This document shows positions 1 to 64,000 of a DNA stretch of 64,000 bases, piece by piece. The notes under the pieces are model-generated. The model had not been told where the DNA came from. It ran no database searches and saw nothing but the letters and a program-made list of their open reading frames with translations. Source of the stretch: Flavobacteriaceae bacterium. Lineage in GTDB: Bacteria; Bacteroidota; Bacteroidia; Flavobacteriales; Flavobacteriaceae. Every line of letters starts with the position of its first letter. The first letter of the stretch is position 1. The translations under genes and the position numbers were made by a program. Where the stretch lies: the NCBI GenBank assembly GCA_965247215.1, contig OZ252001.1, positions 1,221,980-1,285,979 of the forward strand, read 5' to 3'.

Positions 1-17
1 AAACAATACCTTTATCT

Positions 18-458
18 ATGAAGATAAAATTAGCAAGCCCAGATCATTTAGAGCAACTTGTACAATTATTTAATGATTATAGAATCTTTTATAAACAAGA
101 CCCAGATAAAAAAGCTGCCAAAAGATTTCTAATGGATCGTTTTCTGAATAAAGATTCTGTTTTAATTATGGCTTTTAATGAACAGGATATTGCATTGGGG
201 TTTATGCAACTCTACCCAATTTTTTCTTCAGTATCGATGCAAAGGTCTTATATTCTTAACGACCTTTATGTTGATTCAACTCAAAGAGGTAATGGGATAG
301 GTGAAGCCCTAATGACTTTTGCAAAACAATTTGCAATAACTAATCAAAGTAAAGGGTTAACACTAGAGACTGCAATTAACAACCCCGCCCAAAAACTATA
401 TGAACGGCTTGGTTGGAAAAAAGATACCGATGTTTTACATTACACTTGGGAAGTTTAA
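18..458 (+). CDS. GNAT family N-acetyltransferase
   Basis: 146 aa; acetyl-CoA-binding motif QRGNGIGEAL typical of GNAT fold. Confidence 0.8.
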   Translation: MKIKLASPDHLEQLVQLFNDYRIFYKQDPDKKAAKRFLMDRFLNKDSVLIMAFNEQDIALGFMQLYPIFSSVSMQRSYILNDLYVDSTQRGNGIGEALMTFAKQFAITNQSKGLTLETAINNPAQKLYERLGWKKDTDVLHYTWEV

Positions 459-476
459 ATTTTAGATTACATAATC

Positions 477-1151
477 ATGAGAATAGATATTATAACTGTA
501 CTACCCGAATTACTTAAAAGTCCATTTGAGGCATCTATTCTAAAACGCGCAATTGAAAAGAAATTAGTCTCTGTTCATTTTCATAATCTCAGGGACTATT
601 CAACCAATTCTTATAAACAAATAGACGATTATCAGTTTGGAGGAGGTGCAGGTATGGTATTGATGATTGAACCTATTGATAAATGTATTTCAAAATTGAA
701 ATCAGAACGTGATTACGATGAAATTATTTATTTAACTCCAGATGGAACCACTTTTTCACAAGGAATTGCTAATCAACTGTCTTTAAAAAAAAATATCACT
801 CTTCTTTGTGGACATTATAAAGGAGTAGACCAACGCGTTAGGGAGCAATTTATAACAATGGAACTATCGGTTGGTGATTATGTGCTAAGTGGAGGTGAAT
901 TGGCTGCAGCTATTGTTAGTGATGCTGTGATTCGTTTATTGCCAGGAGTTTTAGGAAATGAAACTAGTGCTTTGACAGATTCATTTCAAAATGATTTATT
1001 AGCGCCTCCTATTTATACGCGTCCAGCAGATTATAAAGGCTGGAAAGTTCCTGAAATATTATTAAGCGGTCATTTAAAAAAAATAGAAGAATGGCGTGAA
1101 GAGGATGCTACAAAAAGAACTGAAGAAAAAAGACCCGATTTATTGAAATAA
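477..1151 (+). CDS. trmD: tRNA (guanine37-N1)-methyltransferase TrmD
   Basis: 224 aa; [11 protein letters not shown]... and GGGAGMV motifs typical of TrmD; conserved neighbourhood with rplS. Confidence 0.95.
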
Positions 1152-1172
1152 CTATTTCAGATTAATACGTAT

Positions 1173-2105
1173 ATGAAATCTGACAATAATTTAAAGAAAA
1201 TAGAAACTTTTAAAGTCCCTGTATTAAAAGACCGTGTTCGTTTATCAGATTTTGCTCCAGATATATTTAAAACAATTTCTTTAAAAATGGGAATCAAGAA
1301 AGCCATCAAAAAAGGATATGTTTTTATTAACGGCACAATTGGATATACTTCAGATTATATAGTAAGAGGTGAAATTATAGAATTATTTCAACCCCTAATC
1401 ATCAAAAGTAAACCTACGATAAACCTTCCCATACAAGTTGTTTATGAAGACGACTATCTTGCTATTGTCAATAAACCTCCAGGGATTCTAGTCAGCGGGA
1501 ATAAAAAAATCACTCTTGAAAATGCCCTGTCAACTATTTTATTAACGAGCACACAACCAGATGCTTTAGCTAGACCTGAACCTATACATAGATTAGATTA
1601 CCCAACAAGTGGTGCATTATTGATCGGTAAAACCTCAAAAGCTACTAGCTCACTTAATAAGATGTTTGAAGAACGAAAAATTAAAAAATCATATCATGCT
1701 ATTACTATTGGAGCAATAAAATATACTGGCACTATTGATTTACCGATTGATGAAAAACCTTCTAAATCTGAATTTAAAACAATTAAAAGATTGAGTTCAA
1801 GAAAATACGAATCCTTAAATTTAGTAGAGTTGATCCCTCATACAGGAAGAACTCACCAACTTAGAATTCATATGGCAAGTATTGAGAATCCAATTTTAGG
1901 GGATTTAAAATATGGCAAAGAAGGTTTATTAGGGAAAGGAAATGGGCTTTATTTGCAGGCTTCCTATTTAAGATTTATACACCTTATAAATATTCAATTT
2001 ATTATGGTGATATTGTTAAAATTAGTTATTTTTGCACCCGTCTACCAAAATAAGGTAGCAATTATTTATTTTAACCTCTGGCGAAAATCGTGCATGTTTT
2101 CTTAA
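1173..2105 (+). CDS. RluA-family pseudouridine synthase (3' end uncertain)
   Basis: HRLDYPTSGALLIGKT catalytic-Asp motif and THQLRIH motif; last ~45 aa are a hydrophobic low-complexity tail not typical of the family. Confidence 0.8.
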   Translation: MKSDNNLKKIETFKVPVLKDRVRLSDFAPDIFKTISLKMGIKKAIKKGYVFINGTIGYTSDYIVRGEIIELFQPLIIKSKPTINLPIQVVYEDDYLAIVNKPPGILVSGNKKITLENALSTILLTSTQPDALARPEPIHRLDYPTSGALLIGKTSKATSSLNKMFEERKIKKSYHAITIGAIKYTGTIDLPIDEKPSKSEFKTIKRLSSRKYESLNLVELIPHTGRTHQLRIHMASIENPILGDLKYGKEGLLGKGNGLYLQASYLRFIHLINIQFIMVILLKLVIFAPVYQNKVAIIYFNLWRKSCMFS

Positions 2106-2129
2106 ATCTAACATTAACAAACTATTATA

Positions 2130-2480
2130 ATGGAAGAGTTAGTAAAATTTGTTCAAGACGAATTTGTAACCAAAAATGAATTTCCAAATTTTGGGGCTGG
2201 AGATACAATTACAGTCTACTATGAAATTAGAGAAGGTGAAAAAACCAGAACTCAGTTTTTTAAAGGAGTTGTTATTCAAGTAAAAGGAACAGGGGCTTCT
2301 AAAACTTTTACAATTAGAAAAATGTCTGGAACTGTAGGAGTAGAACGTATATTCCCATTAAACTTGCCTGCACTTCAAAAAATTGAGATCAATAAAAAAG
2401 GAAGTGTACGCAGAAAACGTATTTATTATTTTAGAGGACTTACTGGTAAGAAAGCAAGAATACGAGAAAAAAGAAGTTAA
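2130..2480 (+). CDS. rplS: 50S ribosomal protein L19
   Basis: 116 aa; full-length L19-like sequence (GDTITVYYEIREGEKTRTQFFKGVVI). Confidence 0.95.
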   Translation: MEELVKFVQDEFVTKNEFPNFGAGDTITVYYEIREGEKTRTQFFKGVVIQVKGTGASKTFTIRKMSGTVGVERIFPLNLPALQKIEINKKGSVRRKRIYYFRGLTGKKARIREKRS

Positions 2481-2503
2481 TTTTCTACTTCAAATTTATA
2501 TAA

Positions 2504-2532
2504 AGCGTCCATCTATAGTGGACGCTTTTTTT
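2504..2532 (+). terminator. Rho-independent terminator after rplS
   Basis: GCGTCCA (2504-2510) / TGGACGC (2519-2525) stem followed by T7 run. Confidence 0.7.
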
Positions 2533-2591
2533 ATTAACTATTGTTAATAACCTAGGTTCATATATTGTTGATATCTAATACTTCACAATCC

Positions 2592-2622
2592 TTTGCATTT
2601 AATATTTTCTTTTCTATATTTG
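2592..2622 (+). promoter_or_regulatory. Bacteroidetes sigma-A type promoter (-33 TTTG / -7 TAnnTTTG)
   Basis: TTTG at 2592-2595, 19-nt spacer, TATATTTG at 2615-2622; no ORF downstream. Confidence 0.5.
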
Positions 2623-2627
2623 GTATA

Positions 2628-3268
2628 ACAAAACGAGGTAACAGTAACAATCGTTTTCATTAAAGTAACGTTCTTTAAGCATTTTTTAATCCAGGAGAGT
2701 TCCAAACCAGTTCACCGCAAGGTGTTTTGAGTGAAGAATTTGAATGAAGCGATGATCTAGTTTTAACCCGAGTAATCGGAATTAAAATTAGCCTCGATGA
2801 GTAGAGAGCAATCTCCAAAACTCGAGAGATGAATTTCGGTTTTAGTCGTAAGACTAAATCATTCTAGAGTCCCGATACATTTCGGGAAGGTCAGAAACAG
2901 AAACGAAGTACTTATAGATTTATCACTTTCACCAACGGCTTGCCGGAGGTAAAAAACTTTAAGAAATAGACTTAGGTCATTTTTTTAAAGAGATAGAGAA
3001 CTAAAGTAAGGATACGAGAAGTTTTATAAGCTTTAAGATACTAATAATCTTTATAGAGGACTTAGTGTTGAGATTAAAAAAGAGTAGTGTTTTACTAAAT
3101 TTTGTAAGCTTCTAGCCTCAAAATTAAGCAAGACAATACTCATTGAAGCAGATCACAACTGTAGGGGTTTAATAAACCTGCTTTAAATTGTAATGATTAG
3201 TTGGCAACGGTTTGTTTCACAAGGAGCCATATCAAGGTAGCAATACACTGATATGGCTTTTCTTGTTT
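2628..3268 (+). ncRNA. candidate ~640-nt structured non-coding RNA of unknown class
   Basis: ORF-free in all frames; flanked by promoter (2592-2622) and hairpin+U-tract (3224-3268); contains several GNRA/CUUG tetraloop hairpins (see findings). Confidence 0.4.
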
Positions 3269-3400
3269 ATAGAAGTTGAATTTTAACGGTAAATATCTTT
3301 TCTTAAAAGCTCCTCCACTTTTTTAAGCCTGACCAAATACGTATATTTACACTTCCGAAAAACGATTTTTTCTTTAATCATCCTTACAAAAATTTCCTTA

Positions 3401-5626
3401 ATGACTAAATCTGCAACTATTATATATACCAAAACAGATGAAGCTCCTGCTTTGGCAACATACTCATTTTTACCAATTATAAAAGCTTTTGTATCACCAT
3501 CAAATATTGATATCCAAATACGTGATATTTCTTTAGCAAATAGAATTCTAGCTGCGTTTCCAGAATTTTTAAATAAAGAACAACAGGTATCCGATGATCT
3601 AACTGAGTTAGGTGCTTTAGTGAAAAAGCCAGAAGCAAATATTATAAAACTGCCCAATATAAGTGCCTCAATTCCCCAACTATCTGCAGCTATTAATGAA
3701 CTTCAATCAAAAGGATTTGCCCTTCCAAATTATCCGGACAATCCAAAATCAAAGGAAGAAAAAGAAATCCAAATAAAATATAACAAAATTAAAGGAAGTG
3801 CTGTAAATCCAGTACTTCGAGAAGGAAATAGTGATAGACGAGCACCAAAGGCAGTAAAAAATTATGCAAAGAAAAATCCTCATTCAATGGGTGCTTGGAG
3901 TGTAGATTCAAAGACACATGTTGCAACGATGGCAAAAGGAGATTTTAGGCATACTGAAAAATCATTGACACTATCACATGCAGATAAAGGTTCAATAATT
4001 TTTATCGATTCAAATGGAAATAAAACCACTTTAAAAGAAACAATTTCTCTTTTAAAAGGTGAAATTATTGATGCATCCGTTTTAAATAAAAAGGAATTAC
4101 TTTCATTTCTAGAAATTCAAATAAAAGATGCCAAAGAAAAAGATGTGCTTTTTTCATTACATATGAAAGCAACGATGATGAAAGTAAGTGATCCTATTAT
4201 ATTTGGGCATGCGGTTCGTGTATATTTTAAGGATCTATTTTTAAAATATGGCGATACATTCAATGAAATAGGAGTTGATGTTAATAATGGATTCGGAGAT
4301 CTAATCAATAATCTGGACAAATTACCCTCAGAAAAAAGAACAGAAATTCTTGAAGAAATTAAAATAATCTTCAACCAAGGTGCTGGGGTAGCCATGGTGA
4401 ATTCTGATAAAGGAATCACGAATTTACATGTGCCTAGTGATGTAATTATTGATGCCTCGATGCCTGCAATGATAAGGACTTCAGGAAAAATGTGGGATGA
4501 AAATGGTGAATTGAAAGATACAAAGGCAGTAATTCCGGATAGTAGCTATGCAGGAATATATAAGGCAACTATCAATTTCAGTAAAAAAAATGGAGCCTTT
4601 GATCCTACAACAATGGGTACCGTTTCTAATGTGGGGCTTATGGCTCAAAAAGCAGAAGAATATGGATCTCATGATAAAACATTTGAGATTTCAGGAGAAG
4701 GAATAGTTCAGGTTATTGATTCAAACAATAACATTCTTTTAGAACATAATGTTGAGGAAGGAGATCTTTGGAGAATGTGTCAGGTAAAAGATGAGCCCAT
4801 ACAAGACTGGATCAAACTTGCTGTTAGCAGAGCACTAACAACTGGAACTTCAACTGTTTTTTGGCTGGATAAAAACAGAGCTCACGATGCTGAGCTAATA
4901 AAAAAAGTGAATACATATTTACCTAATTATAAAGTTGATGAATTGCATATTCAAATACTTTCACCAGAAGAGGCAACCTTATTTTCTTTAGAACGAATTA
5001 AAAATGGGTTGGACACAATTTCGGTAACAGGAAATGTATTACGAGATTATTTAACAGACCTCTTTCCTGTTCTGGAATTAGGTACAAGTGCAAAAATGCT
5101 GTCAATAGTTCCTTTAATGAATGGAGGTGGTTTATTTGAAACAGGTGCTGGTGGATCTGCGCCAAAACATGTACAACAATTTATTGCTGAAGGGCATTTA
5201 CGCTGGGATTCTTTAGGTGAATTTTTAGCACTGGCTGTTTCTCTTGATCATTTAGGGGTCACTAATAATAATCCACAGGCAATTTTATTATCTGAAACAT
5301 TGGATGAAGCAACTGAAAAATTATTATCAAACAATAAAGGTCCCTCTCGAAAAGTAAATGAATTGGACAATCGCGGGAGTCATTTTTATTTAGCCATGTA
5401 CTGGGCAGAAGCCTTAGCGTCACAAAATAAAGATAGAATTGTTAAAGATATATTCACTAGGGTATCAAACAAATTATCTGAAAATGAATCTAAAATAATC
5501 AATGAACTTAATTCTGTTCAAGGAAGTCCAGTTGAAATGCAGGGTTATTATAAGGTTAATGAAACTATTATTTCACAGCAAATGAGACCTAGTACTACAT
5601 TTAATTCTATACTTTCAGAAATTTAA
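3401..5626 (+). CDS. icd: monomeric NADP-dependent isocitrate dehydrogenase
   Basis: 741 aa, size and N-terminus ([21 protein letters not shown]) typical of monomeric IDH. Confidence 0.95.
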
Positions 5627-5669
5627 AAATAAAACTTTAAGTTTACTGAAAGTTTTATTTCTATTTTTT
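5627..5669 (+). terminator. Rho-independent terminator after icd
   Basis: 12-bp AT-rich stem AAATAAAACTTT (5627-5638) / AAAGTTTTATTT (5649-5660) followed by T-rich tract. Confidence 0.6.
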
Positions 5670-5700
5670 AATTTTAATCTAAGTATTGTAAATTTGTGTC

Positions 5701-6528
5701 ATGAGTTTTAAAAAAACTACAGAAGCTGAATCATATTATAATGACTTAGAGAAAATGACTATTTCTGACTTGTTAAATAATATCAATTCAGAAGATAAGT
5801 CGGTAGCTTTCGCAGTTGAAAAAGTGATTCCAGAGATAGAAAAATTAACTCAGAAAGTAGTTGAAAAACTAAAAAACGGTGGCAGGTTATTTTATATTGG
5901 ATCAGGTACAAGTGGTCGATTAGGAATTGTAGATGCCAGTGAATGTCCTCCAACCTTCGGTGTTCCAAATAATTTAGTAATTGGCATCATTGCTGGTGGG
6001 GATACTGCTATCAGAAAAGCAATTGAATTTGCTGAAGATTCTGAAACTCAAGGTTGGATAGATATACAGAAATATACTATTTCTTCTCAAGATATTGTTA
6101 TTGGTATTGCTGCGTCAGGAACGACTCCCTATGTTATCGGTGTACTACAAAAATGCAATGAAAATAATATTGAAACAGGTTGTATCACTTGCAATCTTGG
6201 AAGTCCGTTAACAAAAGTTGCAATGAACCCTATTACCGTTATTGTGGGTCCTGAGATTGTTACTGGGAGTTCAAGAATGAAAGCTGGAACCGCTCAAAAA
6301 TTAATTTTAAATATGATTTCAACAACAACCATGATTAAATTAGGAAAAGTTAGAGGGAATAAAATGGTTGATATGCAGCTAAGTAACAACAAATTAGTAG
6401 ACAGAGGCACAAAAATGATTATGGATGAACTAAATATTTCTACTGAAAAAGCAAATCAACTTCTCAATAAATACAAAAATGTTAGAGAGGCAATAAATTC
6501 ATATCGTAATGACTCAGAAACACACTAA
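5701..6528 (+). CDS. murQ: N-acetylmuramic acid 6-phosphate etherase
   Basis: 275 aa SIS-domain protein; GSGTSGRLGIVDASECPPTFG motif. Confidence 0.9.
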   Translation: MSFKKTTEAESYYNDLEKMTISDLLNNINSEDKSVAFAVEKVIPEIEKLTQKVVEKLKNGGRLFYIGSGTSGRLGIVDASECPPTFGVPNNLVIGIIAGGDTAIRKAIEFAEDSETQGWIDIQKYTISSQDIVIGIAASGTTPYVIGVLQKCNENNIETGCITCNLGSPLTKVAMNPITVIVGPEIVTGSSRMKAGTAQKLILNMISTTTMIKLGKVRGNKMVDMQLSNNKLVDRGTKMIMDELNISTEKANQLLNKYKNVREAINSYRNDSETH

Positions 6529-6736
6529 CAAAGAATTACTAGTAAAAGGAATAAAATATTTGGCAGTTACATTACCATTATTATTTTTATGTCCTTACCT
6601 ACTTACTTTATCATTTTTAAATAAAGATAATAATTCTTTCTACCTCTTTTTTGTGTTGGGTATTATAGCATTTGTTGTTGTAATATATTTTTTCTACAAG
6701 GGAATAAAAACGGTATTGGATTCAATTTTTAAGTAA
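6509..6736 (+). CDS. small two-TM membrane protein, unknown function
   Basis: 75 aa, two hydrophobic segments; overlaps murQ stop by 20 nt. Confidence 0.5.
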   Translation: MTQKHTNKELLVKGIKYLAVTLPLLFLCPYLLTLSFLNKDNNSFYLFFVLGIIAFVVVIYFFYKGIKTVLDSIFK

Positions 6737-6979
6737 TAATAAAGGTGTTTTTATCATTATATTTATCTTAATTGTTCTGTAAAATACTCAATATCTTTAG
6801 AGTATAAGATGATTAAAGAAAGGAAATACAAAGTCTAAGGTTTTTATTTCTTCTGTTCTATGTTTTATTATGTAAAACCTTCATAACCAAGGCAGAAAAA
6901 GTATTGATGGTAATATGTTACTTGAACCAAAAATTGGAAATATAAACAGTAACTATTTTAAAAAATAAAATGATATTAA

Positions 6980-7438
6980 AAAATTGAGAATCATGGAAAA
7001 TGGATTGCTAATACAAATTATAAGGACACAATCTCAGATATTAACTGGAAACAAGCAACAAAAAAAATAGGGGCTTTAAACTCAATTTCCATGCTTACAC
7101 AACATGTTAATTATTATATTTCAGGGGTTTTGAATGTTTTTGATGGTGGGACACTTGATATTAGAGATAAATTAAGTTTTGACTTTCCTGCCATTAAATA
7201 AAAAGAAGATTGGAATGATATTTTAAATAAACTATTTAAAAATTCAGAAATTTTTGCTGAACATATTGAAAAAATGTCTGATGAACAATTAAAGTTTCCT
7301 TTTGTAAATAAAAAATATGGAAATTACCGTAGAAATATTGAAAAAAAACTTACAGTCGATAGGACTATTGAAAAGATAAAAAGAAAATCAGTGTACGCTA
7401 TTTTAAGGCTAGTTTCTTTGAAAAATGAAATGGTATAA
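6980..7438 (+). pseudogene. DinB/DUF1572-like gene remnant with in-frame TAA
   Basis: Single frame reads ...NSISMLTQHVNYYISGVLNVFDGGTLDIRDKLSFDFPAIK*KEDWNDIL...KYGNYRRNIE; in-frame stop at 7199-7201; no start codon; C-terminal His motif region not recognisable. Confidence 0.5.
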
Positions 7439-7670
7439 ATCAGTAACAGTATGGTTGTTATTAATAATGTCAAACAAATTTTTGTACTCCTAATTTTAAA
7501 GAAATCTATAAAAAGAGTATTTTTATTGAACTGATTTTCAATAGAATTTAAGTACGGTCAACTAATTTTTGATTTGACTTTCCCGAAGACCATAACCATC
7601 AAAAAAGATTGAAAAAAAATTTTATTCAAAACATGCAATGGGCTTATGTCCATTGTTCGGAATTTTTTTT

Positions 7671-7748
7671 GTCCGCTACGACGGACGAAATGGAGAAGCA
7701 AGAGGGTAACGTGCTAACGCAGCGTTACGTATTCATTTTGCTTCGCAA
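7671..7748. promoter_or_regulatory. cluster of three hairpins, possible oriT / regulatory RNA upstream of mobilization gene
   Basis: GTCCG/CGGAC (7671-7686); GTAACG..CGTTAC extended stem (7707-7729); TTTGC-TTC-GCAAA (7736-7748); locally GC-richer than flanks. Confidence 0.25.
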
Positions 7749-7875
7749 AGCCCCTATTTATAAGGGTTTCGGTTTTTTTGAAGTTTTAAAATGATAAAAT
7801 AAATTCTCACAAAACCTTTGAAAAACTCTGAAAACACTGATAAAAATTGTCACAATTTAATAGCATCGAACTCTT

Positions 7876-8426
7876 ATGGATGATTTTAAAACAGTACGGT
7901 TAAAAAAGAAAACCCTGCTAAGGTTCAAAAGTTTTTCAAGGAAGGTTAGTAATAGCTTTCTAAAACTTTGGATATGGTCATGAACTTTTTCGAGTGGCAC
8001 GGCTTTTTACCTTCTGACCGATTTGAGAGGAGTATCATTCAGGAAATCATCAAAAACCGAAAACGTACCGAAGCTTCTATAGCTATTATCAAGGATATCG
8101 AAAAAAACCAGACCAAACCAACAACAGCTATGTTGCAATCCCTTTTTGAACAGCCTACGGAAGACGAGGAAGATGATGAGAGTTTTGAATTCGTTGAACG
8201 CAAGTTTTCAGGGGACAGTCCACAGGAAGAGTGGTTCGGGGAAACTACCATACCCAAAATCCGCTATGAGCGTTTGGAAGATGAAATGGGTTTGATAAAA
8301 GAAGATTTCACCTATGTGTTGGATAATGTCAAAGTTGTAAAAAGCAGTTTCAGCAAGAATCATTTAAGACTGGAACTCTCTGAAGATGAACTTATAAAAT
8401 TTAGAAGAATTATAGAAAATATATAG
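7876..8426 (+). pseudogene. BfmA/BtgA-like mobilization protein, frameshifted near 7953-7960
   Basis: ATG 7876 frame gives MDDFKTVRLKKKTLLRFKSFSRKVSNSF then stops at 7980; continuation ..SKTLDMVMNFFEWHGF..IAIIKDIEKNQTKPTTAMLQSLFE is in another frame (track ORF 7968..8426). Confidence 0.45.
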
Positions 8427-8531
8427 CCATGTACGTTGTCATTACAAAACAGAATCAATGACATAACTATAAGGGAAGTGTCAGGGATTTTGTCAATTAT
8501 CTTGCTTTACTTTTTTTATCTGAAATACTTT

Positions 8532-10967
8532 TTATTTCTTCCAATCATATTTAGTGTAATCACACCCGCATCTTATTTTCTTTGCAACAGTATCATAATT
8601 CCTTAGCGATACCATTGGTCTCTTACAATCCGATTGCTCACAAATAAATATCTTTTCCAATTCAAGTATATCAGCCCAGAAAGCTTTTAAATCACCAATT
8701 TTAGGATTGAAAGGATTATCGTGTGATGAAATATTCCCGAGTATTGATGAACTTTCTATTCGGTCAATAACTGGGAATTTTGCTTTTAATTCTGGACTAC
8801 ACTTTTTGATTTCCGATTTAATTCCCATAATCAATTCATAAGGCATTCTATGCTCATTTGAATGATTGTATTGGAAACTTAGTTTCGCTTCAATATTTAA
8901 GGCAACCTCTTTTAATGAATGTTCAAGATATCTACGAATAGGGTTCCCTAAACCGTCTATTTTACTATTGGCAAGGTTTGTCTCTATTCTTTCTCGTAAG
9001 TCGCTTGGTTCTTCTTCAAGATGTGTTCCATTAGCTTCTGTCCATTTAATCTCGTTTATTAGCCAGCCTTTCTTTTTTGCTAAAGGACTAACAAAATTTG
9101 TAAACCAATCCTCTTCGTGAGTAAGTAATATGATTTGATGTTTTGAGAATTTTTCAAAAATCAATTCTGCAAATCTTTTTCTATGGTTAGAGTCAAAACT
9201 TGAAATAACATCATCAAGAACGATAAATTCGTTCTTTTTGTTAAAGGCATTTACAGAGGCCAAGAAGAATGATAATCCAAAGCAATTTAGATGTGATTCG
9301 CTAAAATATTTTTGTGGTGGAGAAACCCAATTTCCATTGTATTTATATTCAATTGTAATACCGTTCAATTCATCTTCATCTCCGATTGTTACAATTTTGA
9401 TTTCCTGAAAAGGTTCATCAGGATTCATATATTGATAATACTCGTTTATTTTTCCAGAAAATGAAGTGATGAAATTTTCAAGACCTTCCTTTTGCTTTTT
9501 TACAAATTCATTATAAATAATTTCTAAAGTCTTACGCTGTTTTTCAAGTTTAGCTTTCTGCTTTTCAAATTGCTTTATTTTTAGAAATGCGTCTTTAGAA
9601 GCTGAGATATTGGAATATAAAACAGCTGAATTATCCTTTTTGAAAATTTCTTGGATTTGCTTTATTCTTGTTGTTATTCCATTTTGAAAATCAAAATCCT
9701 TTACAGATAATTTTATTGTTTCAGCTTTAGGTATTTTGTTTCCAGAAGTTACTCGCTCTAAACTCGATTTTTGATATTCAGCAATTTTTTCTTTTAAACC
9801 TACAAACCCTGTTTTGATAAGTTTGTTTTCATCTGCTGTAATTAGGTTTTCCGATAGAACTGTGTCAAGTCTCTTTGTTCGTTCTACAGTTATTGTGTTT
9901 ACTAACTGTTTAGCTTTGTCAAAAGAAGCTTTTTTCTTAGAAGATTCTTCAATGTCCTTTAATCTACTTGCAATTTCTGTACGGAGTTCTTCTATGTTCT
10001 TTGGTTGTAAACAAAGAGGGCAACTTTCATCTTTATGATACTTTTTTGATAGCACAGCATCTCCTGTTTTCAGTAATTCACCTAAAAAGGTTTGCATAAT
10101 GCTTTCAACGTCATTGGCAATTACTTCAAATTCATCATAGTATTTTATATATTCAGAATCAATAAAATCAATCTCAGATTTAAGTGTATTTAGAACTGTA
10201 TTTGATTTTTCTAAAAAAGCTAATTCCTTATTTAGCTTGTTATTTGTGGAGTTTTTTAAGTGTAAAAGAACTTTATCAATATCCTTTATTTCCTTAACTT
10301 CAATACCAGTTTTAAGAAGTTTAATTTTCTCATTTATCTTTTCAAACAAGTTCTCCTCTTGACTAATAGCAGCACCTAATTTTTCAATAAGCACCTGTTT
10401 TTGAGTATTTGTCTGGGCTTCAAAATTTTGATTTTTGATTTCTGTTTTTATAAAGCCGTGACTTTTTTTAAGGACTTCCTTTTTCTTTGTTACTTCTGAA
10501 AAACCTATAATATCAGAAAGATACTTTAGTTTATCTCCCATAGTATTGTCAATGAAGTTTGTAAGGTATCGATAACGCAACAAAAGGTTCTCTTCTTTTG
10601 AATCATCTAAGTATTGTTTGAAAGTTTCAGAAGTATTTGAAAAATCAGTTGTTAATTTATCTCGTTTATTGAATAGGGTTTTTGAACAATCAAGGTCAGT
10701 TTCTTTAACAAATGAAATGTTTACTTCCGAAATAGCATCAGTATCAAGAGCAGAATTTCTTAAAGCATCTTTTAAATCTATTTCGCTGTTACTTGATAGA
10801 TGTGATACTCGGTTTGTATAAAACCATTCAATAGAATCTGAAATACTACTTTTCCCAGTACCGTTATCACCATAAAGCAAAATTGATTTTCCATTTAACG
10901 GTAATTCTAAATTATCTTTTGCACCTCTAATTCCTTTGATGGTAATGTTATTAATCTTTGTTGCCAT
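8532..10967 (-). CDS. AAA_13/RloC-like ABC-type ATPase with coiled-coil CxxC hook and C-terminal putative nuclease domain
   Basis: 811 aa; Walker A GDNGTGKSS; central coiled coil with CPLCLQP; signature-like FSESHLNCFGLSFFLA; Walker B FIVLDDVISSFDSNHR; C-terminal RRYLEH and NISSHDN motifs; terminal Cys cluster C-x5-C...CGC. Confidence 0.6.
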   Translation of the reverse strand: MATKINNITIKGIRGAKDNLELPLNGKSILLYGDNGTGKSSISDSIEWFYTNRVSHLSSNSEIDLKDALRNSALDTDAISEVNISFVKETDLDCSKTLFNKRDKLTTDFSNTSETFKQYLDDSKEENLLLRYRYLTNFIDNTMGDKLKYLSDIIGFSEVTKKKEVLKKSHGFIKTEIKNQNFEAQTNTQKQVLIEKLGAAISQEENLFEKINEKIKLLKTGIEVKEIKDIDKVLLHLKNSTNNKLNKELAFLEKSNTVLNTLKSEIDFIDSEYIKYYDEFEVIANDVESIMQTFLGELLKTGDAVLSKKYHKDESCPLCLQPKNIEELRTEIASRLKDIEESSKKKASFDKAKQLVNTITVERTKRLDTVLSENLITADENKLIKTGFVGLKEKIAEYQKSSLERVTSGNKIPKAETIKLSVKDFDFQNGITTRIKQIQEIFKKDNSAVLYSNISASKDAFLKIKQFEKQKAKLEKQRKTLEIIYNEFVKKQKEGLENFITSFSGKINEYYQYMNPDEPFQEIKIVTIGDEDELNGITIEYKYNGNWVSPPQKYFSESHLNCFGLSFFLASVNAFNKKNEFIVLDDVISSFDSNHRKRFAELIFEKFSKHQIILLTHEEDWFTNFVSPLAKKKGWLINEIKWTEANGTHLEEEPSDLRERIETNLANSKIDGLGNPIRRYLEHSLKEVALNIEAKLSFQYNHSNEHRMPYELIMGIKSEIKKCSPELKAKFPVIDRIESSSILGNISSHDNPFNPKIGDLKAFWADILELEKIFICEQSDCKRPMVSLRNYDTVAKKIRCGCDYTKYDWKK

Positions 10968-11133
10968 CTCTCAGTTTTTGAAGTTCATTTTTAACATTCG
11001 TATCTGTCAATTTATCATTTTGATAAAGTTCAGATAGCATTTTTGCAATGTCTGTATCTACATTTTCAATTTCTTCAATACCGTTGAAAAAATCATCTAA
11101 TATTTCTTTTCCAGATTTCACTTTGTCTGCCAT
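10951..11133 (-). CDS. small acidic protein, unknown function
   Basis: 60 aa; overlaps the ATPase start by 17 nt and lies 6 nt downstream of the GIY-YIG gene, consistent with translational coupling. Confidence 0.35.
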   Translation of the reverse strand: MADKVKSGKEILDDFFNGIEEIENVDTDIAKMLSELYQNDKLTDTNVKNELQKLRDGNKD

Positions 11134-11139
11134 AGTGGT

Positions 11140-11595
11140 TTATTTAAAGTATTTCCAATCAATTTTAAAACTGGATGTTAGTGTCTTGTTTTCAATTTCA
11201 AAGCCAGATTTATTATTGCAAATGGGATAAACCCCATATTGTTTTACAAAATCTAAAATGAAATAACTTTCCAAATCTTCAATTCGGAATTGCCATATAT
11301 TTTTAAGCATTTCAAAATTAATGTAGGTAAATAATAAGGGTTCAACTTTTCTGTAATTGGTTAATCCTAAGTTTTTTGATTTACCATCAAAATGCCCTAA
11401 TAATCTACTACCAATACTATTCGTTTTCTTCTCGCTCATTCCGATATACAATAATTTTGATTTATCAAACGGATATTGAATATCAATAGATTGAGTAAAA
11501 ATGAAGTATAATCCTGCAATACCATTCAATGGTTTTATATTGGATGGCTCAAACGACATTGGTCTGTCGAAATATATGGTTACTTCATTTGTCAT
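11140..11595 (-). CDS. GIY-YIG domain protein (putative nuclease)
   Basis: 151 aa; GLYFIF...LLYIGMS...IGSRLLGHF...EDLESYFILDF...PICNN matches GIY / YIG / Arg / Glu / Asn core pattern. Confidence 0.55.
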   Translation of the reverse strand: MTNEVTIYFDRPMSFEPSNIKPLNGIAGLYFIFTQSIDIQYPFDKSKLLYIGMSEKKTNSIGSRLLGHFDGKSKNLGLTNYRKVEPLLFTYINFEMLKNIWQFRIEDLESYFILDFVKQYGVYPICNNKSGFEIENKTLTSSFKIDWKYFK

Positions 11596-11597
11596 TT

Positions 11598-13517
11598 TTA
11601 AAAAGCATTAAACTTATCGCCCATAGCGTGTTTTAGATTCCATTTTTTTGTGGTGTCTAAAGCACGTTCGAGTACAATTAATTTTTGGTCTATATTGGTT
11701 TTGAAATGTTCTACAGTTTCATCTGCAATAATGACGTCTAAACAGATTAAAGTTGATTTGTCTCCATCTGTAGCAAATAGAATCTCATTCTTTTTAAACT
11801 CCTCTTCCTTAGTTAACGTATAATTGAGTTTAAAACCGTTTTTGATTAATATTTCGGTAACCAATTCGTCTCGGTTAAAAGCATTTACCAATTGTGCTTC
11901 TTTGTCTTTAATGTACTTTTTAAGTAGCTCAATATTCTCTTCTTCTGTTTTTTCAGGGTCTGGAGCAAACTCTACTCTTGGGAAGTTTGATTTTTGAAGC
12001 TTGAATACTTTAAACCCTAAACCTTTTAATTGTTCTTGCTCAGTTTCCTCTTTTTTAAACAAATCAGGAGTTGCTTCTTTCTTTTCTTTAATTATTTTTT
12101 CAACTACTCTTTTGTTTCGCTCAATAGTGATGTCACTTATTTTTTTGTAACCTGCTTTGTAGGCTTCTTCATTTTCTTCAATTATTTCAGGGATTTGAAC
12201 AACTATGTATTTCCTATCTTGCTTATCTTCTTCATTAATTTCTGTAACTGCCTGAGCAGTAACTCCACTTCCTCCGAAAAAATCTAAAATAATATCATTT
12301 GATTTGGCATTTGAAATTTGAATTAATCCTCTAATTAACTCTTTTGGTTTTGGGTTACTAAATATATTTTTCTCACCAAATAAAGAAGTCATTTCGTTAT
12401 TAGCACCTTGATTATGACTAAATTGTTCGTGTGACCACCAATTTGTTGCACATTGTCCTTCTTCTTCACGTTCAAAACGAAAATATTTTTTACGAGGAAA
12501 ACCATCTCCTTTTTTAGGAAACACTATTCTATTATCTGCTAATAATTTTTTATAGGTATCTTCTTCACCCATCCATTCTCCCTCATATTCCTTTTTGTTA
12601 TTTGGATTTTTGATAATGTATTTACTTCCTGATTGGTCTGAACCTACTTTCCAAGGCTTAGATGCCCAGTCACCTCTTGAGTCTTTATCTGGATTAGAGA
12701 AGTCACCTGTTAAATCTACTTTTCCAACACCTGCTTTTTTATATTCTTCCTTGTTTTTAGAATATGACAAAATATGCTCAGCAACTATGCCTATCATTTT
12801 AGTTTTGTCATTTGGTTGGTTATGTCTTCTTCTCCAATGAATGTGGCCTTCAAAATTTTCTTCACCAAATATTTCATCGCAAATTTTTCTCAAATGATGG
12901 ACTTCTTCATCTGAAATGGAAATAAATATGACTCCTTTATCATTGAGCAATTGTCTTGCAATTAGCAATCGACTATACATCATATTTAACCAATTACTAT
13001 GATACCTACCTGAACTTTCAGAATTAGTATCAATTTTCAATCCGTTCTCAATCATTTCAGCATCTTCCCAATATGCTTTTTTATCTTGTTTCCAAGTATC
13101 ACGGTAAATAAAATCTCTGTCTTTGTTATAAGGAGGGTCAATATAAATACACTTTACTTGCTCACGGTAACTGTTGCTTAGTAATTTAAGTACAGCTAAA
13201 TTTTCACCCTCTATAATTAAGTTTTCACTTTCGCTTGGGTTTACACTTCTTTCCTCATCATAAACAAGTGTTGCATCTGTTGGTGTAAAAGCTTCACGTT
13301 TAGCATTGCTTTTTCCAAACCATCTAAATTCGTAGCGTTCGGTTTCGTTTACGCTTTTGGGGTCAACTATTTTTTTAAGTTCGTTTATGTTTAGCTCTCC
13401 ATCATTGGTAAAAAGGTCTGGCATTAATTGTTTTAATTGCTCCAATCTTTCTTTGTTCCAATCGTTGCTCAAAGGCATATGTTCGTTTATATTTTCCATT
13501 GTTCTATGCTTCTTCAA
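11598..13517 (-). CDS. mod: Type III restriction-modification Mod methyltransferase (beta-class N6A/N4C)
   Basis: 639 aa; motif IV IYIDPPYN precedes motif I LDFFGGSGVTAQAV (beta-class order); N-terminus typical of Type III Mod. Confidence 0.85.
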   Translation of the reverse strand: MKKHRTMENINEHMPLSNDWNKERLEQLKQLMPDLFTNDGELNINELKKIVDPKSVNETERYEFRWFGKSNAKREAFTPTDATLVYDEERSVNPSESENLIIEGENLAVLKLLSNSYREQVKCIYIDPPYNKDRDFIYRDTWKQDKKAYWEDAEMIENGLKIDTNSESSGRYHSNWLNMMYSRLLIARQLLNDKGVIFISISDEEVHHLRKICDEIFGEENFEGHIHWRRRHNQPNDKTKMIGIVAEHILSYSKNKEEYKKAGVGKVDLTGDFSNPDKDSRGDWASKPWKVGSDQSGSKYIIKNPNNKKEYEGEWMGEEDTYKKLLADNRIVFPKKGDGFPRKKYFRFEREEEGQCATNWWSHEQFSHNQGANNEMTSLFGEKNIFSNPKPKELIRGLIQISNAKSNDIILDFFGGSGVTAQAVTEINEEDKQDRKYIVVQIPEIIEENEEAYKAGYKKISDITIERNKRVVEKIIKEKKEATPDLFKKEETEQEQLKGLGFKVFKLQKSNFPRVEFAPDPEKTEEENIELLKKYIKDKEAQLVNAFNRDELVTEILIKNGFKLNYTLTKEEEFKKNEILFATDGDKSTLICLDVIIADETVEHFKTNIDQKLIVLERALDTTKKWNLKHAMGDKFNAF

Positions 13518-16074
13518 TTAATGTATTAATAGTAGTATTGGCTTCTGTTTTAAAATATTGGTAATCTTTTACAGGAGCTTTGTATTGTACATCTACGCCT
13601 AAAGTGGCAAAATGCTTAATGGCACATTTTATTTTGTACACTTCACTTTCTTTTAGTGCTTTCTTATTATTAATGTCGTTTGTTCCCTTGGTTTCTATTA
13701 CAAAGTAGAATTCACTTTCTTTTCCATCTCTCAAACTTTTCCGTTTCATTACTACACCAAAATCTGGATTGTAATCGCCAATTGGCGTTTTTATTTTGTA
13801 GTAAGATGGAAGCTTTAAAAAACAAATAACTTCATCATCATTATCTGTAGCCAAAGCAAATTGATGCTCTACATTGCTATCGTGAATTATTTTGTCGTAC
13901 ACCCCTCTTTTTGGAGTGTCAGTATAATTACTGTACTCAATTTGTTTTTTGAAATCGTTAAATTCAAAAGGGAAAGAGGAATCTGTTACATGGTAATCCA
14001 ATCCTCTTATCATTTCTTCTAACTCAATGTTTTTAATAAGAGCGGATGCTTGATGAATAAATTGAGGCGGATTTTTAGCAAAATTCTCATAAGCAATTCC
14101 GTTAATAATAGTAAAGGTTGTGAGGTAGCTTAAACCTGTGTTCTCGCTAATTTCTTCTACTAAATCTAAAGCTGTAAAATGAGCTTTCAGTTTGTAGCTT
14201 TCTGTACCTCCAAATTCATCTTCAATACCGTCTTCTGTAATTGCTCCAATAGAACGACTGCTTACTTCTGCTTCATAATCTGCAATTTTAATTGCATTCA
14301 GTGCTTCTTTACATCTGTTAATTAAAGCTTGTTCGTCAAATGCTACAGTATAATTTGTCTTTTTAGCCAAAGCAGTCCAAAAGCGTTTAAAGGCCTTATT
14401 GATAGTATCGTTAGCATTGCGTTTAAAATGAACTTCATTTTGTTTTTCTCCTTTATGCGTATGTGTCATTCCTGCACCAGCACTTGAAGTTCCATAAACT
14501 TCCTTAATTTCTTCTTGATACTGCGTTACAAAAGTCTCGTAGCTTTCATTAGGAATTACGGTTAGTTGATTGATTCTTTCATCATCTGAAACGTTCAATT
14601 TATCATAAATACGTTGTCCGTCAGTATTTACACAAATACGCAATCCTCTTCCAATTTCTTGGCGTTTCTTAATTTCAGAAAACGAGTTGCTTAATGTTGC
14701 AATATTGAAAATATTTGGATTGTCCCAACCAACACCTAAAGCAGAGTGTGAAAAAATGAATTCTATTTTATTGGCTACAGAATCGCCATAGCTCAACAAC
14801 CCTTCTTTGTCTCTTAAAATAGCATCAAAAACAGCTGCGTTTTTTCGCATTGAACTTTCGTTATCTGTGAATTCATTTTTGCCTGTTTTAGCAAAATAAG
14901 AACCTTGAATAGTTTCAATATGTTCTGCTGTTGGTTGCTTGTTATTGTGAAATTTGGGATAGAGTTTCTTGTATTTTTTTATAAAGAGGTTTTTAATGAT
15001 AGGGTCATCACTTACATAATTGGCAACTTTATCAATGAATATTAGTGAAAGGCATTTGATGCCTTTTTCTTGTAGTTTTTGTTTTTTTGTAAAGTGTCGA
15101 ATGATGAGCCATTCAATTTGTAAGTCCCAAATACTTTGAATATTTCCAGAAGTTTGATTTTCAAAAATTTCTGTTCCGTTAGTAAATGAAACTGACCATT
15201 TTTGGGTTCTCAGGCTTTTCTTAATTCTGTCAATTTTGTATTTCAAATAGCTTGGATTATTGATAACTTCTCCAAGATTGTCACCATCCTTTAACCATTT
15301 TGTATCTTTAAATTCAATTTTCCCACTTGTCAATTGATGCCAAGCTTTAATTTTTGCTTGAATTGGATTTTTTCCGTTTTTAGTTTCTGAAAGTTCCAAT
15401 TTTAAAGTGGCTTCATCATTTTTTTCGGTAACCGTTAAAACTTCAATCTTTTTTACCAATCCTTGTTTATAACTGTCATAAGGAGTTAAACGATACATTT
15501 TGTTTTTTGCAACTTTGTGCGTCGCAGAATATCTAATCTTAAATAACGGATTTAATTTAGCTATTTGATTGATAGAGTTTGGTGTGTCCATTCCTTCTTG
15601 TGGTTCATCCATTATGATTATTGGATTGGTTCGTCCAATGGCTTCAATAAAAGGAATGTTTGCAAAAAGGTCTTCTCTTTTGGCTTGATTTAAAATTTTG
15701 TCTTCCGAGTTGAAAGAAGCCAACGTCATTACCATTATTTGAGGATGTTGTTCCTCAATAAAGTTGGTTACTTTGCTAAGCTTTTTACTATTGTATTCAA
15801 ATGATTTTGGCGTAAATCCATAGATATCTTCCAATTGTTTTTCAAAAGTAGATAGCGTACTTAAAACTCCTTGACGAATAGCAACCGAAGGAACGAGGAT
15901 GATGAATTTTGTAAATCCATACTGTTTGAATAGCTCATAAATGGATTTGACGTAAACAAGTGTTTTTCCTGTTCCTGTTTCCATTTCAATGGTTAATTCT
16001 TGTTCGTTGGTCAGTTTTGCAACTTCATCATCAACCCCGTTTTCAAGCAAAACAGATTTTAAATTCTCTTCCAA
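13504..16074 (-). CDS. res: Type III restriction enzyme Res subunit (SF2 helicase + PD-(D/E)xK nuclease)
   Basis: 856 aa; METGTGKT (motif I), IIMDEPQ (motif II), QEIGRGLR (motif VI), C-terminal NPDF...VIETKG nuclease motif; TTG start, N-terminus short. Confidence 0.85.
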   Translation of the reverse strand: MEENLKSVLLENGVDDEVAKLTNEQELTIEMETGTGKTLVYVKSIYELFKQYGFTKFIILVPSVAIRQGVLSTLSTFEKQLEDIYGFTPKSFEYNSKKLSKVTNFIEEQHPQIMVMTLASFNSEDKILNQAKREDLFANIPFIEAIGRTNPIIIMDEPQEGMDTPNSINQIAKLNPLFKIRYSATHKVAKNKMYRLTPYDSYKQGLVKKIEVLTVTEKNDEATLKLELSETKNGKNPIQAKIKAWHQLTSGKIEFKDTKWLKDGDNLGEVINNPSYLKYKIDRIKKSLRTQKWSVSFTNGTEIFENQTSGNIQSIWDLQIEWLIIRHFTKKQKLQEKGIKCLSLIFIDKVANYVSDDPIIKNLFIKKYKKLYPKFHNNKQPTAEHIETIQGSYFAKTGKNEFTDNESSMRKNAAVFDAILRDKEGLLSYGDSVANKIEFIFSHSALGVGWDNPNIFNIATLSNSFSEIKKRQEIGRGLRICVNTDGQRIYDKLNVSDDERINQLTVIPNESYETFVTQYQEEIKEVYGTSSAGAGMTHTHKGEKQNEVHFKRNANDTINKAFKRFWTALAKKTNYTVAFDEQALINRCKEALNAIKIADYEAEVSSRSIGAITEDGIEDEFGGTESYKLKAHFTALDLVEEISENTGLSYLTTFTIINGIAYENFAKNPPQFIHQASALIKNIELEEMIRGLDYHVTDSSFPFEFNDFKKQIEYSNYTDTPKRGVYDKIIHDSNVEHQFALATDNDDEVICFLKLPSYYKIKTPIGDYNPDFGVVMKRKSLRDGKESEFYFVIETKGTNDINNKKALKESEVYKIKCAIKHFATLGVDVQYKAPVKDYQYFKTEANTTINTLIEEA

Positions 16075-16183
16075 TTGTTTAGTAGAAAGCGAACATATAT
16101 TTGAACGAATACCATCCTTACAAGCATTGTCAAATGTGTTTTTGTCGTTTCCTGGTATTCTAATAATTCTAATTTTATTTCCA

Positions 16184-16501
16184 TTAATCTTGGCTGTTCT
16201 GTTTATTAATGTACTTCATTTTCTGCTCGGCAACTTTTAATGCTTTGCCACCAAGCTCTTCATCTTTTATTTCGTAAAGAATTTTTTCACTTAGATACTG
16301 AACGAGTAAATCATCCTTGTCTAAATCCAGTATTTCAGCAAGTTTTAGAATCTGTTCTTTTGTTGCTTTTCTCTCGCTTCTTTCTATTTTACTGAGTATT
16401 GCAGTGTCAATATCGAGTCCCGCAGAAACGTGTCGCAAAAGCAGTCCTTTTTCTTCTCTTTTTTCTCGAAGTATTTCGCCTGTTGTTTTGTTGTTTTTCA
16501 T
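16184..16501 (-). CDS. XRE-family HTH regulator (likely controller/C-protein of the R-M operon)
   Basis: 105 aa; HTH_3-like ILREKREEKGLLLRHVSAGLDIDTAILSKIERSER; first gene of the operon. Confidence 0.8.
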   Translation of the reverse strand: MKNNKTTGEILREKREEKGLLLRHVSAGLDIDTAILSKIERSERKATKEQILKLAEILDLDKDDLLVQYLSEKILYEIKDEELGGKALKVAEQKMKYINKQNSQD

Positions 16502-16512
16502 TTGTTAAATAT

Positions 16513-16546
16513 CACTTGATTAATTACACTTGACAATTAAAGTCAA
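16513..16546 (-). promoter_or_regulatory. putative operator (C-box-like repeats)
   Basis: Direct repeat CACTTGA at 16513-16519 and 16527-16533; palindrome TTGAC-N7-GTCAA at 16530-16546 overlapping the -7 box/TSS. Confidence 0.4.
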
Positions 16547-16575
16547 ATATAATTAGGGTTTTTGAATAATCAAAG
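16544..16575 (-). promoter_or_regulatory. promoter of the XRE-res-mod operon
   Basis: On minus strand TTTG (16574..16571), 19-nt spacer, TATATTTG (16551..16544). Confidence 0.5.
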
Positions 16576-17208
16576 GTTTTGTTTTCGGAATTTATTAACA
16601 GCATAAAAAGAAGGTGAAAAAAAATCAAAAGAAAAAGATAGCACCTTGAAATTTGTATAATCAGAAATTTTTGAAATGAATAATTTGTTTGTTACTGGGC
16701 TAGGATACAACTCAAAAAATGAAATATCAAAATCTTTTATTGGTAATAATTCATTGCCATAAATAGCTTGGTTACCTTCATTATTTGTAATCGTTAATTT
16801 TTTATTATTCCCATCATTTTCAATGAGATAACTTAAATCAAAACTTTGATTAATGTTCAAACGCCAAATACTAGTATAATACAAATCTGCAAAGGTGATA
16901 TTATCTCCATGAACACATGGAAATCCAAAAATAAACCAATCTCCTAAAGTTGTAAATAAATTTTCACTAGAAGAATATGAGCAAGATACGCTTATGGAAG
17001 TACATAAAGAAGTTGTTAAATATTCAGTAATTGCATAGAAGTTTAAAGGAATATTAACTCCCTCTCCATTAATTCCAGGAGGAAAATAATCTATATCGTC
17101 AATAATTACTTTTTGTAAATACCAATCATTTTCAAAAAGTTGAGGGTCTTGAGCAAAACTAGAAAGTGATGCAAAAAGAACTAAGAATAAGATTTTAATT
17201 GTTTTCAT
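16570..17208 (-). CDS. secreted protein with truncated T9SS C-terminal domain
   Basis: 212 aa; signal peptide MKTIKILFLVLFASLSSFAQ; C-terminus begins a T9SS CTD (LYPSPVTNKLFI) but ends ~25 aa later at the defence-operon promoter. Confidence 0.5.
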   Translation of the reverse strand: MKTIKILFLVLFASLSSFAQDPQLFENDWYLQKVIIDDIDYFPPGINGEGVNIPLNFYAITEYLTTSLCTSISVSCSYSSSENLFTTLGDWFIFGFPCVHGDNITFADLYYTSIWRLNINQSFDLSYLIENDGNNKKLTITNNEGNQAIYGNELLPIKDFDISFFELYPSPVTNKLFISKISDYTNFKVLSFSFDFFSPSFYAVNKFRKQNL

Positions 17209-17416
17209 AATTTATTGTTTTATTTCCAAATGATGGTTTTTTTCAGCTTGTAGGCAACTTGTTATATCATCAATAAAAATAATGTTTATCCACCAATATT
17301 TAGGGATAATTATATTCTTTATGTTCTATATCCGTATTAAATAATTCTATAAAAAATTAATCCTTTCAGAAACCCATAGAGTTGGAAAAATAAATAATCT
17401 TTCAGGTTAAAAAAAA

Positions 17417-17463
17417 GCAGAAAAGCACAAGCCACTTAACTTGTACCTTTCTGCTGTTTTTTT
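17417..17463. terminator. bidirectional hairpin terminator
   Basis: GCAGAAA(A)G 17417-17425 / C(C)TTTCTGC 17446-17454, A-run upstream and T-run downstream. Confidence 0.5.
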
Positions 17464-17644
17464 AATATTTTATAACTTTTTTCATTACAGTTCGTCCTTG
17501 ATTGTCTTCTAACATTAAAAAATAAAGTCCGTCATTCAATTTTTGTATGTCAATTGACTTATTAATTAAATCAGATCCATTTAAAGATAAAATAAGTTTA
17601 CCACCAATGTTGTAAATAAGTTTTTCCAGTCCAAATTCTATAAG
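17462..17644 (-). pseudogene. orphan T9SS C-terminal sorting domain fragment
   Basis: Minus-strand frame reads ..IYNIGGKLILSLNGSDLINKSIDIQKLNDGLYFLMLEDNQGRTVMKKVIKY*; no upstream body, stop codon in frame at 17645-17647. Confidence 0.45.
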
Positions 17645-17940
17645 CTATAAGTTTTCCCTGTAATGTATTTTTATCAATGTTTAAAGTTTTAGGAATGTAC
17701 TTTAAAAAAAGGCTTATTTTATTTAGTGCGTATATTGTATTTGTACGACGATTTAACTCAACTTCGTATACAACGTTGCGGTTTACTCCTAACATTTCTG
17801 AAACCTGATGTTGAGTTAATCCTCTATCCATTCTCTCTTTTCTTAATTCATCACCAATAGTTAGAATCTCTATAGGATACCGAAAATGCTTAGGTTTAGG
17901 GTGCTTTAGGGTTAGAGGGGGTAATGGGGTACAAACAGTA

Positions 17941-18608
<668 letters not shown>

Positions 18609-18798
18609 TAATCTTAAATAATATTTATACAACTAAAAGTCTCCTCAAAAAAAATCTCAGGTATTTTACTTAGTTTAGTTTTCAATAAATAATTACTCCT
18701 TTTATAAAAAAAAGCAACTATCTACGCTGTCAATTTCAATAAATCAATGAACTTATTTCTCGCTATTCTTCAATCATAAATCAATCCCTAAGCGGGCG

Positions 18799-18831
18799 CA
18801 AATATATAACCCCTTTTTCTATTCTACCAAA
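18799..18831 (-). promoter_or_regulatory. rRNA operon promoter
   Basis: Minus strand TTTG (18831..18828), 21-nt spacer, TATATTTG (18806..18799) followed by GC-rich CGCCCGC discriminator. Confidence 0.5.
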
Positions 18832-19113
18832 ACAATTTTATTCTTTTTTAATACTTTTTTATTAACAATAATTAAGCTACTGAAAGCTATCTGTTTATGC
18901 TTGAAAAAAAAGTGTTTCTTAGGTTCAATCTTAATATAAGGACATCATAAATGGCTGTTAGAATTCACATTCATTTAGACTAATATATCAAAGAATCGAA
19001 TACATTATAGACTCTCTATCTATAACATTTAATTTCAAAAAAAAGAAATAAATGTAAAAAGTGCGAACTACTAGAATACTAAAAGTCAAATAAATGAACA
19101 ACTAGTATAAGTT

Positions 19114-19815
19114 TTATTTATTAACAGATTTTTTATTCCAATGCGATGGAAGTGCTAATAGGTCTATTGAAAATGCTGAATCTTGACGCTCTAAAATATT
19201 AGCTTGAAATGATCGTTCCAAAATATCTTCAATTAAATAATCTTCCTGATTTAAGAAAGGGTCATATTCATCCTTTAAAGAAATGTCGAACATATTAGCA
19301 GTTGTATTATACCAAAAGGCACGCCAGCCAGTTCGTAGTTCTTTTACTAATTCAAAAGCTGTTCTACCAGTTTGCCTATGTATGAGCTTTGCCAAAATCT
19401 GACCTTCAGTGCGGGTGAATTTTTTTAATTTTTCAGAAAATTCTTCCTCAATATATTTTTGTACTCTTTTAGTATATCGCTTTCTATCTCGTTTTTTTTC
19501 AATGGTATTCAATCGTTCAGTCATAGTCGTTAATCGTTCAGCTGCTAGTTTAGCATAAGGATAAACCTTCCGTGTTTTTCGTCTTAAAATAAGATAACGC
19601 CTTCGATCTTCTTTAGAATTAAATTCTAATTTATTCAGTAATATCACTTCATTTAAATCAATATATTCTGTAGGTATGGTATCGCCATCAATTAAATAAT
19701 AAAAAGTATCTGTACTATCTGATTTATATTCTACGAAAACACCCGTCTTTTGAGCAAAACATGAACCTGAATAAAACACAATCAAAACCAGAAAAATTAT
19801 TTTAAAAATTTTCAT
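19114..19815 (-). CDS. DUF4294-like secreted protein
   Basis: 233 aa; signal peptide; RRRYLILRRKTRKVYPYAKLAAERL region resembles DUF4294 family of Bacteroidota. Confidence 0.65.
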   Translation of the reverse strand: MKIFKIIFLVLIVFYSGSCFAQKTGVFVEYKSDSTDTFYYLIDGDTIPTEYIDLNEVILLNKLEFNSKEDRRRYLILRRKTRKVYPYAKLAAERLTTMTERLNTIEKKRDRKRYTKRVQKYIEEEFSEKLKKFTRTEGQILAKLIHRQTGRTAFELVKELRTGWRAFWYNTTANMFDISLKDEYDPFLNQEDYLIEDILERSFQANILERQDSAFSIDLLALPSHWNKKSVNK

Positions 19816-19936
19816 TAATAAATACTTGTTTTTATTTATTTACTAAAACCGTTCCAAAATTAAACAAATTGTATGGTACGATTTGATTTTAATTATTAAT
19901 TTTGAAATCATAAATATATAAGCTAAATAAAATCAT

Positions 19937-21022
19937 ATGGCAACTTCTCTATTAACAAAAAAATCATTACTCTTTTTAGAAAACTACCTTAACAATGCTG
20001 CTCCAACTGGTTATGAATGGGATGGACAGAAAATGTGGATGGATTATTTAAAGCCCTATGTAGATGAATTTATAACTGACACCTATGGAAATGCCGTTGG
20101 AGTTATAAACCCAAAAGCAAAATATAAGGTCGTGATAGAAGGTCATGCAGATGAAATTTCCTGGTATGTAAATTATATAAGTGATAATGGATTAATATAT
20201 GTTATTAGAAACGGGGGAAGTGACCATCAAATAGCTCCTTCAAAAGTGGTGAATATTCATACCAAAAAAGGAATTGTTAAGGGTGTTTTTGGCTGGCCAG
20301 CAATCCATACACGAAGCAGAGTAAAAGAAGAAGCTCCAAAACCAGATAATATCTTTATAGATGTAGGCTGTAAAGACAAAAAAGAAGTGGAAAAATTAGG
20401 GGTACATGTTGGAAGTGTGATTACCTATCCCGATACATTTCATATCCTAAATAAGGACAAAATTGTTTGCAGAGCTTTGGATAATAGAATCGGAGGATTT
20501 ATGATTGCTGAAGTTGCTCGACTATTGCACCTTAACAAAAAGAAGCTTCCTTTTGGCTTGTATATCACAAATTCTGTACAGGAAGAAATTGGACTACGAG
20601 GAGCGCAAATGATCACTGAACGTATAAAACCAAATGTTGCAATCGTCACCGATGTAACACATGATACCACAACCCCAATGATCAATAAGAAAAAGGAAGG
20701 TCATATTGAATTAGGAAAAGGACCAGTTATCGCATATGCTCCTGCTGTTCAACAAAAATTAAGAGATCTTATTATAGCTACTGCCGAAAAAAACAAGCTG
20801 CCTTTTCAACGTGCCGCATTGTCCAGAGCGACTGGAACAGACACCGATGCCTTCGCTTATAGCAATGGTGGGGTTGCAAGCGCATTAATTTCTTTGCCAC
20901 TTCGATATATGCATACTACAGTAGAAATGGTGCATAAAAAAGATGTAGAACATGTAATTAAATTAATCTATCATTCTCTTTTAAAAATGAAATCTGGAGA
21001 TAGTTTTAGTTATTTTGAATAG
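19937..21022 (+). CDS. M42 family metallopeptidase
   Basis: 361 aa; GHADEI, ALDNRIGG and QEEIGLRGA motifs typical of M42 aminopeptidases. Confidence 0.85.
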   Translation: MATSLLTKKSLLFLENYLNNAAPTGYEWDGQKMWMDYLKPYVDEFITDTYGNAVGVINPKAKYKVVIEGHADEISWYVNYISDNGLIYVIRNGGSDHQIAPSKVVNIHTKKGIVKGVFGWPAIHTRSRVKEEAPKPDNIFIDVGCKDKKEVEKLGVHVGSVITYPDTFHILNKDKIVCRALDNRIGGFMIAEVARLLHLNKKKLPFGLYITNSVQEEIGLRGAQMITERIKPNVAIVTDVTHDTTTPMINKKKEGHIELGKGPVIAYAPAVQQKLRDLIIATAEKNKLPFQRAALSRATGTDTDAFAYSNGGVASALISLPLRYMHTTVEMVHKKDVEHVIKLIYHSLLKMKSGDSFSYFE

Positions 21023-21441
21023 CAATAAATAATTAATAATAAAGTATTGCTTTACAAACTCAAATAGATATCGATACTGCTCAAAATCTAGCAGTTTTAA
21101 AAACCAACACAGCATTATTTAATGAAATACTGGACAATCTAAAAACAAAAGCATAAACATTGTTTTATTCAAGGTCCCTTTGTTCAAAAGCTTTCCAACA
21201 AACCGGAATCCTTTAATTTTAGCTCCAAGGGTTAGTGTGCTTAAAAAATCATCCAAAACTATCTTGAAATTATACTCTTAGATAAAGAATAAGATACAAT
21301 TAAATATCTGGTCTTTGTATATATTAATCAAAGTCATTTAAATCCAAACGGTGCCAAAAAATTTACAAAAGACCTAAATGCAATTTTAAACCAATTAGAA
21401 AAATAAAAGACCAACATTAAATTTATTACTTTCGCCATTCT

Positions 21442-22742
21442 ATGATTATAAAACATACTTGGTATCTTATATTTTTTACTTGTTTTGTTTATTCCCAACA
21501 AAGCGATTCTATTACACAATACAGTCATTATATAACTCCGGAATTTCTTCTAGGAAAAACCCTAGAATCTAATAGTGGCTTCCCAGAGACCAAATTACAG
21601 AAAGGATTATTTATGAATTTCGAAAGGTATCATAATCAAAAAATTGATGATTGAGCATATAGATTGAACTATCTAAGAACTGGAGTCTCAGTTGGTTTTA
21701 CAGACTATGGCAATCCAGAATATTTAGGATATTCTGCATCTGTCATTCCTTTTATTGAATTTGATTTCCTAAGAAAAAAGAAAAAGGATCTTAAGATGCA
21801 TATAGGTATTGGAGAAACTTATTTTACACATGAATATGATAGTGTTCCCTATATTTTTAATGAAATACTTGATAACACAAATAGATCAATTAGCACCAGA
21901 TTTACCTGGTCATTTAGATTGTTTTTACATTATGACCTGATCAAAAAAAGAAAAACAAATTGGCGAATAGGACTAGGTTATTTTCACCATTCCAATGGTC
22001 ATACTAGACTACCTAATCAGGGCTTAAACTCATTTATGGTTAGTATAAGTAGTCAAACAAATTATACCCGAAAAAAATTAATAACGAACAAAGACATAAT
22101 AACAAACCCTATTTACAAAAGAACCGCACAGGATTATATGTCTGTTCGATTTGGTATTGGGCAAAATGTTCTTTTTGAAGAATATAATATTAAGAAAGAA
22201 GTTTATGGAGTTGGTTTACAGTATGAAAAATTTTAAATAAGACGTTTAAATTTGGAGTGGGTCTTTATTACCGATACTATGAACATTATTATGATTATAT
22301 TAAAAATGATGATGATTTAGTTGTCGAAAAGTACCAGTATTTTCAAGAGGATCCATTTAAATATGCAACAAATTTTGGTGTTTTTATTACTGCTGAATTG
22401 TTGATGGGTTATATTGGATTTGAATGGGAGTTTGGTTATAATATTTACAAACCTTTTTATGAAATCGATTTTCAATTAAATCAGGGATTTTATTGGAACA
22501 TATATCCGCCTAACGGAGAAACTGAGACACTATTGATACTAGCAGAACTTGAAGACGATTATGCTATAAAACAAGCACTTTCTGCACGTGTTGGCTTAAA
22601 GTATTATTTATTTACTAATGAAAAAAGTCCTGTAAATAATCTATACCTTGGAGTTCATATAAATGCAAATGCAGGGCAGGCAGATTTTACAGAGTTAACA
22701 TTGGGTTATGTATATAGGTTTAAGTTGAAGGAAAAAAAATAA
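21442..22742 (+). pseudogene. acyloxyacyl hydrolase (PagL-like lipid A deacylase) disrupted twice
   Basis: Three consecutive ORFs; the first two are in the same frame, separated by in-frame TGA at 21652-21654; the third is shifted by a frameshift at 22227-22240 (GAAAAATTTT); HHSNGH catalytic motif. Confidence 0.6.
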
Positions 22743-22749
22743 GAATACC

Positions 22750-23703
22750 TTAAATCATTTCAAAATAAGCTGAAACATTTTTTATAATACGTTCTTCTAT
22801 ATTCGAAACATCTGCTTTAACAAATTTTTCTCCTGTAATATTCTCGTATAATTCGATATACCGCTCCGAAACCGTATCAATATAAAAATCGTCCATAAAC
22901 GGAACCTCCTGCCCATCTAGTCCCTGAAACCCATTTTGTATTAACCATTGCCGTACAAACTCTTTTGAAAGTTGCTTTTGAGATTCACCTTTCGCTTGTC
23001 GTTCCTCATACCCTTCAGCATAGAAATAACGAGATGAATCCGGCGTATGGATCTCATCGATTAAGACGATTTCACCTTCTTTTGTTTTTCCGAATTCATA
23101 CTTGGTGTCTACTAATATAAGTCCGCGTTTTGCAGCAATTTCAGTACCTCGCTTAAATAATTTTCGAGTATAATCTTCAAGAATAATATAATCTTCTTCA
23201 GTCACAATACTCTTTTTTATAATTTCATCACGAGAAATATCTTCATCGTGATTGCCGCTTTCTACCTTAGTTGCTGGTGTAATAATTGGAGAAGGGAATT
23301 TATCATTTTCTATCATTCCCTCAGGCATTGCAACCCCACACAACATTCTATTACCCAACGTATACTCCCTAGCTGCGTGACCGCTCATATAGCCACGAAT
23401 TACCATTTCAACTTTAAAAGGATCACAGGCTTTTCCAATAACAACATTTGGGTCAGGGGTAGCTAGTAACCAATTTGGAACAAGATCTTCTGTATCCCTC
23501 ATCATTTGAGTAGCAATCTGGTTTAAGATTTGTCCTTTGTAGGGTATTCCTTTTGGCATAACAACATCAAAAGCACTTAATCGATCGGTTGCGATCATCA
23601 ATAATATATCGTTCTCCAAGGTATAGACTTCACGAACTTTACCGTGGTAAACACTTTTTTGTTCTGGAAAATTAAAAGCTGATTTAGTAATAGTATTACT
23701 CAT
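22750..23703 (-). CDS. purC: phosphoribosylaminoimidazole-succinocarboxamide synthase
   Basis: 317 aa long-form SAICAR synthetase. Confidence 0.95.
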
Positions 23704-23707
23704 TCAA

Positions 23708-24661
23708 TTAATCTGTATTTTCTATGGATCTGTATGCAGAAATAACTTTTTTAACCAATCGATGTCGTATTACGTCTTTATCATCCAGGTGAATTATTCC
23801 AACACCACTTACATCTTTCAACACTAATAAGGCTTCTTTTAATCCTGAGATGACGCGTCGAGGTAAATCGATCTGTCCAGGGTCGCCCGTAATCATAAAC
23901 TTTGCGGTTTTCCCCATACGTGTTAAAAACATTTTCATTTGAGCATGGGTGGTGTTTTGAGCTTCATCTAAAATCACAAAAGCATCGTCTAAGGTACGAC
24001 CTCTCATAAAAGCTAAGGGAGCAATTTGTATGATGCCTTTTTCTAAATGAGAATCCAATTTTTCATAGGGTATCATATCTCTTAATGCATCGTATAATGG
24101 TTGCATATAGGGATCTAATTTTTCTTTAAGATCTCCTGGAAGAAACCCAAGATTCTCGCCAGCTTCAATAGCTGGACGTGTTAAAATAATACGTTTTACT
24201 TGTTTCTCTTTTAATGCTTTAACGGCTAATGCAACTCCGGTATAGGTTTTTCCAGTTCCTGCGGGACCCACTGCAAATACCATATCATTCTTCACCATAA
24301 GTTCCACTAATTTGCGCTGGTTTGCAGTTTGTGCTTTTATTTTTCTTCCATTAACGCCATGGACTAAAATGGAATTCGAACTTTCTGGGGTTTCATATTC
24401 ATCTTTATTCCTACTTAACAAAACTCGCTCAATTACATTTTCATCTAATTTATTATACTTTACAAAATGTTCTAATAACATAGCAAGGCGTTTATCGAAT
24501 TCGTCTAAAACCTCTTCATCACCAAAAGCTCTTATCTTATTACCACGTGCAACAATTTTTAATTTAGGAAAGAGTTCTTTTAGTAGGTTGATATTAGCGT
24601 TTTGATCTCCAAAAAATTCCCTTGGGCTAATTTCAGTTAATTCAATAATAAGTTCGTTCAA
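23708..24661 (-). CDS. phoH: PhoH family ATPase
   Basis: 317 aa; Walker A GPAGTGKTY, ILDEAQN Walker B region. Confidence 0.9.
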   Translation of the reverse strand: MNELIIELTEISPREFFGDQNANINLLKELFPKLKIVARGNKIRAFGDEEVLDEFDKRLAMLLEHFVKYNKLDENVIERVLLSRNKDEYETPESSNSILVHGVNGRKIKAQTANQRKLVELMVKNDMVFAVGPAGTGKTYTGVALAVKALKEKQVKRIILTRPAIEAGENLGFLPGDLKEKLDPYMQPLYDALRDMIPYEKLDSHLEKGIIQIAPLAFMRGRTLDDAFVILDEAQNTTHAQMKMFLTRMGKTAKFMITGDPGQIDLPRRVISGLKEALLVLKDVSGVGIIHLDDKDVIRHRLVKKVISAYRSIENTD

Positions 24662-24763
24662 AAGCGGTTCAATTTAAAAAAATTAATAAAGCAGTAAATA
24701 GTTTTTGTCAATCACAAAAGTACAGTATTTTTGTGGTACTTGGTTTAAAAATATATCAATAAT

Positions 24764-25600
24764 ATGCCCAAATCTTTAATTACACTTACTACCGATTTTG
24801 GAGAGAAAGATCACTTTGCAGGAGCGGTAAAAGGGGCTATTTACAGTGAATTAGATGCTATAAAAATTGTTGATATCTCGCATTCTATTTCACCGTTTCA
24901 TATTACAGAAGCTGCTTATATTATACAAAATGCCTACAAGAATTTTCCTCAGGGGAGTATCCATATTATCGGTATTGATTCAGAATTAAATCCTGAGAAC
25001 AAACACATAGCAGTTTTACTGGATGGACATTATTTTATATGTGCTAATAATGGTATTATTTCGATGTTGACTTCAGAGATTAACCCTGAAAAAATTGTAG
25101 AAATTAACGTACATGAACGGAAGAAATCGAATTTTCCTGTATTGGATGTTTTTGTTAAAGTAGCTTGCCACATCGCCCGAGGAGGGACTCTTGATGTAAT
25201 AGGGAAATCTATTTCAAATATTAAACAATTAACAGGGATAAAACCAGTTATAAATCCAGAAAGCAATCAAATTATAGGGAATGTAATCTATATTGATAAC
25301 TATGGAAATGTGATTAGCAATATAGCAAAGACAATGTTTGCAGAAATTGGAAAAGGAAGAGAATTTACTATTAGAGCGCGAACCGCAAATTTTAGTGAAA
25401 TACACAATCGGTATAGTGATGCTATCAACTTTGAAATTCCTAAGGAACGGCGCGAAGAGGATGGTAAAAAATTAGCCTTATGGAATTCCTCTGGGTTTTT
25501 GGAGTTGGCAATTTACAAAAGTAATCCCAGCACAATAGGCAGTGCATCTACATTGTTTGGACTTAATTATAGAGATACGGTTAGTGTTTATTTTAAATAA
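24764..25600 (+). CDS. SAM hydrolase / SAM-dependent halogenase family (DUF62) protein
   Basis: 278 aa; N-terminal LITLTTDFGEKDHFAGAVKG typical of the family. Confidence 0.8.
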   Translation: MPKSLITLTTDFGEKDHFAGAVKGAIYSELDAIKIVDISHSISPFHITEAAYIIQNAYKNFPQGSIHIIGIDSELNPENKHIAVLLDGHYFICANNGIISMLTSEINPEKIVEINVHERKKSNFPVLDVFVKVACHIARGGTLDVIGKSISNIKQLTGIKPVINPESNQIIGNVIYIDNYGNVISNIAKTMFAEIGKGREFTIRARTANFSEIHNRYSDAINFEIPKERREEDGKKLALWNSSGFLELAIYKSNPSTIGSASTLFGLNYRDTVSVYFK

Positions 25601-25643
25601 GTTAATGATTTAATAAATGTATAACCAAATAACTGAATAACAA

Positions 25644-26363
25644 ATGATACCCATTTTAAAACGAGAAATAAATTCCTTTTTTGCCAGTTCTATCGGCTAT
25701 TTGGTTATTGCTATTTTTCTGGTTATTAACGGCTTATTTCTTTGGGTTTTTAAGGGTGATTTTAATGTTTTCGATACAGGTTTTGCTGATCTAGCTGTCT
25801 ATTTTGAATTGACTCCCTGGATCCTTTTATTTCTAATTCCTGCTGTGACTATGAGGACTTTTAGCGATGAAAAGAAAATGGGAACTCTGGAACTCTTACT
25901 TACCAAACCCATATCAATAAAAAATATCGTCCTTGGAAAATATGCTGGAGCAATTATTCTTATTGGACTTGCTTTACTTCCTACATTACTATACGTTTTT
26001 ACTATTTCAAAACTCGGTAATCCCTCTGGAAATTGGGATATAGGAAGCACGATAGGTTCTTTTTTAGGATTGTTATTTTTAGTATTTGCTTATGTTGCAA
26101 TTGGTATTTTTGCTTCAACACTTTCAAAAAATCAGGTAGTCGCATTTATATTTGCTGTATTCTTTTCTTTTTTTATGTATTTCGGTTTCGAAGGAATTTC
26201 CTCACTATTTGGCTCCTCCAATACTATCTTTATTAATTTAGGAATGAAAGCACATTTTCATAGTGTTGCCAGAGGAGTTTTAGATAGCAGAGATCTTATT
26301 TATTTTATCAGTGTTTCGGTAATTTTTATTTCACTTACCATTTTTAAATTAGAAAAAGAATAA
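25644..26363 (+). CDS. gldF: gliding motility ABC transporter permease GldF
   Basis: 239 aa ABC-2 permease directly followed by GldG-like gene. Confidence 0.8.
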   Translation: MIPILKREINSFFASSIGYLVIAIFLVINGLFLWVFKGDFNVFDTGFADLAVYFELTPWILLFLIPAVTMRTFSDEKKMGTLELLLTKPISIKNIVLGKYAGAIILIGLALLPTLLYVFTISKLGNPSGNWDIGSTIGSFLGLLFLVFAYVAIGIFASTLSKNQVVAFIFAVFFSFFMYFGFEGISSLFGSSNTIFINLGMKAHFHSVARGVLDSRDLIYFISVSVIFISLTIFKLEKE

Positions 26364-28036
26364 TGGTAAGGATACTGAAATATTCCAAAAAATTATTGCT
26401 GATCATTGGAAGTATCATCCTTCTGAATATTTTCGGAAGTTACTTCTACAAACGCTTTGATCTAACTCAAGATAAACGATATACCCTTTCTGAAGCTGCA
26501 AAAAAAACCATTGAATCATTAGAGGCTCCAATTTTTATTGATGTTTTTTTAACAGGGGATTTTCCTTCTGAATTCAAAAGACTTCAAGCTGAAACAAAAC
26601 AATTATTGGAAGAATTTGAAACGTTTAATTCATCTATAAAATTTAAGTTTGTCAACCCTACAAAAGTCGAAAAAGATGCCGAAGCATTAATTAGGTTTGG
26701 GCTTAAACCCGCTCAGGTTGAGCTAAATGAAAATGGAAAGATCAGTATCCAGCAAATTTTTCCTTGGGCTATAGCCACTTATCTTGGTAGACCAATTAAA
26801 ATTCCATTGCTTAAAAATCAACTTGGTATCACCTTTGAAGAACGAGTTAATAATTCTGTTCAAAATTTGGAATATGCTTTTGCAGATGGTTTTAACAAAT
26901 TGGTTCATCCCAAAAAAAGAACCGTTGCCGTACTAAAAGGAAATGAAGAACTGGAGGATAAATATGTAGTTGATTTTTTTAAAACGCTCCGAGAGTATTA
27001 TTATATCGCTCCATTTACATTAGATTCGACAGCAACCTCACCTGCAAATACTTTGGAGCAAATAAAGAAGTTTGATTTAATTGTTATTGCCAATCCAACG
27101 GAAGCATTCACAGATGAAGAAAAATACATCCTCGATCAATACACTATGTCTGGAGGGGCTTCCCTATGGTTAATAGATGCTATTACTTTAAATAAAGACA
27201 CAGTAAGTGGCAATGATTTTGCCTTTGGAAAAGATTTGAATCTAACCGACCTGTTCTTTAAATATGGGATTCGAATCAACCCCAATTTAGTAAAGGACCT
27301 TTACTCTGCACCTATTTTATTAGCTTCTGGTTCAGAAAGAGAATCACAATACAATCGGTATCCCTGGTTTTTTAGTCCCTTGAGTTCTAGTGCCAATAAT
27401 CATCCCATAATCACCAATATTGAAGCGGTAAAATTTGAATATGCAAGTAGTATTGATCTGCTTCCAAATGACCTTCAAAAAACAATTTTATTGACTTCCT
27501 CTCCAATTTCAAGAATTATCGGTTTACCTGTGGAAATAGATATCACGAAGGAAATTACTGAAAATTTAAAAATTGTAAATGAAGGGCCAACAGACGAATT
27601 CAACACAGGAGAAATTCCAATTGCTGTTTTATTAGAAGGGTCTTTTCCATCTGCATATACTAACCGAGTTAAACCTTTTGCTATTGAAGATGATGAGTCA
27701 ATTAGTTCGCCCACAAAGATGGTGGTGATTAGTGATGGGAGCATCATTAAAAATCAGCTTCAAGGAAACAGACCCTTAGAACTTGGCTATGATAAATGGA
27801 CTAATTCATTTTATGGAAATAAGGAATTTTTACTCAATACAGTTAACTATTTATTGGATGATAGCGGACTTATAAACATTAGAAGTAAAGAAATTTCCGT
27901 ACCCTTCTTAGACCCTCAAAAAGTAGCTAAACAACGAAGGCTATGGCAATTTGTTAATATTGTGTTACCATTGGTCTTATTAGGACTATTTGGCTTTCTT
28001 TTTAACTATTTCAGAAAACAGAAATACATGCGATAG
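26363..28036 (+). CDS. gldG: gliding motility-associated ABC transporter component GldG
   Basis: 557 aa, N- and C-terminal TM anchors; start overlaps gldF stop. Confidence 0.8.
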   Translation: MVRILKYSKKLLLIIGSIILLNIFGSYFYKRFDLTQDKRYTLSEAAKKTIESLEAPIFIDVFLTGDFPSEFKRLQAETKQLLEEFETFNSSIKFKFVNPTKVEKDAEALIRFGLKPAQVELNENGKISIQQIFPWAIATYLGRPIKIPLLKNQLGITFEERVNNSVQNLEYAFADGFNKLVHPKKRTVAVLKGNEELEDKYVVDFFKTLREYYYIAPFTLDSTATSPANTLEQIKKFDLIVIANPTEAFTDEEKYILDQYTMSGGASLWLIDAITLNKDTVSGNDFAFGKDLNLTDLFFKYGIRINPNLVKDLYSAPILLASGSERESQYNRYPWFFSPLSSSANNHPIITNIEAVKFEYASSIDLLPNDLQKTILLTSSPISRIIGLPVEIDITKEITENLKIVNEGPTDEFNTGEIPIAVLLEGSFPSAYTNRVKPFAIEDDESISSPTKMVVISDGSIIKNQLQGNRPLELGYDKWTNSFYGNKEFLLNTVNYLLDDSGLINIRSKEISVPFLDPQKVAKQRRLWQFVNIVLPLVLLGLFGFLFNYFRKQKYMR

Positions 28037-28161
28037 TTGTTAATAAGTTTCTTTTAAATTCAAAAGGTTGAGAGACCTTTTTAGAATATATTTGTATTTA
28101 GTCGTATAATTAAAATTCAGTAAAAAATTATCTTTTTGATCAATCAATAAAAGTTTTAAAA

Positions 28162-29280
28162 ATGAAATTCATAGTATCAAGTTCTTATTTATTAAAGCAA
28201 CTTCAGATGTTGGGGGGTATAATCAATAATAATAACACCTTACCAATATTAGATAACTTTTTGTTTAATCTTGATAGTAATGCTCTAACAGTTTCTGCAT
28301 CTGATCTTGAAACTACAATTTCTTCAAAATTAGAAGTAGAAAGCAATGAAAAGGGATCTGTTTGTATTCCTGCAAGACTTTTATTAGATACCTTAAAAAC
28401 GTTTCCTGAACAACCACTAACATTTACTATTGAAGATAATAACACCATTGAAATTACTTCAGATCAGGGAAAATATGCTTTGGCCTATGCAAACGGTGAA
28501 GAATTTCCAAGCCCAATAGAATTAAAAGATCCCAGCACAACAGAAATGCTTGGTGAAGTTTTAGCTTCTGCAATTTCAAAAACCATTTTTGCTGCAGGAA
28601 ATGATGACCTTAGACCTGTAATGAGTGGTGTTTTCTTTCGGTTTACCAATGACGGACTTACATTCGTTGCAACTGATGCGCATAAATTAGTAAAATATAC
28701 TCGCAGTGATCTGAGTGCTTCACAAGCAGCTGAATTTATCATGCCAAAAAAACCATTGAATTTATTGAAATCCATTTTAGCTGGTAGTGAAGAGAAGGTA
28801 ACAATCGAATACAATGAGTCCAATGCAAAGTTCATCTTTGAATCTACGGAAATGGTAAGCAGATTGATTGACGGTAAATACCCAAATTACGAAGCGGTAA
28901 TCCCAAAAGAGAATCCAAATAAATTAAGTATTGAACGTAATTTGTTTTTAAATTCAGTCCGTCGTGTTTCCATATTCTCCAATAAAACAACCCATCAAAT
29001 TCGTTTAAAAATTGCAGGGGCAGAACTTAATATTTCGGCTGAAGATATTGATTATAGTAATAAAGCCGAAGAGCGTTTAACCTGTGATTATCAGGGAGAC
29101 GATATGCAAATTGGATTTAATTCTCGATTCTTAACAGAAATGCTAAACAACCTGAATAGTGATGAAGTTTCTCTTGAAATGTCACTTCCAAACCGTGCTG
29201 GTATCTTAACACCAATCGATGGCTTGGAGGAAGGAGAATTAATCACGATGTTAGTTATGCCCGTGATGCTTAATAATTAG
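28162..29280 (+). CDS. dnaN: DNA polymerase III beta sliding clamp
   Basis: 372 aa, full-length DnaN-like. Confidence 0.95.
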   Translation: MKFIVSSSYLLKQLQMLGGIINNNNTLPILDNFLFNLDSNALTVSASDLETTISSKLEVESNEKGSVCIPARLLLDTLKTFPEQPLTFTIEDNNTIEITSDQGKYALAYANGEEFPSPIELKDPSTTEMLGEVLASAISKTIFAAGNDDLRPVMSGVFFRFTNDGLTFVATDAHKLVKYTRSDLSASQAAEFIMPKKPLNLLKSILAGSEEKVTIEYNESNAKFIFESTEMVSRLIDGKYPNYEAVIPKENPNKLSIERNLFLNSVRRVSIFSNKTTHQIRLKIAGAELNISAEDIDYSNKAEERLTCDYQGDDMQIGFNSRFLTEMLNNLNSDEVSLEMSLPNRAGILTPIDGLEEGELITMLVMPVMLNN

Positions 29281-29393
29281 GATTAAGTAGATTAGTATTT
29301 TATAAAGCGAGTATTTTTTTGGGTGAAATTAGAATAAATTAATAAGACCTTCATTAAGTCAATCACTCATTCACTCTTCTCATCATTCAATGA

Positions 29394-29762
29394 TCAACTA
29401 ATAAACTGGATCGTCATAAAATAACTTGGTACTTCCCCATTATTCGCTCGCACAGCATTTACAATTGGCATAATTAAAGCTACTATTCCAATAAATATAA
29501 GTGTAAGAATCCCGAGGCCCAATAATAAAATTGCAGAAATGCATAATAAACTAAACAGTAACACACTCAACTGAAAATTTACAATGGCTTTACCGTGTTC
29601 ATCCATGTCTTGTATCTTATCCTTCTGAGTTAGCCAAATTACTAATGGGACAACAAGTCCGCCAAAACCAGTGATATAAGTTAATAATTGTGAGAGGTGT
29701 GTAAATACTATTAATTGATTGTCTTTTCTGAGTGTTGTATGATTGATGACTTCCATGATCAC
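29394..29762 (-). CDS. DUF4870-like membrane protein
   Basis: 122 aa, 3 TM segments; HLSQLLTYITGFGGLVVPLVIWL motif. Confidence 0.6.
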   Translation of the reverse strand: MIMEVINHTTLRKDNQLIVFTHLSQLLTYITGFGGLVVPLVIWLTQKDKIQDMDEHGKAIVNFQLSVLLFSLLCISAILLLGLGILTLIFIGIVALIMPIVNAVRANNGEVPSYFMTIQFIS

Positions 29763-29835
29763 TGATCGATTTTTTTCTATTATATAGGTATCAAGTTTAT
29801 GTTGAATGTTACATTTTTAAATGGACTAGTTTTCC

Positions 29836-29873
29836 AGACCTACTAGGATTTAAAAACTTAGTAGGTCTTTTTT
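29836..29873 (+). terminator. orphan terminator-like hairpin upstream of mnmE
   Basis: 12-bp stem AGACCTACTAGG / CTTAGTAGGTCT with 9-nt loop followed by T5. Confidence 0.4.
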
Positions 29874-29896
29874 AGGAATTGTGTATTTTTGCAATC

Positions 29897-31270
29897 ATGA
29901 TTCATCAAGATACCATTGTAGCATTAGCAACACCTTCAGGAGTAGGTGCGATAGCTGTGATTCGCCTTTCTGGAGTTGAAGCAATTTCAATTGCTTCAGC
30001 GATGTTTCGATCTATATCTAATAAAACCCTCCAAAATCAAAAAACGCATACCGTTCATTTTGGGAATATCGTTGATGGAGATCGTATTATTGATGAAGTA
30101 TTGGCAACTATATTCAAAAATCCGAATTCTTATACGGGTGAGGATGTTATTGAGTTTTCTTGCCACGGGAGTGATTATATTCAACAAGAGATCATTCAGC
30201 TAGCGATAAGAAAAGGGTGTAGAATGGCAAACCCTGGAGAGTTTACTTTGCAAGCCTTTTTAAATGGTAAAATGGATCTGTGCCAGGCCGAAGCGGTGGT
30301 CGATCTAATTGCAAGCGATTCGAAAGCATCTCATCAATTAGCCATACAACAAATGCGAGGTGGCTTTTCTTCTGAAATAAAAAAATTAAGGGAGGAGCTT
30401 CTAAATTTTGCTTCTCTAATTGAGTTGGAATTGGATTTTTCTGAAGAAGATGTTGAATTCGCTAATCGGGATGATTTTCAAAAATTGATCACAAAGATTA
30501 CTTCTTTATTAAAAAAACTAATCGATTCGTTTGCAACAGGAAATGTATTAAAAAACGGAATTCCAGTTGCGATTATTGGACGTCCTAATTCTGGAAAATC
30601 AACTTTATTGAATTCCCTTTTAAATGAAGAGCGTGCCATAGTTAGTGAAATCGCTGGGACTACCAGAGATACCATTGAAGATGAAATAACTATTGGAGGG
30701 GTACGATTTCGATTTATTGATACCGCAGGCTTACGAGATACTAGCGATGAAATTGAAAAGATAGGTGTGGAACGCGCCTTAGAAAAATTAAAAAAATCTG
30801 CTATTTATATTTACTTATTTGATATAAATACAATGAGTATCGAAAAAGTTAAAAGAGAAATACAAGGGTTTTCCAGCTCAGCAAAACAAGTTATAGTTGC
30901 AAATAAAACAGATCTTACTACAAAAAAAAATGTACAATCTTTTAATGATTCTGATTTAGATGTATTATTTATTTCAGCAAAAGAAAAAGATAGTTTAGAC
31001 CAATTAAAAAATTACTTATTGGATCAAGTCGAAATAGACTCATTAAATTCAAATCAGTTAGTTATAACTAATTCAAGGCATTATGGGGTGTTACTTAAAG
31101 CGCTTGAAGAAATAGACAAAGTGCAAGAAGGTATCAATTCTAATTTAACTGAGGATCTATTGGCCATCGACCTGCGGCAGGCATTATACCATTTAGGGGA
31201 GATCACAGGACAGGTAAGCAATGATGATCTGTTGGGAAATATCTTTGCTAATTTTTGTATTGGAAAGTAA
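29897..31270 (+). CDS. mnmE: tRNA uridine-5-carboxymethylaminomethyl modification GTPase MnmE
   Basis: Start placed at ATG 29897 (MIHQDTIVALATP); GRPNSGKSTL G1 motif; C-terminal FCIGK. Confidence 0.95.
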   Translation: MIHQDTIVALATPSGVGAIAVIRLSGVEAISIASAMFRSISNKTLQNQKTHTVHFGNIVDGDRIIDEVLATIFKNPNSYTGEDVIEFSCHGSDYIQQEIIQLAIRKGCRMANPGEFTLQAFLNGKMDLCQAEAVVDLIASDSKASHQLAIQQMRGGFSSEIKKLREELLNFASLIELELDFSEEDVEFANRDDFQKLITKITSLLKKLIDSFATGNVLKNGIPVAIIGRPNSGKSTLLNSLLNEERAIVSEIAGTTRDTIEDEITIGGVRFRFIDTAGLRDTSDEIEKIGVERALEKLKKSAIYIYLFDINTMSIEKVKREIQGFSSSAKQVIVANKTDLTTKKNVQSFNDSDLDVLFISAKEKDSLDQLKNYLLDQVEIDSLNSNQLVITNSRHYGVLLKALEEIDKVQEGINSNLTEDLLAIDLRQALYHLGEITGQVSNDDLLGNIFANFCIGK

Positions 31271-31314
31271 CCTACTAAGAAAATAAAAAACCAACCATAA
31301 TGCAGTTTTTTTTA

Positions 31315-33684
31315 TTATCCAAAAATACGTTCTTTCAAACTTGGCTTTTCTTTAGAATAGGCATATCTATACTTATTCCCGTATCCAAAATTATTCATTG
31401 CAACCCCATTAAGTACTAGGGCTACATTCTTCAAGCTACCTTCTTTTACAGCCTCTTTAAGGAATTCCAATAATTTTTTATCAGTATAATTTGCTTTTAT
31501 CACGTATAAAGTTACATCTGCATATTTATTGATCAACAAGGTATCGGTAACCAACATAGCAGGTGCGGTATCCACAATTATATAATCGTATTTATGATTT
31601 AATTCTTCAAAAAAGGTTCCAACTCGTTCCTGCATTAAAAATTCTGCAGGGTTTGGAGGAATAGTACCAGAAAGAACTATATCGAGATTTTTAATATCAC
31701 TAGGTGCAATTACTTCATCGATCCCAATATCAGTTCTCATAATATACTCTGTCAATCCATGATGCTTTTCAAGATTCTTTGGTAAATATCTTTGCAATTT
31801 AGGATTTCGTATATCGGCTCCAACTAAAGCCACCTTTTTACCTGAAAAGGATATAGTAAGTGCTAAATTAAAAGCAACTAGTGTCTTTCCTTCCCCTTTT
31901 ATAGTTGAGGTAACAAATACTGTTTTATACTTGTTTATAGTTTTTTTATTAAAGAAAAAGAACTGCAAATTAGTCCTTAAAATTCGGAATGATTCAGCTA
32001 AAACACTCCTATCATTTATCCCCAATTTATAAACTGAATCTTTTTTGATCCTAGGAATCTCTCCAATTAAACTGAAATCTTTCAATTCTTTTTCAACATC
32101 TTTTCTATTTTCAACACTAGTGTTTAAAAGTTCACGAATGTAAATTACCAGAAAGGGAATAAGAAGGCCAATAAGTCCTGCCCCCAAAAATATTATATCT
32201 TTTTTAGGTGAAATAGGCTTACTAGAAGTAAATGCAGCATCTATAACTTTAGCTTTCAAAGTTGTAGATGCTAATTTTATGGATGCTTCTTCCTTTTGTT
32301 TTAAAAGAAAAATATAGAGTTGTTCTTTTATTTCCTGTTGCCGAACAATATCTCTAAATATTTTTTCTTGAGCTGGTACTTCAGATAAACGTGAATTAAA
32401 TCGATTTTCCTGGTCATTAAAACCTCTTAATGACACCTGAAGTCCATCTTTATAATTTTGTAAACTTATTATCAAATTAGATTTCAATTCATTTATATGA
32501 TCATCTATATTTATTATGATTGGGTTTTGTTCTGTAGAATTCCTTAATAATCGGTTTCTTTCTAATACCAACTGGTTATAGGTATTAATTGATGTTTCTA
32601 GCTCCTCCCCTTCAATTACAATATTAGAAGGTAATAATTGTATGGTTTCTGAGCTATTAAAATATTCCAACATAGATGACACCAGCTTTATTTGTGTTTG
32701 AAGGTCGATTTGTTTTGAATTAAATTCATTTACCCCTGCTAATACTAGTTGCGCCTCAGCATCTATATTCGTTAGTCTATTTTCAATTTTAAATATCTCT
32801 TTTCCACTTTCAACAGAGTCTAGGTCTCTTGTTATAATTTCAATCCTTTCATCTATAAAATTGGCTGTTTTCTGAGCAATCAGGTTTTGATCATAAGATG
32901 CACCCAAATTATATTGATTCACCAATTCATTTATAAAATCTTCTGCTTTTTCAACCTCAAAAGAGTTAATACCAATCGTTACGATATTACTAATCTGATC
33001 TTTATTTAAAATTTCTAATTGCTCCTGATATGCCAATGCAAGTTCTGTGGTTCCTGTGTATGAAATAATATAATTATTATCAATTATTGAAATTTTATTT
33101 TTATCGATATCGTCATTCGGGGTTATCATAAATTCAACAGTATCTAAGGATACTTTATCTCCATAATAATAATTCCCGATGATCTCGTCATTAATTGCTA
33201 ATTCATATTGATTTTCAGAGGTTATTTTAATTTGTAAACTTGGGATTTTTGAAGCATTTTCATTTATTCCAATTAATTTCAAATAAGTTATTTGAATGGG
33301 TGAATTTTCATACAACTCACTGGTTATAACTCGCCCTTCAGCTTCGTATTTAGTATTAAGATCTAAGTTTTCTATTGCAAGTGATATGATTCTTCTGGAA
33401 CGTAATGTTGCAAGTTCATTTTCTAATTTTCCCTTGTTATAGGGTTTAAAAATACTCATATTTGAAAAGTGAGCTAGATTATTGGAGAGTCCATTGTCAA
33501 TATTTTCTTTTATTAAAATAATAGCTTTGGTTTCGTAATTTGGTATGGTATATCGAAGATAGATAAAAGCAATTATCAGGGCAGTAATTAAACTAATCAC
33601 AAACCAAATCCATTTTCTAGTGTAAGGAGTTATTAACTCTTTAATTGAAGCTTCTTCCTTTATATTTAGTTGATCTTGACTCAT
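31315..33684 (-). CDS. wzc: polysaccharide co-polymerase / tyrosine autokinase (Wzc-like)
   Basis: 789 aa; Wzz/GumC-type N-terminal half, C-terminal P-loop TSTIKGEGKT. Confidence 0.85.
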   Translation of the reverse strand: MSQDQLNIKEEASIKELITPYTRKWIWFVISLITALIIAFIYLRYTIPNYETKAIILIKENIDNGLSNNLAHFSNMSIFKPYNKGKLENELATLRSRRIISLAIENLDLNTKYEAEGRVITSELYENSPIQITYLKLIGINENASKIPSLQIKITSENQYELAINDEIIGNYYYGDKVSLDTVEFMITPNDDIDKNKISIIDNNYIISYTGTTELALAYQEQLEILNKDQISNIVTIGINSFEVEKAEDFINELVNQYNLGASYDQNLIAQKTANFIDERIEIITRDLDSVESGKEIFKIENRLTNIDAEAQLVLAGVNEFNSKQIDLQTQIKLVSSMLEYFNSSETIQLLPSNIVIEGEELETSINTYNQLVLERNRLLRNSTEQNPIIINIDDHINELKSNLIISLQNYKDGLQVSLRGFNDQENRFNSRLSEVPAQEKIFRDIVRQQEIKEQLYIFLLKQKEEASIKLASTTLKAKVIDAAFTSSKPISPKKDIIFLGAGLIGLLIPFLVIYIRELLNTSVENRKDVEKELKDFSLIGEIPRIKKDSVYKLGINDRSVLAESFRILRTNLQFFFFNKKTINKYKTVFVTSTIKGEGKTLVAFNLALTISFSGKKVALVGADIRNPKLQRYLPKNLEKHHGLTEYIMRTDIGIDEVIAPSDIKNLDIVLSGTIPPNPAEFLMQERVGTFFEELNHKYDYIIVDTAPAMLVTDTLLINKYADVTLYVIKANYTDKKLLEFLKEAVKEGSLKNVALVLNGVAMNNFGYGNKYRYAYSKEKPSLKERIFG

Positions 33685-33688
33685 CGCT

Positions 33689-34480
33689 TCAATTTATATT
33701 TGTGATTAAAATAATTGAACTCAATAAAACAGTAACGATTGATAATACTGATGCAATATCTGAAATATAACCAGATTTTGAAACTCCTTTACCAGAAGGT
33801 TCAGCATATATCAAATCATTTTGTTTCAAATAAAAAAAAGGACTGTTATAAAATTCTGTATTTGTGATATCTATTCTGGCAACTTTTTGAATCCCATTTT
33901 CCTCACGAATTACAGATATTGTTTTTCTTTTGCCATCTACCGTTAGGTCTCCTGCCATAGCTATCGCTTCAGGTAGTGTTACACGTTCATCTTCAATTGT
34001 ATATACACCTGGCTTATTTACTTCTCCTAAAACAGTAACTTTAAAATTTATAATACGAATATCAACAACGATATCTTTAATATAATTAAGTAGTTTGTTT
34101 TTTAGGATGTTTTTTACATAATCTCGTGTATGACCAGCAACTTCAATTTCACCAAGAACAGGGAAATTAATTAATCCATTAATATTAACAAGGTAACCAT
34201 CCAAACCAGTATTCGTATTATTTGTTTGTTGTATTTGTGGATCTTTCTTCAAAAAGGGTCTTAATAATTCATTATTGATAGATGATAATGATATATGTAG
34301 GATGTCGTTTATTTCGATTACTGGATCAAACGAATGATTAATATTTTCTAAATTCAAATTTTCAGAATCCTGAAAATAATAGATGTCTTTTTTTGAAGCA
34401 CAAGAGAGTATTGCTAAACTAATAAAAAGCAATACTATTATTTTATTTACCTGGTATTTATTTATTAATAAATGAATCAT
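33689..34480 (-). CDS. wza: polysaccharide export outer-membrane protein (Wza-like)
   Basis: 263 aa, lipoprotein-like signal, Poly_export/SLBB pattern. Confidence 0.85.
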   Translation of the reverse strand: MIHLLINKYQVNKIIVLLFISLAILSCASKKDIYYFQDSENLNLENINHSFDPVIEINDILHISLSSINNELLRPFLKKDPQIQQTNNTNTGLDGYLVNINGLINFPVLGEIEVAGHTRDYVKNILKNKLLNYIKDIVVDIRIINFKVTVLGEVNKPGVYTIEDERVTLPEAIAMAGDLTVDGKRKTISVIREENGIQKVARIDITNTEFYNSPFFYLKQNDLIYAEPSGKGVSKSGYISDIASVLSIVTVLLSSIILITNIN

Positions 34481-34588
34481 ATCCTTTAATGCTAGAAAAT
34501 AACTGGTTTATAAATGTGATAAATCGTTCTATAAATAAAAGCAAAAATCTTTGTAATAACTAAACTATTTTTTAATACTTATAAATTT

Positions 34589-36538
34589 TTATTCAGAATT
34601 TGTTAATTTATCAAGTGCTTCATAAGGAGAATTTTCACTGATAAATTCTGGAACTAAATCTTTTAATAAACGTACTACTTCCAATTTTTTATGGTTGGTA
34701 GCTGTACTAATAATAATATCTATTTTTTCTTTTATAACATCATAATTGCCTGCCAAATCTCTACTAATCATAATCTTTGGATGATGTGTAGGTTGTGTTT
34801 TAGAAGTATCGTTTAAAAGTTCTTCATATAATTTTTCTCCAGACCTGAGTCCAGTTAATTTTATATCAATATCTTTATAGGGTTGCATTCCACTAAGTCG
34901 TATTATTCGTTCAGCAAGTTCTATAATTTTAACAGGATCACCCATATCAAAAACATAGATTTCACCACCATTACCCATAGTTCCAGCCTGTAAAACTAAT
35001 TGACAAGCTTCTGAGATAACCATAAAATAACGCATAATATCTTTGTGAGTTACGGTAACAGGGCCTCCCTGTAAGATTTGTTTTCTGAAATGTGGAATTA
35101 CAGAGCCACTAGACCCCAACACATTTCCAAAACGGGTTGTAATAAAACTTGTAACTATTCCTTTCTCTTTTTGAAGGGATTGGACATACATTTCTGAAGC
35201 CCTTTTTGTAGCCCCCATGACATTGGTAGGGTTTACAGCCTTATCTGTTGAAATTAACACAAACTTTTTAATTTTATTTTCAATGGATAAAATTGCAAGA
35301 TTCACTGTTCCAAGTATATTTACAAAAACTGCTCCATGTGGATTACGTTCAATTAACGGAACATGTTTATAGGCAGCAGCATGATAAATAATATCGAAAT
35401 TATAATTTGAAAACAATACACGTAAGCGATTCATATTGCTAATATTAGCAAGTTCAATCACAAAATTTAAATCTTGATAATTCAAATTAAGGAACATTTC
35501 TAAATCGTGTAAATTCGATTCTGCTTGATCTAAAATTACGACTAACTTTGGATTGAAATCTGCTATTTGCTTCACCAATTCACTTCCTATAGATCCAGCA
35601 CCCCCAGTTATTAAAATTGTTTTATTCTCTAAATCATTTTTAATTAATTCTTTTTCAATTTCTATAGGCTCTCTATTTAATAAATCTTCAATTTGTATTG
35701 GCTTTATATTGTTTTTAATGTCTTCCATAGAGTTCCATGTTTCTAATATTGGGATATTATAAATCTCTAGTTTATTGCGCAAACATTGTTCTACTATCTT
35801 ATTTTTTTCTTTTCCTGAAAAGGACTGACTTATGATAAGAACTCCATCTATATTAAGCTCTGATAATGTTTCTGATAAACTATTTTCAACAGGAATAACA
35901 TATTTTCCTAGAATTTTGTATCCCTTTGTATTTAAGTTGAGGTCTAAAAAACCTTCTAAATGAAAAGGTAAATTAAATTCTGTAGTTAGCGCTTTTCCAA
36001 GGGAAATAGAATGATCGTCTACACCAATAATCACTACTTTTTTCGCTAAACTCACAATTGTAGCACTCTTCAAAAACTGATAACTTTCTTTTACAAATAT
36101 TCTAAACAAAAACAAACTTGTAAAAGACATTAGCATAAATAATAATAATGTTGTAGTAATAAATATTCTTTCTCCTGCGATAAAAACATATAAATAATTG
36201 ATAATTATTAAGGTGAAAACTGTTGAAAAAAAGGATATTGCTATTTTTAAAATATCTGTAAAAGTAGAATGCCTAATAATTCCAGAGTATGTTTTAAATA
36301 TATAAAAGTAAAAAATTGTTATGCTTATAATACTTATTGCTTGAAGCTCTAAAGAAATTAGATTTGGGAATCGTATGGGAATATCTTTGAGGATTATATA
36401 AACTAAAAAAAGGGATAGAATGCTTAATAATGTATCGATTATTAAAACGATCCAACGTGGAAGGTATTTTTGATCTAATAGTTTTAAACTATTGTCTCCT
36501 GAATAGATTCTATTAAAATAATTCTTTGGATATTCCAC
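34589..36538 (-). CDS. membrane-bound UDP-sugar 4,6-dehydratase (CapD/PglF-like)
   Basis: 649 aa; 4 N-terminal TMs, Rossmann ITGGAGSIGSEL. Confidence 0.85.
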   Translation of the reverse strand: MEYPKNYFNRIYSGDNSLKLLDQKYLPRWIVLIIDTLLSILSLFLVYIILKDIPIRFPNLISLELQAISIISITIFYFYIFKTYSGIIRHSTFTDILKIAISFFSTVFTLIIINYLYVFIAGERIFITTTLLLFMLMSFTSLFLFRIFVKESYQFLKSATIVSLAKKVVIIGVDDHSISLGKALTTEFNLPFHLEGFLDLNLNTKGYKILGKYVIPVENSLSETLSELNIDGVLIISQSFSGKEKNKIVEQCLRNKLEIYNIPILETWNSMEDIKNNIKPIQIEDLLNREPIEIEKELIKNDLENKTILITGGAGSIGSELVKQIADFNPKLVVILDQAESNLHDLEMFLNLNYQDLNFVIELANISNMNRLRVLFSNYNFDIIYHAAAYKHVPLIERNPHGAVFVNILGTVNLAILSIENKIKKFVLISTDKAVNPTNVMGATKRASEMYVQSLQKEKGIVTSFITTRFGNVLGSSGSVIPHFRKQILQGGPVTVTHKDIMRYFMVISEACQLVLQAGTMGNGGEIYVFDMGDPVKIIELAERIIRLSGMQPYKDIDIKLTGLRSGEKLYEELLNDTSKTQPTHHPKIMISRDLAGNYDVIKEKIDIIISTATNHKKLEVVRLLKDLVPEFISENSPYEALDKLTNSE

Positions 36539-36572
36539 CTTAATTGCTTTCTATTTCAAATATAGGTATATC

Positions 36573-37703
36573 CTATATTAATTTAGTGATAACCTCTTTA
36601 ATTCTCAATTTTTCATTGTTTGCTAAATTTGACCCTGAAGGCAAACATAATCCCGAATCAAACAACTCCTCAGCATTGGCAACTCCATAATAAGGGACCC
36701 CATTAAAAATAGGCTGTAAGTGCATTGGTTTCCATAAAGGTCTTGCTTCAATGTTTTCATTTTGAAATGCCATTTTCAATGTTTCTCTATTAAATTTTGA
36801 TTGGTCTTTATCGAATAAAATACAACTTAACCAATGATTAGAATGATAGTCTTTTGAAGGTTCGGAAAAGACAGAAATACTTTCTGATTCAGAAAATATA
36901 TCTTTATAAAACTGATTCATTTCTCTACGCAAGGCAACATGTTTATTTAATACCTCCATTTGACCCCTACCGATTCCAGCACTGATATTACTAAGTCGAT
37001 AATTATATCCAATCTTAGAATGTTGGTAATGTGGGGCTTCATCTCTTGCTTGGGTTGCTAAAAAAATAGCCTCTTTTTTATTCCTTTTATTTTTTGAAAC
37101 TAAAGCTCCCCCTCCAGATGTTGTAATTATTTTATTTCCATTAAAAGAAAGAATAGCCAAATCCCCAAAAGTACCACAGGTCTGATTTTTATAAGTAGAC
37201 CCCAATGCTTCAGCACTATCTTCAATAATTGGAATCTCATATTTTTTTGAAATGTTCAAAATATCATCCACGTTAAAAGGCATTCCATATAAATGCACCG
37301 CAATAATAGCTTTCGGTTTCTTTCCTTTTGAAATACGATCTTTTATTGCTTCTTCTAGATGTATAGGTGACATATTCCAGGTATCCAATTCACTATCTAC
37401 AAATATGGGAGTAGCACCCTGATATACAATAGGATTTGCTGAAGCGGAAAAAGTTAAACTCTGACAAATAACTTCATCGCCATGTGTTACCCCTAAAAGA
37501 ATCAATGCTAAATGCAAAGCAGCAGTTCCGGAACTTAGTGCGGCTACGTGATTTCCTTCTCCCAGATAATTTTCGAGCGACTCTTCAAATCCGCTAACAT
37601 TAGGTCCTAAAGGAGCTACCCAGTTAGAATCAAAAGCTTCTTTTACGAAGTTTTGTTCTGTTCCTCCCATATGAGGTGATGATAAATATATTCTAGATTT
37701 CAT
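36573..37703 (-). CDS. DegT/DnrJ/EryC1 family sugar aminotransferase (PglE-like)
   Basis: 376 aa; PLP-Lys region SFNGNKIITT. Confidence 0.85.
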   Translation of the reverse strand: MKSRIYLSSPHMGGTEQNFVKEAFDSNWVAPLGPNVSGFEESLENYLGEGNHVAALSSGTAALHLALILLGVTHGDEVICQSLTFSASANPIVYQGATPIFVDSELDTWNMSPIHLEEAIKDRISKGKKPKAIIAVHLYGMPFNVDDILNISKKYEIPIIEDSAEALGSTYKNQTCGTFGDLAILSFNGNKIITTSGGGALVSKNKRNKKEAIFLATQARDEAPHYQHSKIGYNYRLSNISAGIGRGQMEVLNKHVALRREMNQFYKDIFSESESISVFSEPSKDYHSNHWLSCILFDKDQSKFNRETLKMAFQNENIEARPLWKPMHLQPIFNGVPYYGVANAEELFDSGLCLPSGSNLANNEKLRIKEVITKLI

Positions 37704-38314
37704 TTATTGGAATTGTAATTAACAATTTTACTAGGGTTTCCAAAAATAATAGCAAAATCAGGAACATCCTTTGTAATAACAGCACCTGCTCCAATGGTAA
37801 CCCATTTTCCTATAGTAACCTCTGGTAATACTACACTTCCTGCTCTTAAAAGTGTCCCCTCTCCTATTTTCACACCTCCAGCAATAGTTACATTAATAGC
37901 GATATGAACAAAATCTGATGCAATTACATTATGAGAAACAGTTGCATTATTATTTACAATACAAAAATTACCAATAATACTTTCTGCATCTAAAACTGCA
38001 TTTGGATGGATTAATGTTCCTATACCAATAGTGGCTGAGGGATAAATTACCGCAGAAGGATGTTGGAAAGCAGAAAAAATTACATCAAATTCCTTTGCAA
38101 TTTTTTTTCTGTTAGCATTGTTTCCTATTGTAATACACATTGAATCTGATAATAAATCTTCAGCAGTATAGTTTTTTACTGGCACATTCAAAATGGATTC
38201 ATATTGAGGGTTATCATCATATATTACGGTTGGTCTGTATTTGTCTAGGCTTCTTATTAATTCTATCGCAGCAAAACAATGTCCTCCTGCACCATATAAA
38301 CTTATGTCTTTCAT
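37700..38314 (-). CDS. hexapeptide-repeat sugar N-acetyltransferase (PglD/NeuD-like)
   Basis: 204 aa; N-terminal Rossmann-like GAGGH, C-terminal left-handed beta-helix repeats. Confidence 0.8.
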   Translation of the reverse strand: MKDISLYGAGGHCFAAIELIRSLDKYRPTVIYDDNPQYESILNVPVKNYTAEDLLSDSMCITIGNNANRKKIAKEFDVIFSAFQHPSAVIYPSATIGIGTLIHPNAVLDAESIIGNFCIVNNNATVSHNVIASDFVHIAINVTIAGGVKIGEGTLLRAGSVVLPEVTIGKWVTIGAGAVITKDVPDFAIIFGNPSKIVNYNSNK

Positions 38315-38937
38315 ACTATATTATTTCCTTTGAAACGATGCGTAGTAGCTTCATTTTCAGTATTAATATCTTTTTTTAAAAATACTTTTTTTACGTTTTG
38401 CACCCAAATTTTAAAATCTAATATAAAGCATCTGTTGTGGACATAATAAACATCGAGCTTAAATTTTTCAGACCAACTTATATTATTTCTACCATTTACC
38501 TGTGCCCATCCTGTAATACCAGGTTTCACTAAATGTCGCTGTTTTTGAAAATCGTCATATAACGATAAATATTCAGGTAATAAGGGTCTCGGTCCAATAA
38601 AACTCATATCGTTTTTAAATACATTTATCAATTGAGGAATTTCATCTAAGGATGTTTTTCGAATAAAATTTCCTAGTCGTGTTAAGCGTTCAGAATCTGA
38701 CAATAAGTTGCCCTGAGCATCACGCTTATTATTCATAGTTTTAAATTTAATAATGGTAAATATTTTTTCATTTTTTCCAGGCCGTTGCTGAAGAAAAAAT
38801 GGATTAGTACCAGTCGATAGAAATATTAATATTGAAAGTAAGAAAAATACAGGCAACAAAAGTAACAGGGCTACTCCTGAGATAAGAAAGTCTAAAAAGG
38901 GCTTCAATATGTTATTGTACATAAGGTAAATATACAA
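38311..38937 (-). CDS. undecaprenyl-phosphate sugar phosphotransferase (PglC-like small PGT)
   Basis: 208 aa; single N-terminal TM; DEIPQL and GPRP motifs. Confidence 0.85.
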   Translation of the reverse strand: MYIYLMYNNILKPFLDFLISGVALLLLLPVFFLLSILIFLSTGTNPFFLQQRPGKNEKIFTIIKFKTMNNKRDAQGNLLSDSERLTRLGNFIRKTSLDEIPQLINVFKNDMSFIGPRPLLPEYLSLYDDFQKQRHLVKPGITGWAQVNGRNNISWSEKFKLDVYYVHNRCFILDFKIWVQNVKKVFLKKDINTENEATTHRFKGNNIV

Positions 38938-38989
38938 ATTCCGTCCTGATAGTTTTGAGTTTCTAGAATCGATTTATGAACGATGAGTC

Positions 38990-40159
38990 TTAATAATTAT
39001 TTGCAAGTTGTTGGTATTCATTTAAGATTGCTCTCCAAATATATTTTTGTTCATATCTCGACACGATCATTTCCCTGCTATTCGCTGAATATTCACTTAA
39101 TTGTTTTCGATCTAATAAACAATCTTTCATGCTTTTTAAGAGAGCACCCTCATCTTTTAATGGGATAATTATACCGTTCTTTTTATCCTGAATAATCTCA
39201 TTACTACCGTTAATATTGCTTACAATACAAGGCAATTCCATAGCTCCAGCCTGCATCACTACATTTGGGAATCCTTCTCTATAACTAGGAAAAACTAGTA
39301 CATTACTAAGGGCGTAATAAACACGAACATCTTCCTGATAACCAGTTGTTATAATTTTTTTATTATTTTTAATTGTTTCTTTTGAAAAATCTGAAATAGG
39401 GTCCAATTCATCCTCGAATGCACCTACCAATAATAGGCTTAGCTCATGTATATTATTTAAATCTGATTGCAAGGTATTAAATGCGGCTATTAATTCGTTA
39501 ATTCCCTTGTCTTTAACTATTCTTCCCACAAAAATAAATACAAAATCATCTTTTGGTATAATTAATTCCTGTCGTTTAAATTGAAGTTCTTCATCAGAAA
39601 AATGAGCTCTAGAAAAATAATGGATGTCGATTCCATTGCTGCTTCCTTTACCAATAATTTTTAGTTTAGTTTCTGAAGAAAAAGAATGCTCCAAAATTAT
39701 ATCTTTTAATCCCTGTGAATTTGGGTACACATGGGTTGCAAATTTATAGGTTAATTTTTCCACTGTATTTAAGACAAACCTTTTAAAACCTTTCGCTTCT
39801 AATAATGGTAATCCAGCTACAGTATGCAATCGGTAAGGTACCCTTGCCAAATAAGCGGCCATCATTCCAATAATTCCAGCTTTGGGGGTATGGCTATGAA
39901 CAAATGTAGGCTGTTCTTTTTTTAAAAATCGATATAAGGATAATAATGCTTTTAAATCAAGGAACGGAGAAATTGTTCTTGTCAGGTTCAGATGAAATGT
40001 AGAGACTCCTTCTTTTTCACCATATGCTTTTAAGCGTTTTTCATCTGATGCTATTGCGGTTACTTCATAATATTGCTGCATATACTTAAGCTGTCCCTCA
40101 AGCAGTTTTTCTAGAGAAATTGGTACTGTTGTTAATCGTATCAATTTTAACTTTCGCAT
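38990..40159 (-). CDS. glycosyltransferase family 4
   Basis: 389 aa; C-terminal EGFPNVVMQAGAMELP (E-x7-E-like) motif. Confidence 0.8.
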   Translation of the reverse strand: MRKLKLIRLTTVPISLEKLLEGQLKYMQQYYEVTAIASDEKRLKAYGEKEGVSTFHLNLTRTISPFLDLKALLSLYRFLKKEQPTFVHSHTPKAGIIGMMAAYLARVPYRLHTVAGLPLLEAKGFKRFVLNTVEKLTYKFATHVYPNSQGLKDIILEHSFSSETKLKIIGKGSSNGIDIHYFSRAHFSDEELQFKRQELIIPKDDFVFIFVGRIVKDKGINELIAAFNTLQSDLNNIHELSLLLVGAFEDELDPISDFSKETIKNNKKIITTGYQEDVRVYYALSNVLVFPSYREGFPNVVMQAGAMELPCIVSNINGSNEIIQDKKNGIIIPLKDEGALLKSMKDCLLDRKQLSEYSANSREMIVSRYEQKYIWRAILNEYQQLANNY

Positions 40160-41232
40160 AGATTATTATAAAGTTTTATATGATTTTCTATCATGTTTTG
40201 CAAACTATAGCGATTAGCTCTACGTAATGATTTTGAAGATATTTCATTTAAATACAGCTCATCAGAAAGTAATTTATTTATTTCATCCGCCAATGCTTGT
40301 TCATTACCAACAGGAAATAGAATTCCTGCACCCTTAACAACATCTGTTATTCCTGGAACATCCGAAGCAATAAAAGGTCGTCCTGAAGCCAATCCCTCAA
40401 TACTCGAAAGGGACAATCCTTCAAAGTTAGTTGATAAAACGACAATATCAGCCATTTTTAAAAAAGAAGGAACGTTCATTTGAATTCCTAAAAAAGACAC
40501 TTGATCTTCAAGGTTTAATTGTTTTACTAATTTTTTGCTTTCGTTTATTAATGGACCCTCCCCGATTAAAAGCAATTTAACTGGAATAGTAATAAATGGT
40601 ATGGAACGAATTAGTGTATTTTGATCTTTTTGTTTAATAAAACTTGATACTTGAACCACTATTTTTTTAAAATCTGATTTAAGATAGAGATCAGCAGAAT
40701 TTGGAGTTGCATTATATACCTTTTCGATATCCACTCCATTTAAGATAGTTGAAAATTTATCTTCATTGAAATTTAAATGTTTATTAAGCAAGTATTTAAC
40801 TTCATCAGAAATAGTGATGATTTTTTTATATTTTGAATATATAAAACGATCAACAATCTTGTAAAATAAATTATTTCTTCTATTATTATGCGTACTATGT
40901 TCAGTAAATAATATATTGGTTTTTGAAAATGATATCATTTTAGCAATAGCAACCCAATATAATGAAGGAAATAAATGCACATGTATAAGATCATATTTTT
41001 TTAGATAAGGAACAATTTTAAAAATCAAAAATGGATTGTAAATGGATGTTGTTCCTAAGCTGAATATCGTGCAATTTGATTTTTTTAGTTCAGTAAGAAA
41101 GGGCTGATTTGCTCCATTTAATAATAATAGCTCCATATCAATTCCCTTTTCTTTATATTTTGGAATTGAATCCAAAAGGAGTTTTTCAGCGCCTCCTGTT
41201 ACAAAACTGTTTATTACTTGGAGCACTTTCAT
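40147..41232 (-). CDS. glycosyltransferase family 4
   Basis: 361 aa; FEGLSLSSIEGLASGRP motif. Confidence 0.8.
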   Translation of the reverse strand: MKVLQVINSFVTGGAEKLLLDSIPKYKEKGIDMELLLLNGANQPFLTELKKSNCTIFSLGTTSIYNPFLIFKIVPYLKKYDLIHVHLFPSLYWVAIAKMISFSKTNILFTEHSTHNNRRNNLFYKIVDRFIYSKYKKIITISDEVKYLLNKHLNFNEDKFSTILNGVDIEKVYNATPNSADLYLKSDFKKIVVQVSSFIKQKDQNTLIRSIPFITIPVKLLLIGEGPLINESKKLVKQLNLEDQVSFLGIQMNVPSFLKMADIVVLSTNFEGLSLSSIEGLASGRPFIASDVPGITDVVKGAGILFPVGNEQALADEINKLLSDELYLNEISSKSLRRANRYSLQNMIENHIKLYNNLCES

Positions 41233-42407
41233 TGTATTTTAATTTTGTTTGACTTATTATAATAAAGCACCCATAAACCAAAAATAATTAGCATGGGTAT
41301 TACCATATTCTTCTGTCTTAACATGATTCCCAAATTCCCAAGAACCAGTGAAAAAGCTATGCTAGCTATTATAAAATAAATAAAAATACCTTTAATTAAA
41401 AATGATCCCTTTTTAAAAGCTACATATGGCTTATTTTTAAAAACAATAATTGAGAATAATAATAATATTAGGTTTTCTACGGATGCGATGATTGCCAATA
41501 TCGCATTAATATCAAAGAAAAAAGGTCTGAATAAAAATGTTGCAATCTTTGCTGGTATTGGATAGGTAGAAACATCGACTCCAGATCCAGAAGCAATTTG
41601 ATTTAGTTTTGATGATTTTCTTGATGTATACTCTTCAATAGCTTTTGTTTCAAAGCTTTCGAGTTGAATAAATTCTATTACATAAGAAAATATTGATATA
41701 AGCCCCAAACCAAATACTAAAAAGACAAGTGCCTTTTTATATCGCTTCAATTTATTGTCCAAAATATAGCCTAACCCAAATGAAACCAATAAAAACAAGG
41801 TGATATGTGGACGAATAAGCAATGAAAATAATAAACTAATTGTTATTAAAAACCAATGTTTTTTAGGGCTGCATAAGGAGTAAACAAAAATTGCAATGCA
41901 AAAAAACAAAATAGTATCCTTCCCAATACCTGAGGACCAAAAATGAAGATTCGGTAAAAACCAAATCCATGGAAAAACTGAAACCCCAAATAATTTAATT
42001 TCAGAAAACACTGAGCGTTCTTTAAAAAGAATTTTTGTGATTCTATATAAATAAATAAACCCAAAATAACCCAATAAAGCATAAAGCATATTTCCTGTGA
42101 AAAAAGATAATCCTATTACTTTGGAAGGAATATAATTTATTAAATAGATTACCCCGGAAGCAGACTTATTTTTAATCAGTATTAAAATATCTGAAAAAGA
42201 GCTGGTTTTTGGAAAACTCCAATAAAAATTTGCATCACCACCATAATTAGAAATATATAAATGGAAAAGTATTGCTATAAAAAAATGGAAAAAGAAAATT
42301 TGATTTAAGAATTTATAATCACTTCTAGTAAAATCTGAGAATGTATATTTCAAATTGAAGCCAATTAAAAATATTACAATGCAAAAAAATAAATCTAATA
42401 AAAACAT
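41229..42407 (-). CDS. polytopic membrane protein, putative Wzy-type polymerase
   Basis: 392 aa with ~10 TMs, located between GTs and flippase. Confidence 0.5.
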   Translation of the reverse strand: MFLLDLFFCIVIFLIGFNLKYTFSDFTRSDYKFLNQIFFFHFFIAILFHLYISNYGGDANFYWSFPKTSSFSDILILIKNKSASGVIYLINYIPSKVIGLSFFTGNMLYALLGYFGFIYLYRITKILFKERSVFSEIKLFGVSVFPWIWFLPNLHFWSSGIGKDTILFFCIAIFVYSLCSPKKHWFLITISLLFSLLIRPHITLFLLVSFGLGYILDNKLKRYKKALVFLVFGLGLISIFSYVIEFIQLESFETKAIEEYTSRKSSKLNQIASGSGVDVSTYPIPAKIATFLFRPFFFDINAILAIIASVENLILLLFSIIVFKNKPYVAFKKGSFLIKGIFIYFIIASIAFSLVLGNLGIMLRQKNMVIPMLIIFGLWVLYYNKSNKIKIQ

Positions 42408-42413
42408 AAAAAG

Positions 42414-43289
42414 TTATTCTTTACTAAAAATTTCTTCAATTTTTTGTTTTGTTTTGTTTGATAATGTTAATGGCGTTATCTCATCTTTACTTACTAATTT
42501 AAATAACCTTTGTTTAAAGGAACTGCCAAAAAGTTTTGAAAAATAATCTTTAAAACCAATTCGATTTAAAAAATAAAACAACTTTTGAAAGCGAAGTGTT
42601 TTTGTTTTGTTTTCTTGAATTGACTCCATATTTTCAAAGGGCTTAATCGCTAAAAACTTAGAAACTTCATCTAGGACTGCTTTCTTATTTTTAATAAGTT
42701 CTTCAAAATTTAAAAGCAAAACATCAGAAAACAAACCCCTATAGTTTTGAATAGATTTTTTATAAAAACTCATTCCCAAATGACTTGACCAAGCTAATGT
42801 TCCTTTATTATATTGTGTGATTTCATCATTGATTATATGTTCAAAGGAATCTTTTATTCTCCCTAAACCCAAATCCATTTTATAATGAGAAAAAGCTCTT
42901 TCTAAAGGGTCCCTAAGCAAGATTATAATTTTTGCATTTGGGTTATAATTTTTTATTAGAGATGCTGACTCAGGAGCTGATAAATAAGAGGTACTACTTT
43001 CAGCCAGGTATTTCTCGTTAGTTACAAGAGAAAATAATTTTTGATAATGATTCTCTTTTTCAATTTTTGCTAAATGCAGTGGTTTTGGAAATTCATTATT
43101 AAAATAGGTATCATTATCAAAAAATAGAGATGGCTTATAAAGACTTTGTGGCAAATCATCAATAAAATAATTTGGCTCTTTAATCGGAGAGATATAAATT
43201 TCTCGATGCAAAGCAAGTAAATTAATAAAAGTGGTTGTCCCTGCTTTCATGGCACCTATAATAAATAAATTTGCTTTTTTATTTTCCAT
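42414..43289 (-). CDS. PAPS-dependent sulfotransferase
   Basis: 291 aa; 5'-PSB motif IIGAMKAGTTT and 3'-PB motif LLRDPLERAFSHY. Confidence 0.8.
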   Translation of the reverse strand: MENKKANLFIIGAMKAGTTTFINLLALHREIYISPIKEPNYFIDDLPQSLYKPSLFFDNDTYFNNEFPKPLHLAKIEKENHYQKLFSLVTNEKYLAESSTSYLSAPESASLIKNYNPNAKIIILLRDPLERAFSHYKMDLGLGRIKDSFEHIINDEITQYNKGTLAWSSHLGMSFYKKSIQNYRGLFSDVLLLNFEELIKNKKAVLDEVSKFLAIKPFENMESIQENKTKTLRFQKLFYFLNRIGFKDYFSKLFGSSFKQRLFKLVSKDEITPLTLSNKTKQKIEEIFSKE

Positions 43290-44069
43290 TTATAAATTAC
43301 CGATCATTCCAACATATTTTCCTTCAAATTCAAAAATATTCCAATTTTTTTGTTTGTTTTCATTTACATAATCGTAAAAAAAAGAATTATCCTGAATGTC
43401 ATCCATCAAAACTATTGAGTTGTCATGAAGGGCATTTTTGATTTTATTTAAAGTAATTTCACGTCTCTTGTAAGACTTATCTGAATCATAATGAAAAATA
43501 TCTATTTTATCAATTTGATTTAATATTTTTGGAAGATTCGATTTATCACCATCGATAAAAAGTTCCCATTTATTTTTCAAATAATCATCTACAATAATAC
43601 CTATATATTTTTCTGGATTCGGAATTCTAAAATATGGGAAGTCACTACTATAAAGTCTTCCTTTACCATTTTTATCTAGTGCTCTTAAAAATGAAAAGGA
43701 AGAAAATCCTGCAGCTACACCAGTTTCTACAATATGTAATGGCTTTATATATCTAGTAATAAAGTAAAGAATCGGATAGGCACCACCTCCACCTAGTTTA
43801 TAATTAATTTTCTTTAGTTTTTTGTTTGCAATTTCTTCAATTTCTTTACATTCTAATAATGATTCATCCCAAAGCAATGAGTCCAGGCTATTAGCCAACT
43901 TGCAAAAATCTGAACAATTAGACCTTATCCACTTTAAATTATTTTCATGTGATAGAGTACTCTTTACATCGAAAAATCTCCTAAAAACCTTTTCAATCAT
44001 TACGTAAAACCTTTTGGGTTTAATTGATTGCTTTAGAATTGAAAATATATTTTTTATTTTAAAGGACAT
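43290..44069 (-). CDS. class I SAM-dependent methyltransferase
   Basis: 259 aa; VETGVAAGFSS glycine-rich SAM motif. Confidence 0.6.
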   Translation of the reverse strand: MSFKIKNIFSILKQSIKPKRFYVMIEKVFRRFFDVKSTLSHENNLKWIRSNCSDFCKLANSLDSLLWDESLLECKEIEEIANKKLKKINYKLGGGGAYPILYFITRYIKPLHIVETGVAAGFSSFSFLRALDKNGKGRLYSSDFPYFRIPNPEKYIGIIVDDYLKNKWELFIDGDKSNLPKILNQIDKIDIFHYDSDKSYKRREITLNKIKNALHDNSIVLMDDIQDNSFFYDYVNENKQKNWNIFEFEGKYVGMIGNL

Positions 44070-44114
44070 TAAAAATAATTTAATTAATGTAAGTTATGCT
44101 TAATTTTAAAACAC

Positions 44115-44957
44115 TCATTTTTTCCTAATTACACAAAGCATTTCGGTATCTGGTTTGTGCCATAGAACCCTACCTATAGGGTGTAATAAACTTTGTCCTA
44201 AAACATATTTTATTCCTTTTCGAGGCACATGAAATTGCACACTTTCAATATGTTCTTTGATATATTCTTGATCACTTAATAAGTTAGGTGATAAAAATAT
44301 TTTGTCTTTTACATATTTTTTAAAAACACTTCTTGTATTTCTAACCGTATCGCTAGACATTCTATTATTACTATTATCACCAACTCCATTAGCTAATAAA
44401 TCTTCTATAAAATATAAGCCCCCCATTTTAAGTTTTTTAAAAAAATAATTAAATGATATTTGTTGATGATCTGGTTTATGACTTCCATCGTCAATAATAA
44501 AATCAAATTCTTCTACTCCGCTATTTTTAAAAAACAAATCCAATTCATCAACATTACCCTGATCTGCAACAAATGTCTTAATCCTATCATTATCTAAATA
44601 GGAACATTCATTTATATCTATTCCAAAAATATTAGAATTTTTAAAATATTCATACCACATTCGAATAGAAGCACCCCCAGAGTTTTTTCCATGTACTATA
44701 TCTGATCTCCATTTATCTCCAACTACACCTAGTCCAATTTCTAAAAAATTTAATTCATTATATCGAAATTCATTCAAATATGCTTCATAAATATCTGAAT
44801 AATTATGTGCATTCCATCTTTTACTTGGTCCAATTGTTCCTTTATCAGTCCCAAATTTGTTTGCGATTTCTGTTAAAGATTCGGGTTTCAAATTCATATA
44901 TTTTTGACTTTTATATTTATTATAAAAATAATAATTTTCTTTAAAAAAGGTTAACAT
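44115..44957 (-). CDS. class I SAM-dependent methyltransferase
   Basis: 280 aa; FLEIGLGV and FDFIIDDGSH motifs. Confidence 0.6.
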   Translation of the reverse strand: MLTFFKENYYFYNKYKSQKYMNLKPESLTEIANKFGTDKGTIGPSKRWNAHNYSDIYEAYLNEFRYNELNFLEIGLGVVGDKWRSDIVHGKNSGGASIRMWYEYFKNSNIFGIDINECSYLDNDRIKTFVADQGNVDELDLFFKNSGVEEFDFIIDDGSHKPDHQQISFNYFFKKLKMGGLYFIEDLLANGVGDNSNNRMSSDTVRNTRSVFKKYVKDKIFLSPNLLSDQEYIKEHIESVQFHVPRKGIKYVLGQSLLHPIGRVLWHKPDTEMLCVIRKK

Positions 44958-45007
44958 TCTTAAACAACTGTTTTAATAAACGTTGAAGATATTAATCTTT
45001 ATTTGTA

Positions 45008-46306
45008 CTAAAAAATGGTTGTATTTAATTTTAATTTCTTTTTTACATAAACAACAAAAAATATATTTTGAAAAATTATCAATAGTCCCATATTAATTGC
45101 AGCTCCTACAACATTGAAATATAAAACTAAAGGTATGTTTAAGGCAAGGTATAGTAACGTTGAAGTAAAAATTATTTTGGTATAATAGGCTTGATTGCCT
45201 GTCATTACTAAAACAACACCAACAGATCCAGCTATCGCGTTTACTAATTGTCCAATACATAAAATAACTAAGGGTAAATACGCCGAATTGAATTCACTTC
45301 CAAAAAGTATCGTAATCAGTTGTTCTCCGCCAAAAAAGAATACAATAAATATTGGCAAAGCTGTGATAAAGATAATTCTACTTGATTTTTTTAAAATATA
45401 TTGTAAACTTTTAAAATCTTTTTTCTCGAATATAGAAGAAATATAGGGAGCTATTGCTGTGTTTATCGCATCCAAATTAAATGATACTAATGATGATGCC
45501 TTCAAGGCTACCTCGAAAATTGCAACAGATTCTACGCCATGGAAAATAGCTAAAATAAAGGAAGAAACTCTTTCTTTTGATATTTTAATTCCTTCATTTA
45601 TAGAAAAAGGTATCGTTTGTTTTAACCACTCATAGTTTTTATAAATTGGCTGGATTCCTATTGTTTTTTCTTTTAGTTTTCTAGTTAAGAATAAGGATCC
45701 AACTAGTAATGAAAATAATGTAGCAATAATTTGTATTATTATAACTTTTGCTGGTGTTAATTCAATTTGTAGTGAATAGTAAATTATGACACCCAAAAAA
45801 GTGACAAAACTTCTTAAAAAAATATTGGATACTTGTCCTAATAAAATAAATTTTAATCCACGCAATGATGCAGATTTCAAGGAATTCAGCACTACTATTG
45901 GCAGTAAAATCAACCCATACCATATCGCTTCAACTAAATTACTATTAAAAGAGTCCCACCATAAAAAATAACTAATTATTGAAATAGCAAAAACAATTAG
46001 TGTACTTATAATCACAAACTGATTGGTTCGAATTAGTAATCCTTTAATAGCTCTATAATTAGCTTCTACTTCATATTTTGAAATGAATCTAATTATAAGA
46101 TTAGGCATACCAAAAGAAACAGGTACAGCTAAAATAAAAATGGTAGCAATTGCTAATGTATAAATTCCGAATTGCTCTAACCCTAAAATTCTAGCTAATA
46201 AAATACTATTCAAAAAAGCAAACAAAGCCGATAAAAATTTAATCCCCAAACTACCTATAATTGAAGTCTTAATTTGTTTACTATTAAAAAAATTGAGTAT
46301 TTTCAA
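45008..46306 (-). CDS. wzx: oligosaccharide flippase (Wzx, MOP superfamily)
   Basis: 432 aa, ~12 TMs. Confidence 0.8.
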   Translation of the reverse strand: MKILNFFNSKQIKTSIIGSLGIKFLSALFAFLNSILLARILGLEQFGIYTLAIATIFILAVPVSFGMPNLIIRFISKYEVEANYRAIKGLLIRTNQFVIISTLIVFAISIISYFLWWDSFNSNLVEAIWYGLILLPIVVLNSLKSASLRGLKFILLGQVSNIFLRSFVTFLGVIIYYSLQIELTPAKVIIIQIIATLFSLLVGSLFLTRKLKEKTIGIQPIYKNYEWLKQTIPFSINEGIKISKERVSSFILAIFHGVESVAIFEVALKASSLVSFNLDAINTAIAPYISSIFEKKDFKSLQYILKKSSRIIFITALPIFIVFFFGGEQLITILFGSEFNSAYLPLVILCIGQLVNAIAGSVGVVLVMTGNQAYYTKIIFTSTLLYLALNIPLVLYFNVVGAAINMGLLIIFQNIFFVVYVKKKLKLNTTIF

Positions 46307-46359
46307 ATGTTCAATAATTTAGATTATAATTAAAATTTGCAAAGGCGGCACCATAAATA

Positions 46360-46650
46360 TCATTGATAATGTGTTTTATTTTTTGAAATATTAATATTTC
46401 TCAATAACATAGGGTACTCCCCTATCTTTTTAATTCCTCTCAATAAATTATTATAAGAATCTCCAATATTTAAATGCGCTAATTTTTTGTTTGGTAACAT
46501 CAATTTTTCGGAAACACGTACAAAATCATTGTCTATATTTTCAAATTTAATGATAAAATCCATTAGACAGTTAGCTCCCTCCTTATCATATAAATAAGTT
46601 GTTTGTGATTGCAGGAAATAACTTAAGTACCCTAAACTCGCAACAACATT
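46360..46650 (-). pseudogene. C-terminal remnant of a second sulfotransferase, truncated by IS insertion
   Basis: ..MDFIIKFENIDNDFVRVSEKLMLPNKKLAHLNIG.. resembles family-2 sulfotransferase C-terminus; N-terminal ~200 aa missing; upstream part of the track ORF runs into IS-flank sequence. Confidence 0.45.
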
Positions 46651-48110
46651 TATAAATACCTTAGCCTTTTGAAAACAAAAGGCTAAGGGGTTTTGTAGTT
46701 TCACCTAAAAGGTGGAAATTGCGGTTGAACCCTGCAAAACACTACAATGCTTAAAACTAAACAATCTTCAAAGAATATCACCCCTTTTGGTGGCTTAAAT
46801 TTTATTTTTAATGCCATTAAACGCTCAAAAATAGATGTTTTTCTCGATAAAAATTTGGGTTATCGAAATTTTAGGGTCCAATATTCGTATGCCGACATTG
46901 TGCTTTCTTTGTTGGGAAATTCTTTATGCAATGGAGAGTATATTTCTGATTTAGAACATCTTAAAAATAAATTCACTTGCCAAAGTTTTAGCAAAATCCC
47001 TTCCCCAGATACGGTTGAATATGCTTGTCAGGAATTAAAAGAACCAACAATTAGGGAGATAACTGGCCAAGGAATTGTTCATCAATTTAATTACAACAAT
47101 CAAACCAACGCATCTTTAATCGCTCTTTGTGCAAAAACAGGTCAACTTAAAAAAGAAGAAAAATACACACTTGATTTTGACAATGTAGTTCTTGAAAACA
47201 AAAAACAAGATGCCAAAAAAAGCTATAAAAACACTAAAGCCTAGCATCCCAATTTCGCCTTCATAGGCAGATTACCTGTGCATATTGAAAACCATAACGG
47301 CAACACCCCTGCAAAGTATAAACAATTTGAAACACTAGAAAGATGTTTTAAAAACCTGAGCGACAATCAAATAAAAATAGAACATTTTAGAGCAGACTCT
47401 GCATCTTATCAAAAAGAAGTCATTGAACTGGTTAGCCAAAAGGCGACTAACTTTTATATTAGAAACATCAGTTCCCAAAAGTTCATCTCTTTATGTGGAA
47501 AAATTAAAGATTGGAAAAAACAGGAAATCAACAACGAAATAAAAGAAGTTGCATCACTAATTTACACCCCTTTTAATGGGGGATTTTCTTATAGAATTGT
47601 GGTTACAAGATCTCTAAAAAAAGACCAGCAAATCGATTTTATATCAGGGACCCCTTACAATTATTATGGAATAATGACCAACAATTTAGTTTTTTCAAAT
47701 CAAGAAATTATCGAATTTTACAACCAACGAGGCGATGCGGAGAATTCTAACAAATTCCTAATCAGTGATTTCAACTTGAAACACTTGCCTTTTATGGATT
47801 TGGATACCAATACTGCGTTTATGTATTTAATGGCGATGTGCTTAATTCTTTTTGAGTGGACAAAAGTAATTTTGGTGAAAAATAAAACTCCAAATATTAG
47901 TCTTAAAATGAGAGTCAAAGCGGTTTGTTTTCGTTACATTACTGTAGCTACAACTTTTGTAAATCACGCCAGAGAGAAAATACTTCAGGTTTTCTCAAAC
48001 CAAGAATACAAAATTTTAAAAATTTAAAACAAGAATTTACTGGAATTGCAAAAAAACTCATTTGGGGTAAGGGGGGCTATACACATAGCCTGTGAAATTT
48101 TGTTGAAAAC
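46650..48110 (+). mobile_element. IS1380-family insertion sequence (boundaries approximate)
   Basis: Contains IS1380-like transposase on the opposite strand to the surrounding operon; ends not resolved by eye. Confidence 0.55.
46747..48027 (+). pseudogene. IS1380-family transposase with in-frame TAG
   Basis: Track ORFs 46747..47244 and 47278..48027 share one frame; TAG at 47242-47244 within ...KNTKA*HPNFAFIG...; TPFGGLNFIFNAI N-terminus typical of IS1380. Confidence 0.65.
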
Positions 48111-48141
48111 GGAATGAAAACCCTGAAAAAATTAAATACAT

Positions 48142-48804
48142 TTACATATTAAAGACCTCGGATTTCTGTTGCGAGTTTTGGGCAATATTATAAATAAAAC
48201 CAATAGAAAAATTCATAAAGCTCCCAGTTTGTGCTTCAAAATTTGGGTTGATTAATTGATTATCAAATCCAAAGTGCTGTTTTAAAGTTACTACATATGA
48301 AACATCAATATTAATGTCAAACTTAGTACTCAATTGATAAAGTGGAGTTAATCCAAATATAATTGTTCCAACACGTTCTTTATTTTTAATAATACTAGAC
48401 TTTGCATAAGTTAAGCCACCTCCACCATGAACCAATAGTCCAAACTTAGTGTAAAAGTTGCTATTATCACCGAAAAAATAAGCTAGATTAGAAACGATTT
48501 GTAAGTCAAAAATATTATAGGTTAAATTATCTATCGGGGAATTTTTATCTTCGAATTTAATATAGGAATAACCAATCCTAAATCCTATTTTTGGATTTAT
48601 CATATACCTAGCGCCAACAAACACACTATTATACCCAGTAAAATCTCCTGCTTTCCTACCATCAGGAATAGGTGTTATCGGCATTGAAATACCATAATTT
48701 AAATCGAAAGATAATTGTCTGGGCTCAATGTTTTGAGCAGAACTAATAGATCCATAAAGTAGGACTAAAATAAGGGTAAATTTTTTCATTGGTGAACTAT
48801 TCAA
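48142..48804 (-). CDS. outer-membrane beta-barrel (porin-family) protein
   Basis: 220 aa; signal peptide, alternating beta-strand pattern, C-terminal aromatic residue region. Confidence 0.6.
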   Translation of the reverse strand: MNSSPMKKFTLILVLLYGSISSAQNIEPRQLSFDLNYGISMPITPIPDGRKAGDFTGYNSVFVGARYMINPKIGFRIGYSYIKFEDKNSPIDNLTYNIFDLQIVSNLAYFFGDNSNFYTKFGLLVHGGGGLTYAKSSIIKNKERVGTIIFGLTPLYQLSTKFDINIDVSYVVTLKQHFGFDNQLINPNFEAQTGSFMNFSIGFIYNIAQNSQQKSEVFNM

Positions 48805-48856
48805 ATTGCTTTATATTTAGTAAATGTACAAAAGTTTTTTTAATTGAATGAAAAAA

Positions 48857-50113
48857 CTATAAAATCATCCCAGCAGCAACAGTTTCATGCGTTTTATCGT
48901 CAATAAGTACAAAGCTTCCGGTAATTCTATTATCGCGATATTCATCTATCATCAAAGGGCGAGTCGTTCTAATTTTTACACGAGCAATATCATTCATTAG
49001 CAAATCTTTATTTTCAATATCTCTGGAATAGGTATTTATGTCTATTTTATAGAGTACATGTTTAATCATCGCTTTTTGTTCATTAGAAGTGTGCATGATC
49101 GTATATTTTGCACGGGGTCTGGCAACAGCATTATTCAACCAGCATAACATGGTGTCAAACTCTTGAACAGATTCGGGTTTATTAGTAGTTTTTACAATCA
49201 TATCGCCTCTACCAACATCAATATCGTCTTCCAAAGTAATTGAAATGGACATTGGAGCATAGGCCTCCTCCAATTCCCCATTCAGGGTATCTATCGTTTT
49301 TATTTTTGAAGTAAATCCGGATGGCATAACAGTAACAGCATCCCCAGGTCTAAATATTCCACTAGCAACTCTTCCCGCATAACCACGATAATCTATAAAT
49401 TCTTCACTTTGCGGACGCAATACTGTTTGTACCGGAAAACGAGCATCAATTTTATTGAGGTCACTGCTAATATGTAGGTGTTCCAATGTATGCAATAATG
49501 GCGCTCCCTGGTACCAGTCCATATTCATTGAACGGTTTACAACATTATCACCTTTTAAAGCGCTAATTGGCAAAAATCGAATATCCTTTACATATAATTT
49601 TGATGAAAATTCTTCAAATTGATTAATTATATTTTCATAGATATCTTCTGAATAGTCAACAAGGTCCATCTTATTGATACAAACAACTATATGTGAAATC
49701 TGTAATAAGGAAGCAATAAACGCATGACGCTTGGTTTGTTCAATAACACCTTTTCGAGCATCAATAAGAATTAAAGCTGCATTTGCCGTAGAGGCTCCAG
49801 TAACCATATTCCTTGTGTATTGAATGTGTCCTGGTGTATCAGCAATAATAAATTTTCGTCTTGGAGTTGTAAAATATCGATAGGCTACGTCAATCGTAAT
49901 TCCTTGCTCTCGTTCATCTCTTAATCCATCTGTAAACAACGCTAGGTCCACACCTTCATGACCTTTTCTTTTGCTTGTTAATTCAACTGCTTCAAGTTGA
50001 TCTTCAAATATCGCTTTTGAGTCGTATAACAAGCGTCCAATTAATGTGCTTTTACCATCATCCACACTACCTGCAGTTGTAAATCGTAAAAGTTGATTTT
50101 TGTCTATTTGCAT
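48857..50113 (-). CDS. cysN: sulfate adenylyltransferase subunit 1 (GTPase)
   Basis: 418 aa; GSVDDGKST G1 motif, EF-Tu-like. Confidence 0.9.
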   Translation of the reverse strand: MQIDKNQLLRFTTAGSVDDGKSTLIGRLLYDSKAIFEDQLEAVELTSKRKGHEGVDLALFTDGLRDEREQGITIDVAYRYFTTPRRKFIIADTPGHIQYTRNMVTGASTANAALILIDARKGVIEQTKRHAFIASLLQISHIVVCINKMDLVDYSEDIYENIINQFEEFSSKLYVKDIRFLPISALKGDNVVNRSMNMDWYQGAPLLHTLEHLHISSDLNKIDARFPVQTVLRPQSEEFIDYRGYAGRVASGIFRPGDAVTVMPSGFTSKIKTIDTLNGELEEAYAPMSISITLEDDIDVGRGDMIVKTTNKPESVQEFDTMLCWLNNAVARPRAKYTIMHTSNEQKAMIKHVLYKIDINTYSRDIENKDLLMNDIARVKIRTTRPLMIDEYRDNRITGSFVLIDDKTHETVAAGMIL

Positions 50114-50166
50114 GAATTAAAATGTTGAAGTTTTTTTATTATTAAGTTAATGAATAGCCGTGTACG

Positions 50167-51072
50167 TTAAAAATATCCTTGTCGTTTTCGGTCCTCCATA
50201 GAAGTTTCACTACGTTTATCATCAGTCCTATTACCCCGTTCTGTTTGTTTCATAGCAGCGACTTCAGCAACAATTTTTTCTAATGTATCTGCATCAGACT
50301 CAATACCACCTGTAATAGTAATGTCTCCTAGTGTCCTGAAACGAATTTTTTTATTTTCAATTTCTTCTCCCGCTTCTACTACTAAATATTCAGAAACCGG
50401 AATCCACGAATCACTTCTCCAAATAACATCACGTTGGTGAGCAAAGTATAAAGAAGGTATGTTTATTTGTTCTCTCTTACTATAATTCCAAACATCCATT
50501 TCGGTCCAATTACTGATTGGGAATGCTCTAAAATGCTCCCCTTCAAAATGTTTACCATTTAGTATATTCCATAATTCTGGACGTTGATTTTTTGGGTCCC
50601 ATTGCCCAAAATCATCACGATGTGAAAAAAAACGCTCTTTAGCTCTTGCTTTTTCTTCGTCTCGCCTTCCTCCTCCTATTGCGCAATCTACTTTGTTATC
50701 TTCAATGATATCGAGTAAGGTGGTAATTTGAAGAGCATTTCTTGTAGCATTTCCCCCTTTTTCTTCTGCTACCCGCCCTTGATCAATAGAATTTTGTACA
50801 GACCCAATAATCATTTTTATCCCTAATTCGCTTACTAAATCGTCCCTAAATTGAATGGTTTCCGGAAAATTATGCCCAGTATCAATATGCATTAATTGAA
50901 AAGGAATCTTTGAGGGATAAAAAGCCTTTTTAGCTAAATGCGTAATTAAAATAGAATCCTTTCCGCCAGAAAATAAAATTACTGGATTTTGAAATTGAGC
51001 CCAAATTTCTCGAAGAATAAATATGGCTTCTGACTCTAATTCATCAAGATAATTTAAATAATATTTAGTCAT
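50167..51072 (-). CDS. cysD: sulfate adenylyltransferase subunit 2
   Basis: 301 aa; PAPS-reductase-fold, SGGKDS motif. Confidence 0.95.
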   Translation of the reverse strand: MTKYYLNYLDELESEAIFILREIWAQFQNPVILFSGGKDSILITHLAKKAFYPSKIPFQLMHIDTGHNFPETIQFRDDLVSELGIKMIIGSVQNSIDQGRVAEEKGGNATRNALQITTLLDIIEDNKVDCAIGGGRRDEEKARAKERFFSHRDDFGQWDPKNQRPELWNILNGKHFEGEHFRAFPISNWTEMDVWNYSKREQINIPSLYFAHQRDVIWRSDSWIPVSEYLVVEAGEEIENKKIRFRTLGDITITGGIESDADTLEKIVAEVAAMKQTERGNRTDDKRSETSMEDRKRQGYF

Positions 51073-51074
51073 TC

Positions 51075-51671
51075 TTACTTTGCTTCTATTTTTGATTTAA
51101 TCTCCTTTAAAATTAATGATACAGCTTCTAATACTGAAACTTTTGTTGTATCTATCCTAATATTAGGATTTTCAGGAGTTTCATAAGGTGCATTCACACC
51201 TGTAAAATCTTTTATTAATCCCTTTCTTGCTTTTGCATACAATCCTTTAACATCTCTTCGCTCACATTCTTCAATGGGTGTATCGACAAAAATTTCGACA
51301 AAGTTAACATCTTTCACTCTATTTTTAACCATTTCTCTATCCTTTTTATAGGGAGAAACAAAGGCAGACAATACAACCAATCCAGCATCAATCATAAGGT
51401 TAGCAACTTCAGATATGCGGCGAATATTTTCGGATCTATCTTCATGCGAAAAAGACAAATTACTATTTAATCCCTTACGAACATTGTCTCCATCCAAAAT
51501 ATAAGTATGTATTCCTTTTTCAAATAACGCATGCTCCACAGCACTTGCAATGGTAGATTTACCCGAACCAGACAATCCAGTAAACCAAAGAAGAAATGCA
51601 CCATGACCATTGATGGTTATACGTTGTTCTTGCGAAATATTAAATTGATGTGGAATAATGTTTTCCTCCAT
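51075..51671 (-). CDS. cysC: adenylyl-sulfate (APS) kinase
   Basis: 198 aa; P-loop GLSGSGKST. Confidence 0.9.
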   Translation of the reverse strand: MEENIIPHQFNISQEQRITINGHGAFLLWFTGLSGSGKSTIASAVEHALFEKGIHTYILDGDNVRKGLNSNLSFSHEDRSENIRRISEVANLMIDAGLVVLSAFVSPYKKDREMVKNRVKDVNFVEIFVDTPIEECERRDVKGLYAKARKGLIKDFTGVNAPYETPENPNIRIDTTKVSVLEAVSLILKEIKSKIEAK

Positions 51672-51687
51672 GATGCTATATTATTAT

Positions 51688-52136
51688 TTAATCCTTAGTC
51701 TTATAAACGAATTTATTAAAATATCCAATAGGTAATTTCAACCATAAACGTTCATGAATGTAATAAAGTACAAATTTTGAAGATACCTCCAATAGTGCAA
51801 TAAAAAGAGCAATTTCATCAAATCGTTCTAAAATAGCCTCAGAAATTAAAAAAGTTGTTGTTGTTGCAATGATACGCCATGAAATTGTTTTATAGACAGA
51901 TTGCTTTTAGTAATTTGATCTGATTTTCTTAAAAATTGCCAGATACGCTCATGAAAATAATAAATGAAAAGTTTACTTAAAAATTCAATAGCCCCAATTT
52001 TTAAGGCATTTTCTAAACTACAATTGCTGTATAAACAGGTGACTAATAATACAATAAATACTGTATCTGTAGTTGCTATAACACGCCAAGAAATACCCTT
52101 GATTATACTACGTATATGAGAATCTTTTTTATTCAA
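51688..52136 (-). pseudogene. tandem DUF2061 membrane protein, frameshifted
   Basis: Track ORF 51846..52136 has one DUF2061 unit (ISWRVIAT...YYFHERIW); a second unit (TISWRIIATTTT...YYIHERLW..KD*) continues to 51688 in another frame; shift near 51895-51910. Confidence 0.5.
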
Positions 52137-52137
52137 T

Positions 52138-52932
52138 TTAAATAGAGACTAAAAAATAAGGATTTAAAAGATTTTCTTTATTATATCGCAATGGTTTATT
52201 AGTAGTATTATCAATAACTTTTATTCCAGCTGCCTGACATATGGCTTGTCCTGCTGCTGTATCCCACTCCATTGTTGGTGCATATCTTGGATATATATGC
52301 GCTTTCCCTTCAGCAACAAGACAAAACTTTAGTGAACTTCCTTTTGATACAATTTCTACCTGTTTTTTGTTTTCTATTTCTGAAATGAATTTTTTAGTAT
52401 CTTCATTTAGATGAGATCTGCTACCAACTATTTTTACAATTGAAGGGTTCTTATCACTTGGGGTTATTTCTGAAGCCAAAGCAATAATTTGGTCTACAGA
52501 AAGGGTACGTTCATTCACTATAAACTTAAAAGACTTAGAGGCATCTTCAGAAGTAAAATAAAGTGTTTTTGAAACAGGTACATAAATAACTCCTAAAACA
52601 GGATTCCCATTTTTTATCAAAGCAATATTTACTGTAAATTCTCCATTTCGCTTTATAAATTCTTTAGTACCATCTAAAGGATCTACAATCCAACATGCAC
52701 TCCAATCTTTCCGATCGGCATAATCCAATTGCCTATTTTCTTCACTAATAATGGGAAAATTAGTTTTAGAAAGAAAGCGATTAATTACATCGTTTGCATT
52801 TTTATCAGCACGAGTTAAAGGAGATTCATCGCCCTTTATTTCAACATTGAAATCATTTGAGGAATATACTTCTAAAATTGAGTCACCTGCCTCCAAAGAA
52901 GCTTGAATTGCAACAGCAAGAGAGTTTTTCAT
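52138..52932 (-). CDS. cysQ: 3'(2'),5'-bisphosphate nucleotidase
   Basis: 264 aa; inositol-monophosphatase fold motifs ISEE, WIVDPLDGT, WDTAAG. Confidence 0.85.
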   Translation of the reverse strand: MKNSLAVAIQASLEAGDSILEVYSSNDFNVEIKGDESPLTRADKNANDVINRFLSKTNFPIISEENRQLDYADRKDWSACWIVDPLDGTKEFIKRNGEFTVNIALIKNGNPVLGVIYVPVSKTLYFTSEDASKSFKFIVNERTLSVDQIIALASEITPSDKNPSIVKIVGSRSHLNEDTKKFISEIENKKQVEIVSKGSSLKFCLVAEGKAHIYPRYAPTMEWDTAAGQAICQAAGIKVIDNTTNKPLRYNKENLLNPYFLVSI

Positions 52933-53029
52933 TTTCCATGTTTTTTCGGCCTCAAATGTACAACAATTAGAAAATAATAATACGAGTAATTTGGCTGAAA
53001 TTATTTAACAATTACATGCTAAATACTAA

Positions 53030-53203
53030 ATCTGGACTTACTATATTAGACTGGACATAAAGGTGCGAGATTTAGAGTTGCATAATTTAACTTTGAATTA
53101 TGAAAAAACAATTAGTACAATAGATATACCTGAAGGGATATATTACCTTCATTTTTATAATGGAATAGAAATTATTCAAATGCAATTAGTAATCGAACAA
53201 TGA
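53030..53203 (+). pseudogene. orphan T9SS C-terminal domain fragment
   Basis: Frame reads ..TISTIDIPEGIYYLHFYNGIEIIQMQLVIEQ*; preceded by in-frame stop at 53027; no gene body. Confidence 0.35.
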
Positions 53204-53342
53204 ACTACCTCGACCCAAGGGTACGAGGTATCAAACGGAAGATAACTTTATTTTAGTTTGATGAAAACCTTAGGTTTTCAAACTTTCCTCTTGACCACCG
53301 AGGCAAGCCTCGGGGAATTCTTTAGATTAAAAATTTATAACT

Positions 53343-53747
53343 ATGAAATCATTTTTTTTAATATCATTGTTTTTATCATCACTACTTTCTAGTTGTAATA
53401 GTGATGATAAAAACAATAATGACAATTCTATAATTGGCACATGGAAATTAATTGAATCATATGGAAGCGATGGAACACAAGGTAGTTGGACTACCATTGA
53501 TGATGGACATTCTTATACATTCAATTTAGATAATATGATATCAAGTGATAAATATTCATGTGTTGGTAATTATATAATTAATGAAGAATTAGAATACAGC
53601 TTGTCTATAGTTTTTAATTGTCAAAACATAGAATTTAATGGAAGCTATCAATTTGAATTTGAAAATGGACAATTAGTATTATATGGAAACCCTATTAGTT
53701 GTGATGAGGGTTGTGGAGAGAAATATGAAAGAAGTACTGAAAAGTAA
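53343..53747 (+). CDS. small lipoprotein, unknown function
   Basis: 134 aa; lipobox LLSSC. Confidence 0.6.
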   Translation: MKSFFLISLFLSSLLSSCNSDDKNNNDNSIIGTWKLIESYGSDGTQGSWTTIDDGHSYTFNLDNMISSDKYSCVGNYIINEELEYSLSIVFNCQNIEFNGSYQFEFENGQLVLYGNPISCDEGCGEKYERSTEK

Positions 53748-53915
53748 AAGTATGATCACTTTATAAATATTTTTTGTTTTTAACAAAAGACATCTCCTTT
53801 TTTAGATTAATCTTTTTAGCTAATAATTATGTGTTTTTACTTATTTAATATGAGATATGTTTGTCTTATTTTTAATAATGAAAGCATCATTTATTCTCTT
53901 ATAACTATAAATAAT

Positions 53916-54955
53916 TTTAGCTAAGTTCTAAGAAGCATATTAAATAGTTGTTGTTTGTACCCGTACCAAGCGGTACTTGAGGTTAGGGTAAGGGTGACCA
54001 TACGCTGTGTGCTGTGCTTGATCTTCTCCAGCACCAGAAACCAGTTCAGGTAGTTCCGAAGGTACTTGGTGGCCACGCCATGGAACGGTTGCATAAAGTT
54101 CCTAAGCCTCTTGTCCATATTGTTGAGATTCTGTACGTGGTAGATCTGCTCTGTCTTGCGCTGCCCCCTGGAGGCATTGAACTTCTTGTGCTGCGCCTTT
54201 ATTCCCCTGACAAAGACCGTGTAGCTTCGGTGGCTGCCGCTACAAAGGGCTTCTGCCTTGTCCAGCTTACCGTCCAACACCCTTTGGAGGTCTTTTTTGC
54301 TTATCCTTCCCCTGGCGACCACCTTGAAGTCTTTGTTCCCAGAGCGGTCGCAGGTGGCAATGACAGCAACCTGCTCATCGCTGACCCCTGCTTTGCTCGT
54401 TTTGATACCACACTTAGCTGAAGGTCTGTCTAAATTGCGATTGCCCTTCTCTGAATATAAAAAGAACAGATCATCGCTCTCCACGATGCCCTCAAAGCCC
54501 TCAGAGGAGACCACCGAAAAACTTGTCAAGAACTTGTGACGCCAATCGAAGGAGGTCTGTATTGATATCTCCGTCTCCTTGGCACTCCTTCTGATGCTAT
54601 AGCCCGACAACAGGCAGTACAGATACTTCCTCACTTTGTTCTTCTTCTTTAGGGCAAACCAGAACTTACCAGTAGTCTCACTAAAATTCTTCTTGCAACT
54701 CTTGCATACATAGCGCTGTACCCCCTTAAGACGACCATTGCCACCAACGGATTTGCTCTGACAATGCGGGCAACTCAACGCCTTACCCTCTGAGGTGTCT
54801 ACCACCTCACTACTTTGCACGCTCAACTGAAAAACTCTTCTATAATCTGTTGCTGTTCGTGCTCACTACATTGATTGAAATAATCGCTGAAACCACTCGG
54901 TATCATAGGGCTACATTAGCTCACTAATAGACAATATTTTTATTAGAACTTATCC
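53916..54955 (-). mobile_element. IS1595-family (ISXO2-like) insertion sequence, full copy
   Basis: ~1.04 kb; terminal imperfect inverted repeat with core TAAGTTCTAA (53922-53931) / TTAGAACTTA (54943-54952); ~50% G+C versus ~25-30% flank. Confidence 0.6.
53921..54826 (-). CDS. IS1595-family transposase with N-terminal zinc ribbon
   Basis: 301 aa; CPHCQS...CKSCKK zinc ribbon; C-terminal HVQNLNNMDKRLRNF...GVATKYLRNYLNWF pattern. Confidence 0.65.
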   Translation of the reverse strand: MSVQSSEVVDTSEGKALSCPHCQSKSVGGNGRLKGVQRYVCKSCKKNFSETTGKFWFALKKKNKVRKYLYCLLSGYSIRRSAKETEISIQTSFDWRHKFLTSFSVVSSEGFEGIVESDDLFFLYSEKGNRNLDRPSAKCGIKTSKAGVSDEQVAVIATCDRSGNKDFKVVARGRISKKDLQRVLDGKLDKAEALCSGSHRSYTVFVRGIKAQHKKFNASRGQRKTEQIYHVQNLNNMDKRLRNFMQPFHGVATKYLRNYLNWFLVLEKIKHSTQRMVTLTLTSSTAWYGYKQQLFNMLLRT

Positions 54956-55529
54956 TTATTGTTTGATCACTTTCAAATGTTTGTTGATCCATACCCCTTT
55001 CAATTGAATGAAATAAACGCCATTTTGACAGCTGGTTAAATCCATGGTATCGGTATATCTACCAGAGACAACGTCTATAACTTTTTGCGTAATGAGTTTA
55101 CCACTCACATCGTAAACCCGCATCATAATTCTTTCTTCAGATTCTGGAGAAGCGATCTCGATAGTATAATAACCTACGCCCGGGTTCGGATAAACGGCTA
55201 CACTAATGTTGTTATAAACATTATGATTATTTGCACTTCCTGGGCAGGGATTGCCATTTACCGTCACGGTGAAGGAACAGGTATCCGTATTGCCCACTGC
55301 ATCGGTGGCCGTCCACGTAACCGTGATATTACCGATCGCAAAGACCGCTCCGGCCAGCGTGCTGGTGTTAGTAAAGTCGTTTGTGATCGTGCTTCCCAGA
55401 CAGTTATCGGTAAGGGTAGCATCCCATCCGCTACCCACCACGGTATAGCTGCAGGAGCCAGCATCGGTATTGACGGTGGTATCAGCCGGGCAGATGATGG
55501 TCGGATCCTCTGCATCGATCACGGTGATG

Positions 55530-56705
55530 TCAAAGCTGCACGTGTTCGAAGCGTTGATCTTTTGTTGCTGGGGCCAGGTCGTACCACTCCTTTTAAAAAT
55601 ATAGGCCGAGCCGGCATTTGTAGTGCCTGATGGATCTTCACGATAGGCACCCACGATGGCGTAGTCGCTGGAGATCGATACGGAAGTGCCAAACCAGTCG
55701 TATGCTTGTTTATCCGAAGCGTTGATCTTTTGTTGCTGGGGCCAGGTCGTACCATTTCTTTTAAAAATATAGGCCGAGCCGGCATCTGCAGTGCCTGATG
55801 GATCTTCCCCAGACGCACCCACGATGGCGTAGTCCCCGGAGATCGATACGGAACGGCCAAAATTGTCGTTTGCTTGTTTATCCGAAGCGTTGATCTTTTG
55901 TTGCTGGGTCCAGGTCGTACCACTCCTTTTAAAGATATAAGCCGAGCCGGCATTTGTAGTGCCTGATGGATCTTCATAATAGGCGCCCACAATAGCGTAG
56001 TCGCCGTCGATCGATACGGACCAGCCAAAATAGTCGTGTGCTTGTTTATCCGAAGCGGTGATCTTTTGTTGCTGGGCCCAACTCGTACCACTCCTTTTAA
56101 AGATATAAGCCGAGCCGGCACCAGTAGTGTTTGATGGATCTTCCCCACGCGCACCCACGATGGCGTAGTCCCCGGAGATCGATACGGACCAGCCAAAATA
56201 GTCGTCTGCTTGTTTATCCGAAGCGGTAATCTTTTGTTGCTGGGACCAGGTCGTACCATTTCTTTTAAAAATATAGACCGAGCCAGCATCTGCAGTGCCT
56301 GATGGATCTTCATAATAAGCGCCCACAATAGCGTAGTCGCCGGAGATCGATACGGAATAGCCAAACCGGTCGTATGCTTGTTTATCCGAAGCGGTGATCT
56401 TTTGTTGCTGGGTCCAGGCCGTACCACTCCTTTTAAAGATATAAGCCGAGCCAGCATTTGTAGTGCCTGATGGATCTTCCCCACGCGCACCCACGATGGC
56501 GTAGTCCCCGGAGATCGATACGGAATAGCCAAAATAGTCGTATGCTTGTTTGTCCGAAGCGGTGATCTTTTGTTGCTGAGCCCAGGTCGTACCACTCCTT
56601 TTAAAGATATAAGCCGAGCCGGCATTTGTAGTGCCTGATGGGTCTTCAAGATAGGCACCCACGATGGCGTAGTCGCCAGAGATCGATACGGAACGGCCAA
56701 AATAG
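55530..56705 (-). repeat. seven FG-GAP-like blade repeats (second propeller), 168-bp period
   Basis: GATCGATACG recurs at 55841 and 56009 (168 nt apart); 7 x 56-aa blades. Confidence 0.75.
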
Positions 56706-56934
56706 TCGGATGCGTCTCCAAGGAGCATCTGTACGATCACCGTTAATGTATCGCCTACCGGAACCGTATCACCCGATACCGGACCGCTGATCGTTGTCCA
56801 GGGTACGGTGTTGCCATCACAATCCGCAGCCACCACCAGACTGCCGTAATTGACTGCGGCGTTGCACTGCCCCGGATCATTCTCTACCACGATTAACTCC
56901 GAAGGACAGCTGATCACAGGCTCCCCATTATCAG

Positions 56935-59900
56935 TTACCGTCACGGTGAAGGAACAGGTATCCGTAAGGCCCGCTGCATCGGTGGCCGTCCAGGTAACCG
57001 TGATAGCACCGATCGCAAAGACCGCTCCGGCCAGCGTGCTGGTGTTAGTAAAGTCGTTTGTGATCGTGCCTCCCGGACAGTTATCGGTAAAGGTAGCATC
57101 CCATCCGCTGCCCACCATGGTATAGCTGCAGGAGTCAGCGTCATTATCGACGACCTGATCAGCCGGACAGCTGGTCACAGGTGCCTGGTTATCAGTTACC
57201 GTCACGGTGAAGGAACAGGTATCCGTAAGGCCCGCTGCATCGGTGGCCGTCCACGTAACCGTGATAGCACCGATCGTAAAGACCGCTCCGGCCAGCGTGC
57301 TGGTGTTAGTAAGGTCGTTTGTGATCGTGCCTTCCGGACAGTTATCGGTAAAGGTAGCATCCCATCCGCTGCCCACCACGGTATAGCTACAGGGGTCAGC
57401 GTCATTATCGACGGTCTGGTCAGCCGGACAGCTGATCACAGGTGCCTGGTTATCAGTTACCGTCACGGTGAAGGAACAGGTATCCGTATTGCCCACTGCA
57501 TCGGTGGCCGTCCACGTAACCGTGGTATCACTGATCGTAAAGACCGCTCCGGCCAGCGTGTTCGAATTATTAAAGTCGTTTGTAATCGTGCCTCCCGGAC
57601 AGTTATCGGTAAAGGTAGCATCCCATCCGCTGCCCACCACGGTATAGCTGCACAAGTCCGCGTCATTATCGACGGTCTGGTCAGCCGGACAGCTGATCAC
57701 AGGTGCCTGGTTATCAGTTACCGTCACGGTGAAGGAACAGGTATCCGTAAGGCCCGCTGCATCGGTGGCCGTCCACGTAACCGTGATATTACCGATCGCA
57801 AAGACCGCTCCGGCCAGCGTGCTGGTGTTAGTAAGGTCGTTTGTGATCGTGCCTTCCGGACAGTTATCGGTAAAGGTAGCATCCCATCCGCTGCCCACCA
57901 TGGTATAGCTGCAGGAGTCAGCGTCATTACCGACGGTCTGGTCAGCCGGACAACTGGTCACAGGTGCCTGGTTATCAGTTACCGTCACGGTGAAGGAACA
58001 GGTATCCGTAAGACCCGCTGCATCGGTGGCCGTCCACGTAACCGTGATATTACCGATCGCAAAGACCGCTCCGTCCAGCGTGCCGGTGTTAGTAAGGTCG
58101 TTTGTGATCGTGCCTCCCGGGCAGTTATCGGTAAAGGTAGCATCCCATCCGCTGCCCGCCATGGTATAGCTGCAGGAGTCAGCGTCATTATCGACGGTCT
58201 GATCAGCCAGACAACTGGTCACAGGTGCCTGGTTATCAGTTACCGTCACGGTGAAGGAACAGGTATCCGTAAGGCCCGCTGCATCGGTGGCCGTCCACGT
58301 AACGGGGGTATCACCGATCGCAAAGACCGCTCCGGCCAGCGTGCCGGTGTTAGTAAGGTCGTTTGTGATCGTGCCTCCCGGACAGTTATCGGTAAAGTCA
58401 GCATCCCATCCGCTGCCCACCATGGTATAGCTGCAGGAGTCAGCGTCATTACCGACGGTCTGATCAGCCGGACAGCTGGTCACAGGTGCCTGGTTATCAG
58501 TTACCGTCACGGTGAAGGAACAGGTATCCGTAAGACCCGCTGCATCGGTGGCCGTCCACGTAACGGGGGTATCACCGATCGCAAAGACCGCTCCGGCCAG
58601 CGTGCCGGTGTTAGTAAGGTCGTTTGTGATGGTGCCTCCCGGACAGTTATCGGTAAAGTCAGCATCCCATCCGCTGCCCACCATGGTATAGCTGCAGGAG
58701 TCAGCGTCATTACCGACGGCCTGATCAGCCGGACAGCTGATCACAGGTGCCTGGTTATCAGTTACCGTCACGGTGAAGGAACAGGTATCCGTAAGGCCCG
58801 CTGCATCGGTGGCCGTCCACGTAACGGGGGTATCACCGATCGCAAAGACCGCTCCGGCCAGCGTGCCGGTGTTAGTAAAGTCGTTTGTGATCGTGCCTCC
58901 CGGACAGTTATCGGTAAAGGTAGCATCCCATCCGCTGCCCACCACGGTATAGCTGCAGGAGTCAGTGTCATTATCGACGGTCTGGTCAGCCGGACAGCTG
59001 ATCACAGGTGCCTGGTTATCAGTTACCGTCACGGTGAAGGAACAGGTATCCGTATTGCCCACTGCATCGGTGGCCGTCCACGTAACCGTGATATTACCGA
59101 TCGCAAAGACCGCTCCGTCCAGCGTGCTGGTGTTAGTAAGGTCGTTTGTGATCGTGCCTCCCGGACAGTTATCGGTAAGGGTAGCATCCCATCCGCTGCC
59201 CACCACGGTATAGCTGCAGGAGTCAGTGTCATTATCGACGGTCTGGTCAGCCGGACAGCTGATCACAGGTGCCTGGTTATCAGTTACCGTCACGGTGAAG
59301 GAACAGGTATCCGTATTGCCCACTGCATCGGTGGCCGTCCACGTAACCGTGATATTACCGATCGCAAAGACCGCTCCGTCCAGCGTGCTGGTGTTAGTAA
59401 GGTCGTTTGTGATCGTGCCTCCCGGACAGTTATCGGTAAAGGTAGCATCCCATCCGCTGCCCACCACGGTATAGCTGCAGGAGTCAGTGTCATTATCGAC
59501 GGTCTGGTCAGCCGGACAGCTGATCACAGGTGCCTGGTTATCAGTTACCGTCACGGTGAAGGAACAGGTATCCGTATTGCCCGCTGCATCGGTGGCCGTC
59601 CACGTAACCGTGATATTACCGATCGCAAAGACCGCTCCGTCCAGCGTGTTGGTGTTAGTAAGGTCGTTTGTGATCGTGCCTCCCGGACAGTTATCGGTAA
59701 GGGTAGCATCCCATCCGCTGCCCACCACGGTATAGCTGCACAAGTCAGTGTCATTATCGACGGTCTGGTCAGCCGGACAGCTGGTCACAGGTGCCTGGTT
59801 ATCAGTTACCGTCACGGTGAAGGAACAGGTATCCGTATTGCCCACTGCATCGGTGGCCGTCCACGTAACCGTGATATCACCGATCGCAAAGACCGCACCG

Positions 59901-62150
59901 TCCAGCGTGCTGGTGTTAGTAAGGTCGTTTGTGATGGTGCCTCCCGGACAGTTATCGGTAAAGGTCAGCATCCCATCCGCTGCCCACCATGGTATAGCTG
60001 CAGGAGTCAGCGTCATTATCGACGGTCTGATCAGCCGGACAGCTGGTCACAGGTGCCTGGTTATCAGTTACCGTCACGGTGAAGGAACAGGTATCCGTAA
60101 GGCCCGCTGCATCGGTGGCCGTCCACGTAACCGTGGTATCACCGATCGCAAAGACCGCTCCGTCCAGCGTGCTGGTGTTAGTAAGGTCGTTTGTGATCGT
60201 GCCTCCCGGACAGTTATCGGTAAAGTCAGCATCCCATCCGCTGCCCACCATGGTATAGCTGCAGGAGTCAGCGTCATTATCGACGGTCTGGTCAGCCGGA
60301 CAGCTGATCACAGGTGCCTGGTTATCAGTTACCGTCACGGTGAAGGAACAGGTATCCGTATTGCCCGCTGCATCGGTGGCCGTCCACGTAACCGTGATAT
60401 TACCGATCGCAAAGACCGCTCCGGCCAGCGTGCTGGTGTTAGTAAGGTCGTTTGTGATGGTGCCTCCTGGACAGTTATCGGTAAAGGCAGCATCCCATCC
60501 GCTGCCCACCATGGTATAGCTGCACAAGTCAGCGTCATTATCGACGACCTGATCAGCCGGACAGCTGATCACAGGTGCCTGGTTATCAGTTACCGTCACG
60601 GTGAAAGAACAGGTATCCGTAAGGCCCGCTGCATCGGTGGCCGTCCAGGTAACCGTGATAGCACCGATCGCAAAGACCGCTCCGGCCAGCGTGCTGGTGT
60701 TAGTAAAGTCGTTTGTGATCGTGCCTCCTGGACAGTTATCGGTAAAGGTAGCATCCCATCCGCTGCCCACCACGGTATAGCTGCACAAGTCAGCGTCATT
60801 ATCGACGACCTGATCAGCCGGACAGCTGGTCACAGGTGCCTGGTTATCAGTTACCGTCACGGTGAAGGAACAGGTATCCGTAAGGCCCGCTGCATCGGTG
60901 GCCGTCCAGGTAACCGTGATATCACCGATCGCAAAGACCGCTCCGGTCAGCGTGCTGGTGTTAGTAAAGTCGTTTGTGATCGTGCCTCCCGGACAGTTAT
61001 CTTTAAAGTCAGCATCCCATCCGCTGCCCACCACGGTATAGCTGCACAAGTCCGCGTCATTATCGACGGCCTGATCAGCCGGACAGCTGATCACAGGTGC
61101 CTGGTTATCAGTTACCGTCACGGTGAAGGAACAGGTATCCGTAAGGCCCGCTGCATCGGTGGCCGTCCACGTAACCGTGATATCACCGATCGCAAAGACC
61201 GCTCCGGCCAGCGTGCTGGTGTTAGTAAGGTCGTTTGTGATCGTGCCTCCCGGACAGTTATCGGTAAAGGTAGCATCCCATCCGCTGCCCACCATGGTAT
61301 AGCTGCACAAGTCCGCGTCATTATCGACGGCCTGGTCAGCCGGACAGCTGGTCACAGGTGCCTGGTTATCAGTTACCGTCACGGTGAAGGAACAGGTATC
61401 CGTAAGGCCCGCTGCATCGGTGGCCGTCCAGGTAACCGTGATATCACCGATCGTAAAGACCGCTCCGTCCAGCGTGCTGGTGTTAGTAAAATCGTTTGTG
61501 ATCGTGCCTCCCGGACAGTTATCTTTAAAGTCAGCATCCCATCCGCTGCCCACCATGGTATAGCTGCACAAGTCCGCGTCATTATCGACGGTCTGGTCAG
61601 CCGGACAGCTGATCACAGGTGCCTGGTTATCAGTTACCGTCACGGTGAAGGAACAGGTATCCGTAAGACCCGCTGCATCGGTGGCAGTCCAGGTAACCGT
61701 GATATCACCGATCGCAAAGACTGCTCCGGCCAGCGTGTTCGAATTATTAAAGTCGTTTGTGATCGTGCCTCCCCGACAGTTATCGGTAAAGGTAGCATCC
61801 CATCCGCTACCCACCATGGTATAGCTGCAGGAGTCTGCGTCATTATCGACGGTCTGGTCAGCCGGACAGCTGATCACAGGTGCCTGGTTATCAGTTACCG
61901 TCACGGTGAAAGAACAGGTATCCGTAAGGCCCGCTGCATCGGTGGCCGTCCACGTAACCGTGATATCACCGATTGCAAAGACCGCTCCGTCCAGCGTGTT
62001 GGTGTTAGTAAGGTCGTTTGTGATCCTGCCTTCCAGACAGTTATCGGTAAAGGTAGCATCCCATCCGCTGCCCACCATGGTATAGCTGCACAAGTCCGCG
62101 TCATTATCGACGGTCTGGTCAGCCAGACAGCTGATGGTCGGATCCTCTGC
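56935..62150 (-). repeat. 20 tandem copies of a 261-bp (87-aa HYR-like) coding repeat
   Basis: Alternative-frame ORFs recur every 261 nt (56941, 57202, ... 61901); protein repeat CPADQxVDNDADxCSYTxVGSGWDAxFTDNCPGGTITND...TVTWTATDAAGLTDTCSFTVTVTDNQAPV. Confidence 0.9.
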
Positions 62151-62184
62151 ATCGATCACGGTGATGTCAAAGCTGCACATGTCT

Positions 62185-63382
62185 GAAGCGTTGATCTTTT
62201 GTTGCTGAGCCCAGCCCACATCACTCCTGCTAAAGATGTAGGCCGAGCCGGCATTGAGAGTGTTTGATGGATCTTCGCCAGGCGCACCCACGACGGCGTA
62301 GTCGCCAGAGATCGATACGGACTGACCAAACAGGCCGTTTGCTCCTTTATCCGAAGCGTTGATCTTTTGTTGCTGAGCCCAGGCTGTATCACTCCTTTTA
62401 AAGATATAGGCCGAGCCAGCATTGAGAGTGCTGATATTGCTAATGCTTGATGGATCTTCATAAGGCGCACCCACGATGGCGTAGTCCCCGTCGATCGATA
62501 CGGAATAGCCAAAATAGTCGCCTGCTCCTTTATCCGAAGCGTTGATCTTTTGTTGCTGGGACCAGGTCGTACCACTCCTTTTAAAGATATAAGCCGAGCC
62601 AGCATCAGTAGTGCTGATATTGCTAATGCTTGATGGATCTTCATAAGGCGCACCCACGATGGCGTAGGCCCCGTTGATCGATACGGACCAGCCAAAATTG
62701 TCGTGTGCTTGTTTATCCGAAGCGTTGATCTTTTGTTGCTGGCTCCAGGTCGTACCACTCCTGTTAAAGATGTAGGCCGAGCCGGCATCAGTAGTGCTGA
62801 TATTGCTAATGCTTGATAGATCTTCATAAGGCGCGCCCACGATGGTGTAGTTCCCAGAGATCGATACGGACCAGCCAAAATAGTCCTTTGCTTCTTTATC
62901 CGAAGCGTTGATCTTTTGTTGCTGGGCCCAGCTCGTACCATTTCTTTTAAAAATGTAGGCCGAGCCGGCATTGAGAGTGCCTGATGGATCTTCCCCAGAC
63001 GCACCCACGATGGCGTAGTCCCCGGAGATCGATACGGAAATGCCAAAAGAGTCGGATGCTTGTGCATCCGAAGCGTTGATCTTTTGTTGCTGAGCCCAGC
63101 CCGCATCACTCCTTTTAAAAATGTAGGCCGAGCCGGCACCTGCAGTGCCTGATGGATCTTCCCCAGACGCACCCACGATGGCGTAGTCGCTGGAGATCGA
63201 TACGGAAACCCCAAAAATGTCGCCTGCTTGTGCATCCGAAGCGGTGATCTTTTGTTGCAGGATCCAGCTCGTACCATTTCTTTTAAAAATGTAGGCTGAA
63301 CCAGTCTGATTTATTGGCTTCTCATACGCACCCACGATGGCGTAGTCCCCGTCGATCGATACGGAATAGCCAAATAAGTCGT
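62185..63382 (-). repeat. seven FG-GAP-like blade repeats (N-terminal propeller)
   Basis: FGxSVSIxGDYAIVGAxxEDPS..AGSAYIFKRxGxxWxQQQKIxASD repeated 7x; three blades carry a SSISNIST insert. Confidence 0.75.
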
Positions 63383-63840
63383 TTGCTTCTCCAATGAGCA
63401 TCTGTACGATCACCGTTAATGTATCGCCTACCGGGACCGTATCACCCGATGCCGGACCGCTGATCGTTGTCCAGGGCACGGCATTGCCATTAGCATCCAC
63501 GGCCACCACCAGGCTGTCGTAATCGACTGCGGCGCTACACTGCCCAGAATCGTTCTCTACCACTACCAACCCTGAAGGGCAGGTGATCGACTGCGCCCAG
63601 ACACCAGGTGCCGTAAATACCGACAAAAAGACCCCAAGCAGCAGCACTCTCAAAAAAGTATTCCATTTAAATACGGAGTAGTAAACCTTCTGTATAGCAG
63701 TTAGAGCATTTAATCGTATCATTGTTTTCATAATTTGTATAGTTAAGTTTATTTGTTGACAAATTTTAAATCGTTTCTATAGGCTTTCTCTGAGCTGCTC
63801 CCGGTCGTCTGAACAGTTTTTTTCATGTGTTTATATATAG

Positions 63841-64000
63841 TTTAGCTAAGCTCTAAGAAGCATATTAAATAGTTGGTGTTTGTACCCGTACCAAGCGGTG
63901 TTTGAGGTTAGGGCAATGGCGGTAAGGGTGGCCATAGGCTGTGTGCTGTGCTCCCTTAAGACGACCATTGCCACCAACGGATTTGCTCTGACAATGCGGG
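63841..64000 (-). mobile_element. second, internally deleted copy of the IS1595-like element (runs off the window)
   Basis: 63841-63950 matches 53916-54013 with a few mismatches and a small insertion; it then jumps to sequence matching 54720-54770 (CCCTTAAGACGACCATTGCCACCAACGGATTTGCTCTGACAATGCGGG). Confidence 0.6.

Follow-up and report, generated by a model that had tools for sequence, protein, structure and literature searches.

Does a run of six closely packed genes, in which a Type III restriction-modification (R-M) system is followed by a nuclease, a micro-protein and an ATPase, represent one defence system? In the window, a stretch of 64,000 nucleotides from a Flavobacteriaceae genome, these genes (XRE, res, mod, GIY-YIG, 60-aa and ATPase) all lie on the minus strand (Table 1), and a first-pass annotation had read them as a single defence operon whose last three genes could be a new abortive-infection or backup module licensed by the R-M complex. 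The six genes are, however, two separable modules forming a composite in a flavobacterial genomic island. One consists of a C-protein-type XRE regulator together with Type III Res and Mod; in the other, the trio, a GIY-YIG nuclease of 151 aa is followed by an acidic protein of 60 aa and an ABC ATPase of 811 aa.

Table 1. Features of the six-gene locus, given in window coordinates.
Feature	Position	Strand	Basis
ORF matching BfmA/BtgA mobilisation-protein N-terminus	7968..8426	+	NCBIfam NF041200, 4.2e-13
SMC/Rad50-like ABC ATPase, 811 aa	8532..10967	-	Pfam SMC_N; PADLOC LmuB
C4 zinc module of ATPase (C776/C781/C800/C802)	8562..8642	-	four cysteines invariant
C-terminal all-helical domain of ATPase (residues ~655-770)	8658..9005	-	AF2 pLDDT 69, pTM 0.66
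CPLC zinc-hook-like motif of ATPase (residues 316-319)	10011..10022	-	invariant in 73 aligned members
60-aa acidic protein	10951..11133	-	conserved in 77 loci
Stand-alone GIY-YIG-type nuclease, 151 aa	11140..11595	-	family-level GIY_YIG_2 matches
Mod methyltransferase, 639 aa	11598..13517	-	PADLOC MTase_III 4.3e-156; Pfam N6_N4_Mtase 5.2e-30
Res main ORF, 856 aa from a TTG	13504..16074	-	PADLOC REase_III 1.1e-167
res 5' stub, 41-aa ORF (MEIKLELLEYQ...)	16059..16184	-	three-frame translations, window and ten relatives
XRE-family HTH regulator, 105 aa	16184..16501	-	Pfam HTH_3 5.2e-8
Operator-like inverted repeat	16521..16555	.	repeat search; upstream of XRE gene

Locus layout and the Type III module

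Rechecking of the ORFs confirmed all six genes and their spacing, with gaps of 2 nt between mod and the GIY-YIG gene and of 6 nt between the latter and the small ORF, and an overlap of 17 nt between the small ORF and the ATPase gene, while the reported 14-nt overlap of res and mod holds if mod begins at TTG. A mobilisation-like ORF on the plus strand is convergent with the ATPase gene. The identities given to XRE, Res and Mod stand as well, the Res main ORF also matching Pfam ResIII (1.1e-14) and RE_endonuc (3.5e-32). The XRE protein additionally matches the PADLOC models HTH_VI (5.9e-7) and Control_protein (1.6e-4) and is probably a C-protein-like controller; its stop codon overlaps the start codon of res (TAATG). 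The operator-like palindrome claimed upstream of the XRE gene is present, with arms of 14 nt and a spacer of 7 nt. Its core TTGAC-N7-GTCAA is kept in 11/11 loci showing the XRE-Res-Mod-trio arrangement, three of which have otherwise divergent flanks, and may serve as operator. A canonical promoter, also claimed, cannot be supported, as sigma-70-like matches are no more frequent than chance predicts (36 versus 36.2 expected); the sigma-70 consensus is not the relevant one for a flavobacterium such as the host.

What had been read as an ordinary res gene is actually frameshifted by an overlooked deletion. In 13 of 14 related loci, Res has a length of 904-907 aa, and the relatives' proteins begin with ME[IL]KLE[EL]LEYQ; the window main ORF lacks about 50 N-terminal residues, and its REase_III match starts at profile position 64. 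The true start is the ATG (within TAATG) of the 41-aa stub, which is in a different frame from the main ORF. DNA alignment with four related loci (L001, L010, L006 and L005) places a 37-nt deletion between two GGAAAC repeats, with the junction within GGAAAC at 16147-16152, after which the stub runs out of frame. Judged from these sequences, res appears to have been inactivated in the window genome by slippage, and the Res protein is probably inactive. Mod, on the other hand, is apparently intact, its residues 14-632 matching positions 6-610 of the 621-position MTase_III profile.

The nuclease, micro-protein and ATPase trio

The claim that the three downstream genes form a module proved genuine. 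Of 80 related loci in Bacteroidota, Endomicrobia, Brocadia, Nitrospirae and Ignavibacteria, 77 have the three genes side by side, with fixed junctions of a 5-7 nt gap followed by the 17-nt overlap (54/77 loci), and sequence identities co-vary (r = 0.92 for GIY versus ATPase, r = 0.90 for the small protein versus ATPase). Plasmids of Brucella and Aliiroseovarius carry all three genes with the GIY gene inverted, hence linkage survives rearrangement. As the trio co-occurs widely in other genomes, both with and without R-M genes, the module reading survives the neighbourhood survey. The architecture had been thought undescribed; in line with this, the trio is not recognised as a known system by PADLOC 2.0 and Pfam searches, and no description of it was found in the published literature.

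The 151-aa protein represents a catalytic core only, without DNA-binding or docking domain. Its GIY-YIG assignment holds through the family, as 46 of 47 members match Pfam GIY_YIG_2 (best 6.2e-8) and 34 match Pfam GIY-YIG, whereas the window protein alone gives only sub-threshold matches (E 0.013 and 0.075). Invariant in the family are G28-L-Y30, Y50-I-G52, R64, H68, E106/E109 and N127/N128. Homologues fall into 1528 clusters; the AF2 model (pLDDT 41) is unusable, and neither PADLOC nor Pfam recognises the protein as a known defence component. With a mean identity of 79% versus 66% for the ATPase, it is the most conserved of the trio, which together with the intact catalytic residues argues that it is functionally central.

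The 60-aa protein, suggested to be small and acidic, is indeed a real gene product with 15 D/E versus 9 K/R (net charge about -6); through the 17-nt overlap, its translation is coupled to that of the ATPase. It gave no robust match in Pfam, PADLOC or PDB, and a homologue is encoded on alphaproteobacterial plasmids (hhalign E 6e-7). A small acidic ORF overlapping the ATPase gene is retained even by distant full-length ATPase homologues without a GIY gene, and the small protein is thus to be grouped with the ATPase.

Residues 5-624 of the ATPase map to the 220-position SMC_N head profile and thus form a bipartite head, with a coiled-coil insert between the halves and a C-terminal extension of about 180 aa confined to this family. 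Walker A (GDNGTGKS, 33-40), signature (FSESHL), Walker B (FIVLDD) and H-loop (LLTHE) are invariant in the family, as is the CxxC, a CPLC in mid-insert that is also kept in distant plasmid homologues. The label "RloC-like" fits the architecture, but HMM searches do not bear it out: AAA_13 stays at 25 bits, below its gathering score of 36, PADLOC RloC and PrrC models are not matched, and the best PADLOC model is LmuB (9.8e-25 and 1.7e-23), albeit at a modest 82-85 bits. No solved LmuB or DdmC is matched by the sequence; weak PtuA and AriA matches cover the P-loop region. On profile scores, the ATPase would be assigned neither to RloC nor to Lamassu. Its C-terminal domain carries R678-x3-E682-x3-K686 and G744-N745-x2-S748-H749, with glycine in place of the canonical Rx4-6H arginine, and might be HEPN-like or RloC-ACNase-like; the only low-RMSD Foldseek matches are HEPN proteins (2q00, 2hsb and 1o3u), statistically insignificant at E of about 1-7, and hhalign against the C-domain of 118 true RloC sequences is not significant either (E 0.08). 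The C4 zinc module aligns in Phaeobacter and Fibrella homologues.

Genomic context and rival explanations

The trio is strongly associated with R-M systems, with R-M domains in about 18 of the 43 non-redundant neighbours directly upstream. A same-strand upstream gene ends at most 50 nt before the GIY gene in about 30 loci. Neighbours include Type I HsdR, Eco57I-like IIG enzymes, Type III Mod, C5 and N6 methyltransferases, and also reverse transcriptases, KwaB, HipA, RhuM, RloC/AAA_13, nSTAND and integrases; in L023/L033 and L090, true RloC genes adjoin the trio. A cassette of this type resides among the tra genes of a conjugative element in Zunongwangia, some plasmid copies adjoin rep/par genes, and some copies stand alone. 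The locus is best explained, at a probability of roughly 0.5 and on sequence evidence, as a composite island of a res-damaged Type III R-M system and an autonomous ATPase-nuclease cassette, most likely an anti-phage or anti-plasmid system following the RloC/Lamassu principle. In such a cassette, the ATPase would dimerise via its CxxC hook and monitor DNA. The most plausible targets would be DNA ends, among them those cut by neighbouring restriction enzymes, or aberrant replication structures; Lamassu has been reported to sense DNA ends (PMC12663957). The small acidic protein could be the ATPase's stoichiometric partner and serve as its adaptor or inhibitor. A trigger would then cause an ATP-driven rearrangement releasing the activity of the GIY-YIG DNase, possibly along with that of the ATPase's own HEPN-like C-domain, and invader and/or host nucleic acid would be destroyed. 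Counted against this explanation are the modest LmuB match, the absence of an LmuA-type C-terminal domain from the GIY protein, the insignificant HEPN/RloC likeness, loci without defence context such as in Polluticoccus, and the plasmid copies beside rep/par.

The first-pass reading of one integrated operon, in which the trio is a PrrC-like backup silenced or licensed by Res-Mod and unleashed upon R-M inhibition, draws on the common strand, the 2-nt to 17-nt junctions, the lack of any internal terminator-like site found on the minus strand, the position of the trio directly behind R-M genes in many loci, and the PrrC-EcoprrI precedent (PMC2610378; PMC3710099). It is nevertheless quite unlikely. 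The identical six-gene arrangement recurs, but is confined to 11 of the 80 loci; in the others, a Type I, II, IIG or different Type III system takes the place of the partner, or reverse transcriptases, KwaB or RloC do, or there is no partner at all, making a specific protein-protein licensing interaction unlikely. Moreover, in the window res is frameshifted and the trio intact, which the cell evidently tolerates, and at loci like that of Polluticoccus, the trio is preceded by an upstream region of its own. On the best reading, the trio is not specifically licensed by the Type III complex.

Rather doubtful is also the reading of the ATPase as an RloC-type ABC-HEPN anticodon nuclease or RNase that is complete in itself, with the small protein antitoxin-like and the GIY protein an accessory of one clade that, for example, makes or processes DNA ends instead of being the main effector. 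The invariant R678-x3-E682...S748-H749 in the style of the RloC motif, the HEPN E-x3-K motif with the HEPN folds found by Foldseek, the D-loop shared with true RloC, RNEVGAH at the matching site of a Fibrella relative, and the GIY-less relatives retaining the small ORF and an ATPase with the same C-terminal domain all point this way; the AAA_13 and PADLOC results, the insignificant profile-profile comparison, the spacer of 66 residues versus 36-52 in RloC, the lost Rx4-6H arginine, the high conservation of the GIY protein and the co-occurrence of true RloC beside the trio argue against it. Very unlikely, finally, is a non-immune machine for DNA repair or mobile-element maintenance, an SbcCD/Rad50-Mre11 analogue with GIY-YIG replacing the Mre11-type nuclease. 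Here, the gene order mirrors sbcD-sbcC, NCBI gives distant homologues the GO term "double-strand break repair", and copies occur on plasmids (one beside repA/repB) and inside conjugative elements, but the trio occurs sporadically and in islands, among varying defence genes, the C-terminal HEPN-like/zinc domain is missing from SbcC and Rad50 (PMC2610378), and only 1 match was obtained in 2.9 million viral contigs.

Comparison with known systems

With RloC, an anticodon nuclease that excises the wobble nucleotide and corresponds to Pfam AAA_13, the trio ATPase shares an ABC head split by a coiled-coil insert with central CxxC, occasional linkage to R-M loci and a helical C-domain with the Arg-x3-Glu...Ser-His pattern, the catalytic signature of RloC (PMC2610378), as well as the DD Walker B, the DDxISS[FL]D D-loop and a size within the RloC range of 658-897 aa. 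It differs by the longer Glu-to-His spacer, the extra C4 zinc module and the constant company of two partner genes, RloC being a single gene. PrrC-EcoprrI resembles the trio in placing an ABC ATPase, its C-domain possibly of HEPN type, inside or after an R-M operon, where it presumably provides a second line of defence. PrrC, however, lacks both coiled coil and hook, consists of one gene and always goes with Type Ic, whereas the R-M system beside the trio varies in type or is missing and the two additional genes are obligatory.

The order of effector, small middle gene and SMC-like ATPase resembles that of LmuA, LmuC and LmuB in Lamassu, DdmABC and ABC-3C. Among PADLOC models, LmuB scores best for the ATPase and for every one of its relatives, the trio also occurs in defence-island context, and its ATPase has the one CxxC, hhhhDD Walker B and length of about 800 aa of long LmuB (PMC12663957). 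In contrast, LmuB scores reach only 74-113 bits without a match to any solved LmuB, the effector is a bare GIY-YIG core without the LmuA C-terminal domain and the list of nine LmuA effector domains (PMC12663957) does not include GIY-YIG, the 60-aa middle protein matches no Pfam MC (ABC-3C middle-component) family, and the ATPase bears its C-terminal extension. SbcCD/Rad50-Mre11 is similar in encoding a zinc-hook SMC-like ATPase directly after its nuclease partner, and DNA-end recognition is a plausible shared activity, but the trio nuclease is not a calcineurin-like phosphoesterase, a micro-protein and a C-terminal domain are added, and the trio belongs to the accessory, island-borne genes and not to the core. 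Septu, PARIS, Gabija and the PADLOC candidates HEC-01 to HEC-04 employ nucleases of other folds (HNH, Toprim, NERD or PIN) and ATPases of another clade than that with the long hook-bearing insert, and the trio's third gene, a micro-protein, sets it apart; they have in common with the trio the logic of an ABC-ATPase sensor combined with a nuclease, and such pairs frequently lie inside other defence systems (bioRxiv 10.1101/2024.01.29.577857).

The Type III restriction-modification locus and its surroundings

Between positions 8532 and 16501, the window carries six minus-strand ORFs, and the junctions given in the first-pass annotation are borne out by the sequence: res and mod overlap by 14 nt, mod is followed after 2 nt by the gene for the 151-aa protein and this after 6 nt by the gene for the 60-aa protein, which overlaps the ATPase gene by 17 nt. 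Likewise, HMM searches against Pfam and PADLOC uphold the proposed identities of the XRE regulator (HTH_3, 5e-8), the Type III Res (PADLOC REase_III, 1.1e-167; Pfam RE_endonuc, 3.5e-32; ResIII also matched) and the Type III Mod, the latter being a full-length N6/N4 methyltransferase (PADLOC MTase_III, 4.3e-156, profile positions 6-610 of 621; Pfam N6_N4_Mtase, 5.2e-30). The 151-aa and 60-aa window proteins do not match any Pfam, PADLOC or NCBIfam model at standard thresholds.

While Type III res and mod genes are thus present, that annotation had overlooked that res is broken. An intact one-frame Res with SF2 helicase and C-terminal endonuclease is not encoded, but a 41-aa stub and an 856-aa ORF devoid of the N-terminus, whose REase_III match only opens at profile position 64. 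The stub lies directly upstream of the main ORF in another frame, starts in a TAATG overlapping the XRE stop and begins MEIKLELLEYQ. From the same start, ten related loci stay in frame, reading ME[IL]KLE[EL]LEYQ[EQ][TAI]AIKSVV[ND]VFD[GC]..., and encode a Res that is 904-907 aa long. These relatives possess 37 nt that are absent from the window, located between two GGAAAC repeats (CAGGAAAC[...37 nt...]GACAAAAAC); the loss is a slippage-type deletion and not a homopolymer error. As the conserved N-terminal segment is missing from any product begun at TTG 16074, restriction has probably been lost in the window, with mod remaining intact. Tandem repeats indicative of phase variation were sought in res and mod and not found. 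When the window mod is compared with related loci, Mod identity among otherwise near-identical operons varies between 55 and 93%, at values of about 80-86% for Res and 71-94% for the trio ATPase, a spread consistent with target-recognition domain swapping in the Type III methyltransferase.

Upstream of the XRE gene, the palindrome noted before is indeed present as an inverted repeat with 14-nt arms, and its TTGAC-N7-GTCAA core is kept in all 11 loci possessing the XRE-Res-Mod-trio operon, in three of them with diverged flanks, which would fit a C-protein-type operator. The canonical promoter claimed for the same region, on the other hand, could not be verified, since sigma-70-like matches occur at chance frequency (36 in the window versus 36.2 in shuffled sequence) and the sigma-70 consensus is not the relevant one for a flavobacterial host; the terminator scan of the window was at chance level as well. 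That the host is a flavobacterium is marked by an L19-Flavobacteria leader detected in the window. Besides, a CTGTTAATAA motif is kept in all 11 operon-sharing loci (the window and the related loci L001, L003-L007, L010, L012, L013 and L066) despite diverging flanks and may represent a cassette boundary or recombination site.

The island extends from about 6.7 to 19 kb and is flanked by housekeeping genes. Its only mobility-related gene seen is a BfmA/BtgA-like ORF, so the island may itself be a mobilisable element or descend from one. An isolated 16S rRNA fragment, covering only Rfam SSU positions 9-873 and thus showing internal loss too, may be a relic at the island edge or an assembly chimera; 23S, 5S and tRNA genes were sought across the window and not found. 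At 54000-64000, GC content rises from about 0.30 to 0.47-0.58. Two giant ORFs at this end of the window overlap by 65 nt and may therefore represent a single gene interrupted by a frameshift.

Features of the window and of related loci (L handles)
Feature	Locus	Position	Strand	Remark
152-aa ORF	window	7968-8426	(+)	BfmA/BtgA mobilisation-protein N-terminal match (NCBIfam, 4e-13); convergent with ATPase gene
mod	window	11598-13517	(-)	
41-aa res stub	window	16059-16184		
Inverted repeat	window	16521-16555		
CTGTTAATAA motif	window	~16600-16610		~100 nt upstream of XRE start
136-aa ORF	window	17598-18008		HTH_3 match; overlaps 16S fragment
16S rRNA fragment	window	17893-18599	(-)	707 nt
Giant FG-GAP/HYR-repeat protein 1	window	54956-60016	(-)	Por_Secre_tail (T9SS) sorting domain
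Giant FG-GAP/HYR-repeat protein 2	window	59952-63731	(-)	
RloC	L023	7050-9338		directly upstream of trio
AAA_13 protein, Mucilaginibacter	L090	10447-12939		directly downstream of trio
Trio exception	L049	9300-10017		GIY gene lost, small ORF and intact ATPase kept; adjoins prfA
Trio exception	L050	2400-4171		truncated ATPase
GIY-YIG gene, alphaproteobacterial plasmid	L082	3731-4174	(-)	divergent from small-ORF/ATPase pair
GIY-YIG gene, alphaproteobacterial plasmid	L083	4312-4761	(-)	divergent from small-ORF/ATPase pair
Distant ATPase homologues, Phaeobacter/Fibrella/haloarchaeal plasmids	L084; L085; L086	3822-6445; 3781-6391; 3828-5962		

Distribution and neighbours of the three-gene cassette

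The 151-aa GIY-YIG protein, the 60-aa acidic protein and the ATPase form a real module, as had been suspected. Scanning one genome per species resulted in 80 loci, in 77 of which the trio is complete and contiguous, with a fixed spacing of 5-7 nt followed by the 17-nt overlap in 54 of these 77. Moreover, the three proteins vary together in their percentage identity to those of the window (GIY versus ATPase, r = 0.92; small protein versus ATPase, r = 0.90). Homologues of the ATPase, almost all of about 809 aa and unnamed, fall into at least 711 clusters at 90% identity, those of the 151-aa protein into 1528. Hosts belong to several Bacteroidota classes and also include Endomicrobia, Brocadia, Nitrospirae and Ignavibacteria MAGs. 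In the exceptions L049 and L050, the two loci without the GIY gene, no alternative effector was found, and both look like decay states showing loss or decay and not replacement.

All three proteins recur on plasmids of Brucella anthropi and Aliiroseovarius, there with a divergently oriented GIY gene (ATPase 29% identity over full length; GIY 41%, E 7e-45; small protein, hhalign E 6e-7). The Brucella anthropi GIY-YIG gene, absent from the PLSDB gene table, adjoins repA/repB. More distant ATPase homologues are found on Phaeobacter, Fibrella and haloarchaeal plasmids, the first two at hhalign probabilities of 99.7-99.9% over the full length of about 800 aa, the Natrinema protein having only 654 aa and no C-terminal extension. 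All of them follow an acidic ORF of 58-81 aa that overlaps the ATPase gene, but a GIY gene is missing. These pairs look like a broader two-gene family, of which no description was found. As distant homologues keep the small ORF without the nuclease gene, gene content indicates that the conserved core is the small protein plus ATPase, the GIY nuclease being a clade-specific third component.

The XRE-Res-Mod set of the window is found ahead of the trio at no more than 11 of the 80 loci, and three loci have another Type III system in this place. When surveying 43 non-redundant same-strand genes immediately upstream with Pfam, R-M-type domains were found as ResIII (7, including HsdR), Eco57I-type (6), N6_N4_Mtase (4), N6_Mtase (4) and one C5 methylase, besides three reverse transcriptases, AAA_13/RloC, KwaB, HipA, RhuM and some housekeeping genes. 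The distance from the end of the upstream gene to the GIY start is 50 nt or less at about 30 loci. In Zunongwangia, for example, an XRE gene, an Eco57I-like enzyme and M.Eco57I lead into the trio within a conjugative element, surrounded by its tra genes, whereas in Polluticoccus the trio stands alone amid housekeeping genes. In Mucilaginibacter, AAA_13, nSTAND3 and integrase genes follow. With respect to phage carriage, a single match was obtained in IMG/VR, on a contig resembling an R-M island fragment, where a small ORF and a DPPY-motif methyltransferase gene, by our reading a putative Type II R-M system, precede the trio. A bona fide RloC (AAA_13, 2.5e-112), with homologues named 'wobble nucleotide-excising tRNase', is located directly upstream of the trio in L023 and L033; RloC and the trio ATPase therefore co-occur and are not substitutes for each other.

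The three proteins of the cassette

Among 47 family sequences of the 151-aa protein, GLY30, Y50-IG, R64, H68, E106/E109 and N127/N128 are invariant, giving the complete GIY-YIG succession of GIY, YIG, Arg, Glu and Asn; these residues we take to correspond to the catalytic ones of I-TevI. Pfam GIY_YIG_2 matches 46 of the 47 members (best E 6.2e-8) and GIY-YIG matches 34, the window protein itself staying below the gathering scores (15.9 versus 22.4 and 13.8 versus 22.6 bits, respectively). It represents the catalytic core alone, without DNA-binding or docking domain, and its GIY-to-YIG hairpin is about nine residues longer. Strands and helices are predicted in an order that would suit the GIY-YIG alpha/beta fold; an AF2 model based on 34 close homologues was too poor for a fold search (mean pLDDT 40.8). 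In the PDB, an adenylate kinase (E 1.6) was the only match by sequence or profile, and PDC-M57B was weakly matched by five of the 47 members (E 0.004 or weaker).

The 60-aa protein is acidic and shows the conserved pattern VKSGKEILDDFF...VD...LY..GKLTD.NV.NEL..LR, with no reliable family found in Pfam, PADLOC or the PDB. Myb-like matches (ARR10 in the PDB, E 0.003; NCBIfam myb_SHAQKYF, 1.6e-4, below cut-off) were set aside because the protein is strongly acidic.

The 811-aa ATPase matches Pfam SMC_N and AAA_13 below threshold only, but PADLOC LmuB models at 9.8e-25 and 1.7e-23 (about 82-85 bits), the latter over nearly full length. It bears a Walker A (GDNGTGKS), signature (FSESHL), Walker B (FIVLDD), D-loop (ISSFD) and H-loop (LLTHE), the head halves being about 450 residues apart according to the SMC_N match, and an invariant CPLC (C316-P-L-C319) is placed in the middle of the insert between them. 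PDB searches only gave P-loop-level matches to SMC proteins and PtuA. The head is followed by an extension of about 180 residues that is restricted to the C-terminal end of this family's ~800-aa members (291 clusters at 50% identity; the remaining sequences are fragments). In the extension, R678-x3-E682-x3-K686, N701, N704-E705, R707, N745 and S748-H749 are invariant, as is the C4 cluster C776, C781, C800 and C802 in the ATPase family. For this domain, AF2 predicts a helical bundle (pLDDT 69). Foldseek comparison with the PDB and BFVD gave nothing significant, the only low-RMSD matches being the HEPN proteins 2q00, 2hsb and 1o3u (probability 0.18-0.82, target-normalised TM-score 0.49-0.58, E 1-7). 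Of the HEPN motifs, E682-x3-K686 is present, and the arginine position of Rx4-6H is occupied by G744 (G-N-x2-S-H). The distant full-length Fibrella homologue has a canonical HEPN-like RNEVGAH within 2-3 residues of the G744-H749 site. A Pfam scan of 26 C-domain sequences (E ≤ 5) did not reveal a consistent family.

Proposed function and relation to RloC and Lamassu

Considering co-inheritance, translational coupling, the intact catalytic motifs of GIY-YIG protein and ATPase, and the occurrence in R-M, defence-island and mobile-element contexts, we give about even odds (0.5) to the trio being an autonomous ATPase-nuclease defence cassette. In such a system, the ATPase would dimerise via a zinc hook and, as has been reported for Lamassu and suggested for RloC, sense DNA ends or aberrant DNA; the small acidic protein would be its stoichiometric partner, in the role of adaptor or inhibitor. 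Activation might then unleash the GIY-YIG DNase and possibly also an HEPN-like RNase activity of the ATPase C-terminal domain. That the trio is an SbcCD-type repair or maintenance machine appears very improbable to us. The earlier proposal that it is a backup module licensed by the R-M complex stands insofar as the module is real and linked to R-M, but the trio is not a subordinate part of the Type III system in the window: a single PrrC-like system of all six genes under R-M licence is quite unlikely in view of R-M partners varying from locus to locus and a broken res lying beside an intact trio. Because the neighbouring R-M system can be of any type, a shared product, i.e., restriction-generated ends, or simple co-regulation is a more plausible link than specific protein contact. 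The existence of GIY-less relatives would agree with the ATPase being a self-sufficient RloC-like RNase to which the GIY protein is accessory; nevertheless, the latter is the most conserved component of the trio and the similarity of the C-domain to that of RloC is not significant, so that we regard this as unlikely.

A further-reaching and still doubtful, albeit conceivable, reading is that of a widespread dual DNA/RNA-nuclease abortive-infection machine, composed of an RloC-like zinc-hook ATPase with HEPN-type C-domain, a micro-protein and a GIY-YIG DNase, repeatedly captured 3' of R-M operons of every type and acting on restriction-made DNA ends or restriction failure. If true, the trio would be a generic 'restriction-linked' second layer and not the partner of one enzyme. 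Its attachment 3' of Type I, II, IIG and III operons makes directly testable the long-standing idea that SMC/Rad50-like sensors read restriction products or failure, since R-M modules are interchangeable and may be included or omitted when assaying the trio; as a natural experiment, the window combines a broken res with an intact mod and trio. If functional, the cassette would be a compact and abundant addition to ABC-ATPase-governed nucleases, concentrated in Bacteroidota, a phylum whose defences are poorly sampled by screens centred on E. coli.

In agreement with the first-pass annotation, the trio is not a recognised architecture: no single PADLOC system covers all components, only the ATPase matching any models, and a published description was not found in the literature. 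Of 132 defence systems in a survey, GIY-YIG is listed for just three, each consisting of a single gene (bioRxiv 10.1101/2024.10.26.620412), and a study on 'embedded defences' makes no mention of it (bioRxiv 10.1101/2024.01.29.577857). The defining features of RloC are ABC motifs resembling those of PrrC, an insert with coiled coil and CxxC, and an Arg-x3-Glu-x36-52-His triad at the C-terminus, often with Ser before His (PMC2610378). The window ATPase shares the ABC motifs, the coiled-coil insert with central CxxC and, with the true RloC of L023, a DDxISS[FL]D D-loop. Its R678-x3-E682-x66-S748-H749 is similar in style, but the x66 spacer is outside x36-52. In contrast to RloC, it reaches only 25.4 bits with AAA_13 (cut-off 36), over the ATPase part only, and does not match the PADLOC RloC/PrrC models at E ≤ 0.01. 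When the family was aligned by hhalign with 118 true RloC proteins, correspondence was limited to the Walker B/signature region (E 9e-6), and the C-domain comparison was not significant (E 0.08, probability 0.7%).

Lamassu consists of an LmuA effector, the middle protein LmuC and the SMC-like ATPase LmuB, long LmuB having about 800 aa, an hhhhDD Walker B and one CxxC; GIY-YIG is not among its nine known effector domains (PMC12663957). The 151-aa effector lacks the LmuA C-terminal docking domain, with no match to LmuA (PADLOC) or ABC-3C CTD (Pfam). Pfam carries ABC-3C MC families (PMC11707656), and neither these nor LmuC were matched by the 60-aa protein, alone or as 33 family members. A solved LmuB or DdmC was not found with the ATPase family profile. 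Like Lamassu, however, the trio has its small-protein gene between those of effector and ATPase, the same gene order, a DD Walker B, a CxxC and LmuB as best HMM. It belongs to the known kind of ABC/SMC-like ATPase plus nuclease and is not a categorically new principle, and as it is structurally placed between RloC, a single-chain ABC-HEPN protein with zinc hook, and Lamassu, it could show how both are related.
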